Positions 1 to 64,000 of a stretch of 64,000 nt of DNA are shown here, one piece after another. The translations under genes were made by a program, and so were the position numbers. This stretch comes from Nitrosopumilaceae archaeon (GTDB lineage Archaea > Thermoproteota > Nitrososphaeria > Nitrososphaerales > Nitrosopumilaceae). The stretch covers positions 64,001 through 128,000 of the forward strand of contig CBDCCK010000002.1 in NCBI GenBank assembly GCA_965214835.1, in the 5' to 3' direction. Each line of letters starts with the position of its first letter. The first letter of the stretch is position 1. Under the pieces are notes generated by a model. The model searched no databases, was not told the DNA's origin, and saw only the letters and a program-made list of their open reading frames with translations.

Positions 1-866
1 ACGTTATCATCGCTTATCTGGACGAATATGCTGCCCTCCTCGTGCAGTAGCGTCCTAGACAAATGCAGTCGGTCTCGCATGTACGTCAGATAGGAGTGTA
101 TCCCGAGCTCCCATGTGTCACGAAACGCCCTTATAGTCTCCGGATCCTTTGACAGATCCTCGTCCTTATCGCCCACCCCCTTCTTGTTGACATCGGACTG
201 AAAGTTTGACTTGTAATCAATCCCGTACGGGGGATCAAAGTATATCATCTTGACCTTGCCTTCCATCCCCTCCTTTTCTATCAGCGAGTTCATTATGTTC
301 AGCGAGTCACCTGCAATGAGCCGGTTGGTCCAGTCGTACTCGTGCTCGTAAAAGGATATGGCCTTGGAATATGGAAGCGTCCTCTGTCCGTCGTCGAAAA
401 AATCCGTCATGCTGGACTGCTCCTGAAGATCCCTTCTTGTAAGGTTCAGAATCAGGGTCATCGGATCCACCTTCTCGTGCATGTGTAGTGGCACGGTATC
501 CACGTCAAACTCCTGCCGTTCTTCCCTACCTGCCCAGTACAACGCAGGACTCTGGTTGGGGTCGTACCGGTACCGTTGTGGCCTGTCATCATCCTTAAAG
601 TTTGCAAAAAGCCCGGTTTCAGGAATGTTCTTGCGCTTCTCGTTGCTGTGGACATATCTGCCGGCTTGGACTCTGGTCTTTCCAGCGAGCTTGGATCCAT
701 CGGATCGTCGGGATTTTTTTCTCTTACCGGATGATCTGCCGTCTGGTGATCCTTTTTGATCAAAAGCTTGGGAATCGGGCGATTTGCCACTTCTACCCGT
801 TTTTCTAGAATTATAACTGTCTGTTTTTCGCGGTCTGCCACGGCCTCGGTACGAGGTCGTAGCCAT
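1..866 (-). CDS. Adenine-specific DNA methyltransferase (type III RM Mod-like), 3' part runs off the window
   Basis: Manual translation: MATTSYRGRG...WTNRLIAGDSL...GKVKMIYFDPPYGIDYKSNFQ. DPPY catalytic motif; AAGGAGG upstream of ATG at 866. Not in the supplied ORF track because it has no stop in the window. Confidence 0.9.
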   Translation of the reverse strand, partial: MATTSYRGRGRPRKTDSYNSRKTGRSGKSPDSQAFDQKGSPDGRSSGKRKKSRRSDGSKLAGKTRVQAGRYVHSNEKRKNIPETGLFANFKDDDRPQRYRYDPNQSPALYWAGREERQEFDVDTVPLHMHEKVDPMTLILNLTRRDLQEQSSMTDFFDDGQRTLPYSKAISFYEHEYDWTNRLIAGDSLNIMNSLIEKEGMEGKVKMIYFDPPYGIDYKSNFQSDVNKKGVGDKDEDLSKDPETIRAFRDTWELGIHSYLTYMRDRLHLSRTLLHEEGSIFVQISDDN

Positions 867-1000
867 CAGAAACCGGCCTCCTTAGAGGGATGGTGTGAGA
901 GTTGGGTTTTGGATTCGGATCTTATGCTGGGCGGTATGAGATCAAACGAACTGACTCCATAGGAATGCCTGCATCCGGGACGCATCCAATTTTCTGTATT

Positions 1001-1110
1001 GGAGTCTTGTGGAGTCTTGTGGAGTCTTGTGGAGTCTTGTGGAGTCTTGTGGAGTCTTGTGGAGTCTTGTGGAGTCTTGTGGAGTCTTGTGGAGTCTTGT
1101 GGAGTCTTGT
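1001..1110. repeat. Perfect 10-bp tandem repeat (GGAGTCTTGT) x11
   Basis: Directly visible; lies in the upstream region of the methyltransferase gene. Confidence 0.98.
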
Positions 1111-1292
1111 GGAGTTATCGAGCATACTACAATGGGGGATGAAATTGTCTGACATTTTAATCTTCAAAACCATACATGAACACAACATGTGTGTGTATTA
1201 AAATCTCCCTAGCATGACAGATTACCCTCTCTCACTGCAGTACACTGGTAAATCTTCGTGGTTTTTCAGCAGGGTGTTAAGTTGGGGGTTTA

Positions 1293-1382
1293 TAGCGGGG
1301 AGTAGATTTGAACTACTGATTTGCGGGTTATGAGCCCGCCGGGATGACTTAGCCCAAAAGCGTCTGACTTCCCCACCCCGCT
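1293..1382 (-). tRNA. Initiator tRNA-Met(CAT) with 15-nt D-loop intron (1349-1363)
   Basis: A1-U72, GGG/CCC anticodon stem, CTCATAA loop, TTCAAAT T-loop. Bulge-helix-bulge GA/TC - AGTC/GGCT with AGA and AAG bulges; splicing restores the D-loop GG and a 75-nt length. Confidence 0.92.
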
Positions 1383-1785
1383 GAATCATCAATTTGTTTG
1401 GGCAGTATATACTTTTTATCAAACCCTGTTATGTTTGTTTTATACAGAAATTTAGTCCAATATTTTGAGAAAAACTAATGAATACTTTGCCCTTTACCAA
1501 TCAAGAAAAACGATGAAAAAAGACCATCCCGCACAATCAGAAACCCATCCAGTGTCTTTCAAACCATTTGCCCTAGTCAACATGTATCAAACAACGTTTC
1601 AGATAAACCTGACGGCTTTTACCGTGTGATCAAGACCGTGATACACGTTGCCGGCGCCTGATTCGATCAGGGTTTTGAGAAAAACGGAGGTGGCGCCTCT
1701 CACATGCGTGCACACCAGCATCCCTCTGCCTGCAAGCGAGTCCGGACATACCTTCCGCATGGAATGAATGATCCTCATGCCATAA

Positions 1786-2508
1786 TCATCTCTTCCGCAT
1801 TACGGTCTCCCACTGCGACCACGTGCCCGTCTTTGGGCCGTCCCGCTCGGTCACCTGCTCGCATGGCGCGACCACGTACTCAAAGTCCGCGCACAGCCAG
1901 TCCAGCTCCCGGCGCGAATAGAAGTGTACGTTAAGCCCCCTCTTCGGGCCGTCCTTATACAGGACAGTAAAGCCCCCCACATCATCCCGCTCTGTCACCT
2001 CGTGATCAAAATAGACGTCCGTGGATGCGGAATTTACGCGCAAAAAGAACAGGCCGCCGGATCTCAGCATTCTTGAGACCTTTTCAAAGTATTCCCGGAC
2101 CTGTGCCCCCGTCCCGTGCTGGAACACCTGTATCGACACTATGTAATCCAGCAGTTTCTCCGGACAGTCTGCAAAGTCCATACAGGACAGCCTGCCTGCC
2201 AGATCCGGTCTCCGTTCGGACAGCTGCCTTATTGCCACAGGCGAGACGTCGATGCCGCGAATTCCCAGTCCAGCGTCGGCAAGAGGGACAAAATTCCTCC
2301 CATTGCCGCATCCCACATACAGTCCGTCTCCACAACCTGGCCCGGCGATGTCCTCGGCGGACCCGCCTACGAGCGTGTCGACTATCCTGTCGGTGAAAGC
2401 TATGCTTGGCACGTCTGAATATTTTCCATCTGCATACTGGGCATCCCATCTCTGCGACACCAAGTCGTCATCCACCACATACACTCTGCCGTGATGACTA
2501 TTTAGCAA
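1786..2508 (-). CDS. Class I SAM-dependent methyltransferase
   Basis: LYVGCGNGRN motif I, GIDVS motif II, LRSGG.F post-II motif. Confidence 0.85.
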   Translation of the reverse strand: MLNSHHGRVYVVDDDLVSQRWDAQYADGKYSDVPSIAFTDRIVDTLVGGSAEDIAGPGCGDGLYVGCGNGRNFVPLADAGLGIRGIDVSPVAIRQLSERRPDLAGRLSCMDFADCPEKLLDYIVSIQVFQHGTGAQVREYFEKVSRMLRSGGLFFLRVNSASTDVYFDHEVTERDDVGGFTVLYKDGPKRGLNVHFYSRRELDWLCADFEYVVAPCEQVTERDGPKTGTWSQWETVMRKR

Positions 2509-2616
2509 TTACATCCAACAGTCAGCAGGCCAAAACGCAAGCCACTCCCTCGCTCCATGACACGCCATTTCGTCAGGATGCAGTCTGACAGACAAACCGT
2601 CATGATTATGGGTTTG

Positions 2617-2687
2617 TGGACCCCCCGGGAATCGAACCCGGACCTCTCGGGTCTTAATCGAGCGTATTCCCATTATACTAGGGGCCC
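2617..2687 (-). tRNA. Atypical tRNA: anticodon AAG, short variable arm, G3-U70/A73 acceptor
   Basis: GGGCCCC TA GTAT AATGGGA ATAC G CTCGA TTAAGAC CCGAG AGGT CCGGG TTCGATT CCCGG GGGGTCC A folds as a cloverleaf with one A-C mismatch in the anticodon stem. Confidence 0.75.
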
Positions 2688-2719
2688 ACAAGGTTTAAAA
2701 TGCAACATTCTCTATAATC

Positions 2720-2736
2720 CTCGGGTCTTAATCGAG
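2720..2736. repeat. 17-bp direct repeat of the tRNA anticodon arm (copy of 2646-2662)
   Basis: CTCGGGTCTTAATCGAG is identical at both sites; adjacent TAGTACA/TGTACTA hairpin. Confidence 0.95.
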
Positions 2737-2749
2737 TAGTACAGCATTG

Positions 2750-3970
2750 TACTAGCCTTTTTTTCTAATTAAAAACAACAGGAAATTCCAGCCAAACCGC
2801 CCCCAAAAGTTCAAGGCATCATACTCCCAAAAACCAGAACGCCAAATCAAGCCACACAGTCGCGGCACAGGTCCAATCCTGCCGGCAGCCATGCAGTTCC
2901 CAAAACACCAGTTCTCCCTCCCCTGGCAGGCCCATACGGTGCACATCCCCCAAACCCGCCCCATAAAATTCAAAACACAAAACCAAAAACCGCGCCGCCC
3001 TGCAAAGCAGAAAACACGCATGACACGCCGCCGTCACGCCTCTGCCATACAAGTTCAAGCTCCAGTCAAAATTCAAAACAAAAAATTAAAAATTCAAAAT
3101 TCAAAAAGGCGGGCCCTGCGCGCAAAATTTCAGCCCGGAATGAAATTAAAATTTCAAATCAAATCAAAATTAAAAAAGGCGGGGCGCTGCGCCGCCAGTC
3201 AGAACGTATTCTGAAAAAGCCAGGGCTGTAACTTTAAGGCATAGGCAATCATACAAAGTCGTAACTTTAAGTCGCAGGCACCGTCTGGCAGAAAAACGGA
3301 ACCTGCCGAAAAATGGCATCCTGATATGGAAGGCTGCAGGAAGTCACAGTCTGGCATCCGGACTGAACGGGCACAAAGTCAAAACAAGACAGGATTAGGC
3401 AGGCCTGAAGCGTCAAATTCACTGCCCGGAATCGACAGATAAAATCAAACTTTTCAATAAAAGTCAGAAATGCGGGGGGCCTCCTCAATAAAATTGTATA
3501 ATAAATTGAATTTGAAGTGAAATTTTTGAAATGAAATTTTTGAAATGAAATTGGAATTTTGAATCTGGACGGGGCGCCTGGGGGCTGCTTCCAGTGCGGT
3601 GAAGTGCATCCCGGTATGAAATCAGCCTGCAGATGCCAGGACTTTCATGCAATCCTGGGAAATAGGGGAAAGGAAAAGTCAGAAATCAAACGGGGGTATA
3701 AAATTAAAAAAAATGAAAGCTGAGGATATTACAATTGTCGCAGGTGAGGCTGAAATCATACGCAATGGAGAAAATTCAAAATCAGGCGGGGGTATAAAAT
3801 TACAAAAAAAATAAAAAAATTCAAAATCAAACGGGGGTATAAAATTGCAAAAAAAATAAAATTTTTCAGAAAAGGCGCGCGGGGCCTGGAATTTTTACGG
3901 GGGTATAAAATTTTGATGCGGTAAAAATTGGAATGGGGGATAATTAAATTGGACGGGGGTATAACTTGCG
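2750..3970. other. AT-rich, A-skewed non-coding region with repeated GGGGGTATAA(AATT) motifs; candidate origin or control region
   Basis: Motif near 3692, 3788, 3833, 3899 and 3955 (variant near 3935); many AAATTCAAAA-type tracts; no credible ORF. Confidence 0.55.
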
Positions 3971-3998
3971 GACTATGACAAATTCAGCACCTAAAAAA

Positions 3999-4403
3999 TC
4001 AGGAGGCAGGCACCTGCAGTGTAACACGTCCGGCCTTTATACCGGCCTCTATTTTGTCCCCCCTGCCGGCCCCGAGGGCGCGTATGTACTCCACCGGAAT
4101 GGTCACCCTGGTGGTATAGTAGCTCTGGGTCTTGTAGGTGCGCGTCCTCTTTGTCCTTACGGTTACGGGGACGTATCCTGAGGATGCCGGTGGTTCTGCG
4201 TGCAGCGTGATTGTGCGGCCGCGCAGCACGGCATAGAGCGTCATGTCGTCATGCAGCCGGGCCTGTCCTGCCGTCTCTGACGGTATGGTGACCGTATACG
4301 TATCGTGCGTAAAGACGCCGGCAGGCTCTGTCTTTTTCTTGCGGTGGGCGCACAGCACTGGCATCACACATACGTGAATGCCGCAGGATTTAAGACTCGG
4401 CAT
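3999..4403 (-). CDS. AbrB/MazE/SpoVT-like DNA-binding protein (two repeats)
   Basis: TYTVTIPSETA... and TRVTIPVEYIRALGAGRGDKIE swapped-hairpin signatures. Confidence 0.7.
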   Translation of the reverse strand: MPSLKSCGIHVCVMPVLCAHRKKKTEPAGVFTHDTYTVTIPSETAGQARLHDDMTLYAVLRGRTITLHAEPPASSGYVPVTVRTKRTRTYKTQSYYTTRVTIPVEYIRALGAGRGDKIEAGIKAGRVTLQVPAS

Positions 4404-4848
4404 GGCAGGGCGGCTCCAGGGCCTCTACGATAATGTCGGTTTTCGTGTCGGCGTAGAGGGATGCCAGTAGCCTGACGTCTCTGATGAGGCGCCTTGCGCA
4501 GGATATGTGTATCCTGGAGGTGCCGGTGCGGCGCTTGAGGAACACGCTGACGGGCGCCCCGGGCATCGCGTCAGACAGGTGCGCCTTGAGGGCCTTGCTC
4601 CTGACTGACAGGTCAAGCGAGGAGACCTCGCCGCGCCTCTCCGGGTACCTGTCCGGAAGCGCCTCCAGGGGCGTCCCGGTCTGCCTTGAGGCGCGCCTCA
4701 TAGCGCGGCTGAGCCTGAAGCTGGCCCTGCCGCAGAACGGAACCTGCACGGCTCCGTTGCGGCTGCCCGCCGGTGCGGGCTGGCTGTGTGCCGTCCCAAG
4801 CTGGACGGTCGTCTGTTGCTGCTGTAGGTTTGATGATGATTTTTTCAT
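4390..4848 (-). CDS. Hypothetical protein
   Basis: 152-aa ORF, GGAGG upstream, overlaps the next gene start. Confidence 0.6.
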   Translation of the reverse strand: MKKSSSNLQQQQTTVQLGTAHSQPAPAGSRNGAVQVPFCGRASFRLSRAMRRASRQTGTPLEALPDRYPERRGEVSSLDLSVRSKALKAHLSDAMPGAPVSVFLKRRTGTSRIHISCARRLIRDVRLLASLYADTKTDIIVEALEPPCHAES

Positions 4849-5095
4849 ATCATCCTCCCGGCCTTTCGGCCTTTTGTCGTCTGGACCGCAGCATATTCTG
4901 CGGCCCTTGCGGGATCCCGCCTACGTATGGTGACGGGATCTGCGGCACGGCGTGATATATGTCATTCCGTGCCCGGTGTGGATCCGGCACGCGGGCCGGA
5001 GATTCCGTGGTGCGTATGGGGGATCGCCCCTGCGGCGCCGGACACTGTATGATGCCGGCGCAGTCTGTCAGGGGTGTGATTGCTTTCTTTCTTTT

Positions 5096-5280
5096 TCCCC
5101 GACCATGCGGTCACGTGCCGGAATGATCCGGCACGTGATACGGCGTGCACGGGTGCCTCCGCATGGAGGAATCACCGCGTGTACGCGCATGCATGGTTTC
5201 GGCAAGACCCTCAAGGGATCAAGCCAACCCGGCAGCCTGAGGCAGCCGAGCTTCCGGAATATCCGGAATCATCAGGAGGA
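5096..5280 (-). ncRNA. Expanded type I hammerhead-like ribozyme, copy 1
   Basis: UCCUC-CUGAUGA-[two inserted hairpins]-GGC..GCC-GAAAC-CAUGC..GCAUG-GUC-GGGGA. Confidence 0.65.
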
Positions 5281-5386
5281 TTTGTTCCTGTGACACAGGG
5301 GCTTGCACCCTGCAGCGGCCGGAACCTGGCAGTGTCCGGCCTGTTTGCGAGAAAAGACAACGTTGTACTTTTTGACGCTTCTCTTT

Positions 5387-5554
5387 TCCCCGACCATGCC
5401 GTTTCTGCCCGAATGAGATCCGGACAGAAAACGACCGCGCCGTCCCAGTAGGAGCGGTGCAGTCTGCATGGTTTCGGCAAGACCCTCAAGGGATCAAGCC
5501 ACCCGGCAGCCTGAGGCAGCCGAGCTTCCGGAATATCCGGAATCATCAGGAGGA
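5387..5554 (-). ncRNA. Expanded type I hammerhead-like ribozyme, copy 2
   Basis: Same core and stems as copy 1; the stem III interior is unrelated but the closing CAUGC/GCAUG is retained. Confidence 0.65.
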
Positions 5555-5849
5555 TTTGTTCCTGTGACACAGCGATGAATCGCTGCAATGCCGGCAAGTG
5601 CCGGCACAAGGTGGGGAGAGGCTAGTCTGCCATCCCCAAAAGGTATGAAGTACGGGATCATACCGCAGCCACGGTGGCGCGGATCATCCGTACAGTTGGT
5701 TTGTCGTATGCGACCAAGTTGCCATCAGGGTCAGCGACACAGGACTCCTACTCTGGGAGCGCGTCGCCGATGCCGTTCTGTATTGATACGGCATCAATCA
5801 GTGACGGCATCATCCAAACCAGAGTGGCCGCCATGTCCCACGTGTGCGT

Positions 5850-6134
5850 CTAAAGGTCGGACTCATTTGCCTCTAATGCCTTGGCAAGACGGTCGCCCAT
5901 GTCCATCACAGACCAGATCATTACAAGTCCAACTCCCCAGAGGGTGAGAAGGATGGATCCGCCCACTGCAAATGAGGGGTCGATACGGGAGAGGGACATC
6001 AGCATGACAGCCCCCGCAATGCCGATCACCACAAAGATGGCATTCCGTAGTCTGACAGTAGAGTCCCTGCCACTTTTTTCCGCCTTGCTTCCGGCTGCAT
6101 CATTCTTTGATTCTTGAGGCATTAGGTCATTCAC
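5850..6134 (-). CDS. Small two-TM membrane protein (paralog family)
   Basis: Two hydrophobic segments, GLVMIWSVMDMGD motif shared with neighbours. Confidence 0.7.
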   Translation of the reverse strand: MNDLMPQESKNDAAGSKAEKSGRDSTVRLRNAIFVVIGIAGAVMLMSLSRIDPSFAVGGSILLTLWGVGLVMIWSVMDMGDRLAKALEANESDL

Positions 6135-6152
6135 ACTCCAACATGCTTCCGG

Positions 6153-6320
6153 CTACAACTTGGCCTCTATCCTCTTGAGGATGGAGGTCATCTCAGTCAG
6201 CGACGACTTCATCTCAGCTTGAGAGGCCACTATCTCCTTTAGATACTTTCGGCTTTTGCGGCCATCTTTGAGTACTGACTTTTTGAGCTGGTTGCCTACA
6301 TCCATCGTCGTCCAGGACAT
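6153..6320 (-). pseudogene. Truncated paralog of the two-TM/coiled-coil family
   Basis: MSWTTMDVGNQL...IVASQAEMKSSL matches the C-half of 6390..6878; in-frame TGA where the paralog has GGA. Confidence 0.6.
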
Positions 6321-6389
6321 TACAAGTCATACACATGCGATGGTAATAAGGGGTTTGAGACCATGAAAAAGATAGATAACGGCCGGTAT

Positions 6390-6878
6390 TTACTTTCGAA
6401 GCAGGTCTCTGATGTCCTTCAGCGTCGAGGTCATCTCGCCCTGCGACGACTCTAGGTTCTTCAGCGTCGAGGTCATCTCGCCCTGCGACGACTCTAGGTT
6501 CTTCAGCGTCGAGGTCATCTCGCCCTGCGACGACTCTAGGTTCTTCAGCGTCGAGGTCATCTCGCCCTGCGAGGCAGCTATGGCCTTTAGGTACACCTCG
6601 TTCTTCAGGCCGACCCTCTCGACTGTCTCCATGAGCTTGTCACCTATATCCATCGTAGTCCAGGACATTACAAGTCCTACGCCACCGATGATAATAAAGG
6701 CTATTCCCTCGACTACGAGGAATTGGTTGCCAAGCCAGCCAATCCCCAGCATGGCAAACCCTGCACCGACGATCACCGAAAAGATCACGTTCTGGCGCCG
6801 GATGGCGTACTCCCTGATCCTTTCCTTCGTTTCCTGTCTCATTGCATCATCCTCCGTGATATCCTGCGTGTGCTGCAC
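6390..6878 (-). CDS. Two-TM membrane protein with 42-bp tandem coiled-coil repeats (SQGEMTSTLKNLES)
   Basis: Hydrophobic helices plus about 3.5 exact 14-aa repeats; the true start may be downstream (MRQETK). Confidence 0.8.
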   Translation of the reverse strand: MQHTQDITEDDAMRQETKERIREYAIRRQNVIFSVIVGAGFAMLGIGWLGNQFLVVEGIAFIIIGGVGLVMSWTTMDIGDKLMETVERVGLKNEVYLKAIAASQGEMTSTLKNLESSQGEMTSTLKNLESSQGEMTSTLKNLESSQGEMTSTLKDIRDLLRK

Positions 6879-6902
6879 GGCCGGAACCCGGCGACCGAGG
6901 CA

Positions 6903-7454
6903 TCAGTTTGCAGCCTCCGTCCCTTCTTCCTCCTTTTGGTCCATGTATTCGGCCATCTCATACTCGATGACCTCGTGAAACGACTCCCACAGGGACTCGG
7001 AATCATACAGGGCCTCCAGGCAGACGTCGAATATGGCAGACAGCTCGTCCTCTGTCGGGGCGCGATCGTAGGCGCGTCTGAACTTTTCGTCGATGTTCTC
7101 CCAGTACAGCCTCATTACGGGCCTTGATTCTGGCTTTCTCGTGCCGTCCTTTCCGATCTCCTTTTTACCTCCCCTTCCGGCAATGCCGCCTGCATCCATC
7201 GTAACCCATGATACCACGAGTCCTGCGACGCCGACTGCACTGCCGAAGATCCCCGCGATCATGGGCACGGGGCTGGAGGCATGGGGGGTCAGGGCCAGCA
7301 GGGCAATGCTGGCCGCGAGGGTGAATCCATAGAGGACGTTGCGGCCCCTGGTAACGTATGCCCTGACCCTTTCCTGAAGGCCAGGCACCGCCTCGTCGTT
7401 ACTGCCGGCAGTCAACAGCGTATGATGCGCGGCCCGACGCCGGTTCCCAGGCAC
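6903..7454 (-). CDS. Hypothetical: two-TM region joined to a small helical-family domain
   Basis: GLVVSWVTMD membrane motif followed by LYWENIDEKF..PTEDELSAIF; start uncertain. Confidence 0.55.
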   Translation of the reverse strand: MPGNRRRAAHHTLLTAGSNDEAVPGLQERVRAYVTRGRNVLYGFTLAASIALLALTPHASSPVPMIAGIFGSAVGVAGLVVSWVTMDAGGIAGRGGKKEIGKDGTRKPESRPVMRLYWENIDEKFRRAYDRAPTEDELSAIFDVCLEALYDSESLWESFHEVIEYEMAEYMDQKEEEGTEAAN

Positions 7455-8158
7455 ATCGCGCAGTCCTTGCCTTCTATCATGTCATCGTCGCCTGACACCT
7501 CGCAGTGGACGCATCCGGCCTGGTCGCCGTCGCACCGCGCGCACCGCTTGAACATCCCGTCACCAAGGCAGTTGGGACACGGCTCAAGCGGGCCGCCTGC
7601 AAATTCCGTGTGCTCAAGGCTGAACACCTCGGTTATCTTCTGGCGGCACCGGAGGCACGTGTACGTCTTGGTCATGATGTCATGCGTGCGGCTCCGCGTC
7701 CCGTCGTCGTCGGCAAAGTGGATTCCGGCGCGCAGTGCGTCTGCAGGCGAGTTGTAGCTGACCGTCTGACTGCGAGAGTCATACTCGTGGTTTTCCCCGC
7801 CATGGCACTGAGCGGGATCGTCGTTGTCAGGAAAGACGTACAGCGGGTCGTCGATGCCAAGCGCGGAGTTGATGTGCTCGTCGTTGGCATACCTGTCAAG
7901 GATTTCCCTGACTTCAGACGACAGGCCGCCGTAGCTGCACAGCTCCGAGTTGGAGTCCAGCAGCTCGGCCAGCAGCCGCGATCTCTCCGCGACGGTCATG
8001 TCGTTCCATCTGTCCTGAAGGCGGGCATCCATTACCGGCTGCCCCCTGCGTGTGTTTGTTTGCAATTCATGGTTTTTTCCTCCATTGTATGTGGTGAAAT
8101 GCGCCACCCCACAAGTGGGGGGGGCTCCCGGATGCGGCAGTAGCAGGCACCGATGCAT
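7412..8158 (-). CDS. Hypothetical protein with C-terminal CxxCxGxG zinc-finger repeats
   Basis: CPNCLGDG, CARCDGD, CAMCLGTG; likely start at MDARLQ. Confidence 0.65.
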   Translation of the reverse strand: MHRCLLLPHPGAPPTCGVAHFTTYNGGKNHELQTNTRRGQPVMDARLQDRWNDMTVAERSRLLAELLDSNSELCSYGGLSSEVREILDRYANDEHINSALGIDDPLYVFPDNDDPAQCHGGENHEYDSRSQTVSYNSPADALRAGIHFADDDGTRSRTHDIMTKTYTCLRCRQKITEVFSLEHTEFAGGPLEPCPNCLGDGMFKRCARCDGDQAGCVHCEVSGDDDMIEGKDCAMCLGTGVGPRIIRC

Positions 8159-8173
8159 CGATACTGCGGTCCA

Positions 8174-10339
8174 TTACCGGCCTGCATCCCGGCGCCGGGG
8201 CCGGGAGGATATTGCGCGGTCAAGGCCGGAGAACGCCTCACCTAGCGCGCTGCCGGAGAGGCAGGAGCGCACGGCCATGGCGTATGCCGACTGCACGTCC
8301 GCGTCACTGATGGTGCTGCACCAGCGCATGGCAGACGCCTTTTCTGCGGTGAGGGGGTCGTCCGGATCGCAGTGGCGGCTGATCATTCCGACCAGCCTTG
8401 CGCCCTCCACCGCAAGGTCTTCCACGCACAGCCGGTCTGGCACGTGCATGACAGACATGTACAGCTCAAACGAATGCAGGCCCGGGTGCACCGCTATCAC
8501 GCCGTCTTCTATGTGGAGGCCCTCGCACTCCCGAAAGTCCGGCGCGTCAAATATACGCACCCTGAGGCCGGTTTGCAGTATGCCGGTCCCGGAAAGGATT
8601 CCGAGGCTTGTCTCGTACAGTATACGGCCGCACCTCTCCACAAAGTCCGAAAGGGACACGGAGCCTGGAAGCGGCGGGCTGTGCACGCATACGGTATTCC
8701 TCTCAAGGCGGTGGATGTAGCGCCTGTACAGGTCGGGATCCCCGTGGCGGCCTCCCAGGGGGCTAAAGTCATGGTAGCACCATCTGCGCCGCTTCCACGC
8801 ATCCATGATCCACTCAAAGTCGTCCCGCCCGGGTGCGCAGATGACATCGCCGTCTGCCTCGTCATCGTATATGGACATCGCCCGTCTGCCGTCAAGCGCA
8901 TACAGTGCAGTCTTTCGCTGCGCGCGGGCGCTGGACTGGAGGGAGTTCCTCTTGACGTATGCTGACAGGGTCTCAAAGCCTGCCTCGGCCATCAGCAGGT
9001 CGTCGACGAGGCTCCGGTCGTCCGGCCGGAAGACTGGGACTGCGCGATCGTGGAGCTCGACTGCCTTGATCTTGCGGGAGTCAAGCGACTTTGTGAGCAG
9101 CGGCAGCCGCGCGTGGCGGCCGGGGCGGTTGAGCAGTGACGCAAGCGAATGCTGAGAGCCGTCGGCAGTCACGCCATTGCTGATGACGATCTCAGAGAAG
9201 CGCCGGTCGTGTCCTGGAACGTCAATGCCGTTTCTTGTCGCCGTGTCAAGCATCCAGTTTTCCCGCCGGCCTATGTGCTCGGCAAGCGAGGTGGCAGCCA
9301 TCGAGGAGAGCCTGTCTTCAATCATCAAGTCTATGCGCCCGTCGATCATCTTCTCGGTGGATGCGGAAAACCCGTCCCGGGTGGGCAGCGGAGGGATCGC
9401 CCGCTCGTCCTTGATGTGGACGACGACATAGGAGAAGACGTTCTTGTACCTGCCATTGTACTGGTAGTCTATCGGCATCCTTGCAATGAAGGACTTGGGG
9501 CCGCTCTTGTACGATCCGTTGTTGCATGCGGCAACATCCATGAGGCCGTCTGACATGTACAGCATGTGGCCGGGCTCAAACCGGTTATTGTACACGCCGC
9601 CTACGATGCCGCGGGCAATCCCCCTGACGGAGCTGCCGCGCACGTATTTGTCGGTGATGTCTCCGTCAGAGTCGGTGATGATGATCCTTGTCGGAATGCC
9701 GCTGAGCAGCGCGCAGCCCCTTACGTGGAAGGCGATGGGCTCCTTGGCCGCGTCCGGACGCATGGTCATCGTGATGCGCGTGCCGTACGAGTCCAGATCT
9801 GCAGGAGCATCCATGATCTGGAATCCGATCCCGCCCTTGCCCATTATTCCGTATTTCTCGCCGGTCTCGCGGGAATACGAGTCGACGATACACACGTCTG
9901 ATATGGTCATATAGCTGGCAAAGCCCATACCGAACTGGCCGGACTCTGACCCGTCAAAGTTGTCGCTGCGGCCGAGTACGGACACTATCTCAAGGAAGCG
10001 CTCCTGGGATATGCCCATCGAGTCTGTACCGTGAATGACCAGCTGGCGCGTCTGCTCGTTTATACTAATATGTATCTCGGGGCTGGCTCCGTGCTCGCGC
10101 ATTGCCGTCCGGCAGGCGCGCGCCTCGTTTGCGTACAGCTCGCGTATTCCCGACAGTGGTCCGGTGTACAGATCACGCGATATCCTCTGTATTATGACGT
10201 CATTTTCCATGCGGACAGGTATGAGTCCGGTTTTGCCGTCGACGGCATCTGCAAGCCTGCCTGCATACGAGGAGTCGATGTCGGCATCGCACGCGGACTC
10301 GGCGGCAATGACGGGCTTTGATACCCTGATCTTACCCAT
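8174..10339 (-). CDS. HSP90/GHKL-type ATPase domain protein, paralog 1
   Basis: LY..P.SGIRELYANEARAC (N box), DSMGIS (G1), GQFGMG (G2), GTRI. Confidence 0.88.
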   Translation of the reverse strand: MGKIRVSKPVIAAESACDADIDSSYAGRLADAVDGKTGLIPVRMENDVIIQRISRDLYTGPLSGIRELYANEARACRTAMREHGASPEIHISINEQTRQLVIHGTDSMGISQERFLEIVSVLGRSDNFDGSESGQFGMGFASYMTISDVCIVDSYSRETGEKYGIMGKGGIGFQIMDAPADLDSYGTRITMTMRPDAAKEPIAFHVRGCALLSGIPTRIIITDSDGDITDKYVRGSSVRGIARGIVGGVYNNRFEPGHMLYMSDGLMDVAACNNGSYKSGPKSFIARMPIDYQYNGRYKNVFSYVVVHIKDERAIPPLPTRDGFSASTEKMIDGRIDLMIEDRLSSMAATSLAEHIGRRENWMLDTATRNGIDVPGHDRRFSEIVISNGVTADGSQHSLASLLNRPGRHARLPLLTKSLDSRKIKAVELHDRAVPVFRPDDRSLVDDLLMAEAGFETLSAYVKRNSLQSSARAQRKTALYALDGRRAMSIYDDEADGDVICAPGRDDFEWIMDAWKRRRWCYHDFSPLGGRHGDPDLYRRYIHRLERNTVCVHSPPLPGSVSLSDFVERCGRILYETSLGILSGTGILQTGLRVRIFDAPDFRECEGLHIEDGVIAVHPGLHSFELYMSVMHVPDRLCVEDLAVEGARLVGMISRHCDPDDPLTAEKASAMRWCSTISDADVQSAYAMAVRSCLSGSALGEAFSGLDRAISSRPRRRDAGR

Positions 10340-10790
10340 GGTGCAACGTCACGGCAGGTGCAGTGCCGTCAGGCATGATCTCCATCGGGGAGATCACGTC
10401 AAAGGCCGCATCCGGAATCCCGGAGTCATACTGCGCATCAAGGATGCGCATCCCGCACTCGCTGCACAGGCACATGCTTTCGGTGACGATTCCCTCGACA
10501 AGCTGCGGGCAGTCGTCTGAGAACTCCTCGCCGCAGTGCGTACACCTGTCGGCGCTGCTGCCGGCGGCGATGGTGGTGGTGGTGCGCCGCTTCATGCCGT
10601 CGTCGTTTGATGATGATGATGATGACGTCATGTGCCTATCCCGTGCATGCAAGGCACGTGCAGCCGTGGCCGCATCGGCCGGTGCATATCGGAAGCATGC
10701 CCGCAGTCCTGGCAAACGAGCATTCTGGATGGTTACAGAACGCGGCGCTGCTGTGCGCCATCTCTATTCCACATTTTTTACATTTCATGG
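10332..10790 (-). CDS. Two small Cys-rich (Zn-binding) hypothetical proteins
   Basis: CTHCGEE..CSECG ORF, and a manually read MKCKKCG..FCNHPEC..CTCLAC ORF similar to 30194..30445. Confidence 0.55.
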
Positions 10791-10812
10791 TATTCCTCCG
10801 TTTGTTGTTGTT

Positions 10813-13137
10813 TCACGGCGTCTGCCGCGCGGTAGCATCATCAGCGGCATCAGCAGAAGCCGGACTGCCGCCGACTGTGATGGCAGCATCAAGCCGCCTG
10901 ATTATGTGCATCATCTCGATGCGGTCTGACACAGATGCGCCGCCGAGTCTGGAGTCCATCTCCATCAGCGCCCTCTTGCTGCCGCTGTTACTCACGGCAG
11001 ACAGCGCCGATATCAACTCCTGCAGGTACCGGCGGTCAAGATTGGCCCATCCGGCACGCCTGAAAAGGTGTGACGGAATCGCCGCCCTGCACTTTGCGTC
11101 CAGATCGGCCTTTGCGACGGGCTCAAGACTGCACGCGGCACCTGTCCTGAGGGACGCATATATCACGTACATGTCCTGCTCGCACACAACATCGCTGTCT
11201 CCTCTACGGTGCATATCCCTTCCAATGCCAGTCGATGTGCGGTCATACAGGACTAGAACCCGGTCTGAAAATATGCCGGCATCATGCCACGTCCCGTCAC
11301 CTTCCCCGTCAAGGTACGCGCCGCCTGCCCTTACTGGCCGCCCGTCAGCAAGCATGTCGCGGCCGCTGACAAGCCCGGCACTGGTGTGGTACATGTGATC
11401 TCCAAGTCGCTCGATCCACTGCTCAAGCGGGATCCCGACGCGCCCGTCAAGGCCGCCGGCACGCGCGCACAGGATCGTGCTGATCAGGTGCAGGCCCGAC
11501 AGCGCATCCCTGAATCTCTTCCAGGACTCCTTGGAAACGATCACCGTTCCCTGGGTGACGCGGGTGGAGGGAGCCGTATACTGCTTCTTCCAGCGGCCAA
11601 ACCGGCATCCGTGGACTGCGACGCTCCTTGCAGGCGCAGTCACGCTGCCCCCGGGTGGCCGTGCAAGGCGGTTCTGCCTTGCGTATTTGCCAAGAGTCTG
11701 GACTCCGAGCCTCTCATAATCGCCAACGAGGCGCACGTCATCTGGCCGGAACACGATGATCGACGGGTCATGCTTGTAGACGCGCATGACGAGGTCTGCG
11801 GTGAGCCTTTTGGTCACGAGTATGGGATGGTAGGAATCCTCGATCATGTGTGTGACGGGAAAGATGTATGGCTGGCCGGTAAAGCAGTTCATCTGCGTCC
11901 CGCGCGCCAGTGCCAGATCCATTACCTCGGCGTTGTGGGGCGATACCGGCATCATGACCGGCCCGCCGTGAGCACTCCGGCTGCACCGGCGGTACATGTC
12001 ATATATCACCATGGATCCCGGGCTTGCAAAGAACTCCGGAATGTCCATGTCTGGCAGCGAGAAGAGGCGCCTGTCTATTGCGGCATCTATCCGCGTGTCA
12101 AGCAGGTCAGACCCCGCATCGGACATCCTCTCCCTGTCAGGCGTCGGCTTGTACCTGCGCTCGTCAAGTATGTTGGCGTATATGTTCAGTGAACATCCGG
12201 CGTATTTGCCGCCATACATGTAGTTTATGGGGATCCCGCACAGGTATGACCTGGAGGGCGGGCATTCGTTGCCAGGCGCATAGGTCACGACCACGTCGAC
12301 GTCGGCGTCGCTGATCTCCATGACATAGCAGTCGCCAAACGTCTCGTCTGTTATCTTGCGCGAGTCATCTATTTGGCGGTTCTCGCGCGTCCAGTCGTTG
12401 TAGGTCGCAATGTCGAGGAGATCCTCTGCGCCGACCTTCGAGTAGCCGTCACTGCCACAGTCTCTGCCTGTCACCTTTACGTATGTCGGCACGCCGCTCA
12501 GCCTTGCACAGTCCTTGATCATCCCTATGATGTGGGACCCGGCATTCACGTCCTTTCTGTATGTCATGGTTATGCGCGTCCCGTAAAAGTCCATCTTCGG
12601 CTCAGGCAGGCCGGTCTGGAATCCCAGTCCGCCCTTGCCCATGACCGCATAGCAGTCGCCGCCGCGCGTCCTGGTCTCCAGGATCATGACGTCGGATATG
12701 CACGTATATGCGGCGCGCCCGAATCCGAACTGGCCGGACTCTTTTCCGTCAAAGTTCGTAGAGCGGCCAAGCACGCAGTATACGTCACGGAAGACCTCCC
12801 AGGACATGCCCAGGCTGTCACGGCCCTCAAGCACGATCCTACGCTCGTCAGTATCCACCGAAAGGAATATCTCAGGTGCGGCACCGTGCTCCCTTCTTGC
12901 GGTGCGGCACGCGCGGGCCTCGTTGGCATACAGCTCGCGAATTCCGGACGCAGGGCTGGCATACAGATCCCTGGATATCCTCTGTGCTACGACGTCGCTC
13001 TCAAGCGACGTGTCGATGAACCCGTCGCGTGTTCCTGGAGGGAGTGCTCCTCCGGCGTTTCCGGGGGCCTCCATGGCGACGGGGCCCTCGGTCGCGATTA
13101 CAGGGGTGTAGTATTTCTTCTTCTTCTTCTTGCTCAT
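10813..13137 (-). CDS. HSP90/GHKL-type ATPase domain protein, paralog 2
   Basis: IRELYANEARAC, DSLGMS, GQFGFG motifs. Confidence 0.88.
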   Translation of the reverse strand: MSKKKKKKYYTPVIATEGPVAMEAPGNAGGALPPGTRDGFIDTSLESDVVAQRISRDLYASPASGIRELYANEARACRTARREHGAAPEIFLSVDTDERRIVLEGRDSLGMSWEVFRDVYCVLGRSTNFDGKESGQFGFGRAAYTCISDVMILETRTRGGDCYAVMGKGGLGFQTGLPEPKMDFYGTRITMTYRKDVNAGSHIIGMIKDCARLSGVPTYVKVTGRDCGSDGYSKVGAEDLLDIATYNDWTRENRQIDDSRKITDETFGDCYVMEISDADVDVVVTYAPGNECPPSRSYLCGIPINYMYGGKYAGCSLNIYANILDERRYKPTPDRERMSDAGSDLLDTRIDAAIDRRLFSLPDMDIPEFFASPGSMVIYDMYRRCSRSAHGGPVMMPVSPHNAEVMDLALARGTQMNCFTGQPYIFPVTHMIEDSYHPILVTKRLTADLVMRVYKHDPSIIVFRPDDVRLVGDYERLGVQTLGKYARQNRLARPPGGSVTAPARSVAVHGCRFGRWKKQYTAPSTRVTQGTVIVSKESWKRFRDALSGLHLISTILCARAGGLDGRVGIPLEQWIERLGDHMYHTSAGLVSGRDMLADGRPVRAGGAYLDGEGDGTWHDAGIFSDRVLVLYDRTSTGIGRDMHRRGDSDVVCEQDMYVIYASLRTGAACSLEPVAKADLDAKCRAAIPSHLFRRAGWANLDRRYLQELISALSAVSNSGSKRALMEMDSRLGGASVSDRIEMMHIIRRLDAAITVGGSPASADAADDATARQTP

Positions 13138-13304
13138 CGTGTATGCGGTTCCTCCATGTCTGTGTCTCTATGTATCGTCATCCGGAAAGGGTGCGGCGGC
13201 GGGTGCAGGCCCCGGCCATGCAGGTACGGGTCAGACACCATATCCGGACTTGCCGCAAGGCATGCAGGCAGCGGCAGAAGCTGGTCCCGGCCATGCCGGT
13301 GCAG

Positions 13305-15443
13305 TCAGGGCTTTTCAAGCTCGGCCAGCACGTCTGCGACGAACCGCCTTATCTTGGAGGAGTCCAGCCTCTTGCCCATAAACTCGCCGGAGAATACAAA
13401 GTCCGGATCAGGACGCCTGTCCATGGTGTTATAGTTTACAGCCTCCCAGTTGCCGGGACCGCGCCGGTGCCACGCAACATCGTAACTGCCACGTATCGCA
13501 TCAGCGCATGCATCTGCCAGAAGGTTTATGGATTGTTCGAGTACCTCAGGCATCTTTTTCAGTCATCCCGCTTTTCATCCCGCACTTGTCGCATATTTCC
13601 ATGGTGTGGGGGATGCCGGCGTCTGTATAGCTGTATGTGGTTATGTCGGCACCGCAGCATTCGGACTTCCATGCCGGCGGAAGCCGGATGCCGCAGTCTA
13701 TCGGCTTTATCCTGTCAAGATCGGTGGCCATTGCTTTTCCTTCTTCTTTCCTTCAGTCCTCATCAGTCCTCATCCTCCTCTTTTTCCAGATATATGTGGA
13801 ATCCGTCATCCTTCTTTGTCGCGCCACGGACAAGCCAGCCTGGCACGTCAGGGAGACATTTGACAGGCTCGGGACCCTCAGAATGCCTTACGATCAGCGT
13901 CACGCGGCTCCGGCAACTGTCGTTTTTCACTGCCAGCAGTCTGTCCTGGAATGCCTTCAGGTACGCCTTTTGCACGTCTTCCAGTTCCCTCTTTGTCATC
14001 TTGGGGGTCACGACATCCTCCTCATCAAGTCCTTCCAGCCACATCTCAGGGTGATCACGAGATCCTCGCCGTCCGGCTTTACATCCGCATCCTTGACTGC
14101 ATCTGCCGGAAGTTTTACCCCGGCCTTCTTGATTGATTCCCAGATGATCCCCGGCAATACTACGGGCATCTCATCAGTCATTGCTTTCCAGCGCCTCCGC
14201 ACGCCTGCAGAATTTCAGATGCTGGTTGGGGCATGCCGGGTTTGCGCAGATGTTCAGGATTTCGGCATTTGCGCGATACGTGCCAGGCAGTGTCTTTTCC
14301 GTGCCGCATTCGACGCACTTGAAGACCGTGTCTGTCTCCCCGTCATTTTGCTTCATTCTTCAGCGGTCCCCCTGACCTTTCTTCCAGCCACCTTCTGCAA
14401 AAACAGCAGACAGAATGGCTGCATTATCCCCGGCGTGTCTCCAGATTCCAGTGCCGCACATAGTCGGTGCGGACAGACGGATTCCATCAGTCAATACTGT
14501 CAAGGTACACCATGACGGTTCCGGCATCGTGCCACTCAAAGTGCGCGTGGTGCCTTGCCAGAAGCTTGTTGATCTCCTCGGAGCCGTCATACAGGCTGTA
14601 ATAGTCCCACACGGGAACACCGTCCCTCAGGTTGCCGCCCTCTCCGGACATCCAGAGGCCGGAATACTCCTCCTCGTACCCGTAGAACTCGTCGATGGTC
14701 CCGGCTATATTGGGCTTTTCGAGGAACTTTTCCAGGTCGTCCCGGAGCCGGTCAAGTCTCTCCTCCATGGAGGCACATGCAAGATCGGACATTACCGGTC
14801 TCCGTCGGAAACAGTAGTAGTCGCCGCCACCGTCATGGCAGGGGACACCAAGGCGGCCGCCGGTACGACAATCCAGTTGCCGCCGCAGGGGATGCCTGCA
14901 ATCTCCCTTACTACGACGGGATACTCGTCAGGGGATCTCTCCCTTATGAGATATCTCTTTCCATGTTCTGTGTTGCCTGTCATGCACAGGACGACGGCGC
15001 AGCTCTGCCTGTCGTTTATCGCAAGTATCAGCCCGCGGTGCCCGGTTCCGTCAGGGCCGATGAACTTGTTGAGCTTCATGCCAAAGGCATCTACCGGATC
15101 GGATTCCGGCCTTTCTCCTATTCGAATCATTATATCATCACTCCTCCATGGGGTGTCTGTCGTTTTTTCTGACCACGAGATAGGTGCCGGTCCTGCCGTG
15201 CAGGACAAACCCCCTTGCGTATGCGCGGTCTCCATTGCCGTCGAGGCTGATCTCTGTGTATGCCTGTCCGTCGATCTCGTGTGCAAACTCGGCGGCGCCC
15301 ATGAGAGGATTCTTGTAATCACGCGGCATGAACCGGCGGGATACCATCCATCTGGAATCCTCGGAATCCTCGAGTGTCATCCTCTCAGGGTATGTCCAGC
15401 TTTCCATCACGCTGGAACCGGCGTACCGGTAGCTGACAGTCAA
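13305..15443 (-). CDS. Run of about 8 small hypothetical ORFs (13305..13553, 13546..13731, 13763..14044, 14008..14202, 14174..14356, 14487..14792, 14792..15322, 15138..15443)
   Basis: Head-to-tail packing with overlapping stop/start codons; several CxxC motifs; starts approximate. Confidence 0.55.
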
Positions 15444-15451
15444 TTATGCCG

Positions 15452-15715
15452 CTATCCGCCGGCGACTGCGGGAATGCCGCATACCTGGCCGGACTTGTCG
15501 CGGACAAGCTCTGCGTCTTCTGGGACAAGCTGTCCTAGCAGGCAGCCGTACACCTCTCCGCCATATTTGACGAATACTGCGGCGGTGTTCTTTTTGAGTG
15601 TTGTACAATCCCCCGTCTTTAGGAGGGATGCGGCCTTTACGGTCCTGGCCGCCCCTGGAATCGACGTTCCGTCAAGGAACCTTCCGTCGTATTTTGCTAC
15701 TGTTTTCTGGGTCAT
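15452..15715 (-). CDS. 'QKTVAKY' repeat-family protein, copy 1 (stand-alone)
   Basis: ~85-aa domain QKTVAKYDGRFLDGT..KNTAAVFVKY..VYGC.LGQLVPEDAELVRD..QVCGIPAVAGG. Confidence 0.75.
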   Translation of the reverse strand: MTQKTVAKYDGRFLDGTSIPGAARTVKAASLLKTGDCTTLKKNTAAVFVKYGGEVYGCLLGQLVPEDAELVRDKSGQVCGIPAVAGG

Positions 15716-15719
15716 TTTA

Positions 15720-16397
15720 TCATTCTCCCTTTCTGTCTTTTTTGCCGCGCATGCGCATGACGTCCCTGATGCGTCCGCTAGCAAGCATGCGCATCTCGTC
15801 ATCGGATATGACGGCATGATGCGAGTACAGGTACGCCGGCATCAGCCGCATGCCGTACCTGCGCGCAGCAGTCGCCCTGTGGCGTCCCTCGTGGCCGAAT
15901 ATGCGCCCGTCCTCGTCCATCATGAGGTACGGCGTGTCTATCGTCTGGCAGGCGCTCATCCTCTTGTAGAGCCTCTCGATGGTATGCTCGCGAAGGCTGG
16001 CAGTCCCGTGCGGATCGGCAAGCGATAAAAAGTCGCCGGGGCCGATGAGCATCACTGCGGCGCGCCCCTTGTAGGCGTCTGTCACAAAGCCCATGTTGTG
16101 GTCATCAAAGACCGTATACGGCGGGCCGCCTGCGATAAACGGCGAGAGCCACTGCCATCTTCCGGGCGTCCTCCCGGCGCGCCACCTGATCAGCGTCCGG
16201 ATGTTTCCGGCGCACATGGCGGCCATCCGCTGGACGGTATCATACTCGTCCAGGACGTCCTGTGCCGCAAGGCCTTGCCGGCCATAGTCGCCGTGGACAC
16301 CCTCCTCCTCCTCCATGCGGAGGATCTCGCGTATCACGGCCATTCCGTCCCGGCGCAGCACGGCAGGTGCCTGCATCGTAGATACCTGGCGCGTCAT
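15720..16397 (-). CDS. ParB/Srx-like N-terminal domain protein
   Basis: IDTPYL..GHEGRHRATAARRYG..MP resembles the ParB GxHR box. Confidence 0.6.
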   Translation of the reverse strand: MTRQVSTMQAPAVLRRDGMAVIREILRMEEEEGVHGDYGRQGLAAQDVLDEYDTVQRMAAMCAGNIRTLIRWRAGRTPGRWQWLSPFIAGGPPYTVFDDHNMGFVTDAYKGRAAVMLIGPGDFLSLADPHGTASLREHTIERLYKRMSACQTIDTPYLMMDEDGRIFGHEGRHRATAARRYGMRLMPAYLYSHHAVISDDEMRMLASGRIRDVMRMRGKKDRKGE

Positions 16398-16812
16398 GGG
16401 GCCTCCGCCGCGGATTTCAGCTCTTCTGCCTCCGTCGTCTTGCCGTCGTTGAGGCGCTGTGCCATCGCGTCAAACCGCTCGCACAGCCCGTTGTATGGCT
16501 GGCTTCCAAGCCGCACGGAGTCGCTGGCCTTTACGGACTTTGAGCTCCTGATGCAGCCGGCAGTCCCCCTCATGAGGACAAGGCGGTAATAGTCCCGCCC
16601 CTCAAACCGGTAGTCAAACTCTGCCGATACATAGTATTTGCCGGGCGAGGATCTCATAGTCCCGCCGGCATCATGCTTTGTCTGGTTCATTGTGTCATCT
16701 CCTGTTTCTTGTTTTGTCCCGCCGGATGTGGTGATGGCGGGCCGGGTCCCCGGAGGCAGCCCGGCCGGGCGGCACTGCGGGATCCCCTGTCTGACGGTCA
16801 TGCCCGTCAATT

Positions 16813-18228
16813 CAGTAGTTCCTCGATGTACTTTTGCAGGCACGATAATTACGCAATTTGCCGAGATTTTTTGACCATCATACTATAGATCAGGCGGTGT
16901 GCCAACCATCATCATGATACCAACACAAAACGACGTGTTTGCACACCAGTTTGACATAACATCGAGACAGTTTAAAACATTGCGACGGCGGTTTCCCAAG
17001 CTCGGGCTGGCCGTCTCAAAGAGTCGCAACGCAGTGTATGACCACATCGACGCACTGCGCGTTCTATATTTCATGTCTGAGAGGAGGATGTTTGCAGAAT
17101 CTGCCGTGACGCACCTTCGCAGGCGGGCCTCAAAATGCAGCAGGCAGCAGCATGACGACGGGGCTGCCTCCAAGGGCGGCGCGTATAGTTGCCGTACGCC
17201 TAGTCCGGACTGGATCCTAAAGGCGATCCGGGGCGTCAGCCTGGATGATGCGCAAAAGTGGTGCAGCTCCATGCTGCAGCATACGGTAAGGTGCGCCCGC
17301 AGGTCAGGCATGCTGCACAACACGGACGTCGTGGCAGTGGACGTTACCGACGTGGAATACTATGGCAAGGGCCTGGAGGATATCGCCAGAAAGTCAAAGC
17401 CCAAGAACGGCACGTCGACGTTTCTCTCGCACATTACCATGCACGGAATAGGATCAGATGACGGGTCTGACCTCGTGCTTTCCTCGCTGCAGCTTCCAAA
17501 AGAGGCAAAACTGGCCGATTTCGTGCCTAAAATGATCCGCAAGGCGTCCAGATCAGGGATGAGGATCAAGACGTTCCTGTATGACCGCGGGTTCTTTAAC
17601 GTGGACTGCATGAGGGCTGCAGAAACAAGCACGGGCAGCTACATCATGCCTGCCGTCAAGAACAGGAGGATAGTGGCGGCAATAGAGGAGCATGACCGCG
17701 GAGAACGCGGTGCGGTATCAAAATATACAATGACCAACAAGGACGGCAAGAGCGCCACATTCAGGCTAGTCATTGTGGAAAAGGACGAGGTAGAAAAGGA
17801 CGGCACGGCAGCAGCAAAGAAGGACAAGGCAGAAGAGACCATAGCCGACAGGTATCTGGTCTTTGCCACCAACATGTCTGCTAAAAGTGCAGAGGCAGTC
17901 ATTGAGCAGATACCGGAGGAGTACCGCAGTCGGTGGGGAATCGAGACCGGGTTCAGGGTGATCAAGGGGATAATGGGCAAGACGTGCAGCAATTCCCCGG
18001 TCGTCAGGCTGCTGCTGTTCTATATGTCTGTCATACTGTACAACCTGTGGAGGACTGCCGTGTTCATAGACGTGGAATCCAAGTGGGACGGATTTGCAGG
18101 AGGGAAGGGGTTTACCATGATGCTGTTTGTCGCGTGCATTGTCGATGCGGCCGACTCGTTTGTAAACGATCGCGGAAAGTAGCGGAGGTGCCGTGTCGGG
18201 TCTGCAAAAGTACATCTAGGAAGTACTG
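16813..18228 (+). mobile_element. ISH3-like (IS4 superfamily) insertion sequence
   Basis: ~27-bp terminal inverted repeats CAGTAGTTCCTCGATGTACTTTTGCAG / CTGCAAAAGTACATCTAGGAAGTACTG; AATT duplicated on both sides. Confidence 0.9.
16899..18182 (+). CDS. DDE transposase
   Basis: VAVDVT, LYDRGFF, YRSRWGIETGFR (YREK-type) motifs. Confidence 0.93.
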   Translation: MPTIIMIPTQNDVFAHQFDITSRQFKTLRRRFPKLGLAVSKSRNAVYDHIDALRVLYFMSERRMFAESAVTHLRRRASKCSRQQHDDGAASKGGAYSCRTPSPDWILKAIRGVSLDDAQKWCSSMLQHTVRCARRSGMLHNTDVVAVDVTDVEYYGKGLEDIARKSKPKNGTSTFLSHITMHGIGSDDGSDLVLSSLQLPKEAKLADFVPKMIRKASRSGMRIKTFLYDRGFFNVDCMRAAETSTGSYIMPAVKNRRIVAAIEEHDRGERGAVSKYTMTNKDGKSATFRLVIVEKDEVEKDGTAAAKKDKAEETIADRYLVFATNMSAKSAEAVIEQIPEEYRSRWGIETGFRVIKGIMGKTCSNSPVVRLLLFYMSVILYNLWRTAVFIDVESKWDGFAGGKGFTMMLFVACIVDAADSFVNDRGK

Positions 18229-18688
18229 AATTGGCGTATGTCTCATAGTACAGCTCCTGGGCGTCATGAATCTCGTCCTCTACAAAGTTCATGGTACGGA
18301 GGATGTCGGTGTTTGGTATGATCACCGCCCTGGCATCCTCCCTGAGCCCTGCTGCTAGCTTTTCCTCAGGCGATGCCGGGACGTACCCTGCAAACGCATC
18401 CTCCTCTTCCTTGCCGCCGCCGCCGGAGGTGATCTCGTGGATTACCTCGTATTTGCCGCAGGCGCGGCTGTTCTCCAGGTGATCCCCAAAGGAGAACCTG
18501 TCGCAGTCGATCTTGAAGAGGCGCGTGGTGCCGGGTATGGCATCATCAGGCCCAAAGAACACCGAGAGCCAGACGCGCCTCCCGTCGGTCTCCACGCACC
18601 GGAATCCGGTTCCGCCGTGCGCCAGATCGTCATATATCCCGCGTATCAGGGTGTCGATCTGCGAGTTTATCTCCACGATGTCGCTCAT
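18020..18688 (-). CDS. Hypothetical protein whose stop codon was hit by the IS
   Basis: Removing the IS restores ...TAC GCC AAT TGA; the frame currently reads into the IS end. Confidence 0.65.
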   Translation of the reverse strand: MSDIVEINSQIDTLIRGIYDDLAHGGTGFRCVETDGRRVWLSVFFGPDDAIPGTTRLFKIDCDRFSFGDHLENSRACGKYEVIHEITSGGGGKEEEDAFAGYVPASPEEKLAAGLREDARAVIIPNTDILRTMNFVEDEIHDAQELYYETYANSVLPRCTFADPTRHLRYFPRSFTNESAASTMHATNSIMVNPFPPANPSHLDSTSMNTAVLHRLYSMTDI

Positions 18689-19866
18689 GGTGCGAGGCCT
18701 CCTGCCGGGCACGCCTCGGCGGCATCCTGCAGCGGCAGGCCGTCGCGGGGGGCAAAGACTGCCGAGGCGTACGCGTTGAGGTACGCATACTGCAGTCTCC
18801 TTGTGGGAAGGGCGTCCCTCACGCTGTCAGTCGCGACCAGCGCGTCGCGGAAGCTCTGCCTGTCGGCACCCGTCTCGCGTACCAGCCTCCTCAGCGTCTC
18901 CATCTGAGGCCTTGTGGGGGTGCGGTTGACGCGTATATCCCCGTCTAGGTCGACGACTGTCATGCGCGTCTGGTTCTCCGCAATCCAGGTGTTGCTCACG
19001 CCGAACTCGCGCCGCGCGCGTGCAAGGGCGCGGACGTTCATGGATGCCATGCGCCAGGCCCCGCCGAATATGCGGTCGGTGTTTTTTCCGGCGCGTATGA
19101 TGGAGCCGTCGGGCATCAGGATGAACCTCCGCGCGCTTCTGGCAGGCAGCCCCCTGCGTGCGGCGTACACTGCCACGGCGTCGGTGAGGTTGTCGGCATA
19201 GTTTGAGAGCGAGTCGTTTGCCCCCTCGATTTCCACAAAGTCCAGCGCCATGCTGTCGGGAAACTCGCCATTGCACGGCTGCCAGTCCAGGCCGAGCATC
19301 CGCGACATGCCGAACCTGGCCGCAAACCACAGGAACGACGGATCCCTTGCCGGGGTCCTGTCGCTTCCGCCAGAGTACATGGCCCTGACGTGCTCCGAGT
19401 TGACGTCCTCGGGCCCGCGCCAGAAGCCAGGTGGCCGCCTTTCGGCCATGTCCGCGGTCTCATAGCCCTCTATGTCGGCCATGCGCTCCACGTGATCAGG
19501 CGGGGAGTCACCCACGGGATCCGGAACATAGTCGTCGGTGTATCCCATCCTGGGCCACGCGCGGCTGCCGGATCTGAGATCCTTGCCGGTTATCGCGGCG
19601 TACCCGTCGTACATCTCCTCGGTCCAGTCGCCAATGCTGCCAACAACGAATGCGACCCCGCCACCGCCGCCGGTGCTGCGCCTCGTGACTATCCAGTCGT
19701 GGTGGTACCTGTGGTCCGCCTCGTCCCTGACATATACGGCGCCGCCGTACCTGCGGCTCCACCGCAGCGCGTTGGACATGTTGCAAAAGTGCAGCAGGTC
19801 GTCGCGGCCGTACAGCTGACAGTCGGACATCCTTGCCGGCAGGGAGCCCGTCTGAATCGCGCTCAT
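18685..19866 (-). CDS. Hypothetical protein
   Basis: ~394-aa ORF coupled to its neighbours. Confidence 0.65.
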   Translation of the reverse strand: MSAIQTGSLPARMSDCQLYGRDDLLHFCNMSNALRWSRRYGGAVYVRDEADHRYHHDWIVTRRSTGGGGGVAFVVGSIGDWTEEMYDGYAAITGKDLRSGSRAWPRMGYTDDYVPDPVGDSPPDHVERMADIEGYETADMAERRPPGFWRGPEDVNSEHVRAMYSGGSDRTPARDPSFLWFAARFGMSRMLGLDWQPCNGEFPDSMALDFVEIEGANDSLSNYADNLTDAVAVYAARRGLPARSARRFILMPDGSIIRAGKNTDRIFGGAWRMASMNVRALARARREFGVSNTWIAENQTRMTVVDLDGDIRVNRTPTRPQMETLRRLVRETGADRQSFRDALVATDSVRDALPTRRLQYAYLNAYASAVFAPRDGLPLQDAAEACPAGGLAP

Positions 19867-19898
19867 TCCGGCAGGCAGGCCGGCCATGGATGCCGGGC

Positions 19899-20270
19899 TC
19901 AAAGCCTGTCCATGCCGCGTACCGGTGACGGGGAGTCGGTATGCGTCTCGGGTATCTCGCCATCGGGCCACTCCCTCCGGGCCTTCTTGGCATCGATGAA
20001 CGCCAGGGCGTCGCAGTCCTCCTCCAGGTATGCATAGCCGCCGCTGCGGTAGCTGCACACGGACATCTTGTCACGGATGCCGAGCCTGTCAAGCTCGGCC
20101 AGCGGGACTCTGAGCCAGCCGTGTCCGGGATCCGTATACCAGATGTATCTGACGTCGTCCGGAGCCGTTTCCTCTTGGCGTACATTGGGTGCCCAGTCGT
20201 ACGGCGACAGATTGGTGCGGGTTATGACGAATCCGGAATCCCGGATCTGGCCGGGTGCAGGATCGGTCAT
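19899..20270 (-). CDS. Conserved phage/plasmid-type hypothetical protein (DPGHGWL family)
   Basis: YTDPGHGWLRVP...SY...AYLEEDCDA, a motif I recall from MGE proteins. Confidence 0.65.
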   Translation of the reverse strand: MTDPAPGQIRDSGFVITRTNLSPYDWAPNVRQEETAPDDVRYIWYTDPGHGWLRVPLAELDRLGIRDKMSVCSYRSGGYAYLEEDCDALAFIDAKKARREWPDGEIPETHTDSPSPVRGMDRL

Positions 20271-20809
20271 TTCAGTTCCTCCAGGACAAAGCCGGCACCG
20301 TACCCCAGAAAGTGCTGGCACAGGAGCATTGCATCCTGCCAGTCATCCATGCCGCCGTCAGAGCCTATGCTGATGGCGTCTCCGAGATGGCGGTCTGCTA
20401 TTATCAGGCAGACCTTGACTGCAATGTCGTACGGCCGGCGTGCGGTCTTGCAGAACCTGAAGATCCTGCCGTTGTCGAGGCGCCTGGGATCTGACACGTC
20501 AGTCTTTTGCGCAAGCGCAAACGTCTCGTACGAGAGGTCGCCGTCACAGTCAGACTCCAGTATGCATCCGGCAGCCGTTCCCGGCCTTGGGGGCTCGTGT
20601 GGATGGACGCGCCGCCTGCTGCGCCCGTTGAACAGTACCTGCCCGCCTTGCCCGCCTCTTATGACAGGCCCGCCTTGCCCGTCGCCGCCGGCAAGATCAA
20701 CGCCGAGGTGCTCGATGGGGGCGGCCATGTCCTCAAAGTCGGCGGCAATCCTTGCAAACGCCGCCGGATCAAGCTCCGGCGCCACGCGCCAGTAGTGCGT
20801 GTATGCCAT
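20267..20809 (-). CDS. Conserved phage/plasmid-type hypothetical protein (YTHYW...FCKTARRPYD family)
   Basis: MAYTHYW N-terminus, FCKTARRPYDIAV, SDG motifs. Confidence 0.65.
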   Translation of the reverse strand: MAYTHYWRVAPELDPAAFARIAADFEDMAAPIEHLGVDLAGGDGQGGPVIRGGQGGQVLFNGRSRRRVHPHEPPRPGTAAGCILESDCDGDLSYETFALAQKTDVSDPRRLDNGRIFRFCKTARRPYDIAVKVCLIIADRHLGDAISIGSDGGMDDWQDAMLLCQHFLGYGAGFVLEELK

Positions 20810-20989
20810 GCCTATGACCGCCGTCCGGCAGTCGTGGCGGCAGTCGCTGCAATGTAGTGCAGGTACCACCTGCGCGCAGCTCCGATATCGTGGCCGCTGA
20901 TATAACAGCAGTCGTACGGTCTTTCCATTTCGTTGTGAATCATAGTTTGATCCTCCATTGTATGTTCCCATGTATCGCAGGCGGACATG

Positions 20990-23666
20990 TTCCTAGGCCC
21001 TCCTGCTCCTGTTCTTGCACCTGTTGCAGATGTTCATGCAGTGCGGCAGGCCGCCGTCGACGTATTCGTATTCCGTCATGCCGGCACCGCAGCATTCGGA
21101 CTTCCAGTCTGACGGGAGCCGCACGCTGCGGTCTACCGGCTGTATCTTCTCTAAATCAGTCGTCATCAGTCACCGGCCTCCTCATCCAGCGAGACGTAGA
21201 CCAGCAGGATCATCGCAAGGATGCCGCCATCCGCTGGGGAATATACCCCGCTCTGCTGTACCGATATGATTTCTGACGGCATTATCTTTTTATTTTTCAA
21301 AAATTCATCAAGTTCTTCCACGGCTGACACTTCTACCCCGTCCCGGAACTGGATGGCGTGTGTGCGCTCTCTGGTGACCATCAGCAGTCTGCCTCCGGTA
21401 CGTCTGCAAACATTCGCAGGAGATCCTTGACGGGATCTTCCAGGATGTCAAAGTTGCATAATTCGATGTTCTCGATTATGCCTTCCAGGAGTTCGTATTT
21501 GGCAGTTGACGTCATGCCGTTCCAGTATTCAGCAAGCCTGTCAGTCAATCTCGGTCGTCCTGCTCCAAGGCTTCTGCCTGCATTACCTCACGTTGTGCAG
21601 CTTCCTGCGCAAGGGCTTCCCTCCGCGCCTCTTTTTCGCGCAGCGTTCGTACGTACTTTATCGTATTGTCTTCTGCCCTGACGTAATCTTTGATCTTGTG
21701 ATAAAGTACCTTGGCTTTACGGAATTCGCCGTTTGCTACCAGTCTTTCGAACCTCCTTCCCATCTCTGCGACGTCCGGGTATCTGCCCATCAGTTTGTAG
21801 TCTGCGCCGTCCTCCATCTCGAGGATCTCGCCGACTGCGCATGTCTCCCACTCCTCGGCCAGGCGGACGGCGTCACTGTATTCGCCAAATCCCTCCTTGC
21901 CATAGTCGGAGTCAGTCAGTCTCTCCAGTCTCTCCAGTCTTTGAATCCATTTCATTTCTCATCTCTCCTGTTCTCGTCAATCACCATTCGTCCGGTCTGC
22001 AGGGATCCGGCATTCTCAGGGACACGCGAGCATGCCACATGCCTTGGATCGGACATCAGTTGTCTACCGCCTTGTAGATTATGCATGCCTTGGATTTCCA
22101 GCCATTAACCCCGTGGATCCTCCAGCCGGGGATAGCGTCGGGTATGCGCGTGGACTCTGCCATGACGGTTACCGTGTCGTCGTTGATCATGGAGACCTTG
22201 GCGCCAGGGAATGCCGTGGCAAAGACTGCCTCAGTCGCGCGGTACTGCTCCTCTGCTTTTGCCTCTTCCTCCTGTTCTAGAAGGCCCGTGCAGTCGGGAA
22301 AGAATACCGTGGGCTGGCCGCCGGTGATCCTCGCGATTCTTTCCTTCGGTGTGGGATGATCCGGTACCATGTCTGCGGCAGCAGCAGCAGTAGTAGTAGC
22401 AGCAGTAGTAGTAGCATCATCCTTCTGTCCGTCACATGGTGCCTTTGCAACGTCGATGTCGTATCTTCCGCGGGCAAGCATGTCAACGACGATCGCGTTT
22501 GCCTCCTCCTCGGTGTACGCACAGACTGGAGGCAGGATTATTTTGACATTCCACTTTCTGTGACTCATGGCGTTATCAGCTCCCGTAGTTTCTGTCTTCT
22601 TTTGCAGGCATGGTACAGCTCAACTGTTGTCAACCTTGTACCCTTCCAGCTTTACGACCCAGTATATTCCGGTACGGTTCACAAGCCGCAGTCCGCGTGA
22701 GTATAGCGTGCCGTCGCCCTTATCGTCATCAGAATCCACCTGCGTATAGATCTGCCCGCCGGTCTTTTTGGCAAACTTTAGTACATCACGCGCAATCTCG
22801 TCATTGTGCCTGGGATCATCAAGGCCGAACTGATCGTCTGCGGTCCAGCTGATCGAGTCAAACTCGGAGATGGTAAGCTCGACTGGATACTCCTTGAGGG
22901 AGCCAGTCAGCGCCTTTATCGCAGAGTCCGCATCAGGATATGATTCTGCGATCTCGTCCTCGCCTTTCTGAAACCTGTCCTCTTTTAGTATTTTTGTCAT
23001 TTTTTCCATTTACCTCTTGCTACGTTCTCGGGAATCCTGCGGTCCTGCCGGATTGCCCAGCTTATCTGCAGGTCCGGATCCCACATTGCGGGATTTATGT
23101 TATACCAGTCCTGCGGAATCTCTACGTCCTTGTTGCAGTGCTGGCATCTCACACCGTGTATGATACCTGTGGCCCTGCCGTCGTACTCCTCAGAGTCTGC
23201 AATGTGGTCGCCGACGCTGCCGTCGGAATCCAGATGATAGTCATGCTCCTCTATATGGTACGTGTGCATGACAAACGAGGGCTCCCAGACGTCGCGGCCC
23301 GGGCATTCCTCGTTGTTGCACTGCAGCCTTGCGTTATTGGACATTTTTATGCCGTCCCTATGCGAGGTCTGCCTTCTCTGCAAGCGTCACCGGCTGGAAC
23401 AGCTCAGAGTCCGGCGGACAGTACTCCTTGCAGTGTTCTGCAAGGGACTCGGGACTCTCGATGACGGGCCTTTTGAGCTCGATAAAGTCGATCGAGGCAA
23501 ACTGGTCGTTGGTGGCCCTGGCCAGCGCATATGCCTGGCATACGGTAACCTTGAGGCACATCTTGCATGACTTGTGGTGCGATTTGCCGGGATTCACGTC
23601 TGCCATCTTGATATCTGTGGAAGGCATGTTACGCGCCCCTCCTGCCGTGGGCGGCAAATATGGCAT
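20990..23666 (-). CDS. Run of small hypothetical ORFs (incl. 21166..21381, 21545..21955, 22056..22568, 22620..23009, 22997..23383, 23358..23666)
   Basis: Co-oriented, tightly packed; the ORF ending near 21.0 kb (WKSECCGAG) is a paralog of 13546..13731. Confidence 0.55.
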
Positions 23667-24543
23667 CGACGCGCCTCATCTGCTCCATGGTGGAGCCAAA
23701 GCTTCCGCTGCCATGCGAGATGGCCTGCGTCAAATCGTTGAACACCTTCCACTGCGAGACCTTTTGCGTTATGGCTACCTTGTTGTTTTCCGGGTCGACT
23801 TCTATGTAGGGCAGCTTGCCATAGACGCGCTTTGGCATGTGGCTTACGACCTTTGCTGCCTGTTTTTCGAGAAGCTCGGCCTTTTTCATGGCGCGGTAGC
23901 TGCGGATGACGGCATCAGCAGACTTTATGACCTGCTTGATTGCCGGCAGGACGGTCTTCGTGTTCAGGGACTTTGTGTGTCTCTTGGAGACGGATGCCAG
24001 TGTCTGCGTCTTGTTCAGCCCGAGGTTTGCAGTTATCTTCTCGCCGTTTACCACCTTGAGCATTTTTTCAGAGTGGAGGTGCAGCATAAAGTTGCTGCAT
24101 ACCTCCCTGAAGGTAAAGATGGCAACACTGAAGGATCTCGAGCCGTCGATCGCGTTTCCGACGCTGTATCCCAGGTTCACGCGGTCGCCCTCGCCGGTTA
24201 TGTCCACGCCCTCGCGGAACGTGTACAGCGCCGACATGCTTGCAAGGTTCTTGCTTGCAAGGACGTGATCGTGTACCTCGTACCTTGAGAACCACTGGCG
24301 GTCATCAAAGACAAACGGTTTGGCGTCAAGCTTTTCTGCCATGCGGTCTGCCTTTTCTATGACCAGCTCGTTTGGAAGCACCTGGTACTTGTCTGAGAGA
24401 ATGGCGATGGGCTCGCCCTTTCTCTCTATAAACTGGTATTTGCCCCAGTCCTTGCCGTTTGCATGTATGCCGTACGTCTTGATTCCGTACTTGCGGAAGC
24501 TCTCCCTCCTCTTGATGGAGAGCCTGCTTCGTGTCTGTGACAT
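23629..24543 (-). CDS. DUF932-like protein
   Basis: ILSDKYQVLPNE, NAIDGSRSF, REVCSNFM, RHT, WKVFNDLT signatures. Confidence 0.8.
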   Translation of the reverse strand: MSQTRSRLSIKRRESFRKYGIKTYGIHANGKDWGKYQFIERKGEPIAILSDKYQVLPNELVIEKADRMAEKLDAKPFVFDDRQWFSRYEVHDHVLASKNLASMSALYTFREGVDITGEGDRVNLGYSVGNAIDGSRSFSVAIFTFREVCSNFMLHLHSEKMLKVVNGEKITANLGLNKTQTLASVSKRHTKSLNTKTVLPAIKQVIKSADAVIRSYRAMKKAELLEKQAAKVVSHMPKRVYGKLPYIEVDPENNKVAITQKVSQWKVFNDLTQAISHGSGSFGSTMEQMRRVDAIFAAHGRRGA

Positions 24544-24556
24544 GCCTACAGGAGGG

Positions 24557-24820
24557 TTATCCGCCGGCAACTGCGGGAATCCCGCATACCTGGCCGGAAT
24601 CGTCCCGGACAAGCTCCGCATTCTCCGGGACAAGCTGTCTTAGCAGGCAGCCGTACACCTCTCCGCTGTATCTTACGAAGACGGCAGCCGTGTTTTTTCT
24701 GAGTGACTCTTCCTTCTTTTGCAGAAGAGAGTCTGCCCTGACCGTTCTTACGGTCTGGGGGATTGTCGTTCCGTCAAGGAAACTTTTGTTGTATCTTGAT
24801 ATGGTTTTTTGTTGGATCAT
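24557..24820 (-). CDS. 'QKTVAKY' repeat-family protein, copy 2 (stand-alone)
   Basis: Close paralog of 15452..15715. Confidence 0.75.
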   Translation of the reverse strand: MIQQKTISRYNKSFLDGTTIPQTVRTVRADSLLQKKEESLRKNTAAVFVRYSGEVYGCLLRQLVPENAELVRDDSGQVCGIPAVAGG

Positions 24821-24824
24821 TTTA

Positions 24825-26861
24825 TCATTCTCCTTTTTGTCTCTGTCTTCTGGACCGCACGGTTCCCGTGCGGCCGTACATCACGGATCTGAACTTCCGG
24901 TGCGTCCGGATGCAGATCCGATAGGCCCTCTTGGTGGCCTCGTCGTTCGTATGCAGCATTGCCAGTATGATATGCACGCATCCAAGGCTTGCCAAAACAT
25001 GCAGTATACGAACCATTATGGACACCTTGACTGCGTACGCGCCGGAGGGCGGGGCTGGCCCCAGTCCGTCAAGCGTGCAGCGCGTCGAGTCTTTGGCATG
25101 CATATATGACTCGCGGCCCCTGAATCCGGCCTTTAAGTAAAGACGCCTCAGAAGCGGCACGCGGCCGGCTGCCGCAAGCGCGTCAAGTATGCTGGCAATC
25201 AGGATGGCAGGCAGCGCCATCTATGACGCGCCTCCGAGTCTGGCAGCGAACCTGTTATGCATCACGGGATGCCGGGGCCTCGCGGGCCAGGTGGATGACG
25301 TGCTTTGCGCACATGCCGTCAAGCTGGCCCATGAACACGCCGTCTTTGGGATCCGGGTTGAGAAGGAACATCATCTTTGCGATGATGGTCATCGTTACCG
25401 CGTTTATCTTGACGTTAGTGCCATCTGCAAGCCCGATCCGGTTCTGCGCGCCATCGGTCCTGGCCACGAGGCACAGGTGGAGCCACGCGCTCCCGTCCCT
25501 GCGCCAGGACACGCCGTGGGAATCGACGCGGAACAGGTCGTCTATCTCGTAGCCGTCGCCGACGTGGTTGACGCGCCCCGGAAACGATCTGGCAACGATA
25601 TCTATGACTTCGGCCTGCATCTTGGCGTCGTACCACTTCTCAAACAGGTCGGCATACTGCTCGGAGCCGCCGGACTGGATTGCCCGGGCGATGCCGTCGC
25701 CGTCGGCTATCTGTATCTGCCGGCCGTGCAGCCAGCAGTTGAACACGCCGTCGTCATACGTCTCCTTTACGGCCCCGACCCCAAAGTCATAGAATATCCT
25801 GTTCCCCGAATAGTGCCTTATGCGGAGAACGTGGTATGCGGTCTTTGGGATTGTTGTAACGCCATTACTGTCCTGGATTATGAGGAGGTCGTCGCGCTCC
25901 TCAAGGATTACGGTGTTACAGTCCAACTATTTCACCACAAAGGCGCCGCCGTCAGGAGCACTATTCTCTGCAGGGCACCGGGCAGGCGAGTCGACAGTAT
26001 CCTTCTTGTGCAGGACTATCCGGTCGTCGGTGGCAGTGCACCTGGTGCAGACGTCATAGTAGCAGCCCCCGGGGCCGCCGGACTTTATCCTTTGTAGCAG
26101 GGCAATCAGGCCGTCAATGTCTTGTGCCGACAGGCTGAATCCCTTGGTCTTGCGTATCCCGACGTCGTTTTTGCCGGTGCGCTTGTCGCTTCCAAGGCGG
26201 TAGGTCGTATTGATATAGTACTGCCTGCCGTCTATCTTGGGGCCGGTCATCTCCGAGACGGTAAGAACCGTGTCTGCAAGATGCCGGAGGCCCATTATCT
26301 CTCGTATTGCGAATCTATAGTCTTCCATCGCGTATACCTCCAATCATTCTGGTCTGTATTTAAGCCTGGGACGGGCCACGGGTGCTATAGTCGCCATCCG
26401 TGATGATGAGGATGACGGCGACTGCATCTGCCGCAGACAGCGTACAGGCATCATTTCTGCAGGGATCAGGCGCCCTGCCGTTCCATTGGGTTCGGTTGTA
26501 GTAGTCATCACTACTGGTATGGACTCAGGCCGTCAGAGGCCGAGACGTGTCTTGCAAAGACGTCCTCCAGCCGGAACATGCCGGAGTGGCACGACTCGTT
26601 CCACCGGTGGCAGGCCACGTCACCGACAAACTCCTTGAGGGTGCGGCCGGTCTTTTCGGCGGCAGCCGACACGTCCCCGGGCTCTGCGCATGCGACAAAC
26701 AGCTCCCGGCGGCTCCGGAAGCATCCGGTATTCCACGCCCTGATGATGTCGTCCATCCCGCACTTGCCGACCATGAGCCGGATGCCGCATATCTTGCGCA
26801 TGACGGGATCGCGCAGATAGTCAGCATTGCAGGGATCAGTGTCACTCGTGTGGAAAACCAT
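24825..26861 (-). CDS. Hypothetical ORFs 24825..25220, 25255..25926, 25927..26343, 26511..26861
   Basis: Co-oriented open frames with protein-like composition. Confidence 0.55.
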
Positions 26862-27264
26862 CAGAGTATTCCCTCCAGAGAAGTGGCCCGAACTTTCTGC
26901 CGGCCGAGTCTGCTGCGCGCCTTAAGGCATTCTTGATCCTGATGCCTGCCCAGGCGGTTCCCCGTTCGATGCGGTCCCCTATTGCGAGCGTCGGATCCAC
27001 GACCCTTGTGCCTCTGACCAGAAACGCGTGATCTATGGGAATCCCGAGTGATGGAACCATCACCAACCCCTCATAGTAGTCAAGCCCGCCGAACTCGTTT
27101 CTTGCGCAGTTGGCATAGCACTGTTGCATCTTGCACAAGCGCGCCAGGCGGCTGCTCTCCTCGGAGTCGACCTCGGTGAATACCGTGGCGCGCTCCTCAA
27201 ACCACCGTCTGTAGTCGTCCCTCATTGGAAGGGGTCCGAACAGCTCGCCGATTGTCGCAGTCAT
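26842..27264 (-). CDS. Possible papain/transglutaminase-like Cys-His-Asp fold protein
   Basis: QCYANC...YYEG...IDHAFLV...VVDPT pattern. Confidence 0.5.
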   Translation of the reverse strand: MTATIGELFGPLPMRDDYRRWFEERATVFTEVDSEESSRLARLCKMQQCYANCARNEFGGLDYYEGLVMVPSLGIPIDHAFLVRGTRVVDPTLAIGDRIERGTAWAGIRIKNALRRAADSAGRKFGPLLWREYSDGFPHE

Positions 27265-27429
27265 TGGGACATGCCAAACGCGACGCGGTCGCCGCACCCG
27301 GAACACCTGGCCCACGACTCCGGGAACGCACCGCCGGCGCCAAACTCCATGGACGTCAGCTCACCTGCCCTCACGTACACGCTCCCACATTCACACGAGG
27401 CAAAGGTCTCGGTCACAGAATCCAGCATG

Positions 27430-28206
27430 CTAGTGCTGATGCATGTCAAACCAGACACGCTCGCCGCACTCTGTACATACGGCATTCCTGCCGTCCCGGA
27501 TCCATGACTCTGGGAACCCGTCCTCCTCAAGGTCATCGGACTCCAGGCAGCCGGAATACAGGTATACTGTTCCACACCTGCATCCTGCGGAGGCAGAGTC
27601 CATGGCCGACAGGAAGCAGTCCATGTCATTTACGCGGAACGCCCTGGGCCTCGTGTATCCGGCGCGCAGGTCGCACCCGCCGTGGTACTGCAGCAGTATG
27701 CCCGTCTCGCCGTCCTCGTCGGTGAACCGGACAAACTGCACGACATCCATGAGGCTGTGCTCGTCGTTGCAGGTGTTGCACACGCCGTACTCCGAATCAA
27801 CAGAGTCGGCAAACTCCTCCATGGATTCCAGCCACGCCTTCTGGTTGTCGGGATCAGTCCTGGCGCACCAGCGCATGAACCGCTTCTGAAGCGCGTCGTC
27901 ATAGTCCAGATAGTCGCAGAGCAGCGCAAACGTGTTTACGCATATTCCGTCGATTTTCCCGTCGTGATCAAACGACGGCCAGGCGTTCGGGGCAGTATCA
28001 AACCCGTTCTTGCGGTTTGACTGCCACTTTCTGCCATAGTATTCTCCAGAGTCCAGGAGTGATGCCCCGGTGCTCTCCGTCATCATGTTGAATACCACCC
28101 TGGCCGTTCCCTTGTGGGGGTTGTACGGCCTGGGGTGGGAGGACTCATGCCGTCCCTCCAGCATGGAGTCTCCAATCTGCATCAGCAGTTTTACATTTTC
28201 TTTCAT
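27430..28206 (-). CDS. Conserved MGE-type hypothetical protein
   Basis: MTESTGASLLDSG..YGRKWQ.N ... HGGCDLRAGYT.PR motifs. Confidence 0.65.
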   Translation of the reverse strand: MKENVKLLMQIGDSMLEGRHESSHPRPYNPHKGTARVVFNMMTESTGASLLDSGEYYGRKWQSNRKNGFDTAPNAWPSFDHDGKIDGICVNTFALLCDYLDYDDALQKRFMRWCARTDPDNQKAWLESMEEFADSVDSEYGVCNTCNDEHSLMDVVQFVRFTDEDGETGILLQYHGGCDLRAGYTRPRAFRVNDMDCFLSAMDSASAGCRCGTVYLYSGCLESDDLEEDGFPESWIRDGRNAVCTECGERVWFDMHQH

Positions 28207-28572
28207 AGTATCTCCTCCGGTTGTGTCATGTTTTTTCGCGCCGCGTGTTCGGTCAGGCGCAACGATTGGATGTCAGGCAGGGGCCTCATTTGCGGGCCTC
28301 TGGCCGGACTTTTTCTTTCTTCTCCACTGCGCTGCCAGCCTTTCGGCCCTTTCGATGTATTTTATTTTGGACTGGCAGGTCTTGTAGGCGGCAAGGCGCC
28401 TCCTGCAGTCGGGGTGTCTGCAGGTGACAAGGTGCTGCGCGTTGATCCACAGCTGGCCCTCCCTCTGCTTTCCGGGCTCCATGGGTACGCCGCCAAGACA
28501 GAACGTCCATATGTTACACACCATGTGTGATCAGCCTCCCTTCTTCCCATACCGGGATGTTTTTCCGGCCCA

Positions 28573-28917
28573 TCAGAGCTTTTTCTCTATCCTTTCCAGA
28601 ACGCCCATCATCTCACCGTGGTTTCGATTCATGGATGATGTCATTTCCTTGAGGATTTCGGTGTGGGATTTCAGCGTATCGTCAAGCTTGTCAAAGCGCT
28701 CGTAGATCTTCTGTGCCACATCAGATGTCGTAAACATCATGTATATTGCTACGGCACCGGCGATAATAAACGTCGCCCCGACGGCCACCTGTATCTCGGT
28801 GTACGGAGCCGCAACTCCAATGGCAAGAAGGAACACTCCTGAGATGACCAGCGCAATCAGGAAGCGGCTGGCAACTATCCTTCCTTTCCAGCTTTCAGTG
28901 TCTACCTTCAAGCCCAC
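28573..28917 (-). CDS. Two-TM membrane protein with coiled-coil tail (paralog family)
   Basis: Two hydrophobic helices; ERFDKLDDTLK tail. Confidence 0.75.
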   Translation of the reverse strand: MGLKVDTESWKGRIVASRFLIALVISGVFLLAIGVAAPYTEIQVAVGATFIIAGAVAIYMMFTTSDVAQKIYERFDKLDDTLKSHTEILKEMTSSMNRNHGEMMGVLERIEKKL

Positions 28918-29016
28918 GGTGCGGCGCCCTTCCTCACGCTGTCTGATGAGTACAGTCCGGCTAGGCGCTCTGCGGCGGAGATGATGACTGCCATCCCTGT
29001 TGCGTCAACGACCATC

Positions 29017-29640
29017 TCACACCTCGTCGCTTTCTGTGAACCCGGTCTCCTCAAGTATGTCCTCGATGCCATAAAAGCCGGCACACGAGTCCATCGAGAT
29101 TTCAGTCAACAGCTGGCCGCAGCCGCATGGCTCCTCCTTTGTGACCTCATAGCTGTACACCTCGCCGTTGAGGTACTGCGAGTATGTCTTGATCTCGGAT
29201 TTCAGGTGCCTGTCAATCTCCTCGTCGGCGGGGACATCATCATCGCCGTAGATCTCCCTGATCTTCTCGTCGGTCGTGAAGATATAGCCAACAAAGGACG
29301 TGTCCCATCCCTGCGGGTCAAGCCACAACTCCTCCTTCCTGGTGCTCAGTGCCACGCCGGAATGCTCGTACATGTACACGTGGTGTATGTTGCGCGCGCC
29401 GCGCAGCCATTCGGGCACGAACCTCTCGCACTCGCAGTCGCACTTGTACATGTCGCAGTTTGCGCACAGCGGGTGGGCAGCCGAGTTACGGTCAAGCTCG
29501 ACGTCGCCAAGGTTGTAGTCCGGGTGGTAGCACACCATCACTCCGAGGTTGCTCCAATCCCTCGGGGACTCGGCGCACTCGTCATGGAATACTGAGAGCT
29601 TTTCCCCCTTTTTGTTTACGTATGTTGCTATTGCTTCCAT
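29017..29640 (-). CDS. Conserved plasmid/phage-type hypothetical protein
   Basis: D..AESPRDWSNLG..YNLGD, YMYEHSG, WD..VGYI, Y.QYLNGEVY motifs. Confidence 0.7.
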   Translation of the reverse strand: MEAIATYVNKKGEKLSVFHDECAESPRDWSNLGVMVCYHPDYNLGDVELDRNSAAHPLCANCDMYKCDCECERFVPEWLRGARNIHHVYMYEHSGVALSTRKEELWLDPQGWDTSFVGYIFTTDEKIREIYGDDDVPADEEIDRHLKSEIKTYSQYLNGEVYSYEVTKEEPCGCGQLLTEISMDSCAGFYGIEDILEETGFTESDEV

Positions 29641-29655
29641 TGTATCTGCCTCCTC

Positions 29656-32600
29656 TTATTTTGGGATTTCAAGGGCGCCGCAGCCCTCGACATACTGGAC
29701 TATGGCCTCCGGATCCCACGATCCGTCTTCGTCAAGTCCTGCATTCTTTGCTATGTGGTTTGCCGAATCGCCCTGTGTAAAAAAGTCCATGTCCAGATCA
29801 GGATGCGATATGCCAAAGTAGCTCAGCGACTCGTTGTACACTATCTCGTATTTGTGTCCGCACACGGTGACTGCAAGCGTGTTCTCAGGCGGCGTCATGA
29901 TGACTGTGCCTGCACTGCAAACTCGGCATACTGGTCACGGAGGCGAATTCCGTCCCAGCCTTCGATCCTCACGGGATGAGCGGCTATCCCCTTCATGGAA
30001 TTGTCATAGAACTGGACGCTCACCCAGACGTGACGATCCGAGTCGGGTTTTACGCGGTGATCCAGGAATCCGAACACGTCGCCGTGCACGTCCCATTTGC
30101 ACAGTGCCAGGCATTTCTCCACGGTAGCCGCAAAGTCGTCTGCAAATGCCTGGGCAGGCGACCCGGCATGCGGGCCGTAAAAAAGTCTCGTGCTCATTGT
30201 GCAGCAGGTATGCCCTCGGCGCACGCCATGCACATGCAGTTGTGGTGTTTCCTCTCAAGGCATACCGCAGGCTGCCCGGCCGGCCTTGCCGACGAGCATT
30301 TTGGATGCGCGCAGAACACAGCAAAGTGATGCGTCACGTCTGTCTTGCATTTTATACATTCCATTTGTTTTCCTCCCTGTTTGTCGGATTCGCCGGTCGT
30401 TATGGGAATGGGGACCATTCCTTCTCGACCTTCATTTGGTTCCACCCGATGGCCTCAAGGACAAGCTGGCTAAGCAGGCGCTGGAATTGATCATTGTCAC
30501 TTCCATCGTCAAATCCATTGGCGGCGTGTTCGAACGCCGTCTTGACCTCGTCTTCAGTCGGCTTTCTTCTAAGCCGTTCCATCAGGTGCGCATAAACGTC
30601 CTCGCGACGCAGCCAGAAGGCCGCCCTAGGTTCCATTTGGTTTTCAAGTTTGCTCATTTTCTTCCTCCGTTGGTTTCTTTCAGTATGTCAGCGGCATGGT
30701 GCGCCCTGACATTTCACTTGGGCCTCAGGCAGCGTGCAATCGCAGTCTGCCTCGTCATAGTAGAGGATGATGCAGTCGCGACTCCTGCTGACTATGATGC
30801 CTCCAAGCTCGTATCCGCCAAGCTTCCTGTGCGGCGGCACAGAGTTGACGGTCTTGATGTCCAGATCCACGCGGACGCTGATGCGGTGTATGCCGTCGAC
30901 ATATCCGTAGTGGTCGCGTGCCACTATGTTCTGCGCGCCGGATCCAAACGCCTTTTTGAAGACCTCCTCGATCTCGTCGGCCTCCCTTGTCTTGTATTTG
31001 TCAGTCAGGCTCAATCCCGCAATCCCCCTGTTCTGGTCCAGCCGTCATCCTCAAGGCAGGCAGGACACCTGCGGTGGTGGTCTGTAGGTGATTCTATGGG
31101 AACAGAGTGGCCGCAGTTATCGCACATGAGGCTGCCGTACGTATCCGAACTCAATCCTCGTCATCCTCGGGATTAAAGTCGGCCGCCCTGTCTCCTATTA
31201 TATCCCAGAATACCTCGTGCAGGTACTCGTTGTCTTTGATGGACTTTTTGCAGTCATCGAACACCTCGATTATCTCCTCCCGCGTGGGCATCCTGTTCAG
31301 CCGGCCGCCGAGCTTGAGCACGACGTCCTCCCAGGACAGCTTGAGGACACAGGCGGGCTCGGGCATGTCCCTGTACTTTGAATCGTCTCCTCCGCTGATC
31401 CACAGGTCGACCCAGTCGGGATCCTTGCGTGTGTGGGAGTCCTTGTCCTTCATTTTCTTTCCTCCGGCATTTTATCCCACACGAACTGGTCTACGGCAAT
31501 GCGCAGGTCAACCCCATAGTGCTCGGTGAAATAGTCGTCCTTGAGACAGTCTTTGCAGTAGCCAAACGCCCGGATGATCTCCTCCCGCGAGGGCTCGCGG
31601 TCCAGCATGTCCCTCAGCTTTTCCTCCACGTCCTCCCAGGAAAGCGTCAGGACGCATACGGGCTTTGGCATGTTTTGGTGCTTCAATCCGAATGCTCCTG
31701 GCAGCACACCAGTGTGATGTAGACGTTGTCTGCCTCGACGTCCCAGACATGCAGTCCTGCCTGTCCTATGAGGATCAGATCGCCGGGAGTGATACCCTCC
31801 CCGATGGGGGCGCTGAACGCGTACCTTCCCCCTTCCCGGGGTGTCATCGTACAGGATTCCAGCTGGCACTCCAGGTCGGAGATCACAGTCAGAGACATGT
31901 CATATTCTCCCGGGACGGTTCCCCGCGTTGATCACGATCCTCCATGGAAGGCGCCAGGGCGTACACCGGCTCCGGCATGTCTGTGAGGCTCAAGATGCTA
32001 CACCCCCACGTGAGTGGAGCGCCTCGCCGACCTCATAGTCTATCATCTCCTCAAATCCCTGGCCGTACTCGCCAAGGACGGCATCAGGCAGCTTTTTCCT
32101 GAGGCGGTCAAACACCTTCAGGACTTGCTCTTGCGAAGGCTCCTGGTTTGTTCCGTCGCACGTCATGCGCTCATGGACATCCTGCCACGTAAGCGTCAGG
32201 ATTGGTACTGGTTCTGGCATGTTTTCATAATTCATTTTCTTCCTCCATTGGTTTTTTCTGCGGGGATGATCCCGCCGGTGCCATGCTGGTGGCACATAGT
32301 CTGACAGGGACAGTTGTCGGACCCCGTCATGGTGGCGCGGTCTCCTCTATCTCGGCTATGCGCATATGGCCTGCCTGCCCGTTGCCAATGCACATCAGGC
32401 AGCATCCGTTCGGATGCTGGCCTGTGTCAGTCGCACCAATTGTGGGCGCATGGGCGGCAGGGTATATCTTTACAGTGACATAGTCGCAGCTGTCGCATCT
32501 TGAGGTTGCCAAAAGGTTTGATGCAGGCCGGACTCTGCAGTCACGCGGTCCGGGAACATGGCAGTCGACTTTTTTCCCGGCCATCAGTCGAACTTGTCTC

Positions 32601-35600
32601 CTGCGTCGCTTGCCAGATCCGCGATCATCTCTGCCGCGTCTGCAATCCGCAGGGCCTGGACCCTGACGGCCCCGGGATCCGCGTCCTCCTTGAGTTTTTT
32701 CAGGTGTGACTCGATCTCCCCGATCTTCTCTGTCAGGTGCCTGTCATAATACTCCTTTTTCATCGGCTGCCGGCCTCCTGGTACACATAGACGGCGCTGC
32801 CGATGACGGCATCGTGCGCCTTGCCTGTCTTTGCGTACTCTGAGCAGTACATGTCGATGTTCCGGTATCCGGGTATCTTCTCCGGGAACGGCGTGTCCGA
32901 GTCGCGGCGCATCTGGTGCCTGACAAACACCTTGCCCCACAGCAGCTCGATCCTGGCGTCTGGAAACGCCTTGGAGAACGCCGCCATACATTTTTTTGAA
33001 TCCATCAGTATCCGGCCTCAGTCATCATCGGCGGATCCCTCGATTCCGAATCCTCTTCTGCCGCATCTTCCTCGACCCTTTCGCTGAAAAACCTTCCAGC
33101 CCAGATTGAATCTGGAACGAGTTTGTATTCCAGTTCAATCCCGTTGGCATTCCACTGAATTGCCGGACATTCGTAGCAGTGTATTGTCTTTGCAGCAAAG
33201 CAATTACGTTTATGCACCTGTACCTGTACATTCCCGTTCCTCGCAATGAAGATCTCAAAGTGTTTTCTGCCCAGCATTTCGTTGAACTCCCTTTCGAATA
33301 CCTTCTTGATCACTGCACGATCTGTTTCAACCAGTGAGGCCATTAAGAGTCGGCCTCCCTGATTCCAAATGCAGCAAGTCCGGCCTCTACCTCCTCGGCT
33401 GCCTCTTCTGCCTCAAACATGGTGATCGCCTCCAGGGTCAGCTCCTCTGCGTTCTTGCCGCACTTTATGCGGTCCCGGATCAGGACGTCGTGTGCCGACT
33501 TGCCGCCGGGGGTTTTCGGCTTTTGGAGCCGCTCCCAAAAGTCGACGCCCTTTCTGACTATAATCTCCGAGTCGATAACGAAGATCATGTCCTTGTTATA
33601 CTGCGTGAGGCGGCTCAATCCGTGTCGTCCCCGGCGTAGGAGAGGGTCACCACGTCCCCGGACTTGGAATTGCAAATCCCGGACAGCGTGTATGACCGTG
33701 CGCCGCGACGCACGCGGTACGGGATGTCGCGGATCTCGATTTCCGGGATTGTGACATCCACGGAGCTGCCGACGACATACACGCCTGACACGAAGCATCC
33801 GAACGATCTGCGAAAGAGACCCTTGACACCCTTCAGGTAGTCGTATCTCTCTTGCAAAACGTCGCCAATGCCTGGCAGTGCCGGCTGGACGCTCAATTCG
33901 CGTTCCCGGCTGCCGGTATCGGGTCTGCCACCTTCGGCAGGATTATGCCTGCGCTCTTTAGAAGGAACGCGGCAGGCCCGTAGCCTGACAGATGGCAAGT
34001 CATGCCAGGCGGCAGCCCCACGATTACGGCCCGAAGCCTGTTACAGGCATCGGCACTCCATGAGTATCTGGTGCGCCTGCCACGTGTGATGACGCGGCAG
34101 TCATCCTCTGATATGCAGGCCGGAATCATATGGTTGATGCGGCTTTTGGCGGCATCCAGTATGATCTGGTAGGCAGTCTCCGTCGGATCGGCATTGTCCA
34201 GCGAGCGAAAGGTGTCATTCTCCGCATGCAGTTTCTCTGCCAGATCAAACGCCGTCAATCCGGCCTCCTTGACGGCCCCCAGGGCCTCATTTACATCCTC
34301 TGGATCCCACGCGGGGTGGAACCATCCGTAAAAGTCCTCGATGTCCTGTTCTGATATCTCGTTCATTTTATCCCTCCAATGGTGGGTGGTTGTCACACAG
34401 ATGCAGTTCCGGTCTGTCGCCGGTGGCGCATCCGTGTCCTGCTTCCTTGGCATTCTCATGGCTGCTCCACGCCCTCCTGAGCCTGCCGATAAGCGACAGC
34501 TCAAGCCTGATTACGCCCCTCAAGGAGGCGTTGAGCATGGCAAGCTCCTGGTCCGAGGAGCAGACAGCCATCTCGCTGAGAATGCGGGTGCGCCGCCTGT
34601 ACGCGTCATATAGGCGCCCAAGCAGCTTTACGTTATCTGCCAGGAGATGGCGGCGTGGGTTGTGCGTCTCGCGGACGCAGGCAGATGACGCGCTCAATCC
34701 TGGCTGTTCCTGGTCATCGCTGTGACAAGGCACGTCTCCCTCTGGAACATCTCAAGGATACGCGCGTTGTGTCCTGCCAGCTCCTCATCGGCCAGCCTCA
34801 TGATGATCCCTCCAGCTGGCGCGAGTCATAGTCGGTATGGGTATTGACCTTGTAGGCCGTCCATTCCAGGTATTTTCTGCTCATCTTTGTCTCCTCGCCC
34901 ACGAGCCGGGCTGCCAGCTCGGCTGCCATGGAGGCGGGATTATCCGGCATGCGTAACAGTCCTGCCCACTCGGCCAGGCCGGATTTTGCGTCCAGGCCGG
35001 CACGGGTCAGATCCCCCTCGATCTTTTTGAGCCGGGAGTATCCGTCAGGATGTATAGAGCGGTGCAGAATGTCCCAGACGGCATACATGTATGCATTTGT
35101 ATCGGCCTGCCTTGCGGCAGACGTGCCAGTGCCATTGATGCCTCCGGCCTTTTTTCGGCCGGATGGCCGCCTGCTGCAGGGACAGCCGCCGTTTCCGGGG
35201 CCTCCTGACATGTTCTCCAGGGCGTCATGAATCCCGCATATGTCGTGGCCGCTCAATTCAGGACCTCCTGCAGCGTGTTGCCGATCACGTCAAGCTCAAG
35301 GCGGGCATTCCGGATGATGCAGTCGCATTCACCGCACTTCCAGACGAGTCTGGGGGAAGGCTCGCCTTCATTCAGCGGACCAATCTCCAGCTTTGCACTG
35401 ACGTTTCTGCCGCAGCCCGCGCAGTGCCGTGTTCTTACCGTATCCCCGGGGACATTGAGCGTCCTTTTCAGGGATCCGCCGGTGCCGTCAGTCGCGTATC
35501 CCCTTATCGTGCCAGTCAAGGCTTTTTCGCCTTCTTGTAGATGATGTACGCCTTTGGTCCGGCAGAGTCCACGGCGTAGATGCGCCAGCCCGGTATTCCG

Positions 35601-36739
35601 TCAGGCACGCGTATGGACGCGGCCGAAACGGTGACGGTATCCTCGTTGATCATGGAGATCCTGGCATTCGGATATGCCCTGGCAAAGGCGGCCTCCGTCT
35701 CTTTCCTGCCGGCAGTTGCATGGCCTATACCGATAGTGGCAAGATATGCCCTGGCAAAGGCGGCCTCCGTATGCCTCCGGTGTTCCTCTGTTTGTGTCAT
35801 GCTCATTCTGATTCCTCCTCATGTGTGGTTGCATATGTCGCGGGCATCTCACAGGACATGGCCCCATCAAAGTCAGACCAATACTCCTGCAGAAACGACT
35901 TTGGAAGCCTCCGCTTGAGGTGGTCAAACACGGTTATGACCTCCTCGCGCGTCGGCATCCCACCGCCTGTCTTGTGGCGCCTTATCTGATCGTAGACGTC
36001 CTGCCAGGTCAGCACCAGGACTGGTACCGGTTCAGGCATGTTCTCAAAGTTTTTCATGTCTTGTGGCTCCTCCACGGAATGTGGTGATCCTTCGGCATGC
36101 ATGCTCATTTTCCGGCCTCCCCAGCTTTTTGGGAAAGCGACTGCCTTTCTGCAAGATCAAGGTCGGCCTGCAGGACGTACTCCCGCAGGACGGGGTGGCG
36201 ATCGTGCGCCTTGAGGCGCGCAGCACAGCCCGGATGGGAGCACGTAAGGAGGTGCTCTGCGTTGCGCAGCCGCTGCGCGTCGCTCTGATCCTTGCTGAAT
36301 CTGCCGCCCTCGGCAAGCAGATGCTCCCAGACCGTGCATTCTTTGGTGCCGCTCATTTTTCCACGACCTCCCAGGCTGCAAAGTCGTTTACGGTATCGGC
36401 GACTATCAGATCTTCACGCTGCCGTAATTCTTGGTCGCCGCGCAGGGCTGTAACACAGCTGTTGAAGATGTGTGCGAGCTCAGCCTTGGTCGGCTCGCGG
36501 TGCAGTGCATCGGCAAGCGCGAGACGGATGCTCTCTGGATCCAGTACTCGGATCTGTGTTATTTCCAGGGTAATCGGTCGTCTGCCTCCGGCCAGGAATG
36601 AATCCCCGGCAATCTCGGCAGCATCGATGTCGTACCTGCCACTGGACAGCAGATCACTGGCATTCGAACACGCCTCCTCCCAGGTATCGGCAAGGATGTC
36701 CGGAAGGTCGATAGTAACTTCCCATTTTTTCTGGCTCAT
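29656..36739 (-). CDS. Dense run of about 20 small hypothetical ORFs, including six members of a helical paralog family (30400..30657, 31151..31453, 31450..31671, 31990..32235, 35803..36108, 36353..36739)
   Basis: Shared MPEP..L.L.W.DV...L.R.P.REE...F motif (partial in the last member); overlapping stop/start codons. Confidence 0.6.
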
Positions 36740-37050
36740 TGTATCAGCTCCGTTGATACTGTTCTTACAGGTACTGGCACGTGTGGCCGCAGACCTGATC
36801 CTCCGGCAACTGCCGGAATGCCGCATATCTGGCCGGAGTGGTCCCGGACAAGCTCGGCGTCTTCTGGGACAAGCTGTCCCAGCATGCAGCCGTACACCTG
36901 GTTGTCATATCTGACAAAGAGCGCGGCCGTGTTCTTTTGCAGGGCCTTCTCCTTTAGTAGGGAGCCGGCCATAACTTTCCTGACAGTCTGCGGGATCGCA
37001 GTGCCGTCCAGGAATTTTCCGTTGTATTTTGCTACTGTTTTCTGCCCCAT
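36736..37050 (-). CDS. 'QKTVAKY' repeat-family protein, copy 3
   Basis: Near-identical to the N-terminus of 40247..40894. Confidence 0.75.
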   Translation of the reverse strand: MGQKTVAKYNGKFLDGTAIPQTVRKVMAGSLLKEKALQKNTAALFVRYDNQVYGCMLGQLVPEDAELVRDHSGQICGIPAVAGGSGLRPHVPVPVRTVSTELIQ

Positions 37051-37099
37051 AACATCCTCTCCTTGTAGTCTATAAAAGCATCCTGTCCCTGCGACCATC

Positions 37100-39247
37100 T
37101 CATGATGATGATGCAGATGACAGCTTCCGGTCAAGCCCGGCCAGTATGTTCCCGATGGCGACATGATTGTTCTTTGCGTCAAGTATGGCAGCGTAGGCCT
37201 CCCTGATGTCCGCATTCGATATCGACTCGTATGCGTCAGACACCGAAAGCATGTGCCTTGTCACGCTGCCGCCATCCATCGCATCACCCCACATCCTTTT
37301 CAGAAGCGGGGGGCTACCGTCGGCAAGGTCGTCGACGCACAGTCTGTCGAGGAGCCTGCCGGCTGCCACGCACAGCTCAAGCGGGTGCGACCCAAGGTCG
37401 ACCAGTATCTTCCCGTCGGGGATCCGGAGATCCCCGCATTCTTCGAGGGAGACCTCGTCGAGTACGACGACCTCAAGGCCGGTCTGAGCGATATCCCATC
37501 CGGACATGACGCCAAGGCTGGTATTGTACAGTATCCTGCCGCACATCCTCCTGAACGCATCCAGGGTGATTGCGCGGGGAGGGGGGCTGTTGCGCACGCA
37601 CATTCTGTATTTTTCGCCATAGCTTGCGTCGAAAAACGGCGTTTTTCTGAAGTAGTCGAACCTGTGTGAAGAGTGTGGATAGCGGGTGTAATGGCTCTCC
37701 CATATCGATGACAGCATCTTCATCTCGTCATTTGTGACGCAGATGACGCCGTCATCCACGTCTCTCTCGTACTTGTCGCAAAGCTTGGCGCCCATCATGG
37801 AATACATCACTATCCTTCTTCCACCGCTAGCCGAAGGCTTTAGGCCGTGACGCCTGATATAGCCGTCAATGGTCTCAATCCCAGAGCCTGCAACGAGCGG
37901 ATCGTCTACGATTCCTGCGTCGTCCGGACGGAAGACGCGGACGTCAGGAGAGTGCTTGTAGACCGCAACAAGCTTGATGCGGCTCGGATTTTTTGCGAGC
38001 AGCAGGCGCCACTGGTGGCCGCCACGATCCATTAGATCCCCGAGACGGCAGGAGGTGCCGTCGACAACCCCGCCCTCGCACAGGACAATCTCCGAGTACC
38101 GGCGGTTGTGTCCCGGGATGTCAATGCCCTGGTCCACTGCCAGGTCAAGAATGCAGTTTTCAGGGCGGTTTATGTGCTCCCTGAAGGATGGGGCGGCCAT
38201 CGAGGACAGCTTTTCTGTGATCATAGAGTCGATGTGCCTGTCAATTCTCATGCCGGTATCTGCAGGAAACCCGTCCCTGTTTGGCAGCGGTCGAAACCTG
38301 CGCTCGTCCTTGACGTGCACTACCATGTCGCCTGCTATGTGCTCAAACGCGCCGGCATACGTGTAGTTGATCGGCATTCGCGCAAGAAACGACGCGACTG
38401 ATGATACGGGACGTCCGGCATCGGCTGCCACCTCGATCAGGTCGTCAGACATGTGAAGCAGCGGCCGCAGTTCAAGCCGTGAATTTGCAGGCGCCCTGCC
38501 GGAAGGACGCGCCATCTCCAGGACCGAGCTTGGCTGCGTGCACATATCAGACAGTATGTTTCCTGACGCGCCAGCCACGGTAATACTCGTTGCGACGCCG
38601 CTGAGCGCGGCGCAGTGGCCTATATACGACTCGAGGGGCTCCCCGACAGCATCAGAACGCATTGTCATCGTGATGCGCGTGCCGTACGAGTCAAGATCTG
38701 CAGGAGCATCCAGGATCTCAAAGCCGAGCCCGCCCTTTCCCATTACTCCGTATTTCTCGCCGGTCTCGCGGGAATACGTCTCGACGATACACACGTCTGA
38801 TATGGTCATGTAGCTGGCAAAGCCCATGCCGAACTGGCCTGACTCTTCCCCGTCAAAGTTGTCGCTGCGGCCCAGCACGGACACCACCTCAAGGAAGCGC
38901 TCCTGGGATATACCCATCGAGTCCACACCGTGTATTACCAACTGGCGGGTCTGCTCGTTTATACTAATATGTATCTCGGGACTGGCGCCGTGCTCTTTTT
39001 TTGCGGTCCGGCAGGCGCGCGCCTCGTTTGCATACATCTCGCGTATTCCGGACAGCGGGCCCGTGTACAGGTCGCGTGAGACGCGCTGTATCATGACGTC
39101 GTGCTCCATGCGGACCGGTATGAGCCCCGTCTTTGGATTTACGGCGCCTGCAAGCCTTTTGGCATGCGAGGAGTCAACGCCAGCAACACATGCGGACTCG
39201 GCGGCAATTACGGGCTTTGATATCCTGATGCCGCTCATTGCCTGCAT
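37100..39247 (-). CDS. HSP90/GHKL-type ATPase domain protein, paralog 3
   Basis: IREMYANEARAC, DSMGIS, GQFGMG; the N-terminal DNA is highly similar to paralog 1. Confidence 0.88.
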   Translation of the reverse strand: MQAMSGIRISKPVIAAESACVAGVDSSHAKRLAGAVNPKTGLIPVRMEHDVMIQRVSRDLYTGPLSGIREMYANEARACRTAKKEHGASPEIHISINEQTRQLVIHGVDSMGISQERFLEVVSVLGRSDNFDGEESGQFGMGFASYMTISDVCIVETYSRETGEKYGVMGKGGLGFEILDAPADLDSYGTRITMTMRSDAVGEPLESYIGHCAALSGVATSITVAGASGNILSDMCTQPSSVLEMARPSGRAPANSRLELRPLLHMSDDLIEVAADAGRPVSSVASFLARMPINYTYAGAFEHIAGDMVVHVKDERRFRPLPNRDGFPADTGMRIDRHIDSMITEKLSSMAAPSFREHINRPENCILDLAVDQGIDIPGHNRRYSEIVLCEGGVVDGTSCRLGDLMDRGGHQWRLLLAKNPSRIKLVAVYKHSPDVRVFRPDDAGIVDDPLVAGSGIETIDGYIRRHGLKPSASGGRRIVMYSMMGAKLCDKYERDVDDGVICVTNDEMKMLSSIWESHYTRYPHSSHRFDYFRKTPFFDASYGEKYRMCVRNSPPPRAITLDAFRRMCGRILYNTSLGVMSGWDIAQTGLEVVVLDEVSLEECGDLRIPDGKILVDLGSHPLELCVAAGRLLDRLCVDDLADGSPPLLKRMWGDAMDGGSVTRHMLSVSDAYESISNADIREAYAAILDAKNNHVAIGNILAGLDRKLSSASSS

Positions 39248-39254
39248 CCGGGTC

Positions 39255-39740
39255 TCACAGCTTTTTCCGGGAGGAGGCCGCCTCTTCGAACTCCTTTTTG
39301 CGCCGGGACGCGCCGTCTGCTACAAACCCGCAGCTCTCGGCGCATGCCTTCATGATCCTCACAAAGTCCTCGCCGTGGACGGTAAGCTCGCCGGTCGAGT
39401 ATACAATGCATGCTATCTCGTAGCTTACGGATCCTTCTATCATCAGGTACGCAAGGGCGATATCCTGAGAAAAGTCCGAACCGCAGGCAGTCAGCGCCAG
39501 ATAGTGCGCCTCGTCATTGAGGTTGTACACTACAGTCAGGTTTGTCCTCTCGTGTATGAGGGATATCGTCTTGCCGTCAGGCTTGTCTACCAGCCGGTAG
39601 GCAGCATTGTATATGGGAATGTACTCGTCGTACAGCTCGTCAATCTGCTCGTCGGTCATCTTTGACTCCTCGTGGTTTCTGCCGGTCATCTCCCATGTCT
39701 CGCTGTCTGACCAGTCATCTACTTCTATAATACGGTTCAT
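39255..39740 (-). CDS. Hypothetical protein
   Basis: 161-aa ORF, YLALTACGSDFSQDIALAY motif. Confidence 0.65.
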   Translation of the reverse strand: MNRIIEVDDWSDSETWEMTGRNHEESKMTDEQIDELYDEYIPIYNAAYRLVDKPDGKTISLIHERTNLTVVYNLNDEAHYLALTACGSDFSQDIALAYLMIEGSVSYEIACIVYSTGELTVHGEDFVRIMKACAESCGFVADGASRRKKEFEEAASSRKKL

Positions 39741-39771
39741 TGCATTTCCTCCATTTTTTTCATCATGCCGG

Positions 39772-40266
39772 TCATGCTATCATTCCGCGGCATCGAAGCT
39801 CCTCCCGGGACGGCTTGTGGATGTTATCCTCGGTGACGTCCCCGTTTGAGATGGTCATGCCGCCTACAAAAAAGCCGGCCTCCTCCTCAGAGTCTACTAT
39901 ACGTATGGTCACATCCGGATGGATGCGGCTCAGGTGCCTGAGGATCCCCACTGGCAGACTCCATGCGGTGACCAGGTCTGCCTGTATTTTGGTATCAGTC
40001 GAGTCGTGCATCTTGACTTCTGCGATCCACTTTGTGCCCCACTTTTCGAGCCTCCAGTCGTACCAGTTGTCATGCCCGTATTTGCTCGTGAGGGCGGCAC
40101 GATGCTCCGCCTCCTCGTCGGATTTGGGAGTCGAAAAGCCGTCTACCTCATCCAGCTCCGGCGGAGTCGGAAGTATCTTCTCAAAGTCAAGCCCGGTGGC
40201 CAGTATCTTTTCTATCTGTTCCTTGGGGCCCGTAATTTTTAGTTGGCTAAATACCCAGTTTGGCAT
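39772..40266 (-). CDS. DUF1281/YubB ferredoxin-like domain protein
   Basis: MPNW...LDFEKILPTP...NWYDWRLEKWGTKW...TAWS.P signature. Confidence 0.82.
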   Translation of the reverse strand: MPNWVFSQLKITGPKEQIEKILATGLDFEKILPTPPELDEVDGFSTPKSDEEAEHRAALTSKYGHDNWYDWRLEKWGTKWIAEVKMHDSTDTKIQADLVTAWSLPVGILRHLSRIHPDVTIRIVDSEEEAGFFVGGMTISNGDVTEDNIHKPSREELRCRGMIA

Positions 40267-40894
40267 TGTTTTTTCCTCCGTTTTTGTCGTTTGCTGCCGT
40301 CTTGCGGCAGGCGCACGCGGGGATGTTGTCCTCGCGATCATAGAAGAGCTTGGTGTCGTCTCCTTCCTCGATGCGTATGGTTGCAACCCTGTAGCCGTGC
40401 AGCTCGGCGGGAATGTCGATGAACTCGATTCCATCCTGCAGCGTGACGATTACGGAATCCTCATAGGCATAGACGCGCCGTGCAGTATCGCCGAATCTCT
40501 TACGGAACGACTCTTCTGCTGCAGTCAGGAACGTCTTTGCGCCGGAGCCGCAGCGATCGCCGCCTGTGGCAGGCTCCCGTACGCAGGGTGCGCACATGGT
40601 GCCGGCGACAGCGGGTACGCACGACAGGCCGGATCCTCCGGCAACTGCCGGAATGCCGCAGACCTGGCCGGAGTTATCCCGGACAAGCTCCGCATCCTCT
40701 GGGACAAGCTGTCCCAGCATGCAGCCGTACACCCTACCGTCATATCTGACAAAGAGCGCGGCCGTGTTCTTTTGCAGGGCCTTCTCCTTTAGTAGGGAGC
40801 CGGCCATAACTTTCCTGACAGTCTGCGGGATTGCAGTGCCGTCCAGGAATTTTCCGTTGTATTTTGCTACTGTTTTCTGGTCTATGATAACCAT
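40247..40894 (-). CDS. 'QKTVAKY' domain fused to a C-terminal domain, copy 4
   Basis: N-terminal repeat domain plus a unique ~120-aa extension. Confidence 0.72.
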   Translation of the reverse strand: MVIIDQKTVAKYNGKFLDGTAIPQTVRKVMAGSLLKEKALQKNTAALFVRYDGRVYGCMLGQLVPEDAELVRDNSGQVCGIPAVAGGSGLSCVPAVAGTMCAPCVREPATGGDRCGSGAKTFLTAAEESFRKRFGDTARRVYAYEDSVIVTLQDGIEFIDIPAELHGYRVATIRIEEGDDTKLFYDREDNIPACACRKTAANDKNGGKNNAKLGI

Positions 40895-40901
40895 CTCCTT
40901 A

Positions 40902-43181
40902 TTATTTGTCGTTTCCAAGCCTTGCATCGGCGTCAAGCGCCAGTGCAAGCATCTTCTCTACATTTTCGGTGTCGGCGTTGCGGTTTGCCAGCAGCCAGAA
41001 CATCCTGCTTATGGTCTTGTCGCGTATCCCGAGCTCCCCGTGAAGGTACAGCATCTTGTGGCGCGACGTGACATAACTCAGGCACTCGCCGGAGTGCTCC
41101 TTCATGTTATTACTCATGACGTCTTTGATGTCGCAGTACTTGTCGGCGGACTTGCCGGTTCTGTCATACCAGGCAGTAGAGATCTTGTAGGGGATGCGCC
41201 TGGCGCTGAGGCACGCCTCCAGTTCAAAGAGGCGGTCACCGGTCTCGATGACGAGCAGCTTTTTGTCTGATTTGACAAGCTCTGCAAGCCTGGGCCAGTT
41301 ATGGAGTACAAGGACTATGTCCTTGCCGGCAGCAGGCATATGCGCAGGGAGCATCGGCCCCTCGCTTGTGACATACGCCGAGCCTTCGGCAGTCCTGATA
41401 AGATCGTCCTCCCGTATGCAGGAGCCGGAGAGCGCACTGGAGGGCTTGGTCAGGCAGTATCCGGTGTCCCAGCGCCCGAGGATTTTGCGCATGACAGGCA
41501 TCCTGCCGTTGTTTACGACGACAGTCATCCTGCCAACGTCTGCAACGCCCCTTCTCTCAGAGAGTACCACGCCTTTTTCCCCGGCCCTTTCCCTGTGGAA
41601 GTGGACTGGGACCTCGGTGACCGCAGGCGGCGCCATACGTTTGACTGCCAGGCCGTGCCTTTTGATGTACCCGTCAAGCGTCTCAATTCCAAGACCCGTG
41701 AACCTGTCCATCCAGACAGACGGATCATCGGGCCGGACGACCTCGATGCCGGGATCATGGCAGCGTACGGCATCGACCTTGGACTTTTCCATCTTTTCGG
41801 CTGCCAGGAACCGGCTGCCGCTGCAGAGTCCGAGCCTTGTGCGGCCGCCTCTGCTGTTACGAACCTGGTGTCTTGCGACTGCCAGGATCTCCTGCATCTG
41901 CTGATCGGACTCACTCCAGAGATTCTCGTCAATGCATGTCATCAGCGTCCGTTTTGGGTGGGAGAGATACTCCTCAAGCGTACCAACGCAGAACTGCTCT
42001 TTGAAGCATTTCTTGAATGCGGCATCAATGCCTGCGGTGATCCTTTTAGACGAGCCGTCGCTGAGCCTCTCCCGGTCAGGGGTAGGCGGGTACTTGCGCT
42101 CGTCAAGTATGTTGACAAACATCCTGGCGCAGTGGTATTTCAAGAAGCCGCCATAACCGTACTCGATTGGAATCCTTGCAAGAAACGTCTGCGCCGCAAA
42201 ATTGTAATGTGGGGTCTCGATTTTGCCGTTCTTCGTCCGTATGATTCTGAACACACAGGCAGCATCAAAGTCGTCATCGCCGAACTCAAAGACGTATGAT
42301 CCCAGAGACTGGTTGCCATTACAGGAGTTGAACAGGGGCTCGTCTTCCGCGCATCTTCCGGCCATCCCGGATATGGTTTCGGGCAGATAGGAGTGCGTTC
42401 CCTCCTCATACGTGTTGGCATACTCGGCACTGACGCGGGATCTGAGGTTCAGGATTGTGGGAACCCCGCTGAGTCGTGAGAGGAACTTTATCATGTCGCA
42501 TAGATGCACCATGTCGATCTTCTCGTACAGGGTGAGGCTTATCCTGGTTCCAAAGTGATCCATGTCAGGCTCCGGCAGCCCCGTCTGGAACCCCATCCCG
42601 TTCTTTCCCAGGACCGAGTACTTTTTGCCGGTCTCCCTAGAGTGGACGTCCATGATCATTATCTCTGACAAACACAGGTATGCGGCGCGTCCGAACCCGA
42701 ACTGCCCGTTCTCCGTTCCCTCAAAGTTGGTGGAGCGGCCAAGGACGGTATACACGTCGGTAAACGTCTCCCAGCTCATACCCATCGAGTCGATGCCCTC
42801 TATTGCCAGGCTGCGGTTTACAGGATCAAGGGTTATCTCTATGCGGGAGTCGGCGCCGTGATGTTTCATTGCGTGGCGGCACGCGCGGGCCTCGTTTGCG
42901 TACAGCTCCCGCAGGCCCGAACTGGCATGCTCGTACAGGTCGTGCGATATCCTCTGGATTACCACGTCCTCCTCCAGGGACGTCCTGATGAACCCGTCCT
43001 TTGTGCCGTCAGGCAGGGAGCCTGTACTGCCGGGGTTTGGGATAGGAAGCGGCTTTTCTGATATTATCTCCGGCTTGTAGTATTTTGTCCCGCTCAAGCC
43101 AGAGCAGTCATCAGAGTCACCCATCGTACGGCACCGGTCCGGATCGCGGGATCGTGGTGCGGCCAGGGGACTTTCCGTCAT
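40902..43181 (-). CDS. HSP90/GHKL-type ATPase domain protein, paralog 4
   Basis: LRELYANEARAC, DSMGMS, GQFGFG motifs. Confidence 0.88.
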   Translation of the reverse strand: MTESPLAAPRSRDPDRCRTMGDSDDCSGLSGTKYYKPEIISEKPLPIPNPGSTGSLPDGTKDGFIRTSLEEDVVIQRISHDLYEHASSGLRELYANEARACRHAMKHHGADSRIEITLDPVNRSLAIEGIDSMGMSWETFTDVYTVLGRSTNFEGTENGQFGFGRAAYLCLSEIMIMDVHSRETGKKYSVLGKNGMGFQTGLPEPDMDHFGTRISLTLYEKIDMVHLCDMIKFLSRLSGVPTILNLRSRVSAEYANTYEEGTHSYLPETISGMAGRCAEDEPLFNSCNGNQSLGSYVFEFGDDDFDAACVFRIIRTKNGKIETPHYNFAAQTFLARIPIEYGYGGFLKYHCARMFVNILDERKYPPTPDRERLSDGSSKRITAGIDAAFKKCFKEQFCVGTLEEYLSHPKRTLMTCIDENLWSESDQQMQEILAVARHQVRNSRGGRTRLGLCSGSRFLAAEKMEKSKVDAVRCHDPGIEVVRPDDPSVWMDRFTGLGIETLDGYIKRHGLAVKRMAPPAVTEVPVHFHRERAGEKGVVLSERRGVADVGRMTVVVNNGRMPVMRKILGRWDTGYCLTKPSSALSGSCIREDDLIRTAEGSAYVTSEGPMLPAHMPAAGKDIVLVLHNWPRLAELVKSDKKLLVIETGDRLFELEACLSARRIPYKISTAWYDRTGKSADKYCDIKDVMSNNMKEHSGECLSYVTSRHKMLYLHGELGIRDKTISRMFWLLANRNADTENVEKMLALALDADARLGNDK

Positions 43182-43245
43182 ATATGGTTGCTGTTTTCTG
43201 GTTCATAACATCATCTCCTTTGTTTTTTGAAATGGCGGCAGACAT

Positions 43246-44688
43246 GCTGCCGGGACATCCGGTGCCGTGTGGCACTGGCTGATCCGGCAGGCGCGGCCGA
43301 CGCGCTGGAAGGGAGGAGTTCGTTGTGTATGAAACATTTCCTCACCTTCCATACATGCGCTGCAGCCGTCTGGTGGCTGTGGGCGCATGTTTCGGCCTTC
43401 CCCTTTTTCAGAGAAGGAGAAGGCCAACCCGGATTGCTACTCCGAGCGTTCCACATGACACGCAAAGGTGCCGTGGAACTCATCAGTGGAATTTTCCCTT
43501 TTTGACTTGTGGCCGGCATGGATGCCGGACGGATTGGGCGCACCGCCGCCGCCGTCATGGCAATGGCCGGTGCTGGCTTGGCGGACATTTACCTGTCTGC
43601 CACGTACCACAGGGTATTCCTGTGGCGGCCAGACATCGGCCACGGCATGCCGGATCGCGAAACCGTAACACCGCAGCCGGGTGCCTGCCAGCTGTCAAGC
43701 GTGAACCGGCCTATCCTTTCCGGTGCCTGTCCGTGATTTGCAGCCCGTGTCAGGTCTACTGTGACGCCGCTGCTGGTTACGACCATCGTGTCAATCCTGT
43801 CGCCAAACACGTCCTCAAAGAGGTGTCTGGTACGGGCCTCGTCGCACAGCTCGTAGTACAGGTTCACGTGGCGGCTGCCAAGTACCCAGTAGTCAAGCTT
43901 GTACAGGCCTATCACTTCAGGAATCCGCCGGTGGCCTGTCACGCGATGCAGCTTTTCAAGGAATTCCTCGGCAGAAGCAAACCCCCTGCTGGGAAGGTGA
44001 TCGATGCTGCCAGCCGGTTTCAGGGTTACATGGACGCCCCAGCCGCGTATGTCGATGTAGGTGCAGAGGGGGTTGTCGCCAAACTCGGCCTCAAAGAGGC
44101 GCCGGGCACAGGCCTTTATGTCGTCTATGACACGCGACCCTCCGGGTGCGGCTGGAACGCCGCACACCCTGCCGTGCCTGTCACGGACAAGCTCCGAGCC
44201 CGCTGGAACGTACATGCCTAGGTTGCAGCAGCCGTACACCTTTCTGCCGTATTTGATAAAGAGCGCGGCAGTGTTCTTTTTCAGGGCATGCTGCTTCCCA
44301 AGAAGTGAGCCTGCAGCGATACACTCGGCAGTATCCGGTACCGAGGTTGATGGCAGGAATTTGCCGTCATACATTGTCACTGTTTTTTGGTCCATGATCA
44401 TCTCCTTTTTTGCAGGTGCGGCAGTCACGCTGCCGGGACATCCGGTGCCGTGCGGCACTGGCTGATCCGGCAGGCGCGGCCGATGCGCTGGAAGGGAGGA
44501 GTCCGCTGTGTGTGAAACATTTCCTCACCTTCCATACATGCATCCACTGCCGTCTGACGGCTGTGGGTGCATGTTTCGACCTTCCCCTTTTTCAGGGACG
44601 GAGAAGGCCAACCCGGATTGCTGCTCCGAGCGTTCCACATGACACGCAAAGGTGCCGTGGAACTCATCAGTGGAATTTTCCCTTTTGA
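43246..44688. repeat. ~260-bp imperfect direct repeat (about 43246-43505 and 44429-44688)
   Basis: GCTGCCGGGACATCCGGTGCCGTG...GGAATTTTCCCTTTT at both sites, bracketing 43589..44395. Confidence 0.9.
43589..44395 (-). CDS. 'QKTVAKY' domain fused to a different C-terminal domain, copy 5
   Basis: MDQKTVTMYDGKFL..KNTAALFIKY..VYGC. Confidence 0.72.
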   Translation of the reverse strand: MDQKTVTMYDGKFLPSTSVPDTAECIAAGSLLGKQHALKKNTAALFIKYGRKVYGCCNLGMYVPAGSELVRDRHGRVCGVPAAPGGSRVIDDIKACARRLFEAEFGDNPLCTYIDIRGWGVHVTLKPAGSIDHLPSRGFASAEEFLEKLHRVTGHRRIPEVIGLYKLDYWVLGSRHVNLYYELCDEARTRHLFEDVFGDRIDTMVVTSSGVTVDLTRAANHGQAPERIGRFTLDSWQAPGCGVTVSRSGMPWPMSGRHRNTLWYVADR

Positions 44689-45080
44689 TTCATGACCGGC
44701 AGAGGCGCCGGTTCAGGCTGTCTGTTCTGGCGCGATGCCTGAATCATGGCACGCGCATCCGGACTGCACCATCCTGCGATGCGTCCGAGGTTTCCTATAC
44801 TGGAGGCGCACATGGCGCGCACCAGATCGACGCGGTCGTCCCGCGCAAGCGCGTTGAGAACGCGCACTGCGACGCGGGGGTCCACCCTGTTCTTATGGGT
44901 GACGCACCCGGCTACTGCCAGGGACGCGTTCCCGGAAAGGGACTTGCGCGCGCCCTGCCAGTTGTGGCCGCAGCAGGAATAGAACTCGGCTGCAAGGCCG
45001 GAGTGGCCGTTAATGACCAGGGCGTTGATGATGCCCGATACGTTCTTTGCGCTTAGCAATGCCAGGTGGTGCTGCAGCAG

Positions 45081-46976
45081 TTATACTGCAGGCATGGCAC
45101 TGTGAACCGGGCCCTGGCGGCCGTCCTGCGGAAGCGTTCTGCGACTGGAACGGCCGGCATGACTGCCGCGCTTGCCGCCGGCACCACTGCCGGAGCCCCT
45201 GGACTTTAGGAGGGTCCTGGCAAGACCGGCCTCCGTGCCTTTGCGGTCCACCGATTCCAGGGCAGATGACAGCTGCCTGAGGGATCCGGTGTCAAGCGAC
45301 CTCATCGAGGCGAGGACGTCGACTGTGGAGGAGTGTGTGTCCGGATAATCCGAATCCTCCGGCAGGGGCAGATCCATTCCGGACTCTGCCACATATGCGC
45401 CGTACTCCTTGACAAGCCTGTCGACTGCGCCGTTTTTGTGGCCACTTGCGGGCCTGCCGGCAGAATCCCTTGCGGGCCTGCCGCCGAGGATGCGGTATGC
45501 AAGCTTTGCCTCGGTTCCGCGACAGCCGGAGTTACGGAGATCGGCTGCCAGCCTCTTCAGGGAGTCCCTCTCAAGGCTTCTCAGTGATGCCATCGTCTCC
45601 TCGATGGAAGACTCGACGTCAGGGTATGCGTACTCGAACTCTGACTCTGTAGAGTCGATTCCGGATTCCGTCACATACTTGCTGCATTCGGCAATCGCTG
45701 CCGCGTTGGCATTCATTGCAGAGCCGTGGCGGCTGCCTGCAGCGGTCTTTTTGGCCCTGCCGCCTGCCGACTGCTTTCGGGCTGCCGGCGCGGTGCCTTG
45801 GCATCTGGCATGCGCGATTATGGCAGACGGATCAAAGGTTCTTTTGCCGCCCAGTCCTGCCTTTGACTTGGCGCGACTGAGAGTGCCCCATCCGGAGCGG
45901 CCGTCAGCAGAAGATGACGGCGACCGGTTACTGCGACTTTTGGATCTTGCCGCCATAGGCTGGTGCACCCTGCGTACGGGGAGCTCCTCCGGAGAGTCGT
46001 CCATGACCTCGGAGTAGAACTGTACCAGTGAGGCCTGCTCGTCGAGCTCAGAGGCGCTTGCCTTGAGATACTCGGCAGTTGCGGCGTCCTTTTCTTCTGC
46101 CAGTATGCCGGAGAACGTCTCGCGAACCTCATCAGACATCTCTGCCACGCATGCAAGGCTGCACACGCTGTCCTGCACGGCAGGATCAGCCGCCGTTGAC
46201 ACGACGGAAGGCTCGCAGGTCTTGACAGACATCCTGTCAAACTTGGATCCGGTACTGCTGATCTTTCTCCAGGATCCACTGCGGTCGCGGATTGCAAACG
46301 CTATCTCCGCTTTCCTGCAGCTGTCAATGTATTGCTGCCACGGTGATGCGGAGCGTTCGCGCCTTGTAAGCAGTGCCTGGCCGGCCGGCACCATTCCGTC
46401 AACGCCTGATGCGTGAGACGGGGTATCGGCATGAGATGACACGTGGGAGTGCACATCGTTGATGCCTGCAAGGACGCCGGTGTCGGTGACTGTGCTCACG
46501 GAGCCGTCATCCATGCGGGCCGCAAGGAGGGACAATCGCCTGTGACAGTCCTCCATGGCGTAGATCTCGCCGGGACACCCGTCGTCTGCAGGGTTCAGTG
46601 CAGATGATACCGTCTCATCGAGCATGCACTCTGCTGTAAGCTCGGTCCACTCGTCGCACATTGACTGTGCAAGCGATTTGGCCCGGGCTATCCTTACGTG
46701 GCGCGGTTCCCGCATCCTGACGGGGTTGCCAGTGTCCACAAGGATTATACTCCCGTTGGACATGACTGCGACAATCTCGCCACGTGACATGAACATATGC
46801 GTTTTACCGCCGCCTGCACCGGACGTCTTGTAGTAGACGGCCCCGCGGACGTTGGCGGATCTTCTCACCTGTCGGCAGACGCTGTTCACGTCGTGTTTTT
46901 TGCCGTCGACACTTATCGCGTCGAGGCGCGTATCTGTTTGTTTTGGTTTTTGTTTTTGTTTTTGTATTTGACTCAT
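45081..46976 (-). CDS. Large hypothetical protein with low-complexity linker and duplicated C-terminal motif
   Basis: Start at MSQIQK; two copies of YV.ESG.D...YPD..S......S.RSL...SL..L...L......GTEA.LA. Confidence 0.7.
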   Translation of the reverse strand: MSQIQKQKQKPKQTDTRLDAISVDGKKHDVNSVCRQVRRSANVRGAVYYKTSGAGGGKTHMFMSRGEIVAVMSNGSIILVDTGNPVRMREPRHVRIARAKSLAQSMCDEWTELTAECMLDETVSSALNPADDGCPGEIYAMEDCHRRLSLLAARMDDGSVSTVTDTGVLAGINDVHSHVSSHADTPSHASGVDGMVPAGQALLTRRERSASPWQQYIDSCRKAEIAFAIRDRSGSWRKISSTGSKFDRMSVKTCEPSVVSTAADPAVQDSVCSLACVAEMSDEVRETFSGILAEEKDAATAEYLKASASELDEQASLVQFYSEVMDDSPEELPVRRVHQPMAARSKSRSNRSPSSSADGRSGWGTLSRAKSKAGLGGKRTFDPSAIIAHARCQGTAPAARKQSAGGRAKKTAAGSRHGSAMNANAAAIAECSKYVTESGIDSTESEFEYAYPDVESSIEETMASLRSLERDSLKRLAADLRNSGCRGTEAKLAYRILGGRPARDSAGRPASGHKNGAVDRLVKEYGAYVAESGMDLPLPEDSDYPDTHSSTVDVLASMRSLDTGSLRQLSSALESVDRKGTEAGLARTLLKSRGSGSGAGGKRGSHAGRSSRRTLPQDGRQGPVHSAMPAV

Positions 46977-47410
46977 TAAAACACCTTTTTTTGGTTGTCT
47001 CTTGGCACTGTCGTCATGACAGTGCAACGGCACGGCATTCTTTCCCGCGCCCGGTGTGATGCTGTAAAAAAACACATGATATGGGCCAGGTGACATCCGG
47101 CCCAAATGACACATGATAGAATCTTCATGCGCCGCTATACTGCGGAAAACTGTTCTCGGACTCCCACACCTGCCTGCCTGTCAGCCTACAATAGTAGGTA
47201 ATGCAGGATTTGGAGGCCGCTGTCAGGTCACGAAAAAATTGGGGTTTGGACCGTCTACATGCGGCCCGTGTTCAGATACGCACAGTTGGGACATGCCGTC
47301 ACATGCCTCCTGCCTTCCACACCTGCCTGCCTGTCAGCCCTTTCGGGTATTGCAGGGTTTGAAAACAGTTGCCAGGTCACTAAAAATGTTGGATGCGTGC
47401 AGCCCCGAGG

Positions 47411-47758
47411 TCAGTTGCTCTTTCTCAGATACCCGGCGATCTCCCTGAGAATTGCCGTGATGTCATCCAGCTTGTCCAGCTTGGTGTCGATTCGATCCAG
47501 CTTGTCCAGCTTGGTGTTAATCCGGTCAAACCGCTTGTGTATCTTGGAGACCTCGTCATGTGTAAGAAGCAGCATCGTAATCCCTACGATCGCAGGCATT
47601 ATAAAGACTCCGTACACGGGCCACTCTCTTAGCAGCTCCAGCACGTCAGATTCCCCGCCAAACATGAGGAAGAATCCGAACAGAAGCATGCTTACAAATA
47701 CGACTCCCATCGGTCTTCTGAAGAGGAGCTGTACCTTTGCAGTAACGTGTTTGTTCAT
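47411..47758 (-). CDS. Two-TM membrane protein with LDKLDRID repeats
   Basis: Tandem near-duplicate of 47877..48191 with extra heptad-like repeats. Confidence 0.78.
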   Translation of the reverse strand: MNKHVTAKVQLLFRRPMGVVFVSMLLFGFFLMFGGESDVLELLREWPVYGVFIMPAIVGITMLLLTHDEVSKIHKRFDRINTKLDKLDRIDTKLDKLDDITAILREIAGYLRKSN

Positions 47759-47876
47759 GTTGTTTGTTCCTTCGGACTCCCACACCTGCCTGCCTGTCAG
47801 CCTACAAAGTAGGTAATGCAGGATTTGGAGACCGCTGTCAGGTCACGAAAAAATGTTGGATGCGTTGCCCTTGATG

Positions 47877-48191
47877 TCAGTCCTTCTTCAGATACCCTGC
47901 GATTTCCCGCAGAACGGCGGTAATCTCGTCAAGCTTGTCAAGCTTGGTGTCAATCCGGTCAAACCGCTTGTGTATCTTGGAGACCTCGTCATGTGTAAGA
48001 AGCAGCATCGTAATCCCTACGATCGCAGGCATTATAAAGACTCCGTACACGGGCCACTCTCTTAGCAGCTCCAGCACGTCGGACTCCCCGCCAAACATGA
48101 GGAAGAATCCGAACAGAAGCATGCTTACAAATACGACTCCCATCGGTCTTCTGAAGAGGAGCTGTACCTTTGCAGTAACGTGTTTGTTCAT
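47877..48191 (-). CDS. Two-TM membrane protein (duplicate)
   Basis: Near-identical DNA to the preceding gene. Confidence 0.78.
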   Translation of the reverse strand: MNKHVTAKVQLLFRRPMGVVFVSMLLFGFFLMFGGESDVLELLREWPVYGVFIMPAIVGITMLLLTHDEVSKIHKRFDRIDTKLDKLDEITAVLREIAGYLKKD

Positions 48192-48312
48192 GTTGTTTGT
48201 TCCTTCGGACTCCCACACCTGCCTGCCTGTCAGCCTACAAAGTAGGTAATGCAGGATTTGGAGCCCTTGTCAGGTCACTAAAAAATTTATGGTGTTTGAA
48301 GGAACAGGATTC

Positions 48313-48741
48313 CTACGGCACCCGCCTGTCCATGGCCGACTTTATGCCTCCCAGAACAGACAGTATTTCCTTTAGCACGACGCGCGTCATCTCGCCGTCG
48401 TCTTTGAGTGTCTTGCGCGTCATCTCGCCGTCGTCTTTGAGTGTCTTGCGCGTCATCTCGCCGTCCTTTCTGATGGCCTCCGTGAGTGTCTTGCGCGTCA
48501 TCTCGCCGTCCTTTCTGATGGTATCCTTGATTCCGGATGCGACATCGGCCGTAAGGAATGACATTATCAGTCCTACGAAGCCGGCGATAATAAAGGCTAT
48601 GCCCTCGCCGATCATGTCGATTCCGTCATTGATATGGGAGGACACGGCCATGACGACGCCGGTGCCGGTTATCCATCCGAACACGATGTTGGCGCGCCTG
48701 ATGATCCTGTCCTTGATTCTCTTCCTCATGTTCACGTTCAT
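48313..48741 (-). CDS. Two-TM membrane protein with DGEMTRKTL repeats
   Basis: Hydrophobic helices; 33- and 45-bp internal repeats. Confidence 0.78.
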   Translation of the reverse strand: MNVNMRKRIKDRIIRRANIVFGWITGTGVVMAVSSHINDGIDMIGEGIAFIIAGFVGLIMSFLTADVASGIKDTIRKDGEMTRKTLTEAIRKDGEMTRKTLKDDGEMTRKTLKDDGEMTRVVLKEILSVLGGIKSAMDRRVP

Positions 48742-48883
48742 TTTTTCTCCATTTGGCGTCTCACTCGCCGTGCATTTCCCACACCGGCCTGCCTGTCAGC
48801 CCCGTGCCGCAATGGGACGGGATGATGCCGGTTTGGAATGGTTGGCAGGTCATAAAAAAAATAAAGGGGTGTTACGGCCTTTT

Positions 48884-49555
48884 TCAGCAGCCGTATGACT
48901 GTGCCCACGCTTCTCGCGCGAACTCGCTTTTTGTGCAGAACCTTTCCAGTATCTCGGCATGCCCGGAGGTGACAAGCATCTCGTTGATCGAGACCGCATC
49001 GGAGCTGTAATGACAGATCACCTTTGCTATCACCCTGTCATACGAGCCGCCGGGCTGGCCGTCGTCCACGTCGTATACCGCGACGCTTCCGACCGGGCAC
49101 TTGGAGCTGACGTATGCCGTGGCATCCTTGTACCCGAACTCCCCCCTCTCGGGGGTGTTGACTAGTGCAAGCCTGACCCGCTTGCCCTCAACGTCCAGCG
49201 TGTCGCCGTCGATGATCCTCGTTACCGCACCGGCCTTCAGGCCGATTACCGATGACAGCCCGGTGCCGCTCTGGTTGAGATACACCTGGTGACGCCCAAG
49301 GGGGTCTGCAGGCCTGTCCTTGTCGTCTGCCTGCTGGCTGTCTGGCGTGCTGTGCCAGTTGCCGGATCCGCGGCGGCTTTCTGCTGCGCCTGTGAACTGG
49401 GAATCAACGGCATGGCCTATGCTGTCAACAACGCTGTCCACGCCGCCTGAAACGACTGGCGTGAAATGGGCCGAGATTGCCGGCGCCACAACGATGATGG
49501 CCATCATAAGCACCATTCCGATGATGATGGTTCCTGTTGTTCTTAGTTTGGTCAT
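48884..49555 (-). CDS. Thermonuclease (SNase-like) with N-terminal membrane anchor/signal
   Basis: VTRIIDGDTL, VRLALVNTPE, YDRVIA, INEMLVTSGHA motifs. Confidence 0.9.
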   Translation of the reverse strand: MTKLRTTGTIIIGMVLMMAIIVVAPAISAHFTPVVSGGVDSVVDSIGHAVDSQFTGAAESRRGSGNWHSTPDSQQADDKDRPADPLGRHQVYLNQSGTGLSSVIGLKAGAVTRIIDGDTLDVEGKRVRLALVNTPERGEFGYKDATAYVSSKCPVGSVAVYDVDDGQPGGSYDRVIAKVICHYSSDAVSINEMLVTSGHAEILERFCTKSEFAREAWAQSYGC

Positions 49556-49623
49556 AGACGCCCAAAAATTTGGCGTTTCGGGTCTGCATAGCCCAGTCGG
49601 GCTGACCCAATCCTCAGTATGAC
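49551..49623 (-). ncRNA. Type I hammerhead ribozyme upstream of the thermonuclease AUG
   Basis: GUCAUA CUGAGGA UU GGGUC..GACCC GAAAC GCC..GGC GUC/UAUGAC. Confidence 0.9.
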
Positions 49624-49673
49624 TGCGTTGAGTGGAAATGAAAACAAGAAAAAAGAAGGGGCGGGCGTGAGCC

Positions 49674-49919
49674 CTAGTGGAAGTCGCATCGCCGGCGGTG
49701 AAAACCGTCCCAGCGGCAGCGGGGGCATGGCAGAATCTCCGGATCGCTCAGTACCCACCGGGCAATCCAGAGATAATCGTACCTGATCAGCCAGCGTACG
49801 GCCATCCGCATGCCGCCCCTGCGGACTGCGGAGCCAAAGCACCTGAACTCCTTGAGGATGTTCCAGAGCACGCGCGCCGAGACGTGCGTGTATACGCTGC
49901 TGTTTTTGCTAGAAGTCAT
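49674..49919 (-). CDS. Small Cys-containing hypothetical protein
   Basis: 81 aa, CPRC..CDFH end, similar to the end of 50262..50636. Confidence 0.6.
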   Translation of the reverse strand: MTSSKNSSVYTHVSARVLWNILKEFRCFGSAVRRGGMRMAVRWLIRYDYLWIARWVLSDPEILPCPRCRWDGFHRRRCDFH

Positions 49920-49991
49920 AGACGCCCAAAAGTTTGGCGTTTCGGGCTTGCATGAACCCCTGGAGGGGGCTGGCCCAATCGTCAGTATGAC
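49915..49991 (-). ncRNA. Type I hammerhead ribozyme
   Basis: GUCAUA CUGACGA UU GGGC..GCCC GAAAC GCC..GGC GUC/UAUGAC. Confidence 0.9.
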
Positions 49992-50063
49992 CGTTGAGTG
50001 AAAGGAAGAAAAAGAATGGGTGGGGAGGACTTGAGGATCCTCCCGGATCGAGGAGCGAATGAC

Positions 50064-50192
50064 TCACCGGTCTGCCGGTACAGTACGTCCCAGGTTCCTG
50101 AGATAACATTCGTCCTTGAAATCTGCTATGGCTGCCAGCTCATCGGAGGTCTCAAAGTCCTCTGCTGCGCCTGTATCATAGATGTAATCCAT
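50064..50192 (-). CDS. 42-aa acidic micro-protein (also 50791..50919 and 52601..52729; truncated at 51709..51759)
   Basis: MDYIYDTGAAEDFETSDELAAIADFKDECYLRNLGRTVPADR; frame kept in three copies. Confidence 0.6.
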   Translation of the reverse strand: MDYIYDTGAAEDFETSDELAAIADFKDECYLRNLGRTVPADR

Positions 50193-50261
50193 GAGTGTAA
50201 TGTGGAAATTCTTGCAAAGTGTAAATTGTAAAAAGAAAAAAGGGGGTTGTGACTGCGGCCG

Positions 50262-50636
50262 CTAATGGAAGTTACACCACGTCCAGTACGAGCCCCAGTT
50301 CTCATCTTCCTGAACCCAGACTTTGTAACAATGGGGACACTTCACGTCAAACGGCGCCTCACGAGCCAATCGGAGAACCTCCCGGGTGCAATCCCAGAAA
50401 CGGCGCCATTTGGTTCTCAGGCTACAACCATAGCCATACCAGAGGCGCAGTTCGCAAAGGCGTTCTGCATGGCGCAGGGTACAACCGTGCAGACATGCAC
50501 ACGACTCAGGCCTGAAATTACGGTAGAGTTGATAGCAGACGCGCACCCACAGGTGTGAATAGATGCCTCTTTTTTTCACACGAGGGTATTTTGCCAGTGC
50601 TGTCTTTTCGTCGTAATAGATGCTTTTCGAAGTCAT
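50262..50636 (-). CDS. Cys-rich hypothetical protein
   Basis: Starts MTSKSIYY at the hammerhead cut site; CPHC..CNFH end. Confidence 0.62.
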   Translation of the reverse strand: MTSKSIYYDEKTALAKYPRVKKRGIYSHLWVRVCYQLYRNFRPESCACLHGCTLRHAERLCELRLWYGYGCSLRTKWRRFWDCTREVLRLAREAPFDVKCPHCYKVWVQEDENWGSYWTWCNFH

Positions 50637-50707
50637 AGACGCCCAAAAATCTGGCGTTTCGGGCTTGCGTGAGCCCCTTGCGGGACTGGCCCAATCATCA
50701 GTATGAC
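50632..50707 (-). ncRNA. Type I hammerhead ribozyme
   Basis: GUCAUA CUGAUGA UU GGGC..GCCC GAAAC GCC..GGC GUC/UAUGAC. Confidence 0.9.
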
Positions 50708-50978
50708 CGTTGAGTGAAAGTAAGAAGAAGGAAAAAAGAATGGGAGGGGAGGCCATGAGAGGGCCATCCCCGATCAAAGGTTCGAACGGCTCACCGGTAT
50801 ACCGGTACGGTACGCCCCAGGTTCCGGAGGTAGCATTCATCCTTGAAATCTGCTATGGCTGCCAGCTCATCGGACTTCTCAAGGTCCTCTGCTGCGCCTG
50901 TTTCATAGATGTAATCCATGAGCGTAATGTGGAAATTCTTGTAAAGTGTAAATTGTAAAAAGAAAAAAAAAGGGGGGA

Positions 50979-51533
50979 TCAGTCTCTGCCGAAGAGACTG
51001 TTCCATTGTGCCAGGAGGCGACCAAAGACAGGCCACGAATACCCGTCGTCGTGACAAGGATGCGCGCCATACCTTCCAACGAAGAGATCGGCCCATACCT
51101 CGCTGGCAAAACTCTCACGATTCATGAGTCCATCGGCCATCTCCCGATGGCAGTGCCTCGTGAGCGCAGAGAGGTTCATGCCGTGTTTGATGGCGTGCCC
51201 TATCCACTCGGGATCGCCGGAGCGCGGCAGCAGGTTGGCCTCGTGATGCCCAAGCTCGTGGTAGAGTGTGTTCCTGACACACGCGCCGCAGTGCTGAATG
51301 CCGCAGATGGCAATCTCCATTGAGGAAGGGTCATAGTACCCGTAACAGTCAGGTCTCGAATCTTCCACGTAAAGGAGGCAGACGCCGCGCCTCAGGTACG
51401 ACGGTATGCGAAAATACTCCTCACGGATCATCTCGACTTCGTGGACGTACGGGCGCATCTCCGCGCAGACGGACACTGCCGTCTGTGGTTGCTCGCGGGG
51501 TCGGCTATTGAAGTGGTGAACAGATGTGTTCAT
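50979..51533 (-). CDS. Zinc metallopeptidase-like protein (HExxH), copy 1
   Basis: GYYDP...LYHELGHH...SEVWADLF. Confidence 0.75.
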   Translation of the reverse strand: MNTSVHHFNSRPREQPQTAVSVCAEMRPYVHEVEMIREEYFRIPSYLRRGVCLLYVEDSRPDCYGYYDPSSMEIAICGIQHCGACVRNTLYHELGHHEANLLPRSGDPEWIGHAIKHGMNLSALTRHCHREMADGLMNRESFASEVWADLFVGRYGAHPCHDDGYSWPVFGRLLAQWNSLFGRD

Positions 51534-51601
51534 TGTAATGTGTAACATGGAAAAAATGGGGGATGGGATGCGACAAACAGCCGCATCCGGATGAGGGGAC
51601 T

Positions 51602-51691
51602 TTAGTCCCAGATTTCCCGGTCTTCGGGATCCTCTTCGAACTCGCGGATTATGCGAGGGTAAAAGGGTGTCTTTTTCTTTTTGGAATTCAT
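51602..51691 (-). CDS. 29-aa micro-protein (duplicate at 53411..53500)
   Basis: MNSKKKKTPFYPRIIREFEEDPEDREIWD followed by a hairpin and T-tract. Confidence 0.4.
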   Translation of the reverse strand: MNSKKKKTPFYPRIIREFEEDPEDREIWD

Positions 51692-51817
51692 TACTGAAAT
51701 TTCTGGAATCAGGAAATGCCAAAGTCCTCTGCTGCGCCTGTTTCATAGATGTAATCCATGAGCGTAATGTGGAAATTCTTGTAAAGTGTAAATTGTAAAA
51801 AGAAAAAAAAAGGGGGA

Positions 51818-52375
51818 TCAGTCTCTGCCGAAGAGACTGTTCCATTTGGGGAGCAGGCGCCTGTAGGTGTCCCACGAATAGTGGAAACAGCTCCATCTGG
51901 ATCCGTGCCTTCCAACGAAGAACTCTGCAAAGACTTCCCCTGCGAATGTGTGCGTGTCCATCTCGCCGCGCTCCATCTTCTGATGGCAGAACTCAGTGTA
52001 CCACGAAAGGCTCCTGCCAAACTCAAGGGATGCAGCAGTCCAGTCCGGGTGTGCCCAGAGCTTGTGCGTCTTGGAGCAGTGGTGCCCGAGCTCATGGTAG
52101 ATGAGAGACCTTACGCATCTGCGACAGTGCTGCAATCCACAGACGGTGATCGTCTGATCCGTCCAACAATAGAACCCTCCACCTTCCGGTCTGGGCCCTG
52201 CAATGTGCAGACAGCGGATACCGCGCCTGAGATCAGGGCGGACGCGAAAGTACTCCTTGCGGATTATTCTGACAGCATGCTCATGTACGAGCATTTCCTT
52301 GCTGACAGTGAACTTCGGCGTGTAGCGCTCCGGAGAGCGTCGGCATTTGAAGATGTTTGTAAACATGTTCACCAT
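51818..52375 (-). CDS. Zinc metallopeptidase-like protein (HExxH), divergent paralog
   Basis: GFYCW...IYHELGHH...GEVFAEFF. Confidence 0.75.
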   Translation of the reverse strand: MVNMFTNIFKCRRSPERYTPKFTVSKEMLVHEHAVRIIRKEYFRVRPDLRRGIRCLHIAGPRPEGGGFYCWTDQTITVCGLQHCRRCVRSLIYHELGHHCSKTHKLWAHPDWTAASLEFGRSLSWYTEFCHQKMERGEMDTHTFAGEVFAEFFVGRHGSRWSCFHYSWDTYRRLLPKWNSLFGRD

Positions 52376-52787
52376 AATGTAGAAAAATCGGGGTATCGTA
52401 GTGAGAGGTCTTGAAAAAACCTGTCACTCTGCGTTCTAGACTTTGGATTCGCGGAACCTGCGGCGGCCGGGACACTTCACACCAGCGCCGGTGCCACAGG
52501 GATTGTTGGAGGTTGTGATTCTGGAAAATCCTGAAAAACTGAAAGAAAAAGAATGGGTGGGGAGGACTTGAGGATCCTCCCGGATCGAGGAGCGAATGAC
52601 TCACCGGCTGGCTGGTACGGTACGTCCCAGGTTCCTGAGATAACATTCGTCCTTGAAATCTGCTATGGCTGCCAGCTCATCGGAGGTCTCAAAGTCCTCT
52701 GCTGCGCCTGTTTCATAGATGTAATCCATGAGTGTAATGTGGAAATTCTTGTAAAGTGTAAATTGTAAAAAGAAAAAAAGGGGTGGA

Positions 52788-53342
52788 TCAGTCTCCGCCG
52801 AAGAGACTGTTCCATTGTGCCAGGAGGCGACCAAAGACAGGCCACGAATACCCGTCGTCGTGACAAGGATGCGCGCCATACCTTCCAACGAAGAGCTCGG
52901 CCCATACCTCGCTGGCAAAACTCTCACGATTCATGAGTCCATCGGCCATCTCCCGATGGCAGTGCCTCGTGAGCGCAGAGAGGTTCATGCCGTGTTTGAT
53001 GGCGTGCCCTATCCACTCGGGATCGCCGGAGCGCGGCAGCATGTTGGCCTCGTGATGCCCAAGCTCGTGGTAGAGTGTGTTCCTGACACACGCGCCGCAG
53101 TGCTGAATGCCGCAGATGGCAATCTCCATTGAGGAAGGGTCATAGTACCCGTAACAGTCAGGTCTCGAATCTTCCACGTAAAGGAGGCAGACGCCGCGCC
53201 TCAGGTACGACGGTGTGCGAAAATACTCCTCACGGATCATCTCGACTTCGTGGACGTACGGGCGCATCTCCGCGCAGACGGACACTGCCGTCTGTGGTTG
53301 CTCGCGGGGTCGGCTATTGAAGTGGTGAACAGATGTGTTCAT
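52788..53342 (-). CDS. Zinc metallopeptidase-like protein (HExxH), near-identical duplicate of copy 1
   Basis: Part of an ~850-bp near-identical duplication (about 50884-51725 vs 52693-53535). Confidence 0.75.
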   Translation of the reverse strand: MNTSVHHFNSRPREQPQTAVSVCAEMRPYVHEVEMIREEYFRTPSYLRRGVCLLYVEDSRPDCYGYYDPSSMEIAICGIQHCGACVRNTLYHELGHHEANMLPRSGDPEWIGHAIKHGMNLSALTRHCHREMADGLMNRESFASEVWAELFVGRYGAHPCHDDGYSWPVFGRLLAQWNSLFGGD

Positions 53343-53537
53343 TGTAATGTGTAACATGGAAAAAATGGGGGATGGGATGCGACAAACAGCCGCATCCGGA
53401 TGAGGGGACTTTAGTCCCAGATTTCCCGGTCTTCGGGATCCTCTTCGAACTCGCGGATTATGCGAGGGTAAAAGGGTGTCTTTTTCTTTTTGGAATTCAT
53501 TACTGAAATTTCTGGAATCAGGAAATGCCAAAGTCGG

Positions 53538-55195
53538 CGGAGTTATATGGTGGGATAATTGTACAGGAAATGGTGATGAGGGCTCAGACTGCTCCCTGTC
53601 TTCATTGCATCGCAGTGATGCTCAGAATGAATGGTGTCTCATCATCGCCCTCGTTTGTGTAGCAGAATAATGCGGGAATCTAATCGGCAAAGCAGGTTGG
53701 AGTTATATTACAGAATAATGATTCAGGAAATGGTGATGAGGGCTCAGACAACGCCAGATTCATCATGAATCAGACTGGGGGTGTCTCATCATCGCCCTCG
53801 TTTGTGTAGCAGAATAATGCGGGAATTTTCAAAGTCAGAATGGCTGGAGTTATATGGTGGAGTGTGGTACGAAACATGGTGATGAGGGCTCAGATGTCAC
53901 GGCTTTCTTCATAGCCACGACAGGCTCGGAGATTATTGCTGATCTCGGCCCTTTGTTCTTCATCATCGCCCTCGTTTGTGTAGCAGAATAATGCGGGAAT
54001 TTTCAAAGTCAGAATGGCTGGAGTTATATGGTGGAGTGTGGTACGAAACATGGTGATGAGGGCTCAGACAACGCCAGATTCATCATGAATCAGACTGTGT
54101 GTGTCTCATCATCGCCCTCGTTTGTGTAGCAGAATAATGCGGGAATTTTCAAAGTTGGAATGGCTGGAGTTATATGGTGGAGTGTGGTACGAAACATGGT
54201 GATGAGGGCTCAGACAACGCCAGATTCATCATGAATCAGACTGTTGGTGTCTCATCATCGCCCTCGTTTGTACAGCATAATTTGCAGAAGTTTCTGCTTC
54301 AAAGTTGGCTGGAGTTATATGGTGGAGTGTGGTACGAAACATGGTGATGAGGGCTCAGACTGATCTCTGTCGTCATTGCATCGCAGTGATGCTCAGTATG
54401 AATGGTGTCTCATCATCGCCCTCGTTTGTGTAGCGGAATAATGCGGGAATCTAATCGGCAAAGCAGGTTGGAGTTATATTACAGAATAATGATTCAGGAA
54501 ATGGTGATGAGGGCTCAGATAGGTAGCTGTCTTCATTCACGAAGTCAGAATAACAGGCTGTCATCATCGCCCTCGTCTGTGTAGCGGAACAATACGGGAA
54601 TCTCGGCGGCAAATCAGGTTGGAGTTATATGGTGGGATGATAATTCAGGAAATGGTGATGAGGGCTCAGACTGACTCGACCGTCATTGCATCACAATGAT
54701 GCTCCGGATGAATGGAACTCATCATCGCCCTTGTTTGTGTAGCGGAATAATACGAAAATCAAAAGTTAGAATGGCTGAAGTTATATGGTGGAGTGTGGTA
54801 CGAAACATGGTGATGAGGGCTCAGAATGCTAACTGTCTTCATTCGTGAAGTCAGTATAACAGGCTGTCATCATCGCCCTCGTTTGTGTAGCAGAATAATG
54901 CCGGAATGACCGGGTTGGAGTTATATTGCAGAATGATGATTCGGGAAATGGTGATGAGGGCTCAGACCTATAGCTGTCTTCATTCGTGAAGTCAGAATGA
55001 ATGGAACTCATCATCGCCCTCGTTTGTGTAGCAGAATAATGCGGGAATCTAATCGGCAAAGCAGGTTGGAGTTATATTGTGGAATGATAATTCAGGAAAT
55101 GGTGATGAGGGCTCAGATAGGTAGCTGTCTTCATTCGTGAAGTCAGAATGAATGGAACTCATCATCGCCCTCGTTTGTGCAGCGTAATAATGCCG
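53538..55195 (-). ncRNA. Tandem array of 11 box C/D guide RNA units (53578-53652, 53738-53799, 53884-53973, 54058-54119, 54204-54265, 54349-54423, 54509-54574, 54660-54732, 54815-54880, 54956-55021, 55107-55172)
   Basis: Each unit reads GAGGGC-G-AUGAUGA(C)-guide-CUGA(D')-loop/stem-AUGA(U/A/C)GA(C')-guide-CUGA(D)-GCCCUC, with K-turn geometry and roughly 10-13-nt guides; D' is variant (CCGA, CGGA) in units 3 and 8. Confidence 0.93.
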
Positions 55196-55271
55196 GGATG
55201 GATCTGTATCTCAATCAAGTCGGACAGTCAGTTGCAGGGGGGTATAATGCTCAAAAAATGGCTGGTTTTGC

Positions 55272-55508
55272 CGTCCTCGAATTCGGGGACGCTTGGCGGA
55301 TTTTTCGGCGTTTTTGAAGAGTTGTCTTAAAGATAGAGATTTTTCCTAATGTTGCAGTTCTGTTTTGTTTGGGATTATTCCCGGTTTTTTGTGCCTACCT
55401 CTGGATCTTTTGTATTAAGGACGTTTTGCGGGGGTATACTATCCAGTTTTTGGGGGCGTCCCCGATACCGGGGACGGAGGGGCAAAAGCGTCCCCGAATT
55501 CGGGGACG
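55272..55508. promoter_or_regulatory. Three 20-bp palindromes CGTCCCCGAATTCGGGGACG (55272-55291, 55457-55476, 55489-55508); candidate centromere/operator
   Basis: One perfect and two near-perfect copies directly upstream of the actin-like gene. Confidence 0.7.
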
Positions 55509-55547
55509 CCTTTTTGGCCATTAAATGCAAACCGTGCTGCGGTATGC

Positions 55548-56459
55548 ATGGGAAGAAGCACAGAGTCCACGCCGGCCGGCGGGAAGGCGGCATCTCTAGG
55601 AGGCGCCGACATCGCCGTCGGGCTGGACATCGGGACAGGATCAGTCAAGGTCGCGACCAGAAGGCACCGCTTCAAGTTCCCGTCGGTCGTGGCAAGGGGC
55701 CGGGCAATATCCGTCGACGGCTCGGAGCCCGAGTCCGTGTTTGTCGGGGAGCAGGCAATGCGGCAGGAGCACGTCAGGTCCATGCTGCTCAAGACGCCAG
55801 TATACCGGGGGGTGCCGACTGCGATGGACGACTATATCGAGCTGGTGCGGCACGCCCTCGACCTGGTGATCAGGGCCGACAGGAACACGGTCTGGCACGG
55901 GCCGTCAGGATACTCGGAGATGGCAATAGTGGCAGGCATCCCGTACAACTCGCGGGACAGGGTGGAGGCCATAAAGAAGGCAGTGCAGGCCGAGTTTGCC
56001 CCGCACAGGTTCGGCGTGATGTTCCAGGCCAGGGCAACGCTTGAAAACGAGGGGATGAGGGACGGAATAGTGTGCCATATCGGCCACGGGACGACAGAGA
56101 TGATGGCGGTAATCGGCGGGAACACCGCATACGGGGAGACCGTGCCTCACGGCGTGGGAGACGTCGTCATGGCAGTCACGGGATCCAGGACAGGATACAC
56201 CGACCACTCGGTGTTTGCTTCGGGCTCGCAGCTGCTGGCAGAAAACAGGCGCATACTTGCCGGCCACATAGCCGACAGCCTTGAGAAGATAGTCATAGAC
56301 TATCCGGGGCTGGACGTGGTGTTTGCAGGCGGCGGGGCGCTTGTACCGAAGCTGGTAGGCGAGATACGGGTCAGGACGTCGGGGACTGTCAGGACGGCAG
56401 ACGAGCCGGTGTTTTCAAACGCCCTGGGAATGCTGAAGAAGGCGACGGGGCTGTGCTGA
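55548..56459 (+). CDS. Actin-like ATPase (ParM/StbA/MreB superfamily)
   Basis: GLDIGTGSVK (phosphate 1), HIGHGTTE (phosphate 2), FAGGGA (adenosine), F.NALG. Confidence 0.85.
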   Translation: MGRSTESTPAGGKAASLGGADIAVGLDIGTGSVKVATRRHRFKFPSVVARGRAISVDGSEPESVFVGEQAMRQEHVRSMLLKTPVYRGVPTAMDDYIELVRHALDLVIRADRNTVWHGPSGYSEMAIVAGIPYNSRDRVEAIKKAVQAEFAPHRFGVMFQARATLENEGMRDGIVCHIGHGTTEMMAVIGGNTAYGETVPHGVGDVVMAVTGSRTGYTDHSVFASGSQLLAENRRILAGHIADSLEKIVIDYPGLDVVFAGGGALVPKLVGEIRVRTSGTVRTADEPVFSNALGMLKKATGLC

Positions 56460-56707
56460 CGCCGCGAGACCGCCGGTACCTGGAGTCCCCGGGATCGCTG
56501 TCAGGCGAGGCAAGGAGGAAGGCAAGGTACAGGATGAGGGCTAGGATTGCGGCAGTGATGGATGATGCGCGGCTGCTCATGAGCAATGCCGAGACGGTGA
56601 GGCGGGAGTTTGGAATCGACGTGCGCGGGATCCTGCAGGACGGGGCTGAGGAGGCGCAACAGGAAAAGGAAGCCGTGGAGGCCGGAGGGGATCCGGATCT
56701 GCTGTAG
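56453..56707 (+). CDS. Small basic/acidic protein coupled to the actin-like gene
   Basis: Overlaps the upstream stop; LTPRDRRYL...RYRMRARI. Confidence 0.65.
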   Translation: MLTPRDRRYLESPGSLSGEARRKARYRMRARIAAVMDDARLLMSNAETVRREFGIDVRGILQDGAEEAQQEKEAVEAGGDPDLL

Positions 56708-56720
56708 CGGGGATGCCGGA

Positions 56721-57578
56721 ATGCGGGAAATGACTGCCGGATCCGGGGATCGTGGCGCCGGAGGTGCCAAAAAACTTGAGACGGTAAGGGAGAGGGTAGG
56801 CAGGCCGTATTACGGGGATGACAGGGTGCTGCTGTACAACCTTGACTGCCAGGAGCTGATGCGCAGGATAGGATCACCGGTAGTCGACCTGACGGTGACA
56901 TCCCCGCCGTACAACATCGGAAAGGAGTACGAGCGCGTTCGGAGGCCGGAGGACTATCTTGCGTGGTGCGGCGCATGGATGAGGCAGATCTTCGAGATAA
57001 CGGACGGGCGCGGTGCCTTCTGGCTCAACCTTGGGTACTTTGAGCTGCCGGGGAGGGCAAGGGCGGTCCCCATAAGCTACCTACTGTGGGACAGGACACC
57101 GTTTTACCTGATGCAGGAGATCGTGTGGCACTACAGGGCCGGGGTGTCGGCAAAGAGGCGCTTTGCGCCAAGGAACGAGAAATACCTGTGGTATGTCAAG
57201 AACGGGGACTCGTACACGTTCAATCTGGACGCCGTAAGGGATCCGGACGTGGCGTATCCTAAACAGAAAAAGAACGGCAAGCTAAGGTGCAACCCGCTCG
57301 GGAAGAACCCGACAGACGTGTGGGAGATTCCAAAGGTCACATCAGGCAGAAACAGATCGTCCCCGGAGCGGGCTGAACATCCGGCGCAGTCGCCCCTTGC
57401 CGTCCTTGACAGGATAATAAGGGCCTCAAGCAATATCGGCGACCTTGTCTTTGATCCGTTCGTCGGCTCCGGCAGTACGGTTATCTCATGTGTGGCCAGC
57501 GGCAGGAAGGTGATAGGATGCGATACCAACGCGGGATACCTGGACGTGGCCGTGGAGCGGATCCGGGCTGCGGGCTGA
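56721..57578 (+). CDS. DNA methyltransferase, N4-C/N6-A, beta-type motif order
   Basis: TSPPYN precedes HPAQ and DPFVGSGST. Confidence 0.92.
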   Translation: MREMTAGSGDRGAGGAKKLETVRERVGRPYYGDDRVLLYNLDCQELMRRIGSPVVDLTVTSPPYNIGKEYERVRRPEDYLAWCGAWMRQIFEITDGRGAFWLNLGYFELPGRARAVPISYLLWDRTPFYLMQEIVWHYRAGVSAKRRFAPRNEKYLWYVKNGDSYTFNLDAVRDPDVAYPKQKKNGKLRCNPLGKNPTDVWEIPKVTSGRNRSSPERAEHPAQSPLAVLDRIIRASSNIGDLVFDPFVGSGSTVISCVASGRKVIGCDTNAGYLDVAVERIRAAG

Positions 57579-57939
57579 CTGCCGCCCTCGGGGAATAATG
57601 CGGCATCCGGGCCTGAAACTGCAGGACACGGAACGTCAGGCAGCGCCTGTATCCGGGGCGCCAACCGGATCCACTGCAAGCTCAAAACCGGACTCTTCCA
57701 TGGACGCGGCGATCCTCTTTGAGGTATCCACGCAAAGCATGCACGTCTCGTCGGATATGACGCCGAGCCCCCCTGCGCGACCTTTTTCCATAGACCCGTG
57801 ACGATGGCACGTCATACGGCGGGGCCATCATATCGTCCACGTCGCGATCGCATTTCCGGCTACGGCGGTATCCTGCGCGCCGGGCGGTTCCGGTGCCTAC
57901 GAGCCAGGCCATGTTGCAGATACCCTGAACTCCTTTAGT

Positions 57940-58050
57940 GTAACAGGTCGGGCTCTGGAAGTTCAGGCATGAATTTTACCACCAAAGAGGCCTCCGCAGA
58001 TGTAATTCGTGCCTAAAATCACAAGTCACTTCCAAAGTCCGAGCTGTTAC
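57940..58050. mobile_element. 111-bp MITE with GTAAC termini and 8-bp target duplication (IS66-like ends)
   Basis: GTAACAGGTCGGGCTCTGGAAGT...ACTTCCAAAGTCCGAGCTGTTAC flanked by CCTTTAGT on both sides. Confidence 0.85.
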
Positions 58051-59218
58051 CCTTTAGTTCCTTTTTCGAGTTTCGCTTTCTGATTGCCGTTGTCGTGACG
58101 TCGCAAAAACCGTAATGCGACATCATGTCTGCATAAATCCTCTCGGTCGGAACTACGGTCCCGTAGAACGTGGAGTTTCCTATTATATAGTGGGCCCTGG
58201 CACCCGGCCTGAGTACGCGTCGCACGGACTCAAAATGCCTCGACATGTCGTCGCAGTACTTGCCCACGTAGTTTGACAGGACCTTCCCGCTGCGGTCGTT
58301 TCCTGCAATGCTGCGCAGTATCTTCCCGACATATTCAGGGATCCACGACCTTCCACCAGTCCAGCCTGCAAGCCTGCTGGTGGCAATTCCCCACGTCCCG
58401 CCGATGGTACGCCAGTCCATCTCGCCTGCATCGCGCCCGCTTGAAAGGTGGCCAAGCCAGTACATGAACGGACGCAGTTCGCGTATGTATGACATTCTGT
58501 TGGCGTACGGCGGGGACGTAATTATGACGTCAAACATGGATGCGGCGTCCGAAAACTCGCGGGAATCCCCGAGCATGACGCTTACCTTCCCGTATACCGG
58601 CCGTCCAGCGCCGGCGATGACAAAGTCCAGGTTACGCAGAAAGACATCCCTCATCCCGGCACTGGACTGCACGCTGTTCGGCGCGTCCTTGAACGACATG
58701 GACTGGTGGCCGAAATCGGCGCAGGAGAGCTGGATCAGCGTCCTGCAGAATGCGACGTAAAGCAGGTCAGACACGCCGCCCCCGGTCCGCATTATCCCGG
58801 TCTTGAGGCGCCTGATGAACATCTCGGCGTCACATGACCACCACCGGCGCATGTTGTGGATCGGGGGGGACGGCTCTGGCTGTACATGTGGCCCGTCTTC
58901 CAGGATGAGACGTCCAGCCCTTTTGGCGGATCTTATCGTGTCTGCACCGTAATGCCCCGTCTTTGCTCTGGCCAGCCACACCAGGAACGGGTTTACGTCT
59001 ATCGTGGTCGCATCATGACCCCGGTCTGCCGCACATAGTGCAGTAGTACCCACGCCGCAGAACGGATCAAGTATCAGACTGCCTGCAGGACACCGTGATA
59101 TGATCTCGTCGACGATCCTGACAGAATATGCCGGGGTAAGACGCAGCCATCCGTGTCTGCCTGCATCCGTGTTGAATTTGTAGGTATAGTCGCTTCTCTG
59201 CTCTAGCGCAGCCATCAC
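58019..59218 (-). CDS. DNA methyltransferase (FxGxG before SPPY); C-terminus altered by the MITE
   Basis: LDPFCGVGTT, ITSPPYAN; without the MITE the frame ends KELKEFRVSATWPGS* at 57897. Confidence 0.88.
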   Translation of the reverse strand: MMAALEQRSDYTYKFNTDAGRHGWLRLTPAYSVRIVDEIISRCPAGSLILDPFCGVGTTALCAADRGHDATTIDVNPFLVWLARAKTGHYGADTIRSAKRAGRLILEDGPHVQPEPSPPIHNMRRWWSCDAEMFIRRLKTGIMRTGGGVSDLLYVAFCRTLIQLSCADFGHQSMSFKDAPNSVQSSAGMRDVFLRNLDFVIAGAGRPVYGKVSVMLGDSREFSDAASMFDVIITSPPYANRMSYIRELRPFMYWLGHLSSGRDAGEMDWRTIGGTWGIATSRLAGWTGGRSWIPEYVGKILRSIAGNDRSGKVLSNYVGKYCDDMSRHFESVRRVLRPGARAHYIIGNSTFYGTVVPTERIYADMMSHYGFCDVTTTAIRKRNSKKELKGNSSDFGSDL

Positions 59219-59383
59219 TTGTCCCTCCCCAGCAATCCCCTCAATACAGACCGCGTTCCGTCTCTCAGCGCGGATTGATTGCGCCTGAAGAACCCGGCCA
59301 GATCATACCCCGTAATGTGATGTATAAAGTCAAACGTGGATGATGTCGGCTCCTGTATCCCGGCTCCGGCAGTCCCGTCCGGC
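59215..59383 (-). pseudogene. Possible 3' remnant of a gene (cognate endonuclease?) coupled to the methyltransferase
   Basis: STFDFIHHITGYDLAGFFRRN... ends overlapping the MTase start; no 5' part present. Confidence 0.35.
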
Positions 59384-59659
59384 CTACGGCCTATCCCGCC
59401 CATCCCCCAGCCTGTCCCTGAGGATGTCACGAATTTCATCGAGGGTAGATGACATACGGTCCAGCTTGTCCAGCTTGGCATCGATACGGTCCAGCTTGTC
59501 CAGCTTGGCATCGATACGGTCCAGCTTGCCTCCAAGCAGCTCCTCGGTCTTTCTGATTCTCCTTTCGCTCAACCACAAGTTGATTCCAAATAACGGCAAA
59601 GCAAATAAAGCCGAAAAGAACAGCCACGTCCGGATGGCCTCGCCGTAGACGGCATGCAT
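59384..59659 (-). CDS. Membrane protein with LDKLDRID repeats
   Basis: Paralog of 59696..60223; 30-bp repeats. Confidence 0.7.
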   Translation of the reverse strand: MHAVYGEAIRTWLFFSALFALPLFGINLWLSERRIRKTEELLGGKLDRIDAKLDKLDRIDAKLDKLDRMSSTLDEIRDILRDRLGDGRDRP

Positions 59660-59695
59660 GCCCCTCGCCCTGCCTGCCAGAGCACGGATTCACGT

Positions 59696-60223
59696 CTATT
59701 TCAGCTTGCCGCTTATCTCATTCAGCTTGCCGCTTATCTCATTCAGCTTGCCGTTCATCTCCCTGAGGGTGTCGCGCATCTCCTTGAGGGTCTCTGATAT
59801 GTCGTCCAGCTTGTCCAGCTTCTTGTCCATCGTCTCAAGCTTGTCCAGCTTGTCCAGCTTCTTGTCCATCGTCTCAAGCTTGTCCAGCTTCTTGTCTATT
59901 ACGTCCAGCTTGCCTCCAAGCAGCTCCTCGGTCTTTTTAATCCTCCTTTCGCCCAACAACAAGTTGAATATGAAAAGCGGCAAAGTAGATAAAGCCGAAA
60001 CTGGGGCCGCAATCTGCACTGCCCAGTCATATGCGGCCGCTATCTCCGGGAAGAATCTCACGACAATGGCGGTTCCTACCAGTGTGGAGATTGATCCTGC
60101 CAGGAATGCTCGCACTATTCTCAATGCAATATCCAGCCGATCGCGCTTGGCCATGACACATTGCCGGTATGGGAGCCAATTAAGGTGGCGATCACTGCCG
60201 GCCAGATTGCCACCTTGTTTCAC
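59696..60223 (-). CDS. Two-TM membrane protein with long coiled-coil repeats
   Basis: LDKLETMDKK and KLNEISG repeats; likely start at MAKRDR. Confidence 0.75.
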   Translation of the reverse strand: MKQGGNLAGSDRHLNWLPYRQCVMAKRDRLDIALRIVRAFLAGSISTLVGTAIVVRFFPEIAAAYDWAVQIAAPVSALSTLPLFIFNLLLGERRIKKTEELLGGKLDVIDKKLDKLETMDKKLDKLDKLETMDKKLDKLDDISETLKEMRDTLREMNGKLNEISGKLNEISGKLK

Positions 60224-60537
60224 ATGTGCCTGCTGCGGCCTTCAAATCCGCGCGATGCCATCCGGCAGGGCGTGCAAGAGGACGGAAGTTCAAAAGAGCG
60301 CAGGTCGTACCATATACAAACCTCTGTTTAATAGCAAACGGCAGTAAATATGACATGTCGTTGACGGCAATGCATGGGGACATATCCACGCTTGCGATAG
60401 CTGCCGGCGTAGCCGCACTGCTGGCAGGTTACGCGGTTCACATACTTGGGATAGGCCCGCACAGCTGAAGATGTCACACCAATGGAGGTGTCACGATATC
60501 CGGCATTCTGCTAGGGGCAATCCGGTCACCATCAAAG

Positions 60538-63324
60538 TCATGGGCATGATACAGTCGTGTTGTATGCCGATATCATACTGTTTATCTGCTCATGCTGTAC
60601 GGCATCGGCATCATCAAGCATCCGGCACACTTGGTCGGCATTTGCATTTGCAACAGCAAGTGACAGTTCTTGAATCGATGTCATTGCATGCCGAGCCGAG
60701 CCTTGAGACTCGTCAGACGCAGGAGGGGTGGTGCCAAGATAAAAGTTGTCAAAATATGCCTTTTGTCGCCAGTCGGCAATCCATGAATCAGTCAATCCAA
60801 GCCACACAGAAACGTCGTCATGTCCGGACACCGCATCAGTCACATTGGCACTGAATGACTGCCAACCGGTGTTAAACGTGCCGCCCCGGTTAAGCCATGT
60901 GGTGTATATGGAACTTCCATGAGAATCAAATATCTGCAGCATGGCATTAGTCACAGACGAAGAAGCAAAGTTGGAAGTGGCCTTGTAGTCAACTCCGATA
61001 AACAGGGAATCATCTTCATCCAGGTTGCGCAGATCAACAGTCTGTTTCATGCCGGCAGTGGCAACAAAACCGTCACCGCTGATGAGGCCCGAAGGTGCCG
61101 GATTGCCATCGTTCGAATCCAGCCCCAATACATACCGGTTATTGGAAGTGTCATAGTCAGACGAAGCAGTCCTGTGCAGGGTCCAGGAATCAACATCTGA
61201 ATAGTCATCAGTTATGGCCTCAAAAGATGGGGTGGGCTCGGTTGCAACCCTGACAAAGTTAGACTGATCAGACAGTCCAGCGCTGTTGATTGCCTTTACC
61301 CTGTACACGTATATGGCATCTGCAAGTACGTTCACATCAACAAATGTGGTGTCGGTGTTTTGCGTGTTTTCAACATAAACGGAGAGGGCAGCCTGTGCCG
61401 GTACGGCCCGCTTGAGTATCTGATATCCTGAAACATCTCCATCAGGCGCATCCCAGCTGAGTGTCACCGAATTGTGAGATGAGACGGCTTTAAGGTTCTG
61501 GGGTGCATCAGGTATGGTGGTAGCACTGGCAGGCAAAGTCATGACACGAATGAACGCAGAGCGGGGCGAATCGCCAAAATCATTTGACGCAACCACACGA
61601 TAGACGTATTCCGTGTCTGAATTTACGTTTCCATCAACGTAGGAGGGAGCAGAAACAGTGTCAATGACGGCAAGATCAGGGGTTCCAACCAGCTTTCTCA
61701 AGACATCATACGAGGTGGCTGACTCGGATGGAGACCAGCGCAAATTCACGGAATCAAAAGCTACAGATTCTGCACGCAGGTCAAGGGGAGCATCAGGTGC
61801 GGCAGGCTGCACAGAAACGACAACATCAAAGCCCACGCTGGCAGAGTTGTCATGATCGTCAGTTGCAGTACAGGTGACAGTGGTGGTACCGACAGGGAAC
61901 ACAGAGTTTGGTGCCGGAATGCAGGACACGTCGACATCATCATCTGTAAGATCCGTGGCAGCCGGAATGGCATAGTCGACTGCAAGAGAGCCGGACTCGG
62001 TCATAACAGATACATCATCAGGCGTAGAGTCAAATACAGGGGGTGTCGTATCTTGGACCGTGATTATCTGGGAATCAGTTGCAGAATTTCCAGAGGCATC
62101 AGTTGCAGTCCACGTGACCGTGATGGTGCCAAGCGGGAAGGATGCGGGGGCATCATTGGTTATGGTCGGAGATAAATCCTGATTGTCATCTGCGGTGGCA
62201 GTACCAAGGGATACCTGTGTAAGTGTGTCTGAGGCCTCAACTGTAATGTCATCAGGCGCAGTAATGGTTGGCGGAGTACTGTCGATACCGGAAGAATATT
62301 GCAGGGTAATGACGCCGTTGTCTGAGAATTCGCCGTCAGATACGGAATAGGTAATGGAATCAGTATCAGTCAGGCTGACAGGCGTGTAAACCAGCTGTGA
62401 GGACTCGGGGCCCTGATTCGGGATTTCCTGGGCCCTGTTGTTGTGATCCAGGGTACCGTATGTCGGGAAGCTGATCAGGTTGAACTCGATGTGCTGGCGG
62501 TTGGGCTGGGCCACCTCCAAAGGTATGGTTACAGGCTGGTCTTGGACCTGAACCGTCTTGTCAACTGCGACAGGGGCCGTATTCTGGGAAGGCAGGTCGT
62601 CACAATCCAACTCCGTCACGATTCCTGCAACAAACGTATTGTGAGAACCGCATTTTGTCAGCTTGTAGCCCTGGGACGTCGAAATACGGGTATTGTCCAA
62701 TCTGTTATCAGACCATTCCCCGTCTTGCAGTTTTTCTGAATCTGCGAATTTGGCAACCCCGATGGAAGAGTACTGGTCAGACCGCAGTGTTCCTTCCAGA
62801 CCAGATTGGATGTCATTTCCCTTGTCACCAAACATATCAAAACTGGCTATTGGAAGGGAGGAATACTCGTGTAGGTACAGCAGCCAATTGTGGTCTTGCG
62901 TGCCGCGTCTAATCTCAAAATTCAACGTGTCGCCAACATCAAAGTCATGTGAAATGGTATATTCAGAATATTGTGTAGTCATTTCCATCATATAATAATA
63001 ATTAAAACCATAATACACGCGTTCATCTGAAATACAGACATCTCCGGTTCCATCACCGTCTGAATCTTGCAAGCCGCCTTGTGTAACTCCCAATTCAATC
63101 CATTCGTTTTTAGGTAAGATAATCCATTGCGTAGCCACTGCAACATTAGTCAGACAGTCATCTGATTTGATAAACATGTCAGGCACATGGAGTTGATATT
63201 TTATTCCCTGATAAGAAGCAGGAACATCTGATTGGCTTACTTGGGCATAACAATGAGGAGACACACAAAGAGACGCATCTGCATATTGCAATCCTACAAG
63301 AGTGGAGGAAACCACAAACATCAA
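60538..63324 (-). CDS. Large secreted/surface protein with HYR-like and fibronectin type III domains
   Basis: Signal-like N-terminus; DSTPPTITAPDDITVEA...FPLGTITVTWTATD (HYR x2); PDAP.DL...V.L.W...YVYRV.A.N (FN3 x2). Confidence 0.88.
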   Translation of the reverse strand: MMFVVSSTLVGLQYADASLCVSPHCYAQVSQSDVPASYQGIKYQLHVPDMFIKSDDCLTNVAVATQWIILPKNEWIELGVTQGGLQDSDGDGTGDVCISDERVYYGFNYYYMMEMTTQYSEYTISHDFDVGDTLNFEIRRGTQDHNWLLYLHEYSSLPIASFDMFGDKGNDIQSGLEGTLRSDQYSSIGVAKFADSEKLQDGEWSDNRLDNTRISTSQGYKLTKCGSHNTFVAGIVTELDCDDLPSQNTAPVAVDKTVQVQDQPVTIPLEVAQPNRQHIEFNLISFPTYGTLDHNNRAQEIPNQGPESSQLVYTPVSLTDTDSITYSVSDGEFSDNGVITLQYSSGIDSTPPTITAPDDITVEASDTLTQVSLGTATADDNQDLSPTITNDAPASFPLGTITVTWTATDASGNSATDSQIITVQDTTPPVFDSTPDDVSVMTESGSLAVDYAIPAATDLTDDDVDVSCIPAPNSVFPVGTTTVTCTATDDHDNSASVGFDVVVSVQPAAPDAPLDLRAESVAFDSVNLRWSPSESATSYDVLRKLVGTPDLAVIDTVSAPSYVDGNVNSDTEYVYRVVASNDFGDSPRSAFIRVMTLPASATTIPDAPQNLKAVSSHNSVTLSWDAPDGDVSGYQILKRAVPAQAALSVYVENTQNTDTTFVDVNVLADAIYVYRVKAINSAGLSDQSNFVRVATEPTPSFEAITDDYSDVDSWTLHRTASSDYDTSNNRYVLGLDSNDGNPAPSGLISGDGFVATAGMKQTVDLRNLDEDDSLFIGVDYKATSNFASSSVTNAMLQIFDSHGSSIYTTWLNRGGTFNTGWQSFSANVTDAVSGHDDVSVWLGLTDSWIADWRQKAYFDNFYLGTTPPASDESQGSARHAMTSIQELSLAVANANADQVCRMLDDADAVQHEQINSMISAYNTTVSCP

Positions 63325-63343
63325 TGAAAAAATGAAAAAGAGA

Positions 63344-64000
63344 TCATTCAGGTATGATCACACCTTGAATCGAATTGGCAATTTTTATGCCCTCGTCATA
63401 AGGCAGGGCTTCACTTTTATAGCCCAAATCAACATAATATGTTTCAAAGTGCAATTTGGTATGGAATCCAAGGTATTCGTTATCAGGTTTCTTCATACCG
63501 AAATAACCATTTGTCTGATTTACAACCGTATCTGAGATAGTTTGTTCAGAATAATTGCCTGGCAAGCGATACAGAAGAGAACGCATTTCATCATATGTCA
63601 GATGAGAAGTCGCCGTGGAATCATGAGGGGATACATAATAAATTATCCCTCCGGTGTTTCTAACATCATTTTCAGTGGTTGAATTTGTATAAACAAATGA
63701 CACGGGTACAAAGTGCATGATCAATCCGTGCTTGGTAGAATTGGCAGAGGTATGCCAGCCATGTACGGAATAACCAAGCTTGTATCCCGTTGGAACATAG
63801 TCAGGTACCCAGTCAGTCACCACAAACTCGTCAGAGGTTGTATGTCTGGCTGACAGCTGTGATATCTGCTTGGCAGTCTGCAGTTCCTTTAGTGTCTGGG
63901 TCATGATTTCGTGCGGGTTTGAAAAGTTCTTTTGCAGTATTGGTATGTCAATCGGCCCTCTTCGAAGAACAGTAGACTCTTCCCTTTGTATCTGCAACGG
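63344..64000 (-). CDS. Hypothetical protein, 5' end outside the window
   Basis: Open frame to the window edge, DWVPDYVPTGY motif, lower GC. Confidence 0.6.
   Translation of the reverse strand, partial: PLQIQREESTVLRRGPIDIPILQKNFSNPHEIMTQTLKELQTAKQISQLSARHTTSDEFVVTDWVPDYVPTGYKLGYSVHGWHTSANSTKHGLIMHFVPVSFVYTNSTTENDVRNTGGIIYYVSPHDSTATSHLTYDEMRSLLYRLPGNYSEQTISDTVVNQTNGYFGMKKPDNEYLGFHTKLHFETYYVDLGYKSEALPYDEGIKIANSIQGVIIPE

Follow-up and report, generated by a model that had tools for sequence, protein, structure and literature searches.

A predicted structured RNA family with a pseudoknotted three-way junction in mobile islands of ammonia-oxidising archaea

Comparison with described ribozymes and structured RNA ends

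Self-cleaving ribozymes cut their own transcript at a specific site and need no protein to do so. About ten classes of small self-cleaving ribozymes are known, and the majority of recent additions came to light as conserved motifs of mobile DNA close to hammerheads. The hammerhead itself is defined by a UH cleavage site and a three-way junction whose core strands read CUGANGA and GAAA, and its cleavage leaves a 5'-OH. HDV-like ribozymes form a nested double pseudoknot (P1, P1.1, P2, P3, P4), cut at the 5' end of P1 and carry a catalytic C in J4/2; like hatchet ribozymes, they cut at their own 5' edge. Twister-sister and pistol ribozymes were discovered near hammerhead and twister genes, and one of their loops pairs with an internal loop or linker. 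Among structured RNAs with other functions, the xrRNAs place a ring made of a junction and a pseudoknot round the 5' end and thereby stall 5'-to-3' exonucleases; in the flaviviral xrRNAs, the junction is the pairing partner of the 5' end, and a further pseudoknot links a hairpin loop to the 3' tail. The put RNA of phage HK022 acts on the polymerase itself. We know of no archaeal RNA that is exonuclease-resistant or put-like.

Here we describe a motif of about 75-95 nt that recurs in a stretch of 64,000 nucleotides from a Nitrosopumilaceae archaeon (hereafter the window, the whole stretch of DNA that was analysed). Its strands follow in the order oligo-U, UGA, a 5' pseudoknot strand of 4-6 nt, the outer helix P1 (7 bp), an AAA(Y)/UGUG internal loop and P2 (5 bp), which opens into a three-way junction of P2, P3 and P4. 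P3 is a variable hairpin, whereas P4 is a hairpin with a 3-bp stem, the loop of which (A-CAGG) pairs with the 5' strand to form the pseudoknot. The junction strands are AAA(Y), ANNA, 0 nt, and 0 nt.

Rfam 15, applied to the whole window at gathering score, reported only a tRNA and one C/D sRNA. At E<=10, nothing overlapped the five copies in a scan of 16 kb (40000-56000), and 131 bases spanning one copy (48180-48310) returned 0 matches; on the latter, no model matched for twister, twister-sister, pistol, hatchet, hairpin, glmS, VS, or hovlinc, all of which are represented in Rfam 15. The earlier note, which could not fit this RNA by eye to the hammerhead, HDV, twister, twister-sister, pistol, or hatchet consensus, is thus supported by model searches, and the motif is undescribed in the literature searched. 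A term search of PMC6563490 gave 0 hits for ribozyme, non-coding, ParM, actin, ArdC, and thermonuclease.

The nearest counterparts are the type I hammerheads of the same islands. Both are small three-way-junction RNAs present in several copies per island, both occupy the same intergenic slot in the orientation of the gene, and both precede SNase genes that are orthologous to one another. However, the motif has no CUGANGA/GAAA/UH core, its junction strands measure 0-4 nt, and it adds a pseudoknot to the 5' tail and a closing helix P1. Furthermore, the hammerheads would leave a leaderless mRNA, whereas the motif is followed by a leader of 15-25 nt. We rejected a hammerhead identity because of these junction strands and the empty cmscan result at E<=10. 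The string CUGACAGG, which could be mistaken for a hammerhead core, is the P4 stem with its loop and reads CGGACUCGG or UCGACUCAG in variants. A permuted hammerhead, an idea taken from PMC10085705, was likewise dismissed, since the 7-nt core strands are missing.

With HDV-like and hatchet ribozymes, the motif shares the position as a 5'-UTR element of mobile DNA and a 5'-most strand held in a pseudoknot or stem, and it would likewise remain on the downstream RNA if it were cut. In contrast to them, its 5' strand pairs with the loop of the element's own 3-bp hairpin inside a three-way junction, and it lacks P1.1, a P4-type hairpin after the pseudoknot partner, and an invariant C in a joining strand. 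The partner is followed by the 3' half of P4, whose sequence is variable (CAG, CCG, CGA, UGG, CCC). An HDV-like identity was therefore rejected, as the strand order differs, P1.1 is absent, and Rfam gives no match. Twister-sister and pistol resemble the motif in size, in a hairpin loop engaged in long-range pairing, and as conserved motifs beside known ribozymes in mobile DNA; however, the motif's loop pairs with the 5' tail, its conserved nucleotides are different, and neither model in Rfam matches. Finally, the flaviviral xrRNAs, too, have a three-way junction and a pseudoknot that holds the element's 5' end, and they form a border within a longer transcript, as the motif would. Compared by secondary structure, they differ from the motif, whose hairpin loop is paired to the 5' tail and which is enclosed by an outer helix, and no xrRNA model matched.

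Copies in the window, fold, and covariation

The window contains five copies of the motif, all on the minus strand and all at the places given in the earlier note (Table 1). They share an invariant 21-mer, CTGACAGGCAGGCNGGTGTGG, which occurs 5 times in the window and found 0 matches across 100 dinucleotide-preserving shuffles. Searched genome-wide (3.2 Mb), it has 5 matches, all on the reverse strand and identical with the window copies. The spans of the copies in Table 1 are those of the covariance model and take in the 8-nt T-run and 5 nt of 3' flank. Position 48852 corresponds to the U of UGACCUG in copy 1 and position 47158 to the last base of the outer helix in copy 5.

Table 1. Positions in the window of motif copies, hammerhead-like elements, and associated genes; bit scores of motif copies are from the covariance model.
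Feature	Position	Strand	Description
Motif copy 1	48768..48860	-	78.1 bits (covariance model R1)
Motif copy 2	48202..48285	-	100.3 bits, top score among copies
Motif copy 3	47769..47853	-	94.3 bits
Motif copy 4	47306..47387	-	80.6 bits; diverged
Motif copy 5	47153..47238	-	89.5 bits
Copy 1 payload gene	48313..48741	-	small two-TM protein, C-terminal tandem repeats
Copy 2 payload gene	47877..48191	-	small membrane protein, repeat tail
Copy 3 payload gene	47411..47758	-	paralogue of 47877-48191, one repeat more
SNase-family nuclease gene	48884..49555	-	PF00565, 24.1 bits vs cut-off 21
Hammerhead-like type I element 1	49551..49623	-	predicted cut after GUC, 1 nt before SNase AUG
Hammerhead-like type I element 2	49914..49992	-	predicted cut 1 nt before AUG of ORF 49674-49919
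Hammerhead-like type I element 3	50631..50708	-	predicted cut 1 nt before AUG of ORF 50262-50636

Copy 1, which lies 23 nt past the stop codon of the SNase gene and precedes ORF 48313-48741, consists of a T8 run, UGA, the pseudoknot strand CCUG(C), P1 (CCAUUCC/GGAAAUG with a bulged A), P2 (CCGGC/GCCGG), a long P3, and P4 (CUG/CAG with the loop ACAGG). Copy 2, located upstream of ORF 47877-48191, forms P1 GGGCUCC/GGAGUCC, P2 CCUGC/GCAGG, and P3 CCUAC-UUU-GUAGG, and its minimum-energy fold recovers P1-P2-P3. Copy 3, upstream of ORF 47411-47758, nearly duplicates copy 2 and has a U.U mismatch within P1. Copy 5 resembles copy 3 but has a C.U mismatch within P1; from the end of its model span, it is 38 nt to the first ATG of the longest frame of a 677-aa ORF (45081-47114). 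Copy 4, with P1 CUGUUUUC/GAAGGCAG and P3 CCC-GAAA-GGG, has no ORF downstream, and the next T-run and copy 5 begin about 60 nt further on. The helices named in the earlier note, i.e., GGGCUCC/GGAGUCC with its CAUUCC and GUUUUC variants, CCUGC/GCAGG versus CCGGC/GCCGG, and the variable hairpin, are all present. As copies 2, 3, and 5 are near-identical recent duplicates, the window holds only about three independent sequences, and covariation became convincing only once copies from other genomes were added.

The resulting alignment comprises 63 distinct sequences, derived from 77 matches across 20 sources. In it, 87.8% of cells pair, compared to 68.2% in shuffles, and the covariation score of 0.505 (0.177 when shuffled) was reached by 0 of 500 shuffles, while slid controls scored 0.08-0.12. 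The earlier note had seen covariation in the outer and inner helices and had named a lack of covariation as grounds to drop the RNA claim; the alignment shows that every helix covaries, the pseudoknot and P4 included. The suggested pairing of CAGG with the 5' CCUG is borne out by changes on both sides of the pseudoknot (CG to UA, UA to AU, and one added GC). This pseudoknot covariation comprises about three sequence types and therefore few independent events; L169:2717-2806 and L157:6166-6252 are examples of types other than that of the window. What the note had overlooked is P4: CUG and CAG, which flank ACAGG, form a covarying 3-bp stem (CG/UA/GC and UA/CG/GC; 98.2% of cells paired), so that CUGACAGGCAG is a small hairpin whose loop makes the pseudoknot. 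The model with which the alignment was built contained neither the pseudoknot nor P4.

In P3, G.U pairs outnumber A.C by 37 to 4, consistent with an RNA on the motif's strand. About 25 positions are conserved in at least 90% of the 63 copies, mainly in the junctions. An extension of the pseudoknot to C20-G92 was dropped because the P4 pair G92-C99 is preferred, and a K-turn formed by the 5' UGA and CUGA was discarded, since the GA dinucleotides fall on the wrong sides of the pairing strands. The motif is almost certainly a real RNA structure under selection. As judged from comparative sequence analysis, it is a previously undescribed family of predicted cis-acting structured RNAs.

Distribution, neighbouring genes, and hammerheads

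Related copies were detected in 10 of 150 other genomes sampled from the window's own family (Nitrosopumilaceae), and none were detected across 131 genomes of other families of the phylum. A pattern search of genome contigs gave at least 119 loci (124 were examined, including 5 from the window's own genome). Among the matches listed, those at L016/L017, L045, and L048/L049 are real copies beyond the window's genome, and the remaining listed loci are chance matches within coding DNA. Of 59 pattern loci in viral contigs (IMG/VR), 9 matched the model at 20.8-25.9 bits and were judged to be chance. JGI metagenomes yielded 10 pattern loci, with true copies in 2 of them (L232 twice, L240 once). The four sequencing runs listed for positions 46900-50800 of the window are all DNA contig sets of a single study, and no RNA run is among them. 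Each island carries several copies, placed in front of most units. The motif belongs to an integrated mobile island of some ammonia-oxidising archaea of this family; by G+C content, no clear border was seen at the island's edges. Plasmid-like genes of the window encode an actin-like segregation protein and DNA methylases, and HExxH proteins are encoded in L168 and L169. A Pfam scan left 18 of 24 proteins without a match.

The payloads behind the motif are diverse. It precedes ORFs from unrelated families, C/D box sRNAs (loci L163 and L164), and, in L167 and L169, a tRNA-Asp(GUC) that begins 1-2 nt past the model span and is island-borne and distinct from that of the host. The product of ORF 48313-48741 matches the Pfam family 8xMP weakly, under the cut-off, and members of its own protein family are also encoded 3' of the motif in loci L016 and L048. 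The motif is followed by a leader of 15-25 nt, often with a GGAG-type box, and the start codon stands anywhere between a few nt and about 260 nt away. A riboswitch has a conserved aptamer ahead of genes with related functions, together with an expression platform; we rejected this identity on the grounds of these unrelated payloads (ORFs, SNase, C/D box sRNAs, tRNA-Asp) and variable distances. The idea of a cis-regulatory RNA, if this means a riboswitch or another regulator tied to a particular gene, is weakened by the presence of the motif before C/D box sRNAs and tRNA-Asp.

A hammerhead descriptor applied to the whole genome gave 3 matches, all inside the window. By this descriptor, the neighbouring hammerheads reported earlier are real; Rfam scans at E<=10 (40000-56000; 49540-50760) do not list them. 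Descriptor hammerheads were also found in motif-type arrays of the genomes G139, G149, G148, and G072; one of those in G072 passes the Rfam cut-off, and a further hammerhead lies in the MAG locus L017. In the window, the SNase gene has a hammerhead before its start codon and motif copy 1 after its stop codon. Upstream of the SNase orthologues (n=10), the element is a hammerhead in 5 cases, the motif in 4, and neither in 1, which upholds the earlier proposal that the motif takes the cassette position of the hammerheads. A scan of the family with RF00163 and strict filters detected hammerheads in 5 of 151 genomes but missed those of G148 and G149, and is too insensitive for statistics on the co-occurrence of hammerhead and motif. 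The predicted hammerhead cuts 1 nt before start codons point to a natural route to leaderless mRNAs, which is undescribed in the literature searched on ribozymes, hammerheads, and noncoding RNA of these archaea.

The U-run and possible functions of the motif

A T-run of at least 5 nt ends no more than 2 nt from the UGA in 57 of the 63 copies, compared to 2.8% of background windows; the former figure is mildly inflated because the first 8 columns of the model are the T-run. The run is absent in 6 of 63 copies, 3 of which are odd in other ways. In two of these, both from genome G149, a G+C hairpin takes the place of the U-run, and the third (L045:685-764) was spotted by eye only. No separate AT-rich box was seen 25-35 nt upstream of the motif, and the RNA of P1 and the pseudoknot would therefore have to derive from transcripts that cross the T-run. 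A frameshift or readthrough signal was rejected, given an upstream stop codon 11-40 nt before the U-run and payloads that include RNAs.

The T-run and its C/A-rich 8-nt 5' neighbour resemble an archaeal BRE/TATA promoter, whose AT-rich box stands about 23-30 bp ahead of the first transcribed base. They represent the sole candidate box upstream of the payloads, each of which requires a promoter, and a conserved CAAA about 19-21 nt past the T-run would place the predicted start within the motif. The motif could act mainly at the DNA level, either in this way or, considering the plasmid-like genes of the island, as a folded single-stranded DNA transfer signal. We regard this as very improbable. 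P1 and the 5' pseudoknot strand lie between the T-run box and the predicted start, i.e., upstream of such a start, yet they covary, and recognition of double-stranded DNA needs no complementarity with changing sequence. Also, the excess of G.U over A.C in P3 argues against it, the runs are pure T, unmixed with A, even in AT-rich genomes, and a different AT box (CATTATT) precedes the C/D sRNAs in the window and the hammerheads in G072. Integron attC sites are DNA hairpins that mark the ends of cassettes, carry the conserved R''/R' core sites (RYYYAAC / GTTRRRY), and have an integron integrase in their vicinity; this identity was rejected, since the sequence of the outer helix is not conserved, loops hold the invariant bases, and the pseudoknot covaries.

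We consider it somewhat probable that the motif has a punctuation or 5'-end-defining role in island transcripts. Genes, sRNAs, and the tRNA of the island would be transcribed as long co-oriented units, and the motif would mark the border at which one unit ends in the U-run and the next begins, setting the 5' end of the RNA that follows. In these islands, type I hammerheads would serve this purpose through a cut placed 1 nt ahead of the start codon. As the mechanism, we tentatively rank self-cleavage first, at less than an even chance: the motif, as a new class of small self-cleaving ribozyme, would cut at or near the U-run/UGA border and stay joined to the RNA downstream as a folded, cap-like 5' leader. 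In line with a link to ribozymes, hammerheads occur in the same arrays, and hammerhead and motif replace each other upstream of SNase orthologues. The motif also has ribozyme-like traits, i.e., small size, a multistem junction with a pseudoknot, junction-centred conservation, and more than one copy in an island. No nucleotide stood out as a catalytic candidate. The base rate for such candidates is low: in one published search (PMC10085705), ten conserved motifs beside ribozymes were tested and none cleaved.

Slightly more doubtful is the fuller proposal that this would be the first small self-cleaving class discovered in archaeal genomes, which together with type I hammerheads would cut island transcripts into mRNAs, sRNAs, and tRNA and stay on as a folded 5' end. 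If the motif does self-cleave, it would add a class of ribozyme that is native to archaea, which would be a notable discovery.

Alternatively, the motif could mark the border without catalysis, by blocking a nuclease or by preventing termination, which we consider rather unlikely. In the nuclease version, the host's machinery for termination or RNA processing, presumably an aCPSF1/FttA-type factor that recognises U-rich tracts, would cut the nascent RNA at the U-run; the pseudoknot 3 nt further on would deny a 5'-to-3' exonuclease single-stranded entry, so that the polymerase continues and the downstream RNA is stable. In the antitermination version, the folded RNA would act on the polymerase directly, in the manner of the HK022 put RNA. 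Either would account for the oligo-U 0-2 nt before the UGA, which self-cleavage leaves unexplained. A ribozyme cutting at its 5' edge needs no conserved upstream U-run, and the run is therefore better explained by a nuclease or by termination. A border element would also account for the missing other promoter-like box, the five serial units of T-run and motif in the window without promoters between them, and the generic payload. By analogy, the flaviviral xrRNAs follow the same general plan, in which a three-way junction is combined with a pseudoknot involving the 5' tail. The swap between motif and hammerhead fits this alternative as well, since the 5'-OH left by a hammerhead would also shield the 5' end. 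The copies without a U-run speak against it, as does the lack of an xrRNA-type match in Rfam. If there is no self-cleavage, the motif would be the first candidate structured transcript-border element in archaea, serving 5'-end protection or antitermination, and as such would help to explain how mobile elements of archaea express long arrays of genes across oligo-T terminators. Since it sits in the slot of the hammerheads of related islands, the motif may be a new RNA-cutting or RNA-protecting element.

An improbable further alternative is that a protein or small ligand binds the motif and thereby regulates the island as a whole, with the motif as a switch or as a packaging or recognition signal. 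This would not predict the hammerhead swap, no expression platform was seen, and no protein of the island was assigned to an RNA-binding family; most of those scanned lack a Pfam match. Translational control is unlikely, considering the wide range of distances to the start codon and the tRNA and sRNA payloads. On the other hand, many invariant nucleotides are unpaired, several copies stand before most units of an island, and the motif is confined to genomes with this island. The U-run itself might be a SmAP site: the consensus of these Sm-like proteins is A-U5-8-G, and the U-run of the motif often reads A-U(5-8)-G.

Copies of the motif and comparison with known families

Reading of the minus strand of 46800-49200 upheld the five-copy layout claimed in the earlier note: each element consists of a T-run, (G)UGACCUG, an outer helix (P1), an inner helix (P2), a variable hairpin (P3), CUGACAGGCAG, and the 3' strands of the two helices. 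The window's minus strand contains the 21-mer CTGACAGGCAGGCNGGTGTGG five times, none of 100 shuffles contains it, and these five are its only matches with up to two mismatches in the genome of 3,222,539 bases. A covariance model run on the genome returned the same five copies at 78-100 bits, with all other matches no better than E = 0.2. Copies 2, 3, and 5 are recent duplicates, each duplicated together with its downstream gene, and the window alone therefore provides only about three independent sequences.

A pattern scan covering one genome per species yielded at least 119 loci. Among the matches listed, almost all are chance matches within coding DNA, and full copies with T-runs and changed helices are present in three named records: a MAG filed as 'bacterium' (L016/L017) and two Nitrosopumilus sp. 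MAGs (L045; L048/L049). Covariance models were built from 11 and, later, 77 sequences. By model search, the motif was detected in 10 of 150 other genomes sampled from the window's own family; at class level the count is 11 of 150 other genomes (ten from that family, plus a weak 22-bit match in one genome outside it), and none of the 131 genomes searched of other families of the phylum gave a match. All of these counts are samples, so that zero refers to the genomes searched and does not establish absence. The copies cluster, with a maximum of 12 per genome. IMG/VR contained no convincing copy, and the exact pattern is on two contigs of the JGI metagenome set.

The motif matches no known family, the outcome on which the earlier note had made its novelty depend. 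At the gathering score, Rfam 15 recognized only one tRNA and one C/D box sRNA in the window; at E ≤ 10, none of 93 listed matches in 40000-56000 overlaps the five copies, and a 131-base scan around copy 2 gave zero matches. The earlier failure to fit the motif to ribozyme classes by eye was likewise reproduced, since its topology matches none of the ribozyme classes whose definitions were compared. No description of the motif was found in the full-text literature searched, and a term search for "ribozyme" and "non-coding" had no match in the searchable text of PMC6563490, the principal study of integrated elements in this phylum. We class the motif as a new kind of RNA element, unrelated to any Rfam family and with putative activity.

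Secondary structure and covariation

A cmsearch over the window, 16 fetched clusters, and the three named loci gave 77 matches, 63 of them distinct. In the 63-sequence alignment, which favors P1, P2, and P3 because they are part of its model, standard pairs occupy 87.8% of 1497 cells compared with 68.2% in shuffles, and the covariation score of 0.505 (0.177 in shuffles) was reached by 0 of 500 shuffles. Structures slid by 1-3 columns as a control scored 0.08-0.12. Minimum-energy folds recovered P1-P2-P3 in six of six diverse copies, with modest z-scores (-0.4 to -2.7). Within P3, G.U outnumbers A.C (37 vs. 4), which fits an RNA read from the motif strand.

The pseudoknot and a fourth helix, P4, are absent from the model. 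As the earlier note had suggested, CAGG pairs with the 5' CCUG: the strands change together across copies, taking the forms CCUG/CAGG (most copies), CCGAG/CUCGG, and CUGAG/CUCAG. Pair 14-97 is CG in 54 and UA in 4, pair 16-95 is UA in 45, AU in 5, and GU in 4, and the inserted pair 15-96 is GC in 5, numbers that reflect few independent events and include some variant rows one column out of register. The supposedly invariant block is in fact the P4 hairpin, whose flanking triplets vary (CUG/CAG, GGG/CCC, CGG/CCG, UCG/CGA or CCG/UGG). P4 is paired in 98.2% of cells, with both-sided changes at two of its three pairs, and the P4 loop supplies the 3' pseudoknot strand. At the end of P2, the RNA thus branches into P3 and P4, forming a three-way junction whose joining strands are ANNA, 0 nt, and 0 nt. 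Positions conserved to at least 90% lie mostly outside helices (UGA, CAA, CAAA, the first A of ANNA, GAC, GC, and UGUG). The RNA fold of the motif is under selection, and it takes in the bases that directly follow the U-run.

Exchange with hammerheads

A simple type I hammerhead descriptor has exactly three matches genome-wide; each lies in the window, a short way 5' of the motif row. All have two additional U separating the CUGANGA core from helix II, which may be why Rfam at E ≤ 10 missed all three. Applied to 176,697 bases of related clusters, the same descriptor found eight canonical hammerheads, in genomes G139, G149, G148, and G072; all three G072 hammerheads were confirmed by the Rfam type I model, one exceeding the cut-off (35.4 vs. 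34 bits). Every hammerhead holds the start codon inside the 3' strand of stem I (GUC^nAUG; GUC^U-AUG in the window), so that cleavage would leave a leaderless mRNA, and in all related-island hammerheads a single nucleotide separates the predicted cleavage site from the AUG or GUG start codon that follows. The literature searched contained no account of natural hammerheads that generate leaderless mRNAs. The repeating order in G072 is ORF stop, T-run, motif, C/D sRNA, AT box, hammerhead, ORF.

Ten orthologues of the SNase gene, the nuclease ORF between one of the window hammerheads and motif copy 1, were identified by blastp (E ≤ 1e-5). A hammerhead is directly upstream of five (window, L157, L158, L159, L017) and the motif of four (L162 twice, L163, and L045, a variant missed by the covariance model), whereas L155, where the gene is coupled to the preceding ORF, has neither. 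Genes with the motif have a 15-25 nt leader, often with a GGAG or GGUGA box; those with a hammerhead have none. Thus, the cassette position described earlier is indeed shared, and the motif co-occurs with hammerheads and is swappable for them. Because of this swap, its size, its junction-plus-pseudoknot fold, and its invariant junction bases, we rank self-cleavage first and tentatively regard the motif as a candidate ribozyme. The odds stay modest given the low published success rate: in PMC10085705, ten candidate motifs were assayed and none cleaved.

The oligo-U run and the surrounding island

A run of at least five T ending no more than 14 nt before UGA precedes 57 of the 63 distinct copies, compared with 1886 of 66,962 background windows of the same loci (2.8%), the sample being somewhat biased because the first eight model columns are the T-run. 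Copies without it score 40-82 bits regardless. About 8 nt of C/A-rich sequence lie 5' of the run; no AT-rich peak was found further upstream, specifically none at -25 to -35. The U-run is better accounted for by a non-catalytic border element, where cleavage at the U-run would be the work of a host nuclease and the pseudoknot would impede 5'-to-3' decay or termination; this explanation, itself rather doubtful, is a close second to self-cleavage. A switch binding a protein or ligand is unlikely. Least probable is a mainly DNA-level role as promoter or single-stranded signal. A transcript starting about 23 bp 3' of the T-run would lack P1 and the pseudoknot strand. For that reason, and because no other promoter-like box is present, the motif RNA probably comes from transcripts running past the T-run, and the motif would then act as punctuation setting or guarding the 5' end of the downstream RNA.

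The motif region of the window is a co-oriented row of genes and RNA elements: a 42-aa ORF, a hammerhead, an 81-aa ORF, a hammerhead, the SNase gene, T-run and motif with a two-TM gene, two further units with small membrane-protein genes, T-run and motif without a gene, and T-run and motif before a 677-aa ORF. No Pfam family was found for 18 of 24 proteins scanned; the exceptions are the SNase homologue, an actin-like segregation protein, two DNA methylases, a surface protein (fn3 and HYR domains), and a sub-threshold 8xMP match. Actin-like and HExxH proteins also occur in related loci. We infer that the region is an integrated plasmid-like island; its borders were not found. The actin-like (ALP/ParM-type) gene and the two methyltransferase genes adjoin the RNA-rich region, as would be expected of such an element.

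Across other genomes, a median of about 18-25 nt separates the stop codon of the preceding ORF from the motif start, and the distance to the next feature varies widely, from a few to about 260 nt. That feature is an ORF, another motif copy, a C/D box sRNA (10 nt 3' of the motif in L163 and L164), or tRNA-Asp(GUC), whose first base lies 1-2 nt past the model span in L167 and L169. The position of the motif is generic, at unit borders and independent of what follows. Before the tRNAs, which are 84% identical, the motif forms the 5' leader and is of the CCGAG/CUCGG type. This tRNA is present in two of four searched genomes of its genus, with no match in the other two, and is therefore island-borne and not a host housekeeping gene.

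Locations of RNA elements and associated genes
Feature	Sequence	Positions	Strand
Motif row, copies 1-5	window	47153-48860	minus
SNase gene	window	48884-49555	minus
Type I hammerhead-like element (descriptor)	window	49551-49623	minus
Type I hammerhead-like element (descriptor)	window	49914-49992	minus
Type I hammerhead-like element (descriptor)	window	50631-50708	minus
Canonical type I hammerhead	L157	11951-11998	
Canonical type I hammerhead	L158	6952-6999	
Canonical type I hammerhead	L159	2190-2235	
Canonical type I hammerhead	L159	7488-7551	
Canonical type I hammerhead	L162	7961-8011	
Canonical type I hammerhead	L163	529-581	
Canonical type I hammerhead	L163	1798-1842	
Canonical type I hammerhead	L163	2170-2218	
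Canonical type I hammerhead	L017	2512-2557	
Motif variant before SNase orthologue	L045	685-764	
tRNA-Asp(GUC) with motif leader	L167	2659-2731	minus
tRNA-Asp(GUC) with motif leader	L169	2808-2880	plus
Small hairpin 3' of motif	L048	about 1440-1478	
Small hairpin 3' of motif	L155	about 3855-3880	
Small hairpin 3' of motif	L016	about 2010-2036	
Two-TM proteins with repeats	window	47411-48741	
Two-TM proteins with repeats	L016	1593-2528	
Two-TM proteins with repeats	L048	1058-1495	
Three HELGHH ORFs	window	50979-53531	minus
C/D box sRNA-like array	window	53579-55172	minus
Actin-like and two DNA methyltransferase genes	window	55548-59218	

Adjacent motif copies of one array differ in pseudoknot sequence (L155, L156, L157, and L158; arrays in G100 and G139); the copy upstream of the two-TM gene is of the CCUG/CAGG form and the downstream one of the CUGAG/CUCAG form. 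Such differences would prevent mispairing between neighboring copies on one transcript. In several genomes, a small conserved hairpin (e.g., a GAUGC/GCAUC stem) follows the motif and precedes the two-TM gene. The small two-TM proteins encoded 3' of the motif end in tandem peptide repeats whose unit and copy number vary by paralogue and genome (e.g., KDGEMTRKTL, DRIDTKLDKL, KNQEFLE, KSQNEMA), and this C-terminus looks like a variable-number repeat tail.

The window also holds 11 tandem C/D box sRNA-like units spaced by about 150 nt, one of which is above the Rfam gathering score; each lies about 20 nt 3' of a CATTATT box and has GAGGGC/GCCCUC as its flanking terminal stem. Three paralogous ORFs share a HELGHH motif and have no Pfam match; copies of a 42-aa acidic ORF (MDYIYDTGAAEDFE...) and of a T-rich spacer alternate with them.

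What the first reader, a model, noticed from the sequence alone, without database searches (positions are those of the whole stretch)
49551..50707. Three hammerhead ribozymes predicted to cut 1 nt upstream of a start codon
Seen: three type I hammerheads with core CUGANGA (N = G, C, U, the known free position 7), GAAAC and GUC, and a compensatory change in stem II (GGGU/ACCC vs GGGC/GCCC). All have a UU insert after A9. Stem I is GUCAUA/UAUGAC, so the AUG of the downstream gene (thermonuclease, 49674..49919, 50262..50636) is inside stem I and cleavage leaves 5'-HO-U-AUG. Each sits just after a T-rich terminator-like tract. Inference: ribozyme-generated leaderless mRNAs, with self-cleavage unmasking the start codon, used as a portable expression cassette.
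Basis: partly seen in the sequence, partly recalled or inferred. Interest (0 to 1): 0.85.

Follow-up and report, generated by a model that had tools for sequence, protein, structure and literature searches.

The report
Hammerhead ribozymes cutting at start codons
Three self-cutting RNA elements in an archaeal genome are placed so that the cut falls one base before the start codon of the next gene; related genomes show the same layout, which would turn longer transcripts into messages that need no leader.

Summary
On the minus strand, 49551-49623, 49915-49991 and 50632-50707 each carry every conserved hammerhead core base, three helices in type I layout and a UU insert after A9. The ATG of ORFs 48884-49555 (SNase-like), 49674-49919 and 50262-50636 lies in the 3' strand of stem I, one base after the predicted cut. 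A descriptor finds only these three in the 3.2-Mb genome and none in reversed controls. Rfam's hammerhead models do not score them, so they are a core-insertion variant, not certified members.

New evidence: five other genomes of the same family (Nitrosopumilaceae) carry type I hammerheads with AUG at stem I positions 1.2-1.4. One passes Rfam's cut-off. The flanking stem I pairs covary. In three of these genomes the gene behind the ribozyme is the SNase orthologue. Nine bacterial hammerheads found with the same search pattern are followed by leaders with an ATG roughly 14-40 nt downstream. In this genome, promoter-like motifs peak 25-34 nt before ATGs, which suggests many leaderless genes.

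Most likely function: ribozyme-made, near-leaderless mRNAs cut from read-through or polycistronic transcripts. Cleavage, RNA ends and translation are untested.

The parts
49551..49623 (-). HH1: type I hammerhead variant with a UU insert after A9 (N7 = G). Predicted cut between 49557 (C17) and 49556 (U1.1). The ATG at 49555-49553 lies in the stem I 3' strand.
   Evidence: The minimum-energy fold is the three-way junction (-27.9 kcal/mol, z -2.35). The hammerhead-constrained fold is -25.4 against an MFE of -26.9 kcal/mol.
49915..49991 (-). HH2: the same variant (N7 = C). Predicted cut 49921|49920; ATG at 49919-49917.
   Evidence: In a strain variant in run X5 only the distal loop of stem II differs (49961 deleted, 49965 G>A).
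50632..50707 (-). HH3: the same variant (N7 = U; GCAA tetraloop on the distal hairpin). Predicted cut 50638|50637; ATG at 50636-50634.
   Evidence: The variant protein P0001, read through the element, implies a single change in the stem III loop.
48884..49555 (-). ORF A, 223 aa: membrane-anchored or secreted SNase-like nuclease, the gene behind HH1.
   Evidence: Pfam SNase E=5e-05, 24.1 bits against a cut-off of 21. PHROG endonuclease 2.1e-15. Coding score 0.371, typical of genes here. Orthologues in G031, G464 and G389 also sit behind a hammerhead.
49674..49919 (-). ORF B, 81 aa, Cys/Arg/Trp-rich orphan behind HH2. Its stop lies 45 nt upstream of HH1's stem I.
   Evidence: No Pfam or PHROG hit. 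It has the best coding score of the six frames, but a modest one (0.119). By my reading, 4 of the 7 X5 variant sites fall on third codon positions of this frame.
50262..50636 (-). ORF C, 124 aa orphan behind HH3; weakly similar to ORF B.
   Evidence: E=0.001 over 39 aa. Only 1 relative among 5.8 billion proteins. Coding score -0.118, ambiguous. The X5/P0001 variant carries a 2-nt deletion and non-synonymous changes.
49634..49660 (-). C/U-rich tract between the ORF B stop and HH1.
   Evidence: No TATA-like tetramer lies in this 45-nt spacer, judged against the genome's promoter words.
50000..50030 (-). C/U-rich tract upstream of HH2, after the 42-aa small ORF.
50716..50752 (-). C/U-rich tract upstream of HH3, after a G+C-rich hairpin that follows the second copy of the small ORF.
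50064..50245 (-). Upstream transcription unit for HH2: a 42-aa acidic small ORF (50064-50192) with TTTA at -33 from its ATG. This is the likely source of the transcript that runs into HH2.
   Evidence: repeat family D3; coding score 0.50. Genome-wide, TATA-like words peak at -33..-25 from ATGs.
50791..50975 (-). The same unit upstream of HH3 (small ORF 50791-50922 plus the promoter-like stretch).
   Evidence: coding score 0.48.

Best explanation
The three elements are paralogous type I hammerhead ribozymes of an unusual core variant, with two U inserted between A9 and stem II.

Proposed sequence of events:
1. They are transcribed as internal parts of longer minus-strand RNAs. These start at upstream units (the promoter of the 42-aa small ORF for HH3 and HH2; ORF B's transcript for HH1) and run through a C/U-rich tract.
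2. Once stem I's 3' strand is made, the ribozyme folds. The start codon is then locked in the 6-bp stem I.
3. The RNA cuts itself after C17. Because the layout is type I, the whole ribozyme stays on the upstream fragment, which ends in a 2',3'-cyclic phosphate.
4. The downstream product is 5'-HO-U-AUG.... The weak 6-bp stem I falls apart and frees an mRNA with a one-base leader.
5. That mRNA is translated by the leaderless route, which this archaeon appears to use for many genes. A gene without its own promoter or Shine-Dalgarno site can thus be expressed from another unit's transcript.

Shown: the sequence and fold match, the exact placement, recurrence in related genomes, and covariation.
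Inferred: transcription through the tract, cleavage, release and translation.
For: 1. Consensus. All conserved core bases, A15.1-U16.1, GUC and three helices are present in all three copies. The only varying core position is N7. All other differences fall in loops, the distal hairpin or a compensatory stem II pair.

2. Recurrence, Rfam search. RF00163 over 151 genomes of the order finds a cluster in G019 (35.4, 33.8 and 28.2 bits; gathering score 34). It holds four intact type I hammerheads, cutting 1 nt (three) or 2 nt (one) before the ATG of ORFs of 56, 93, 39 and 26 aa.

3. Recurrence, pattern search. A pattern search of 401 genomes gives 16 matches against 4 for the backwards control. Eight matches in 5 genomes (G019, G031, G178, G464, G389, all of family f1) have proper stems I-III and ORFs of 39-234 aa. 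The other 8 have a stem I of 0-2 bp.

4. Covariation. Across 9 distinct stem I types in 6 genomes, pair 1.1-2.1 takes all four Watson-Crick forms. AUG sits at 1.2-1.4 in 8 of 9 and at 1.3-1.5 in the ninth.

5. Orthology. The genes behind the hammerheads of G031, G464 and G389 are SNase-domain proteins like ORF A. Orthologues without a hammerhead (G178, G305) start at the homologous residue but have a leader with an SD-like word.

6. Contrast with bacteria. Nine bacterial hammerheads found with the same stem II pattern have their first plausible ATG roughly 14-40 nt after the cut. None has a usable ATG at +2.

7. Leaderless habit. Of 666 ORFs, 275 have a TATA-like tetramer starting at -34..-25 from the ATG, against 138, 81 and 73 in control windows. 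SD-like words occur in 63, against 29 in the control.

8. No own promoter. Only 45 nt, without a TATA-like word, separate the ORF B stop from HH1. In G178 about 42 nt separate the upstream stop from the hammerhead.

9. Insert tolerated. A natural extra base at this very place is documented for a viroid hammerhead (passage read in PMC1636495). G019's HH-a has one extra U and G389's has GU there. An unrelated lineage in a viral and a metagenome contig has the same UU, with different stems III (L105, L200).

10. Retained -1 base. In Saccharolobus the 5'-triphosphate of a leaderless mRNA mimics a base at -1 (passages read in PMC11698992). The retained U could play that part; this is my inference.

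11. Release. The stem I duplex is only -4.5 kcal/mol.
Against: - No Rfam hammerhead model scores the window's copies, even at E<=10. A two-base insert next to the A9-G12 pair has not, to my knowledge, been tested.
- No stem I/stem II tertiary contact is evident.
- With 40-nt flanks, competing folds are 3.3-5.8 kcal/mol more stable than the hammerhead fold.
- Within the window there is one compensatory pair only, which is not significant.
- The same Saccharolobus work found that a 5'-OH end lowers initiation-complex stability.
- ORF C is poorly constrained and ORF B is an orphan, so two of the three 'genes' are uncertain.
- The family also has a conserved hammerhead that leaves a 22-27 nt leader with a strong SD. 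Cutting at the AUG is therefore not the only use.
- Model R1 found no copy in 60 relatives.
- No transcript evidence of any kind was obtained.
Confidence: 0.6

Rival explanations
1. The ribozymes are active, but their selected role is on the upstream RNA or on stability. They would give the upstream unit (small-ORF mRNA here, C/D-box sRNA precursors in relatives) a defined, structured 3' end with a cyclic phosphate, insulate neighbouring units, or give the downstream RNA a 5'-OH end that resists 5'-dependent decay. The AUG in stem I would be a tolerated by-product.
For: - A type I layout leaves the whole ribozyme on the upstream fragment.
- In G019, and by C/D-box motifs read by eye in G389, the hammerheads lie about 40 nt downstream of C/D-box sRNAs.
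- Clustered hammerheads that flank genes in prophages were read as transcript processing, without reference to translation (PMC3088659, passages read).
- A conserved SD-led hammerhead exists in the same family.
Against: A pure by-product does not explain why AUG holds positions 1.2-1.4 in 8 of 9 distinct stem I types while the flanking pairs covary. It also does not explain why bacterial relatives of the motif keep leaders.
Confidence: 0.15
2. The elements are decayed or never-active hammerhead look-alikes. They would be conserved because they form a 5' leader hairpin that hides the start codon (translational repression), or because they are part of a repeated DNA junction between gene cassettes.
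For: - Rfam models fail on them.
- The UU insert sits in the core.
- Competing folds are more stable with flanks.
- G019 holds a clearly decayed copy (GAAA changed to UAAA, stem II broken) in front of an intact gene, so such decay does happen.
- The three copies are recent paralogues, so their conservation may simply reflect youth (87% mean column identity).
Against: - Every difference among the copies avoids the 13 fixed core bases. The only core site that varies is N7, with three different bases. My estimate of the chance of this is about 0.01.
- The distal hairpin is remodelled three times yet kept as a hairpin.
- UU or GU at this place recurs in otherwise sound hammerheads.
Confidence: 0.12
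3. Successive hammerheads with identical stem I strands excise unit-length RNAs (49920..49557, 364 nt; 50637..49921, 717 nt). Their 5'-OH and cyclic-phosphate ends are then joined into circular RNAs, by the ribozyme's reverse reaction or by the archaeal RtcB ligase, as in viroid-like RNAs and retrozymes.
For: - All three copies share GUCAUA/UAUGAC, so the 5' end of an excised unit can re-form stem I with the ribozyme at its own 3' end.
- Perreault et al. raised circular or spliced products for clustered bacterial hammerheads.
- That RtcB joins such ends is recalled knowledge, not from a call.
Against: - Perreault et al. report that they could not detect such products.
- Single hammerheads in front of SNase genes in G031, G464 and G389 have no partner copy in the loci examined.
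- A circle has no 5' end, which does not explain the fixed AUG.
Confidence: 0.08

Closest known systems
Clustered hammerhead ribozymes flanking genes in bacterial prophages (Perreault et al. 2011, PMC3088659; abstract, part 1 of 2 of the discussion and search passages read; supplements closed)
   Same: Several hammerheads in one orientation separate single genes or short blocks. The proposed role is cutting long transcripts into gene-length mRNAs. Self-cleavage of three such arrays was shown in vitro.
   Different: In the text I read, no link to the start codon or to translation is described. The bacterial examples I examined have their first plausible ATG roughly 14-40 nt after the cut, some preceded by an SD-like word. 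Here the cut is 1 nt before AUG and AUG is part of stem I.
HHphage of haloarchaeal viruses HF1/HF2 (same paper, discussion)
   Same: An archaeal-virus hammerhead variant with a core insertion, lying just upstream of a gene. The mapped 5' end of the transcript falls within 3 nt of the cleavage site.
   Different: It lies 13 nt upstream of the start codon, its insertion is near C3/stem I rather than after A9, and it needs very high salt. There, the start codon is not in stem I.
CChMVd (+) hammerhead with an extra A10 between A9 and G10.1 (discussion passage of PMC1636495, which cites De la Pena & Flores 2001; the 2001 paper itself was not read)
   Same: A natural insertion at exactly the position of the UU insert; the ribozyme remains active.
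   Different: One base, not two; a type III viroid ribozyme; the extra base serves viroid structure.
Rfam Hammerhead_1 (RF00163)
   Same: Type I topology and the same core. The G019 relatives score 35.4, 33.8 and 28.2 bits.
   Different: The window's three copies do not score even at E<=10. They have the UU insert and a long, bulged stem II of 33-37 nt.
Leaderless mRNAs made by endonucleolytic processing: tRNA punctuation in human mitochondria, and the debated MazF-made leaderless mRNAs of E. coli (recalled; related titles seen only in the listing)
   Same: A cut in a longer transcript puts the start codon at or next to the 5' end.
   Different: Protein enzymes do the cutting there; here the RNA would cut itself.
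Laboratory use of hammerheads to make leaderless mRNA or to standardise 5' ends (methods passage of PMC11698992)
   Same: A type I ribozyme placed before AUG yields an mRNA that starts at AUG with a 5'-OH end.
   Different: That is an engineered tool. Here the same design appears to be natural and conserved.

Membership tests
Hammerhead ribozyme (class) | Conserved core bases C3 U4 G5 A6 N7 G8 A9, G12 A13 A14, the A15.1-U16.1 pair, and H17 (not G) before the cut. | tested here: met
   All are present in the three copies, with GUC as the cleavage triplet. N7 is G, C and U in the three copies.
Hammerhead ribozyme (class) | Three helices radiating from the core. For type I, stem I is open and stems II and III are closed. 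| tested here: met
   Stem I is 6-7 bp, stem II 4-5 bp plus a distal hairpin, stem III 5 bp; 94.3% of cells are paired. HH1's minimum-energy fold is this junction. Hammerhead-constrained folds lie within 1.5-2.8 kcal/mol of the MFE without flanks.
Hammerhead ribozyme (class) | Stem II (G10.1-C11.1) directly follows A9. | tested here: not met
   Two U lie between A9 and G10.1 in all three copies. Precedents: one extra base in CChMVd, one U in G019 HH-a, GU in G389, and UU in L105/L200.
Hammerhead ribozyme (class) | Tertiary contact between stems I and II, needed for fast cleavage at cellular Mg2+. | tested here: inconclusive
   No loop or bulge in stem I. Stem II has a conserved 5-7 nt 3' bulge (AUGCA-like), but I found no partner for it.
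Hammerhead ribozyme (class) | Site-specific self-cleavage giving 2',3'-cyclic phosphate and 5'-OH ends. | not testable with these tools
   No RNA run is on record for this DNA and only contigs could be laid.
Rfam RF00163 Hammerhead_1 | Covariance-model score at or above the gathering score (34 bits). | tested here: not met
   No match in the window at gathering score, at E<=10 on 49300-51000, or in the whole genome at E<=10. One G019 relative passes (35.4 bits).
Leaderless mRNA | The start codon lies at or within a few bases of the 5' end of the mature mRNA, with no Shine-Dalgarno site. | not testable with these tools
   Predicted only: the cut leaves U-AUG. Genome-wide promoter geometry fits frequent leaderless genes.

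The most novel reading that the evidence does not exclude
In Nitrosopumilaceae, self-cleaving ribozymes would be a regular part of gene expression. A type I hammerhead with the start codon built into stem I converts internal or read-through parts of transcripts into 5'-OH, one-base-leader mRNAs. It thereby replaces both a promoter and a ribosome-binding site for genes in fast-changing cassette arrays. A second, undescribed structured RNA (model R2) that takes the hammerhead's place in front of orthologous genes would be an alternative processing or leader module of the same system.
Probability: 0.35. Interest if true: 0.85.

Novelty: new variant of a known kind. Interest (0 to 1): 0.72.

Why it matters
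What most genomic hammerheads of bacteria and archaea do is still an open question. Here the geometry itself points to a function. The cut is fixed one base before a start codon across genera, while the surrounding helix changes by compensatory substitutions. It occurs in a lineage whose promoter geometry suggests that leaderless translation is common.

If confirmed, this would be a natural counterpart of the laboratory trick of making leaderless mRNA with a ribozyme. It would also be a new way for archaea to express promoter-less internal genes, and a direct handle on whether archaeal ribosomes accept 5'-OH mRNAs. The claim can be tested with a cleavage assay and 5'-OH end mapping.

The UU-insert core also widens the set of sequences that hammerhead searches should accept, since Rfam's models miss these copies.

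Tried and rejected
- **Rfam.** No hammerhead hit at gathering score on the window, at E<=10 on 49300-51000, or with RF00163 on the own genome.
- **Model R1.** The covariance model built from the three copies finds only those three in the own genome, plus one E=6.45 hit that I ignored. It finds none in 60 relatives.
- **Pattern CTGANGATTGGG..CCCGAAAC.** It gave 99 stretches in genome contigs (my estimate of chance is about 130). None of these fits a hammerhead once the stems are required. It gave 7 stretches in viral contigs, with one real hammerhead, L105. No further member of the window's own lineage turned up.
- **ORF A and ORF C relatives.** The search for related loci with ORF A gave no relative. 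The search for homologous proteins with ORF C gave one near-identical hit only.
- **RNA evidence.** No RNA holder is listed. Only contigs could be laid, so ends, strand and level cannot be read. A loose end at 50006 in run X5 matches the flank of the 97%-identical repeat copy at 52543-52784, so I do not count it as a rearrangement.
- **Weak RF00163 hits.** L235, L237, L238 and L240 lack the GAAA core and were rejected.
- **Pattern search false matches.** Eight of the 16 matches have a stem I of 0-2 bp and were rejected.
- **Joint alignment.** The MAFFT alignment of window and G019 hammerheads (A3) was wrong in register, so I built no joint model. Stem I was tabulated by script instead.
- **Other scans.** The bacterial-type terminator scan found 0. 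PADLOC found no defence family in 10 proteins.
- **Literature.** 'hammerhead' + 'leaderless' + 'self-cleaving' gave 2 papers, both reviews on engineering. 'ribozyme' + 'leaderless mRNA' + 'cleavage' gave 36 papers; in the 25 listed, no title or abstract start reports a natural case. 'hammerhead ribozyme' + 'Thaumarchaeota' gave 2 versions of one paper that uses the ribozyme as a tool. 'leaderless' + 'Nitrosopumilus' gave 2 papers, not read.
Full report
**What is there.** The three elements lie on the minus strand. Each reads, 5' to 3':
- GUCAUA, the 5' strand of stem I;
- CUGANGA, followed by UU;
- a stem II of 4-5 G-C-rich pairs that carries a second hairpin and a 5-7 nt bulge on its 3' side;
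- GAAAC;
- a 5-bp stem III (ACGCC/GGCGU) with a 9-nt loop;
- GUC, then UAUGAC, the 3' strand of stem I.

The extents are 49551-49623, 49915-49991 and 50632-50707. The AUG inside UAUGAC is the first codon of three ORFs: 48884-49555 (223 aa), 49674-49919 (81 aa) and 50262-50636 (124 aa).

**Is it more than chance?**
- My own descriptor requires the core, G/A-rich junction bases, three stems and 0-2 inserted bases. It finds only these three sites on both strands of the 3.22-Mb genome and none in reversed controls.
- The three are paralogues (87-89% mean column identity), so they count as one event.
- The pattern of differences is more telling. Within the core only N7 varies, and it takes three different bases. 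Stem II pair 4 changes from U-A to C-G. The distal hairpin has three different sequences and loops but always pairs. The remaining changes are in loops.
- With three sequences the formal covariation test is not significant (147 of 500 shuffles).

**Why it is not simply 'a hammerhead'.** Rfam's models do not see these copies at the curated threshold, at E<=10 on the region, or genome-wide for RF00163. The reasons are the two U between A9 and G10.1 and the long, bulged stem II.

Insertions at that place have precedents:
- one extra A in a viroid hammerhead that stays active (passage in PMC1636495);
- one U in a related archaeal copy;
- GU in another;
- the same UU in an unrelated lineage seen in a viral and a metagenome contig, whose stems III differ (L105, L200).

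I therefore file the elements as a core-insertion variant that should work like a hammerhead. Activity is unproven. Thermodynamic folding is only mildly favourable. The hammerhead fold is within 1.5-2.8 kcal/mol of the optimum for the bare element, but 3.3-5.8 kcal/mol worse once 40-nt flanks are added.

**The surroundings.** The whole stretch from about 45 kb to 53.5 kb is a co-directional minus-strand array of small, mostly orphan genes with many repeats.
- ORF A is a membrane-anchored or secreted SNase-like nuclease with normal coding statistics.
- ORF B is a weakly coding-looking orphan.
- ORF C is ambiguous by codon usage. In another strain it carries a 2-nt deletion and only non-synonymous changes.

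Upstream of HH2 and HH3 lies a repeated unit. It is a 42-aa acidic ORF with strong coding statistics (0.48-0.50) and a TTTA word 33 nt before its ATG. A hairpin and a C/U-rich tract follow it. HH1 follows the stop of ORF B after 45 nt. None of the three spacers holds a TATA-like word of the kind that marks promoters in this genome. The ribozymes must therefore be transcribed from upstream units, through the U-rich tracts.

**Comparative evidence found here.** Model R1, built from the three copies, finds nothing in 60 relatives. Rfam's own type I model, run over 151 genomes of the order, finds a cluster in G019, another genus of the same family. A public record with the same matches is titled as an uncultured Nitrosopumilaceae archaeon.

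On a 2.6-kb stretch of G019, four intact canonical type I hammerheads and one decayed copy all sit directly before ORFs. The cut falls 1 nt before ATG in three cases and 2 nt before it in one. The cluster is related to the window's:
- it holds a homologue of ORF A (E=9e-15);
- by eye, a small peptide behind HH-a resembles one encoded at window 51600-51690;
- it holds C/D-box sRNAs;
- it holds a conserved structured element that also occurs in the window.

A pattern for canonical type I hammerheads followed by N-ATG, run over 401 genomes of the order, gave 16 matches against 4 for the backwards control. Checking the stems splits them cleanly. Eight matches in G019, G031, G178, G464 and G389, all in the family, have a stem I of 4-8 bp, sound stems II and III, and ORFs of 39-234 aa. 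The other eight have a stem I of 0-2 bp.

Over six genomes there are nine distinct stem I types. Pair 1.1-2.1 is U-A, G-C, A-U or C-G, and pair 1.5-2.5 changes too. AUG holds positions 1.2-1.4 in eight types and 1.3-1.5 in the ninth. This search required ATG, so it cannot give the frequency of the arrangement among all hammerheads. Among hammerheads found without that requirement, the G019 cluster has the arrangement. One conserved class in genera g6 and g11 instead leaves a 22-27 nt leader with a GAGGUGA-like site. One copy in G063 leaves 12 nt.

**Orthologous genes.** The proteins behind the hammerheads of G031, G464 and G389 are SNase-domain proteins of 224-234 aa, like ORF A. I scanned 29 loci holding relatives of this protein, after dropping one locus from an unpublished genome. 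A hammerhead abuts the ATG in G389, G031 and G000 and in none of the other 26. Most of those 26 match only the C-terminal domain.

Full-length orthologues without a hammerhead begin at the homologous residues but have leaders:
- G178 has an AAGGUGA word 8 nt before ATG;
- G305 has an AGAGGU word before a GTG start;
- G431 and G178 carry the other structured element upstream.

The start codon in stem I is therefore the true, conserved N-terminus. The same gene is served either by a leader or by a ribozyme that removes it.

**Contrast with bacteria.** A pattern taken from G019's ribozymes found 12 matches in 10 loci of 185,579 species genomes. Three are the G019 copies and nine are bacterial. 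The nine bacterial copies have their first plausible ATG roughly 14-40 nt after the cut, some preceded by an SD-like word. One reads UUAUGC, but that frame stops after five codons.

**Does this archaeon use leaderless mRNAs?** I took 666 long ORFs whose first ATG is unambiguous. TATA-like tetramers start at -34..-25 in 275 of them, against 138, 81 and 73 in three control windows. SD-like words occur at -18..-7 in 63, against 29 in a control window (profiles). Promoters placed as if transcription began at the ATG are thus several times more common than SD sites. This is indirect; no transcript start has been mapped.

**Mechanism and open points.** The type I layout leaves the ribozyme on the upstream fragment and only U plus the coding sequence on the downstream one. 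Stem I is weak (-4.5 kcal/mol as a duplex) and should release the product. Work on Saccharolobus shows that the 5'-triphosphate of leaderless mRNA stands in for a base at -1, and that a 5'-OH end weakens the complex (passages of PMC11698992). The retained U may compensate. That is inference, and the 5'-OH end is a real difficulty for the model.

Rival readings are listed separately: upstream 3'-end formation or insulation, circular RNA formation, and dead relics or mere hairpins. The fixed AUG with covarying neighbours argues most strongly for a link to translation.

**Comparison with what is known.** Perreault et al. 2011 described clustered hammerheads flanking prophage genes. They also described a haloarchaeal-virus variant 13 nt upstream of a start codon, whose transcript end maps near the cut. 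In the text I read, neither the start codon in stem I nor leaderless translation is mentioned. My literature searches found ribozyme-made leaderless mRNA only as a laboratory tool. I rate the finding as a new variant of a known kind.

**Limits.**
- There is no RNA evidence.
- Genome searches sample their groups.

Noticed in passing
window 47146-47247, 47299-47396, 47762-47862, 48195-48294, 48761-48869 (minus strand): A conserved element of about 100 nt sits between co-directional genes just downstream of the HH1-nuclease gene. It consists of a U-tract, an invariant GUGACCUGACA, and a multi-helix fold.
- RNAalifold on 10 copies from 4 genomes predicts 19 pairs, 10 of them with compensatory changes.
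- There is no Rfam match.
- Model R2 finds 5 copies in this genome and copies in 9 of 101 family genomes (G000 included). These cluster beside the hammerhead loci of G019, G031 and G178.
- It replaces the hammerhead in front of SNase orthologues in G178, G431 and G019.
This is a candidate new structured RNA of unknown function.
   Followed up: partly
window 53560-55270 (minus strand): A tandem array of about 10 C/D-box sRNA-like units at roughly 150-nt spacing. One passes Rfam snoPyro_CD (53741-53796, 45.7 bits). In G019 (Rfam matches below the cut-off) and G389 (C/D-box motifs read by eye), such sRNAs lie about 40 nt upstream of the start-codon hammerheads.
   Followed up: partly
window 50064-50192, 50791-50922, 52601-52729 and truncated 51709-51756 (minus strand): A repeated 42-aa acidic small ORF with strong coding statistics and a promoter-like TTTA at -33. 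A hairpin and a C/U-rich tract follow it. It has no family match.
   Followed up: partly
window 51600-51690 (minus strand); L244 2397-2477 (minus strand): By eye, a 29-aa peptide in the window resembles the 26-aa peptide behind hammerhead HH-a of G019; they share an ..PRI.REFE.DPED.EIW motif. In the window it has no ribozyme in front.
   Followed up: no
L255, L256, L257, L258, L260, L239, L261 (genera g6 and g11 of the family): A conserved type I hammerhead in front of one gene. Its cut leaves a 22-27 nt leader with a GAGGUGA-like ribosome-binding site. The same family thus also uses hammerheads in SD-led 5' regions.
   Followed up: partly
L105 about 951-1010 (+); L200 about 2791-2860 (+): A second, unrelated lineage of type I hammerheads with the same UU after A9, in a viral and a metagenome contig. 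Their stems III differ. They are followed by a terminator-like hairpin rather than a start codon.
   Followed up: partly
L244 about 121-166 (minus strand): A decayed copy of the G019 hammerhead (GAAA changed to UAAA, stem II broken) still sits in front of an intact copy of the 39-aa ORF. It is a natural 'dead ribozyme' control.
   Followed up: no
window 50979-51896, 51818-52375, 52788-53531 (minus strand): Three paralogous ORFs with an HELGHH motif; one gives a weak hit to a phage metalloprotease family (phrog_87, E=8.4e-05). Each is followed by the small-ORF unit. Their 3' ends are 98% identical over 300 nt.
   Followed up: no
window 49600-49640, 49966-50005, 50682-50722 (minus strand): The invariant 5' flank CUCAA can pair with the UU insert plus GGG of stem II. 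The stem I 5' strand can also pair with the CUGA core. This alternative hairpin appears in the minimum-energy folds with flanks and could compete with, or regulate, ribozyme folding. There is no covariation to test it.
   Followed up: no

Follow-up and report, generated by a model that had tools for sequence, protein, structure and literature searches.

Two units of a tandem array of small RNA genes carry guides whose predicted methylation site is the 23S rRNA nucleotide equivalent to the catalytic residue A2451 of Escherichia coli. The array was found in the genome of an ammonia-oxidising archaeon of the Nitrosopumilaceae (the host), within a stretch of 64,000 nucleotides that was analysed as a whole and is referred to as the window. 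Units 7 and 9 probably are functional double-guide box C/D sRNA genes, whose common guide would be a selected, portable methylation guide directed at the peptidyl-transferase centre (PTC); from the sequences compared here, we put the probability of this reading at about 0.55. The sRNA of either unit would be expressed and bound by L7Ae, Nop5 and fibrillarin of the host, and its D' guide would pair with host nt 2551-2560 of nascent 23S rRNA, ten nucleotides that correspond to E. coli 2448-2457. Fibrillarin would then be positioned at the A2451-equivalent ribose, and the methyl group that it is predicted to transfer would presumably be tolerated by the ribosome. The likeliest role would be the building or tuning of the PTC, to which both methylation and pairing during assembly would contribute; a role as a weapon is not likely. 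The RNP proteins are encoded by the host: L7Ae, and Nop5 and fibrillarin in adjacent genes.

Organization of the sRNA array

Tandem-repeat analysis and parsing of the units yielded 11 box C/D sRNA genes on the minus strand, with units of about 150 bp (Table 1). At E≤0.1, all 41 Rfam matches were on the minus strand and belonged to C/D-type families. Unit 2 scored 45.7 bits against snoPyro_CD (RF00095; gathering score 45), and units 7 and 9 matched sR1 (RF01152) below the gathering score, with 22.4 bits (E=0.0049) and 25.5 bits (E=0.00059), respectively. A plus-strand reading, suggested by a GUGAUGA motif with a TATA-like TTATAT upstream, was rejected; it has neither a D box nor an Rfam match. 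A genome-wide search showed no second array of the same family in the host.

Units 7 and 9 share the complete anatomy of a double-guide sRNA. A terminal stem of 6 bp (GAGGGC/GCCCUC) closes the C and D boxes; the C, D' and D boxes are canonical, and the C' box (AUGAAGA) deviates from UGAUGA at one position. The spacers are 12 nt (D') and 11 nt (D). The D guides, CAGCUACCUAU in unit 7 and CAGUUAGCAUU in unit 9, are orphans: the best score was below 8.5 of 10 against the host rRNA and 8 of 10 against tRNA, and exact complements were confined to the array itself. Elsewhere in the array, the D' box is degenerate in unit 8 and missing from unit 3. The 11 units are paralogous with shuffled guide modules, each rRNA guide being common to two or three units. 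The array was present, with a few variants, in contigs of four sequencing runs; in contigs from another study the unit 9 guide was kept and the linker was different.

Table 1. Positions in the window of the array, its units and the elements of units 7 and 9.
Feature	Position	Strand	Remark
Array	53578-55172	minus	11 units
Unit 1	53578-53652	minus	
Unit 2	53738-53799	minus	
Unit 3	53884-53973	minus	
Unit 4	54058-54119	minus	
Unit 5	54204-54265	minus	
Unit 6	54349-54423	minus	
Unit 7	54509-54574	minus	double-guide box C/D anatomy; Rfam below gathering
Unit 8	54660-54732	minus	helix 71 D' guide
Unit 9	54815-54880	minus	double-guide box C/D anatomy; Rfam below gathering
Unit 10	54956-55021	minus	helix 71 D' guide
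Unit 11	55107-55172	minus	helix 71 D' guide
Units 10 and 11, span	54956-55172	minus	helix 71 D' guide
Units 2, 4 and 5, span	53738-54265	minus	helix 31 D guide
Unit 7, 5' stem	54569-54574	minus	GAGGGC
Unit 7, C box	54561-54567	minus	AUGAUGA
Unit 7, D' guide	54549-54560	minus	CAGCCUGUUAUU
Unit 7, D' box	54545-54548	minus	CUGA
Unit 7, linker	54537-54544	minus	
Unit 7, C' box	54530-54536	minus	AUGAAGA
Unit 7, D guide	54519-54529	minus	CAGCUACCUAU
Unit 7, D box	54515-54518	minus	CUGA
Unit 7, 3' stem	54509-54514	minus	GCCCUC
Unit 7, sR1 match	54513-54571	minus	RF01152
Unit 9, 5' stem	54875-54880	minus	
Unit 9, C box	54867-54873	minus	AUGAUGA
Unit 9, D' guide	54855-54866	minus	CAGCCUGUUAUA
Unit 9, D' box	54851-54854	minus	CUGA
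Unit 9, linker	54843-54850	minus	
Unit 9, C' box	54836-54842	minus	AUGAAGA
Unit 9, D guide	54825-54835	minus	CAGUUAGCAUU
Unit 9, D box	54821-54824	minus	CUGA
Unit 9, 3' stem	54815-54820	minus	
Unit 9, sR1 match	54819-54877	minus	RF01152

Pairing of the D' guides with the host 23S rRNA

The host genome has a single rRNA operon, and its sole large-subunit match is the 23S gene at G000:C2:2956751-2959751 on the minus strand. The target strand reads GGGAUAACAGGCUCGUCG, and the fragment around the A2451 equivalent includes GAUAACAGG. The initial annotation had proposed, from the conserved PTC sequence, A2451 as the target of the D' guides in units 7 and 9. Both guide strings were found on the minus strand (Table 1), and as proposed they have identical cores and differ at one position, next to box D'. 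Alignment to the host 23S rRNA showed that guide positions 2-11 form ten contiguous Watson-Crick pairs (10/10) with nt 2551-2560, more than the minimum of about nine pairs that the annotation had set. Position 1 is a G.U pair in unit 7 and an unpaired A opposite G in unit 9; position 12 is a C/C mismatch in both units. Host nt 2554, the bracketed A in GAUA[A]CAGGCU, is the partner of the fifth guide nucleotide upstream of box D'. This residue aligns with residue 2457 of the E. coli rrl copy of 2914 nt, which we take to be A2451 in the standard numbering, and the proposed target was thus borne out.

Atomic mutagenesis singles out one rRNA group for peptide-bond formation, the ribose 2'-OH of A2451, on evidence that comes entirely from reconstituted bacterial ribosomes. 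In Table 1 of PMC2919715, removal of this hydroxyl from reconstituted Thermus ribosomes lowered peptide-bond formation about 100-fold and reduced poly(Phe) synthesis to 0.13; a review describes the hydroxyl as a hydrogen donor (PMC13215694). Because loss of the 2'-OH is this damaging in vitro, harm is to be expected from stoichiometric methylation (Am2451); this speaks for methyl transfer being either absent or not benign. A natural guide predicted to cap this hydroxyl offers a direct in vivo test of the catalytic model. If carriers have Am2451, either the model would have to be revised or translational control or resistance would have gained a new layer; if they lack it, a C/D guide that looks competent can persist for its pairing alone.

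Other guides of the array and chance controls

The array also addresses sites away from A2451. The D' guide of units 10, 11 and 8, GUUCCAUUCAU(U/C), forms 11 pairs with the host 23S rRNA, and its predicted methylation site is nt 2076, the bracketed A in CA(U/C)G[A]AUGG, which lies in helix 71 and corresponds to about A1969 of E. coli. The array thus combines the A2451 guide with guides of the ordinary rRNA kind. The D guide common to units 2, 4 and 5, AUCUGGCGUUGU, has 10/10 core pairs with the host 16S rRNA and a predicted methylation site at nt 909, the bracketed C in CAA[C]GC, in the region of helix 31. Outside the array, stand-alone sRNAs of the host target 23S nt 2544 (9/10) and nt 2613 (10/10), which adjoin the PTC, and another host guide, linked to an insertion sequence (IS), perfectly complements a strand of the 16S decoding centre at the bracketed U in GUCG[U]AACAAGG. 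Among sister guides, the partner in a Nitrosocaldus-type sRNA forms nine contiguous pairs at the U2586 equivalent, and a fourth member of the family reaches the U2506 equivalent with 9 Watson-Crick pairs and one G.U.

The number of matches was compared with chance in two ways. Among the array guides there are 14 distinct 10-nt cores, and three of them show perfect complementarity to the host 16S or 23S rRNA, while the Poisson expectation is 0.059 (P for at least three = 3.3e-5), and three perfect cores were reached in 1 of 20,000 guide shuffles. Genome-wide, rRNA-antisense 10-mers followed by N and CTGA occurred at 156 sites, against 127 and 104 in two controls. Eight of the 156 also had a C or C' box at guide distance, seven of them in the array and one upstream of a transposase gene.

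Recurrence of the guide in other archaea

Of 400 other genomes of the class, 10 contained the loose pattern AGCCTGTTATNCTGA. It matched 14 times, compared with 3 times for the control, and 11 of the 14 matches lay in a C/D sRNA context. With the box context imposed, the 10-nt core was present in 6/400 genomes on three sRNA scaffolds, and there were no control matches. Elsewhere in the class, carriers with complete or nearly complete genomes hold one to three copies of the core. A scan of the genomes of 185,579 species returned 19 loci, 7 of which are Nitrososphaeria-type sRNAs and 12 of which are without sRNA context. Metagenomes added 13 loci: two Nitrosocaldus-type sRNAs, two identical loci with an unclear AUGAUGU-box context (L099 and L101), and nine without sRNA context; no scaffold beyond the known three was found among these 13. 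Viral contigs gave no match to the guide pattern, and the two matches to the array-scaffold pattern were both coding-like and without sRNA features.

Across 13 distinct instances on the three scaffolds, the 10-nt core was invariant and guide positions 1 and 12 varied. In the Nitrosocaldus-type copies, position 12 is an A, which lies opposite a U in their own 23S rRNA. The target AUAACAGGCU was present in all five carrier genomes tested, with no immune variant. Sporadic recurrence on mobile or multi-copy RNA genes of a few related archaea makes the guide look selected rather than accidental. Its presence in 6/400 genomes, and its absence from 4 of 6 sampled genomes in the genus of the Nitrosocaldus-type carriers, indicate that it is not a core function. 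The invariance of core and boxes could in part stem from recombinational spread of one module and not from repeated selection.

In principle, the guide could act as an assembly chaperone alone, holding the 2448-2457 strand while the PTC folds, with methyl transfer to A2451 blocked, rare or irrelevant. The ribosome would then escape the expected cost of Am2451. One Nitrosocaldus-type sRNA addresses two PTC strands with its two guides, at the A2451 and U2586 equivalents. Dennis et al. (2015, PMC4644070) argue that the clustering of guides around the centre aids folding. Pairing alone, however, needs no fixed register, and the register was fixed in 13/13 instances. The registers scanned across the class were that of A2451 and one neighbour, the +1 register (methylation at C2452), and the six matches to the latter in the 400 genomes included none in an sRNA context (0/6). 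Units 7 and 9 show the boxes and spacing of a D' site capable of catalysis, and they have no second rRNA guide for bridging. On balance, we regard pairing without methylation as unlikely.

Mobile context and alternative functions

The array derives by amplification from a C/D sRNA module that is found upstream of IS6-family transposase genes, and relatives of the sRNA are located within an IS6-type element that has terminal inverted repeats. A C/D-like RNA was present upstream of 2 of 17 full-length homologues of the IS6-type transposase sampled in the family, so that the link is limited to a subgroup; a universal association was rejected. The surroundings of the array form an accessory, gene-poor island, present in one of four congeners, with a ParM-like gene, DNA methylases and a nuclease; almost none of its genes were recognisable by Pfam. 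No capsid, portal or terminase match was obtained for 51 ORFs searched against PHROGs. Clear island borders were not seen, either when another copy of the tRNA at 2617-2687 was sought or in the GC profile of the first 260 kb.

Guide genes that ride with IS6-family transposases and are amplified in arrays would let rRNA modification patterns cross genomes. A more far-reaching reading, which we hold to be rather unlikely, is that ammonia-oxidising archaea swap programmable ribosome-modifying guides on insertion sequences and amplified arrays and that one such guide truly 2'-O-methylates A2451; the modified ribosomes would function, or the cell or the mobile element would use the modification to adjust translation or to withstand PTC-binding inhibitors. 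If this were true and Am2451 ribosomes worked, the in vitro view of obligatory hydrogen-bond donation would be contradicted.

The initial annotation had suggested that the guides could poison or throttle host ribosomes, as a toxin or in abortive defence, dormancy or host takeover. Its assignment of the target stands, on both the pairing and the comparative data, while the function drawn from it finds no support in the data analysed here. In that reading, the island or IS would profit from ribosomes slowed or disabled by methylation of A2451, or the effect would form part of an abortive response. The importance of the 2'-OH in vitro (Table 1 of PMC2919715 and the review PMC13215694), the composition of the island, the IS6-type element with sRNA relatives and the sporadic distribution would all fit such a selfish element. 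Carriers nevertheless retain one to three copies of the guide together with a fully matched target, in the host in its single rRNA operon, and none of the five carriers is immune. The same array and the same scaffolds hold sister guides to ordinary rRNA sites. Searches with Pfam and PHROGs recognised no toxin-antitoxin or defence neighbour, antidote, partner gene or inducible feature beside the units, and the viral contigs were free of the guide pattern. Taken together, these data make a throttle distinctly improbable.

Alternatively, the guide might be a mobile resistance determinant, with methylation of A2451 at the A-site cleft giving protection from PTC-binding natural products. Several inhibitors bind between A2451 and C2452, and ribose methylation of 23S A1067 by the enzyme of the thiostrepton producer confers resistance. 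This function would account for the mobile carriage and patchy distribution, which resemble those of resistance genes, and the IS-linked guide to the 16S decoding-centre strand would be in line with it. The cost of losing the 2'-OH would persist, however, and we know of no drug that acts at the target sites of the remaining array guides; resistance seems very improbable. That the units are decaying, unused repeats and the 23S match a relic or coincidence, as the defective D' boxes of units 8 and 3 and the orphan D guides of units 7 and 9 might suggest, is scarcely credible in view of three perfect cores in 14 (P = 3.3e-5), a core that is invariant between variable flanks on three scaffolds in several genera, and the intact boxes and stems of units 7 and 9.

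Comparison with known guide RNA systems

In their C/D and C'/D' boxes, 12-nt guides, terminal stem and +5 rule, the units resemble the archaeal double-guide box C/D sRNAs (RF00095, RF01152). Archaeal C/D sRNA targets cluster at the PTC and helices 68-71, according to Dennis et al. (PMC4644070) and Breuer et al. (2021, PMC7994747). Units 7 and 9 differ from the catalogued sRNAs in that their predicted site is the catalytic A2451 itself; a text search of supplementary file 1 of Dennis et al. (seven species) found no 7-mer spanning A2451 in guide position. A counterpart in that file is the D' guide of Methanococcus maripaludis sR101, UGUUAUCCCCGG, which pairs with the same 23S strand. Counted from its sequence, however, the sR101 register places the methyl group five nucleotides upstream, at the G2446 equivalent, the ribose of which, unlike that of A2451, is not implicated in catalysis. 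Yeast snR38-type guides address the same G.

The array genes are clustered and linked to an IS-borne module, unlike scattered single genes. Clusters of archaeal C/D sRNA genes, for which PMC12045711 cites Tripp et al. (2017), are reportedly few-membered and possibly processed from a common precursor; the array likewise has several sRNA genes in a row, but it comprises 11 paralogous units. Full-text searches of one literature library gave no account of box C/D sRNAs being linked to transposases or mobile DNA, and nothing matching for A2451 together with box sRNAs or fibrillarin, or for box C/D sRNAs in ammonia-oxidising archaea.

TIGR-Tas systems share with the array tandem dual-spacer guides, an association with mobile elements and a Nop-domain reader related to Nop5, as set out by Faure et al. 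(2025, PMC12045711). TIGR arrays have 36-nt RNAs with 12-nt repeats and spacers of about 9 nt, DNA targets and an adjoining Tas gene, whereas the array has units of about 150 bp with full k-turn boxes and rRNA-matching guides. None of the 77 ORFs of the window that were compared with Pfam matched a Nop domain, and the only Nop match in the genome was the Nop5 gene. Membership in TIGR-Tas was rejected on these grounds.

Guide RNAs are also carried by other insertion sequences; the bridge RNA of IS110 and the omega RNA of IS200/IS605 guide recombination or cleavage of DNA for the element itself. As in those elements, a structured guide RNA gene lies beside the transposase gene inside the element. 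IS110 is also mentioned in PMC12045711. The IS6-linked RNAs differ in having C/D boxes and rRNA-matching guides, and they therefore look like cargo that acts on the host ribosome.

Pairing of two array guides with the catalytic centre

The D' guides of units 7 and 9 of the sRNA array mark exactly the start and the end of the stretch 54549..54866, which the initial annotation had singled out as directed to A2451, the catalytic nucleotide of the peptidyl-transferase centre (PTC). Both guides were aligned with the host 23S rRNA; the host genome gave a single match each for LSU and SSU rRNA. On the target strand (...CCCCAGGGAUAACAGGCUCGUCGCGG...), guide positions 2–11, counted from box D', form ten contiguous Watson-Crick pairs with nucleotides 2551–2560, spanning the fifth position. 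Archaeal C/D RNP structures accommodate a 10-bp duplex over guide positions 2–11. Position 1 forms a G.U pair in unit 7 and places A opposite G in unit 9, and position 12 is C opposite C. Guide nucleotide 5 is thereby matched to host nucleotide 2554, the second A of GAUAAC, and an alignment with an E. coli rrl gene sets this residue against the A in GGGGAUA[A]CAGGCUGAU. The aligned A bears number 2457 in the E. coli copy used (2914 nt), and we take it to be A2451 in the standard numbering by established usage; the other standard rRNA numbers beyond those read off the E. coli copies likewise follow established usage. The assignment of the two guides to A2451 is thus borne out by the host's own rRNA.

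Organization of the array

The array consists of 11 units, each with one box C/D sRNA on the minus strand, laid out as GAGGGC-G-AUGAUGA, 12 nt of guide, CUGA, linker, C' box, a second guide of 11–12 nt and CUGA-GCCCUC. Both internal boxes are present in nine units; the D' box of unit 8 is degenerate (CGGA), and in unit 3 (53884–53973) a long internal hairpin replaces the D' site. Unit 2 matched snoPyro_CD of Rfam at the gathering score. At a relaxed threshold (E≤0.1), all 41 matches were to C/D-type families and on the minus strand, including below-gathering matches to sR1 for unit 7 (E=0.0049) and unit 9 (E=0.00059). On the plus strand of the array a C-box-like GUGAUGA was seen and no D box was found. 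When one unit was searched with BLAST in the complete host genome, its family formed an array at this locus only. The anatomy of the sRNAs is ordinary for box C/D RNAs; the predicted target and the way the gene is carried are extraordinary.

Coordinates of the features discussed (plain numbers, window positions; C2, a contig of the host genome; L-numbers, loci from the genome and metagenome scans)
Feature	Location	Strand	Remarks
Tandem array	53578-55172	minus	~150-bp units; Tandem Repeats Finder
Unit 7 sRNA	54509-54574	minus	D' guide CAGCCUGUUAUU at 54549-54560
Unit 9 sRNA	54815-54880	minus	D' guide CAGCCUGUUAUA at 54855-54866
A2451-type core	units 7, 9		perfect to host 23S
Core UUCCAUUCAU	units 8, 10, 11		perfect; target 23S nt 2076, helix 71
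Core UCUGGCGUUG	units 2, 4, 5		perfect; target 16S nt 909, helix 31 region
21-nt palindromes, CGTCCCCGAATTCGGGGACGC type	55272-55292, 55457-55477, 55489-55509		directly upstream of actin-like gene
Actin-like (ALP/ParM-type) gene	55548-56459		preceded by the three palindromes
Stand-alone C/D sRNA candidates	C2:1642789-1642860; C2:1775260-1775340		guides to 23S nt 2544 (9/10); nt 2613 (10/10)
sRNAs 45-55 nt upstream of IS6-family transposase	L010, L016, L018; L008; L011; L060		L010, L016, L018 in one relative
Own-genome transposase-linked sRNAs	C2:2908193 (L082); C2:2720352; C2:1121449

Complementarity of the guides to host RNA

The array has 14 distinct guide cores of 10 nt, and three are perfectly complementary to host rRNA, where 0.059 were expected (P(≥3) = 3.3e-5); three perfect cores were reached in 1 of 20,000 guide shuffles. 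Furthermore, the D guide of unit 1 pairs with the region of 16S nucleotide 1327 through nine Watson-Crick pairs and one GU pair. The D guide of unit 3 (AAGCCGUGACAU) matches the anticodon loop of tRNA-Asp(GUC) (G000:C2:1337904-1337981) at 10/10 positions, with its fifth position opposite the last anticodon base. Throughout the genome, 10-mers antisense to rRNA and followed by N+CTGA were at background (156 versus 127 and 104 in controls), and a C/C' box at guide distance accompanied only eight of the 156, seven within the array and one, at C2:2908242, upstream of a transposase gene. The host has adjacent fibrillarin and Nop5 genes, an L7Ae gene, and at least two stand-alone sRNA candidates targeting 23S close to the PTC.

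Units 2, 4 and 5 (53738–54265) have their D guide in common, and their D' guides vary at three central nucleotides only (GACAC-CCC/ACA/CAA-CAGU; guide positions 5–7), a pattern that resembles diversification centred on the methylation site. These D' guides gave no clear target, the best being a tRNA-Thr-like call with 9/10 pairs and a mismatch adjoining the site.

Occurrence of the guide core in other genomes

The loose guide pattern AGCCTGTTATNCTGA was found at 14 places in 10 of 400 other genomes of the class, as compared with three places for the reversed control; 11 of the 14 lie in a C/D sRNA context and three outside. When a box was required 4–7 nt upstream (ATGAN{4,7}CCTGTTATNCTGA), six of the 400 genomes matched and the control gave none, and all matches held the full 10-nt core though the pattern demanded eight bases only. 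A scan of 185,579 species, one genome each, yielded 19 loci with the guide pattern. Seven are Nitrososphaeria-type sRNAs, by record title from Candidatus Nitrosocaldus schleperae (three), Cenarchaeum sp., Nitrosopumilaceae archaeon, Thaumarchaeota archaeon and Caldimicrobium, the last being a Nitrosocaldus-type sRNA by its sequence; sRNA features were absent at the other 12 (11 bacterial and one Methanosphaera).

The core occurs in three sRNA scaffolds: as D' guide in the array type of the host and in the Nitrosocaldus type with its long GGAGAAGGGG/CCCCUUCUCC stem, and as D guide in a single-guide type (C box, hairpin, degenerate C' box, guide, D box). It is invariant in 13 of 13 distinct instances, with U, A or G at position 1 and a variable position 12; in the Nitrosocaldus type the latter is A, facing U of its own 23S. 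The target AUAACAGGCU was present in all five carrier genomes tested. The register comparison covered the A2451 register and one neighbour, C2452, for which the pattern matched six sites across those 400 genomes, all lacking the upstream box. A C/D guide in use would be expected to show this combination of invariant 10-nt core, free flanks and fixed register, although part of the invariance could stem from the spread of one guide-plus-box module.

One genome has four members of the Nitrosocaldus-type family: in three the D' guide is of the A2451 type, while the remaining one aims at the U2506 equivalent. In another genome, a partner D guide is directed to the U2586 equivalent. The set has the look of a small sRNA family dedicated to the catalytic centre's strands, which agrees with the clustering of archaeal C/D guide targets there, as described in PMC4644070 and PMC7994747. 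The Nitrosocaldus-type loci L004, L005, L014, L017, L087 and L036 form a small double-guide sRNA family whose promoter-like and downstream flanks are conserved. Two metagenome loci of the same sequence, L099 and L101, have AUGAUGU and then AAGCCUGUUAUU-CUGA downstream of a TATA-like box. Their C'/D half was not recognised, and they may represent another lineage's guide to the A2451 site or chance.

Link to IS6-family transposase genes

The single-guide type of sRNA lies 45–55 nt upstream of a multi-copy gene, an IS6-family transposase (Pfam DDE_Tnp_IS240 and HTH). In one relative, two copies of an element, 99.96% identical across 2560 bp and ending in inverted repeats of ~55 bp, hold the sRNA and the transposase gene along with a DUF4760 ORF, which makes the sRNA a cargo of the element. 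Transposase homologues were present in 16 of 41 family genomes, and only two of the 17 full-length copies examined had a C/D-like RNA upstream: the link is confined to a subgroup. The guides of the transposase-linked sRNAs vary from copy to copy. The own-genome copy at C2:2908242 is complementary at 10/10 positions to the 16S decoding-centre strand GUCG[U]AACAAGG. Unit 3 of the array and the copy at C2:1121449 have a 24-nt string of guide, D box and stem in common. A solo unit at C2:1620630-1620705, after which a transposase gene is absent, has array-type ends (ACGAGGGCGAUGAUGA ... CUGAGCCCUCAUC) and, by alignment, IS-type upstream and promoter-like downstream flanks. On both counts the array units belong to the lineage of the IS-borne sRNA module, to which the solo unit links them.

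Neighbourhood of the array

Pfam gave no match for seven of the 13 ORFs at 45–63.3 kb and for 59 of the 64 in the rest of the window. Recognised near the array were the actin-like gene, two DNA methyltransferases, a nuclease and a DDE transposase. The palindromes may serve as centromere in a partition system, as would befit a plasmid-like element that has integrated. Among four congeners, one (76% complete) held pieces of the region, with 98% identity to 54966–55178, and three had none. The gene-poor surroundings, the ParM-type and transposase content and the presence in one of four congeners mark the region as an accessory one, probably mobile. Its borders were not found by a search for a second copy of the tRNA at 2617–2687 or in the GC profile of the first 260 kb, nor was a link to viruses found with PHROGs on the 51 ORFs scanned or with guide and scaffold patterns against viral contigs.

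A MITE-like repeat of ~112 bp (57940–58051) has dozens of copies in the host genome and in one congener. Three TGTAAAG mini-repeats ~900 bp apart (50940–52769), beside ORFs 50979–51896 and 52788–53531 with weak PHROG 'metallo-protease' matches, possibly reflect a tandem gene triplication. ARAGORN called long tRNA-like genes, Thr-agt (90 nt) and Thr-tgt (96 nt), at 1293–1382 and 23939–24034, which Rfam did not report at the gathering score; the tRNA at 2617–2687 alone was called by both tools.

Relation to known guides and possible role

Full-text literature searches found neither 'Am2451', nor A2451 combined with box sRNA and archaea, nor Nitrososphaera/Nitrosopumilus with box C/D sRNAs or fibrillarin; A2451, O-methylation and fibrillarin came together in only two papers, one of them a review (PMC13215694). 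A guide spanning A2451 is absent from the sRNA sequences given for seven species of archaea by Dennis et al. (PMC4644070), the nearest being M. maripaludis sR101, which aims five nucleotides upstream. The novelty lies in the predicted A2451 target and the mode of gene carriage; the anatomy is known. TIGR-Tas arrays (PMC12045711) are a conceptual neighbour, and the array was rejected as one of them since it lacks the features by which that paper defines such arrays.

The 2'-OH of A2451 is the critical rRNA group according to PMC2919715, in which (Table 1) a deoxy-abasic residue at 2451 lowered the relative rate of peptide-bond formation to 0.01 and poly(Phe) synthesis to 0.13, and a ribose-abasic residue gave values close to normal. 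The hydroxyl acts as a hydrogen donor, as summarised in PMC13215694. Since a methyl ether has no such hydrogen to give, full methylation of A2451 should come at a cost, and from this expectation came the initial proposal that the guides poison or throttle host ribosomes.

We rank first a selected guide, which would methylate and/or chaperone the catalytic centre, and second a guide acting by pairing only. Throttling or poisoning, as a selfish or conditional role, is live but unsupported: it would suit the rarity of the guide (6/400 genomes), its carriage on mobile DNA and the IS-linked host guide perfect to the 16S decoding centre. However, the guide is kept in one to three copies by carriers whose target matches it, ordinary guides are present in the array and in sister scaffolds as well, and the Nitrosocaldus-type family combines this guide with others at further catalytic-centre sites; these points speak against a poison. 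A resistance determinant is likewise live but unsupported. Targets at conserved strands may be explained simply by portability, because only guides to universally conserved rRNA strands still match in a new host.

Follow-up and report, generated by a model that had tools for sequence, protein, structure and literature searches.

Eleven predicted box C/D sRNA genes in tandem in the genome of a Nitrosopumilaceae archaeon

In mesophilic archaea, box C/D guide RNAs are regarded as scarce, with genes that stand alone or in groups of two or three. The described archaeal members of this class—for instance snoPyro_CD (RF00095), sR1, and sR14—resemble the locus reported here in their C/D'/C'/D boxes, their guide spacers of 12 nt, and their terminal stem, as well as in guides that are complementary to conserved rRNA (helices 68–71 and the peptidyl-transferase region) and to tRNA. 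The same helices and the peptidyl-transferase region are named as archaeal guide hotspots in the available text of PMC4644070 and PMC7994747, which also describe duplication and recombination of guide modules for archaeal C/D sRNAs. As far as the available text of PMC7994747 goes, archaeal C/D sRNA genes cluster in groups of two or three, whereas 11 of them lie head to tail here and are separated by near-identical spacers. Compared with archaeal box C/D sRNAs generally, the host differs as well, being a mesophilic, ammonia-oxidizing member of the Nitrosopumilaceae with only about four other candidates in its genome.

The mammalian SNORD115/116 genes form tandem C/D arrays. Polycistronic snoRNA clusters are also known, for which plants are named in the available text of PMC7994747. 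Like the array described here, the plant clusters and SNORD115/116 combine many tandem C/D genes with redundancy and many orphan guides. However, these eukaryotic RNAs are released by processing of long host transcripts or of introns, whereas the array is archaeal and has a TATA-like box for each unit. A virus-encoded C/D RNA is v-snoRNA1 of Epstein-Barr virus, a single gene of an animal virus. It would be an analogue if the array region were a mobile element using the host's fibrillarin; yet v-snoRNA1 is viral, and no viral hallmark gene was found in the array region.

No literature match was found for thaumarchaeal or viral C/D sRNAs, in searches for which "C/D" is not usable as a string. 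PMC7994747 contains no occurrence of Thaumarchaeota or viruses, and PMC6563490, a survey of thaumarchaeal iMGEs, does not mention sRNA, snoRNA, or fibrillarin. Relative to the literature examined, the 11-in-tandem organization is new, as are the mesophilic Nitrosopumilaceae setting with an array that outnumbers all other C/D candidates, the accessory mobile-element-like context common to a congener, and the A2451-directed guide. The locus is likely to consist of 11 tandem archaeal box C/D sRNA genes that guide 2'-O-methylation of the organism's own rRNA and tRNA and that are accessory and lineage-restricted, meaning not part of the core gene set.

Architecture of the array

The window, i.e., the whole stretch of 64,000 nt that was analyzed (C2:64001-128000), belongs to an assembly of 3.22 Mb consisting of 2 contigs, with 52.6% G+C and a completeness of 99.95%. 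The tandem array of 11 head-to-tail box C/D sRNA genes occupies positions 53578-55172 on its minus strand. The units, numbered U1 to U11 (Table 1), measure 62–90 nt each and recur with a period of 141–174 nt; the spacers of ~80 nt between them are conserved and near-identical, in two or three mosaic versions. Going along the minus strand, a unit is made of GAGGGC, the C box (G)ATGATGA, the D' guide, a linker with the C' box, the D guide, the D box CTGA, and GCCCTC. Herein, the D' and C' portions are connected by a short linker or a hairpin, and the guide spacers are 12–13 nt long for the D' guide and 12 nt for the D guide. All 11 units have the C box (RUGAUGA) toward their 5' end and the D box (CUGA) toward their 3' end. 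The terminal stem that closes the C/D kink-turn is GAGGGC/GCCCTC in the array units, with AAGGGC in U8; it comprises 6 bp in 10 units and 5 bp in U8, and it shows compensatory changes among relatives (GAGGGC/GCCCTC, ATGGGC/GCCCAT, and GAGGGG/CCCCTC). The D' box reads CTGA in nine of the 11 units, is degenerate in U8 (CGGA), and is absent from U3. The C' box is TGATGA in U2, U4, and U5, which display the canonical C/D'/C'/D layout, and of a degenerate AATGA type in seven units, U3 being without clear D'/C' boxes. Four backbone types can be told apart: U2/U4/U5 (62 nt), U1/U6/U8 (73–75 nt), U7/U9/U10/U11 (66 nt), and U3 (90 nt).

Table 1 Features of the array, its surroundings, and the host genome. 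Positions refer to the window unless preceded by C2; guide targets are predicted from complementarity.
Feature	Position	Strand	Length (nt)	Description
U1	53578..53652	(-)	75	D' guide GACACCATTCATT, 8 bp only with LSU around A2076
U1 D guide ACAGGGAGCAGT	in 53578..53652	(-)		target SSU C1327, 9 Watson-Crick pairs + 1 G-U
U2	53738..53799	(-)	62	D' guide GACACCCCCAGT orphan
U2 D guide ATCTGGCGTTGT	in 53738..53799	(-)		target SSU C909 (E. coli C970)
U3	53884..53973	(-)	90	D guide AAGCCGTGACAT, target tRNA-Asp(GUC) anticodon loop, 10/10, N+5 = C36
U4	54058..54119	(-)	62	D' guide GACACACACAGT orphan; D guide, target SSU C909
U5	54204..54265	(-)	62	D' guide GACACCAACAGT orphan; D guide, target SSU C909
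U6	54349..54423	(-)	75	D' guide GACACCATTCATA, 8 bp with LSU; D guide ACAGAGATCAGT orphan
U7	54509..54574	(-)	66	D' guide CAGCCTGTTATT, target LSU A2554 (E. coli A2451); D guide ACAGCTACCTAT orphan
U8	54660..54732	(-)	73	stem AAGGGC; D' guide GTTCCATTCATC, target LSU A2076; D guide GGTCGAGTCAGT orphan
U9	54815..54880	(-)	66	D' guide CAGCCTGTTATA, target LSU A2554 (E. coli A2451); D guide ACAGTTAGCATT orphan
U10	54956..55021	(-)	66	D' guide GTTCCATTCATT, target LSU A2076 (E. coli A1969); D guide ACAGCTATAGGT orphan
U11	55107..55172	(-)	66	first unit by direction of transcription; D' guide, target LSU A2076
U11 D guide ACAGCTACCTAT	in 55107..55172	(-)		orphan; ACAGATACCCAT in related strain
U8/U10/U11 D' guides				LSU N+5 = A2076 (E. 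coli 23S A1969, helix 71); 11 Watson-Crick pairs
U7/U9 D' guides				LSU N+5 = A2554 (E. coli 23S A2451, peptidyl-transferase center); 10 Watson-Crick pairs
U2/U4/U5 D guides				SSU N+5 = C909 (E. coli 16S C970, helix 31); 10 Watson-Crick pairs
U1 D guide				SSU N+5 = C1327 (E. coli 16S 1386); 9 Watson-Crick pairs + 1 G-U
tRNA	2617-2687			no repeat within 400 kb
Palindrome	55272-55509			three copies of a 20-nt palindrome, before the ALP_N ORF
ALP_N ORF	55548-56459			actin-like segregation ATPase
SSU rRNA	C2:2959898-2961368	(-)		single rRNA operon
LSU rRNA	C2:2956751-2959751	(-)		single rRNA operon
Fibrillarin	C2:360409			single copy, 287 bits, outside the window
Nop5	C2:361373			single copy, 230 bits, outside the window
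L7Ae	C2:1297221			single copy, 98 bits, outside the window
Stand-alone sRNA, U3 paralogue	C2:1121384-1121463			stem GAGGGC/GCCCTC
Stand-alone sRNA	C2:1620637-1620695			stem GAGGGC/GCCCTC

Compared with Rfam, U2 matches snoPyro_CD (RF00095) with 45.7 bits at a gathering cut-off of 45. A permissive Rfam scan of positions 53400-55300 gave 41 matches at E ≤ 0.1, every one of them to a C/D-box family and on the minus strand, distributed over all units but U3 (10 of 11). On sequence-level criteria, the array is classed with the archaeal box C/D sRNAs, the internal D'/C' layout being canonical in U2, U4, and U5. An A/T-rich TATA-like box is located ~45–55 nt upstream of the units in the window's genome and in G004, a genome of the same genus, as well as before stand-alone genes. 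Its position would fit individual archaeal promoters with a short leader.

Within the genome, 15 candidates were returned by a strict search that required a C box, a D box, and a stem of 5 bp or more; 11 of these are the units of the array. Sites combining CTGA, a perfect rRNA guide, and an upstream TGATGA number 11 genome-wide; since seven of them lie in the array, it supplies most of the recognizable rRNA guides of this genome.

Guide targets and guide variants

Guides were scored over positions 2–11 from box D/D' against the genome's own RNAs, and the null was built from 300 shuffles for each of 17 distinct guides (5100 shuffles in total). E. coli equivalents were obtained by alignment to K-12 rrlH/rrsH, and both LSU sites were also mapped on the 23S of another strain. 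Five distinct guides reach the perfect score of 10, at three sites, compared with 15 of the 5100 shuffles, and the score of these guides is equalled by 0–4 of their own 300 shuffles. The predicted pairing of these guides with rRNA exceeds chance, in line with an initial annotation of this DNA, in which guides were described as aimed at conserved rRNA. The other 11 distinct guides have rRNA scores no better than those of shuffles (48–300 of 300 reach them).

The complementarities given in the initial annotation for the D' guides of U1/U6 (GACACCATTCAT(T/A)), the D' guides of U8/U10/U11 (GTTCCATTCAT(C/T/T)), and the D guide of U2/U4/U5 (ATCTGGCGTTGT) proved to be exact. The three rRNA sequences that had been named there as targets (GCATGAATGGAAC, GTCAACGCCAGAAATCTTACC, and CCCTGCTCCTTGCACACACC) are all present in the genome's own rRNA, and alignment placed the N+5 nucleotides at 23S A1969 and 16S C970, as proposed, and that of the third site at 16S 1386. 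For the U1 D guide (ACAGGGAGCAGT), the proposed pairing with one G-U is likewise exact in its complementarity, but the match to SSU C1327 is marginal by itself: 2 of its own 300 shuffles attain its score of 9.5, as do or exceed 118 of the 5100 shuffles overall.

The 22 guide slots divide into eight with a perfect rRNA match, one with a marginal rRNA match, one with a tRNA match, two with a partial match, and 10 orphans. The perfect matches are redundant, with three slots on A2076, three on C909, and two on A2554; the partial ones are the D' guides of U1 and U6, which form 8 bp with the A2076 site. Complementarity of at least 10 nt to rRNA or tRNA, with an N+5 target, is hence found in 10 of the 22 slots (eight perfect, one with a G-U, and one with tRNA-Asp). 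Two guides that had been left unplaced in the initial annotation now have a predicted site, the LSU equivalent of E. coli A2451 for CAGCCTGTTAT and tRNA-Asp for AAGCCGTGACAT, while 10 slots remain orphan. The match of AAGCCGTGACAT, the U3 D guide, was found among 65 aragorn tRNA candidates, and the same tRNA-Asp guide is carried by the stand-alone paralogue of U3. For the 10 orphan slots, neither rRNA, tRNA, 5S, RNase P RNA, and SRP RNA nor the genome as a whole yielded an above-chance target: complements in 5S, RNase P RNA, and SRP RNA are zero, and genome-wide complements of 10- and 11-mers occur at chance level (expected 6.1 and 1.5). An aragorn tRNA-Thr(UGU) at window positions 23939-24034 was considered as a target of the U4 D' guide and rejected; it pairs with one mismatch, lies inside a DUF932 ORF, and has no Rfam support.

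The D' guides directed to the A2076 region come in a "GGUGU" version (U1/U6) and a "GGAAC" version (U8/U10/U11), which have an 8-nt core in common (ATGAATGG). From this pair it had been proposed that the guides are adapted to rRNA alleles of different hosts, so that each version would be tuned to the LSU of a different host of a mobile element. The shared core speaks for this idea, but the alleles themselves point the other way. The resident LSU has the GGAAC form (GCAUGAAUGGAAC), and among 301 genomes of the class, 146 contain the corresponding 13-mer (GCATGAATGGAAC). The GGTGT form (GCATGAATGGTGT) is present in 11 of the 301, which is chance level given the ~9 matches of a backward-read control; leaving out G157 and G298, which are flagged as unpublished, changes the counts to 144 of 299 and 11 of 299, respectively. 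All six GGTGT matches that were inspected lie in unrelated sequence outside any LSU context, and none corresponds to an LSU of the GGUGU form, which would read GCAUGAAUGGUGU. The variant guide is moreover composed of parts seen elsewhere in the array, its 5' GACAC being common to the U2/U4/U5 guide and its 3' CATTCAT to the U8/U10/U11 guide. It also drifts between strains: in another strain's contigs from another study, the U1/U6-type variant is GGAGU (T53635>A), in DNA contigs that collapse within the array repeats. Taken together, adaptation to host alleles is highly improbable, and the U1/U6 guide has the look of a copy that is chimeric, recombinant, or drifting and that retains 8 bp with the target.

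Relatives and genomic surroundings

The unit pattern is found in five of the 121 genomes of the family, belonging to two of its 27 genera, and arrays are found in three genomes of two genera. G004 has its own array of at least seven units with the stem ATGGGC/GCCCAT; one of these units bears an A2076 guide that is identical, there in the D guide slot. Clusters of three to four units occur in G019 and pairs of units in G171, and one metagenome contig carries a different array of seven units. Among the genomes of the species, the tandem pattern is confined to a contig of G002, at the end of which lie units with 98% identity, including two substitutions inside the U11 D guide. Where guides differ from strain to strain, the orphan guides are those affected. 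Pairwise counts of differences in guide and non-guide positions are mixed, and directed guide hypermutation is therefore not claimed. Two predicted guides are conserved in relatives. Outside arrays, the pattern of the A1969 guide was searched for in 41 genomes and gave four matches, all of which are without a C box and were set aside as chance.

The region around the array is accessory, ORFan-rich, and mobile-element-like. One alternative is that a mobile or plasmid-like element carries the array as cargo for its own benefit; it would re-program or partly disable host ribosomes by way of the host's fibrillarin and gain and lose its guides like cassettes. No Pfam family was found for 26 of the 40 ORFs scanned around the array, and the remainder include genes of a mobile type, i.e., the ALP_N ATPase preceded by its palindromes, two DNA methylases, DUF932, an SNase-like nuclease, and an IS transposase. 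In addition, four paralogous ORFs of 715–774 aa have a GHKL/HSP90-like ATPase N terminus, for which the nearest Atlas clusters are viral RIIA-like ones. Against this, the same GHKL family is also present in Nitrososphaera chromosomes, and no viral relative of the 721-aa ORF came to light. Synteny between the window and four congeners is absent, whereas G004 holds homologues of at least 10 window ORFs around its own array (G004:C1:1432000-1472000), and a close relative of the same genus, G001 (98% complete), has neither the unit pattern nor either of the two guides searched for; these observations also speak for the cargo alternative, as does a guide pointing to the catalytic A2451.

On the other side, hallmarks of such an element are missing from what was searched. 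No integrase, recombinase, capsid, terminase, or conjugation gene was found (40 ORFs against Pfam and subsets of 10 ORFs against PHROGs, NCBIfam, and PADLOC), PADLOC giving a weak SNase match only for its 10-ORF subset, and no att repeat was seen, including at the tRNA of the window. The array has no match in phage or plasmid collections, and its unit pattern gave only four chance matches in IMG/VR, in coding DNA. The guides themselves also speak for residence in the host: they match the resident rRNA exactly, U3 copies a chromosomal sRNA, and the A2451-directed guide is found in another genus (G021) as the D guide of a normal stand-alone, promoter-bearing C/D sRNA gene, with 12 nt of complementarity. 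Carriage as mobile cargo is thus rather unlikely. A different alternative regards the array as a selfish or decaying repeat, in which unequal crossing-over multiplied one or two functional sRNA genes and left mostly redundant or dead copies. The redundancy of the rRNA slots, the 10 orphans, the mosaic units with degenerate boxes in U3 and U8, and the location of strain differences in orphan guides are all in line with such an origin. Yet 10–11 of the 11 units have kept their boxes, terminal stems, and upstream elements intact, and three genomes from two genera retain arrays; such a repeat is quite improbable. The preferred reading remains that of accessory genes guiding methylation of the host's own RNAs. 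Guided rRNA methylation then looks like a gainable, strain-variable trait in ammonia oxidizers, and the array offers a clean natural system for guide-module duplication, recombination, and decay.

Predicted mode of action and the A2451 guide

The units probably arose by repeated duplication combined with guide-module recombination. Each unit would be transcribed and then trimmed to its terminal stem, and the resulting RNAs would form an RNP with L7Ae, Nop5, and fibrillarin, all of which the chromosome encodes. Such an RNP is expected to 2'-O-methylate the target nucleotide opposite guide position 5, at a distance of five nucleotides from box D/D'. The predicted methylation targets are LSU A2076, LSU A2554, SSU C909, perhaps SSU C1327, and C36 of tRNA-Asp, and about half of the guide slots would be orphans or decayed copies, including the "GGUGU" variant.

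The guide for LSU A2554 poses a puzzle of its own. According to the available text of PMC13215694, which cites Erlacher 2005 and Lang 2008, peptide-bond formation depends critically on the 2'-OH of A2451, and full methylation at this nucleotide should therefore be harmful. The predicted A2451 guide is conserved in two genera despite this expected harm. Possibilities are that methylation is partial, that the guide acts as a folding chaperone only, that the ruler is shifted, or that the modification is tolerated. The guide raises the question of whether the catalytic ribose is truly methylated and with what effect on the ribosome. No discussion of a guided site equivalent to A2451 was found in the main texts of the literature searched, and the available main text of PMC4644070, in which alignment numbering is used, contains neither "2451" nor "1969". 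A far-reaching version of the proposal would have an accessory, possibly mobile element with expandable guide cassettes retarget the host's fibrillarin RNP to functional centers of the ribosome, including the 2'-OH of A2451, so as to tune or throttle translation or to protect the peptidyl-transferase center from inhibitors, with fast guide turnover between strains; this is speculative, and we give it little credence.

Among the tRNA targets, anticodon position 36 is not known to be a guided site. Besides the match of U3 and its paralogue to tRNA-Asp, it is also the position at which the D' guide of the second stand-alone sRNA in Table 1 pairs with tRNA-Ala(UGC).

U10 and U11 and C/D sRNAs beyond the array

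The D guides of U10 (54956-55021) and U11 (55107-55172), two units of the tandem box C/D sRNA array, read ACAGCT-ATAGGT and ACAGCT-ACCTAT, respectively. They differ by an exact 6-nt inversion and, thus, are partly complementary to one another.

Four stand-alone C/D sRNA candidates lie outside the window (see table). Candidates 1 and 2 have the GAGGGC/GCCCTC stem in common with the array, and on either side of each lie the arms GAATCAAAAG/CTTTTGATTC, which are complementary to one another. The guides of these two candidates can pair with tRNA-Asp and tRNA-Ala, respectively, with the predicted methylated nucleotide (N+5) being anticodon position 36. For candidate 3, the predicted target is LSU position 2441 (E. 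coli numbering) with one mismatch, and candidate 4 pairs perfectly at LSU 2613. A separate tandem array is found on a metagenome contig. Its units are longer (87-94 nt), recur with a period of ~140-290 nt, and carry guides that are nearly identical among units, with no match in the rRNA of the genome under study.

Features in and outside the window (C2, the contig containing the window in G000, the genome under study; L034, metagenome contig JADEYI010000258.1)
Feature	Position	Strand	Remark
Intergenic element, ~75 nt	window 47315-47386, 48211-48286, 48773-48862	minus	adjoins ORFs
Paralogous ORFs, 715-774 aa	window 8174-10339, 10813-13137, 37100-39247, 40902-43181	minus	four
Palindrome, 20 nt	window 55272-55292, 55457-55477, 55489-55509		GCGTCCCCGAATTCGGGGACGC type, 3 copies
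Repeat, ~110 nt	window 57940-58050		
IS element	window 16815-18235		DDE_Tnp_1 transposase, ORF 16899-18182
C/D candidate 1	C2:1121384-1121463	+	
C/D candidate 2	C2:1620637-1620695	+	
C/D candidate 3	C2:1642789-1642841	+	
C/D candidate 4	about C2:1775230-1775295	+	
Separate C/D-like array	L034:10715-12070		at least 7 units

A conserved intergenic element

The ~75-nt element is laid out as oligo-T, GTGACCTG..CAAACC..hairpin..CTGACAGGCAGGC.GGTGTGGGA, and in the window, minus-strand ORFs follow directly downstream of it. Copies with about 80% identity adjoin the array of the congener G004, and in contig C31 of G019, three of four C/D units have the element immediately upstream. It may be a promoter or leader module in common.

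Neighboring genes and repeats

The four paralogues show a weak GHKL/HSP90-like ATPase match at the N terminus, and among Atlas clusters they come closest to viral RIIA-like/HATPase_c_3 ones. Both G004 and Nitrososphaera chromosomes encode homologues. The palindromes are placed between the array and an actin-like ATPase gene (55548-56459), a layout that would be expected if they served a ParM-type segregation locus as its centromere or operator. The ~110-nt repeat looks MITE-like, with >40 copies (73-95% identity) dispersed over the contigs of G002, a genome with 98%-identical C/D units, which also contains several copies of the IS element (84-92% identical).
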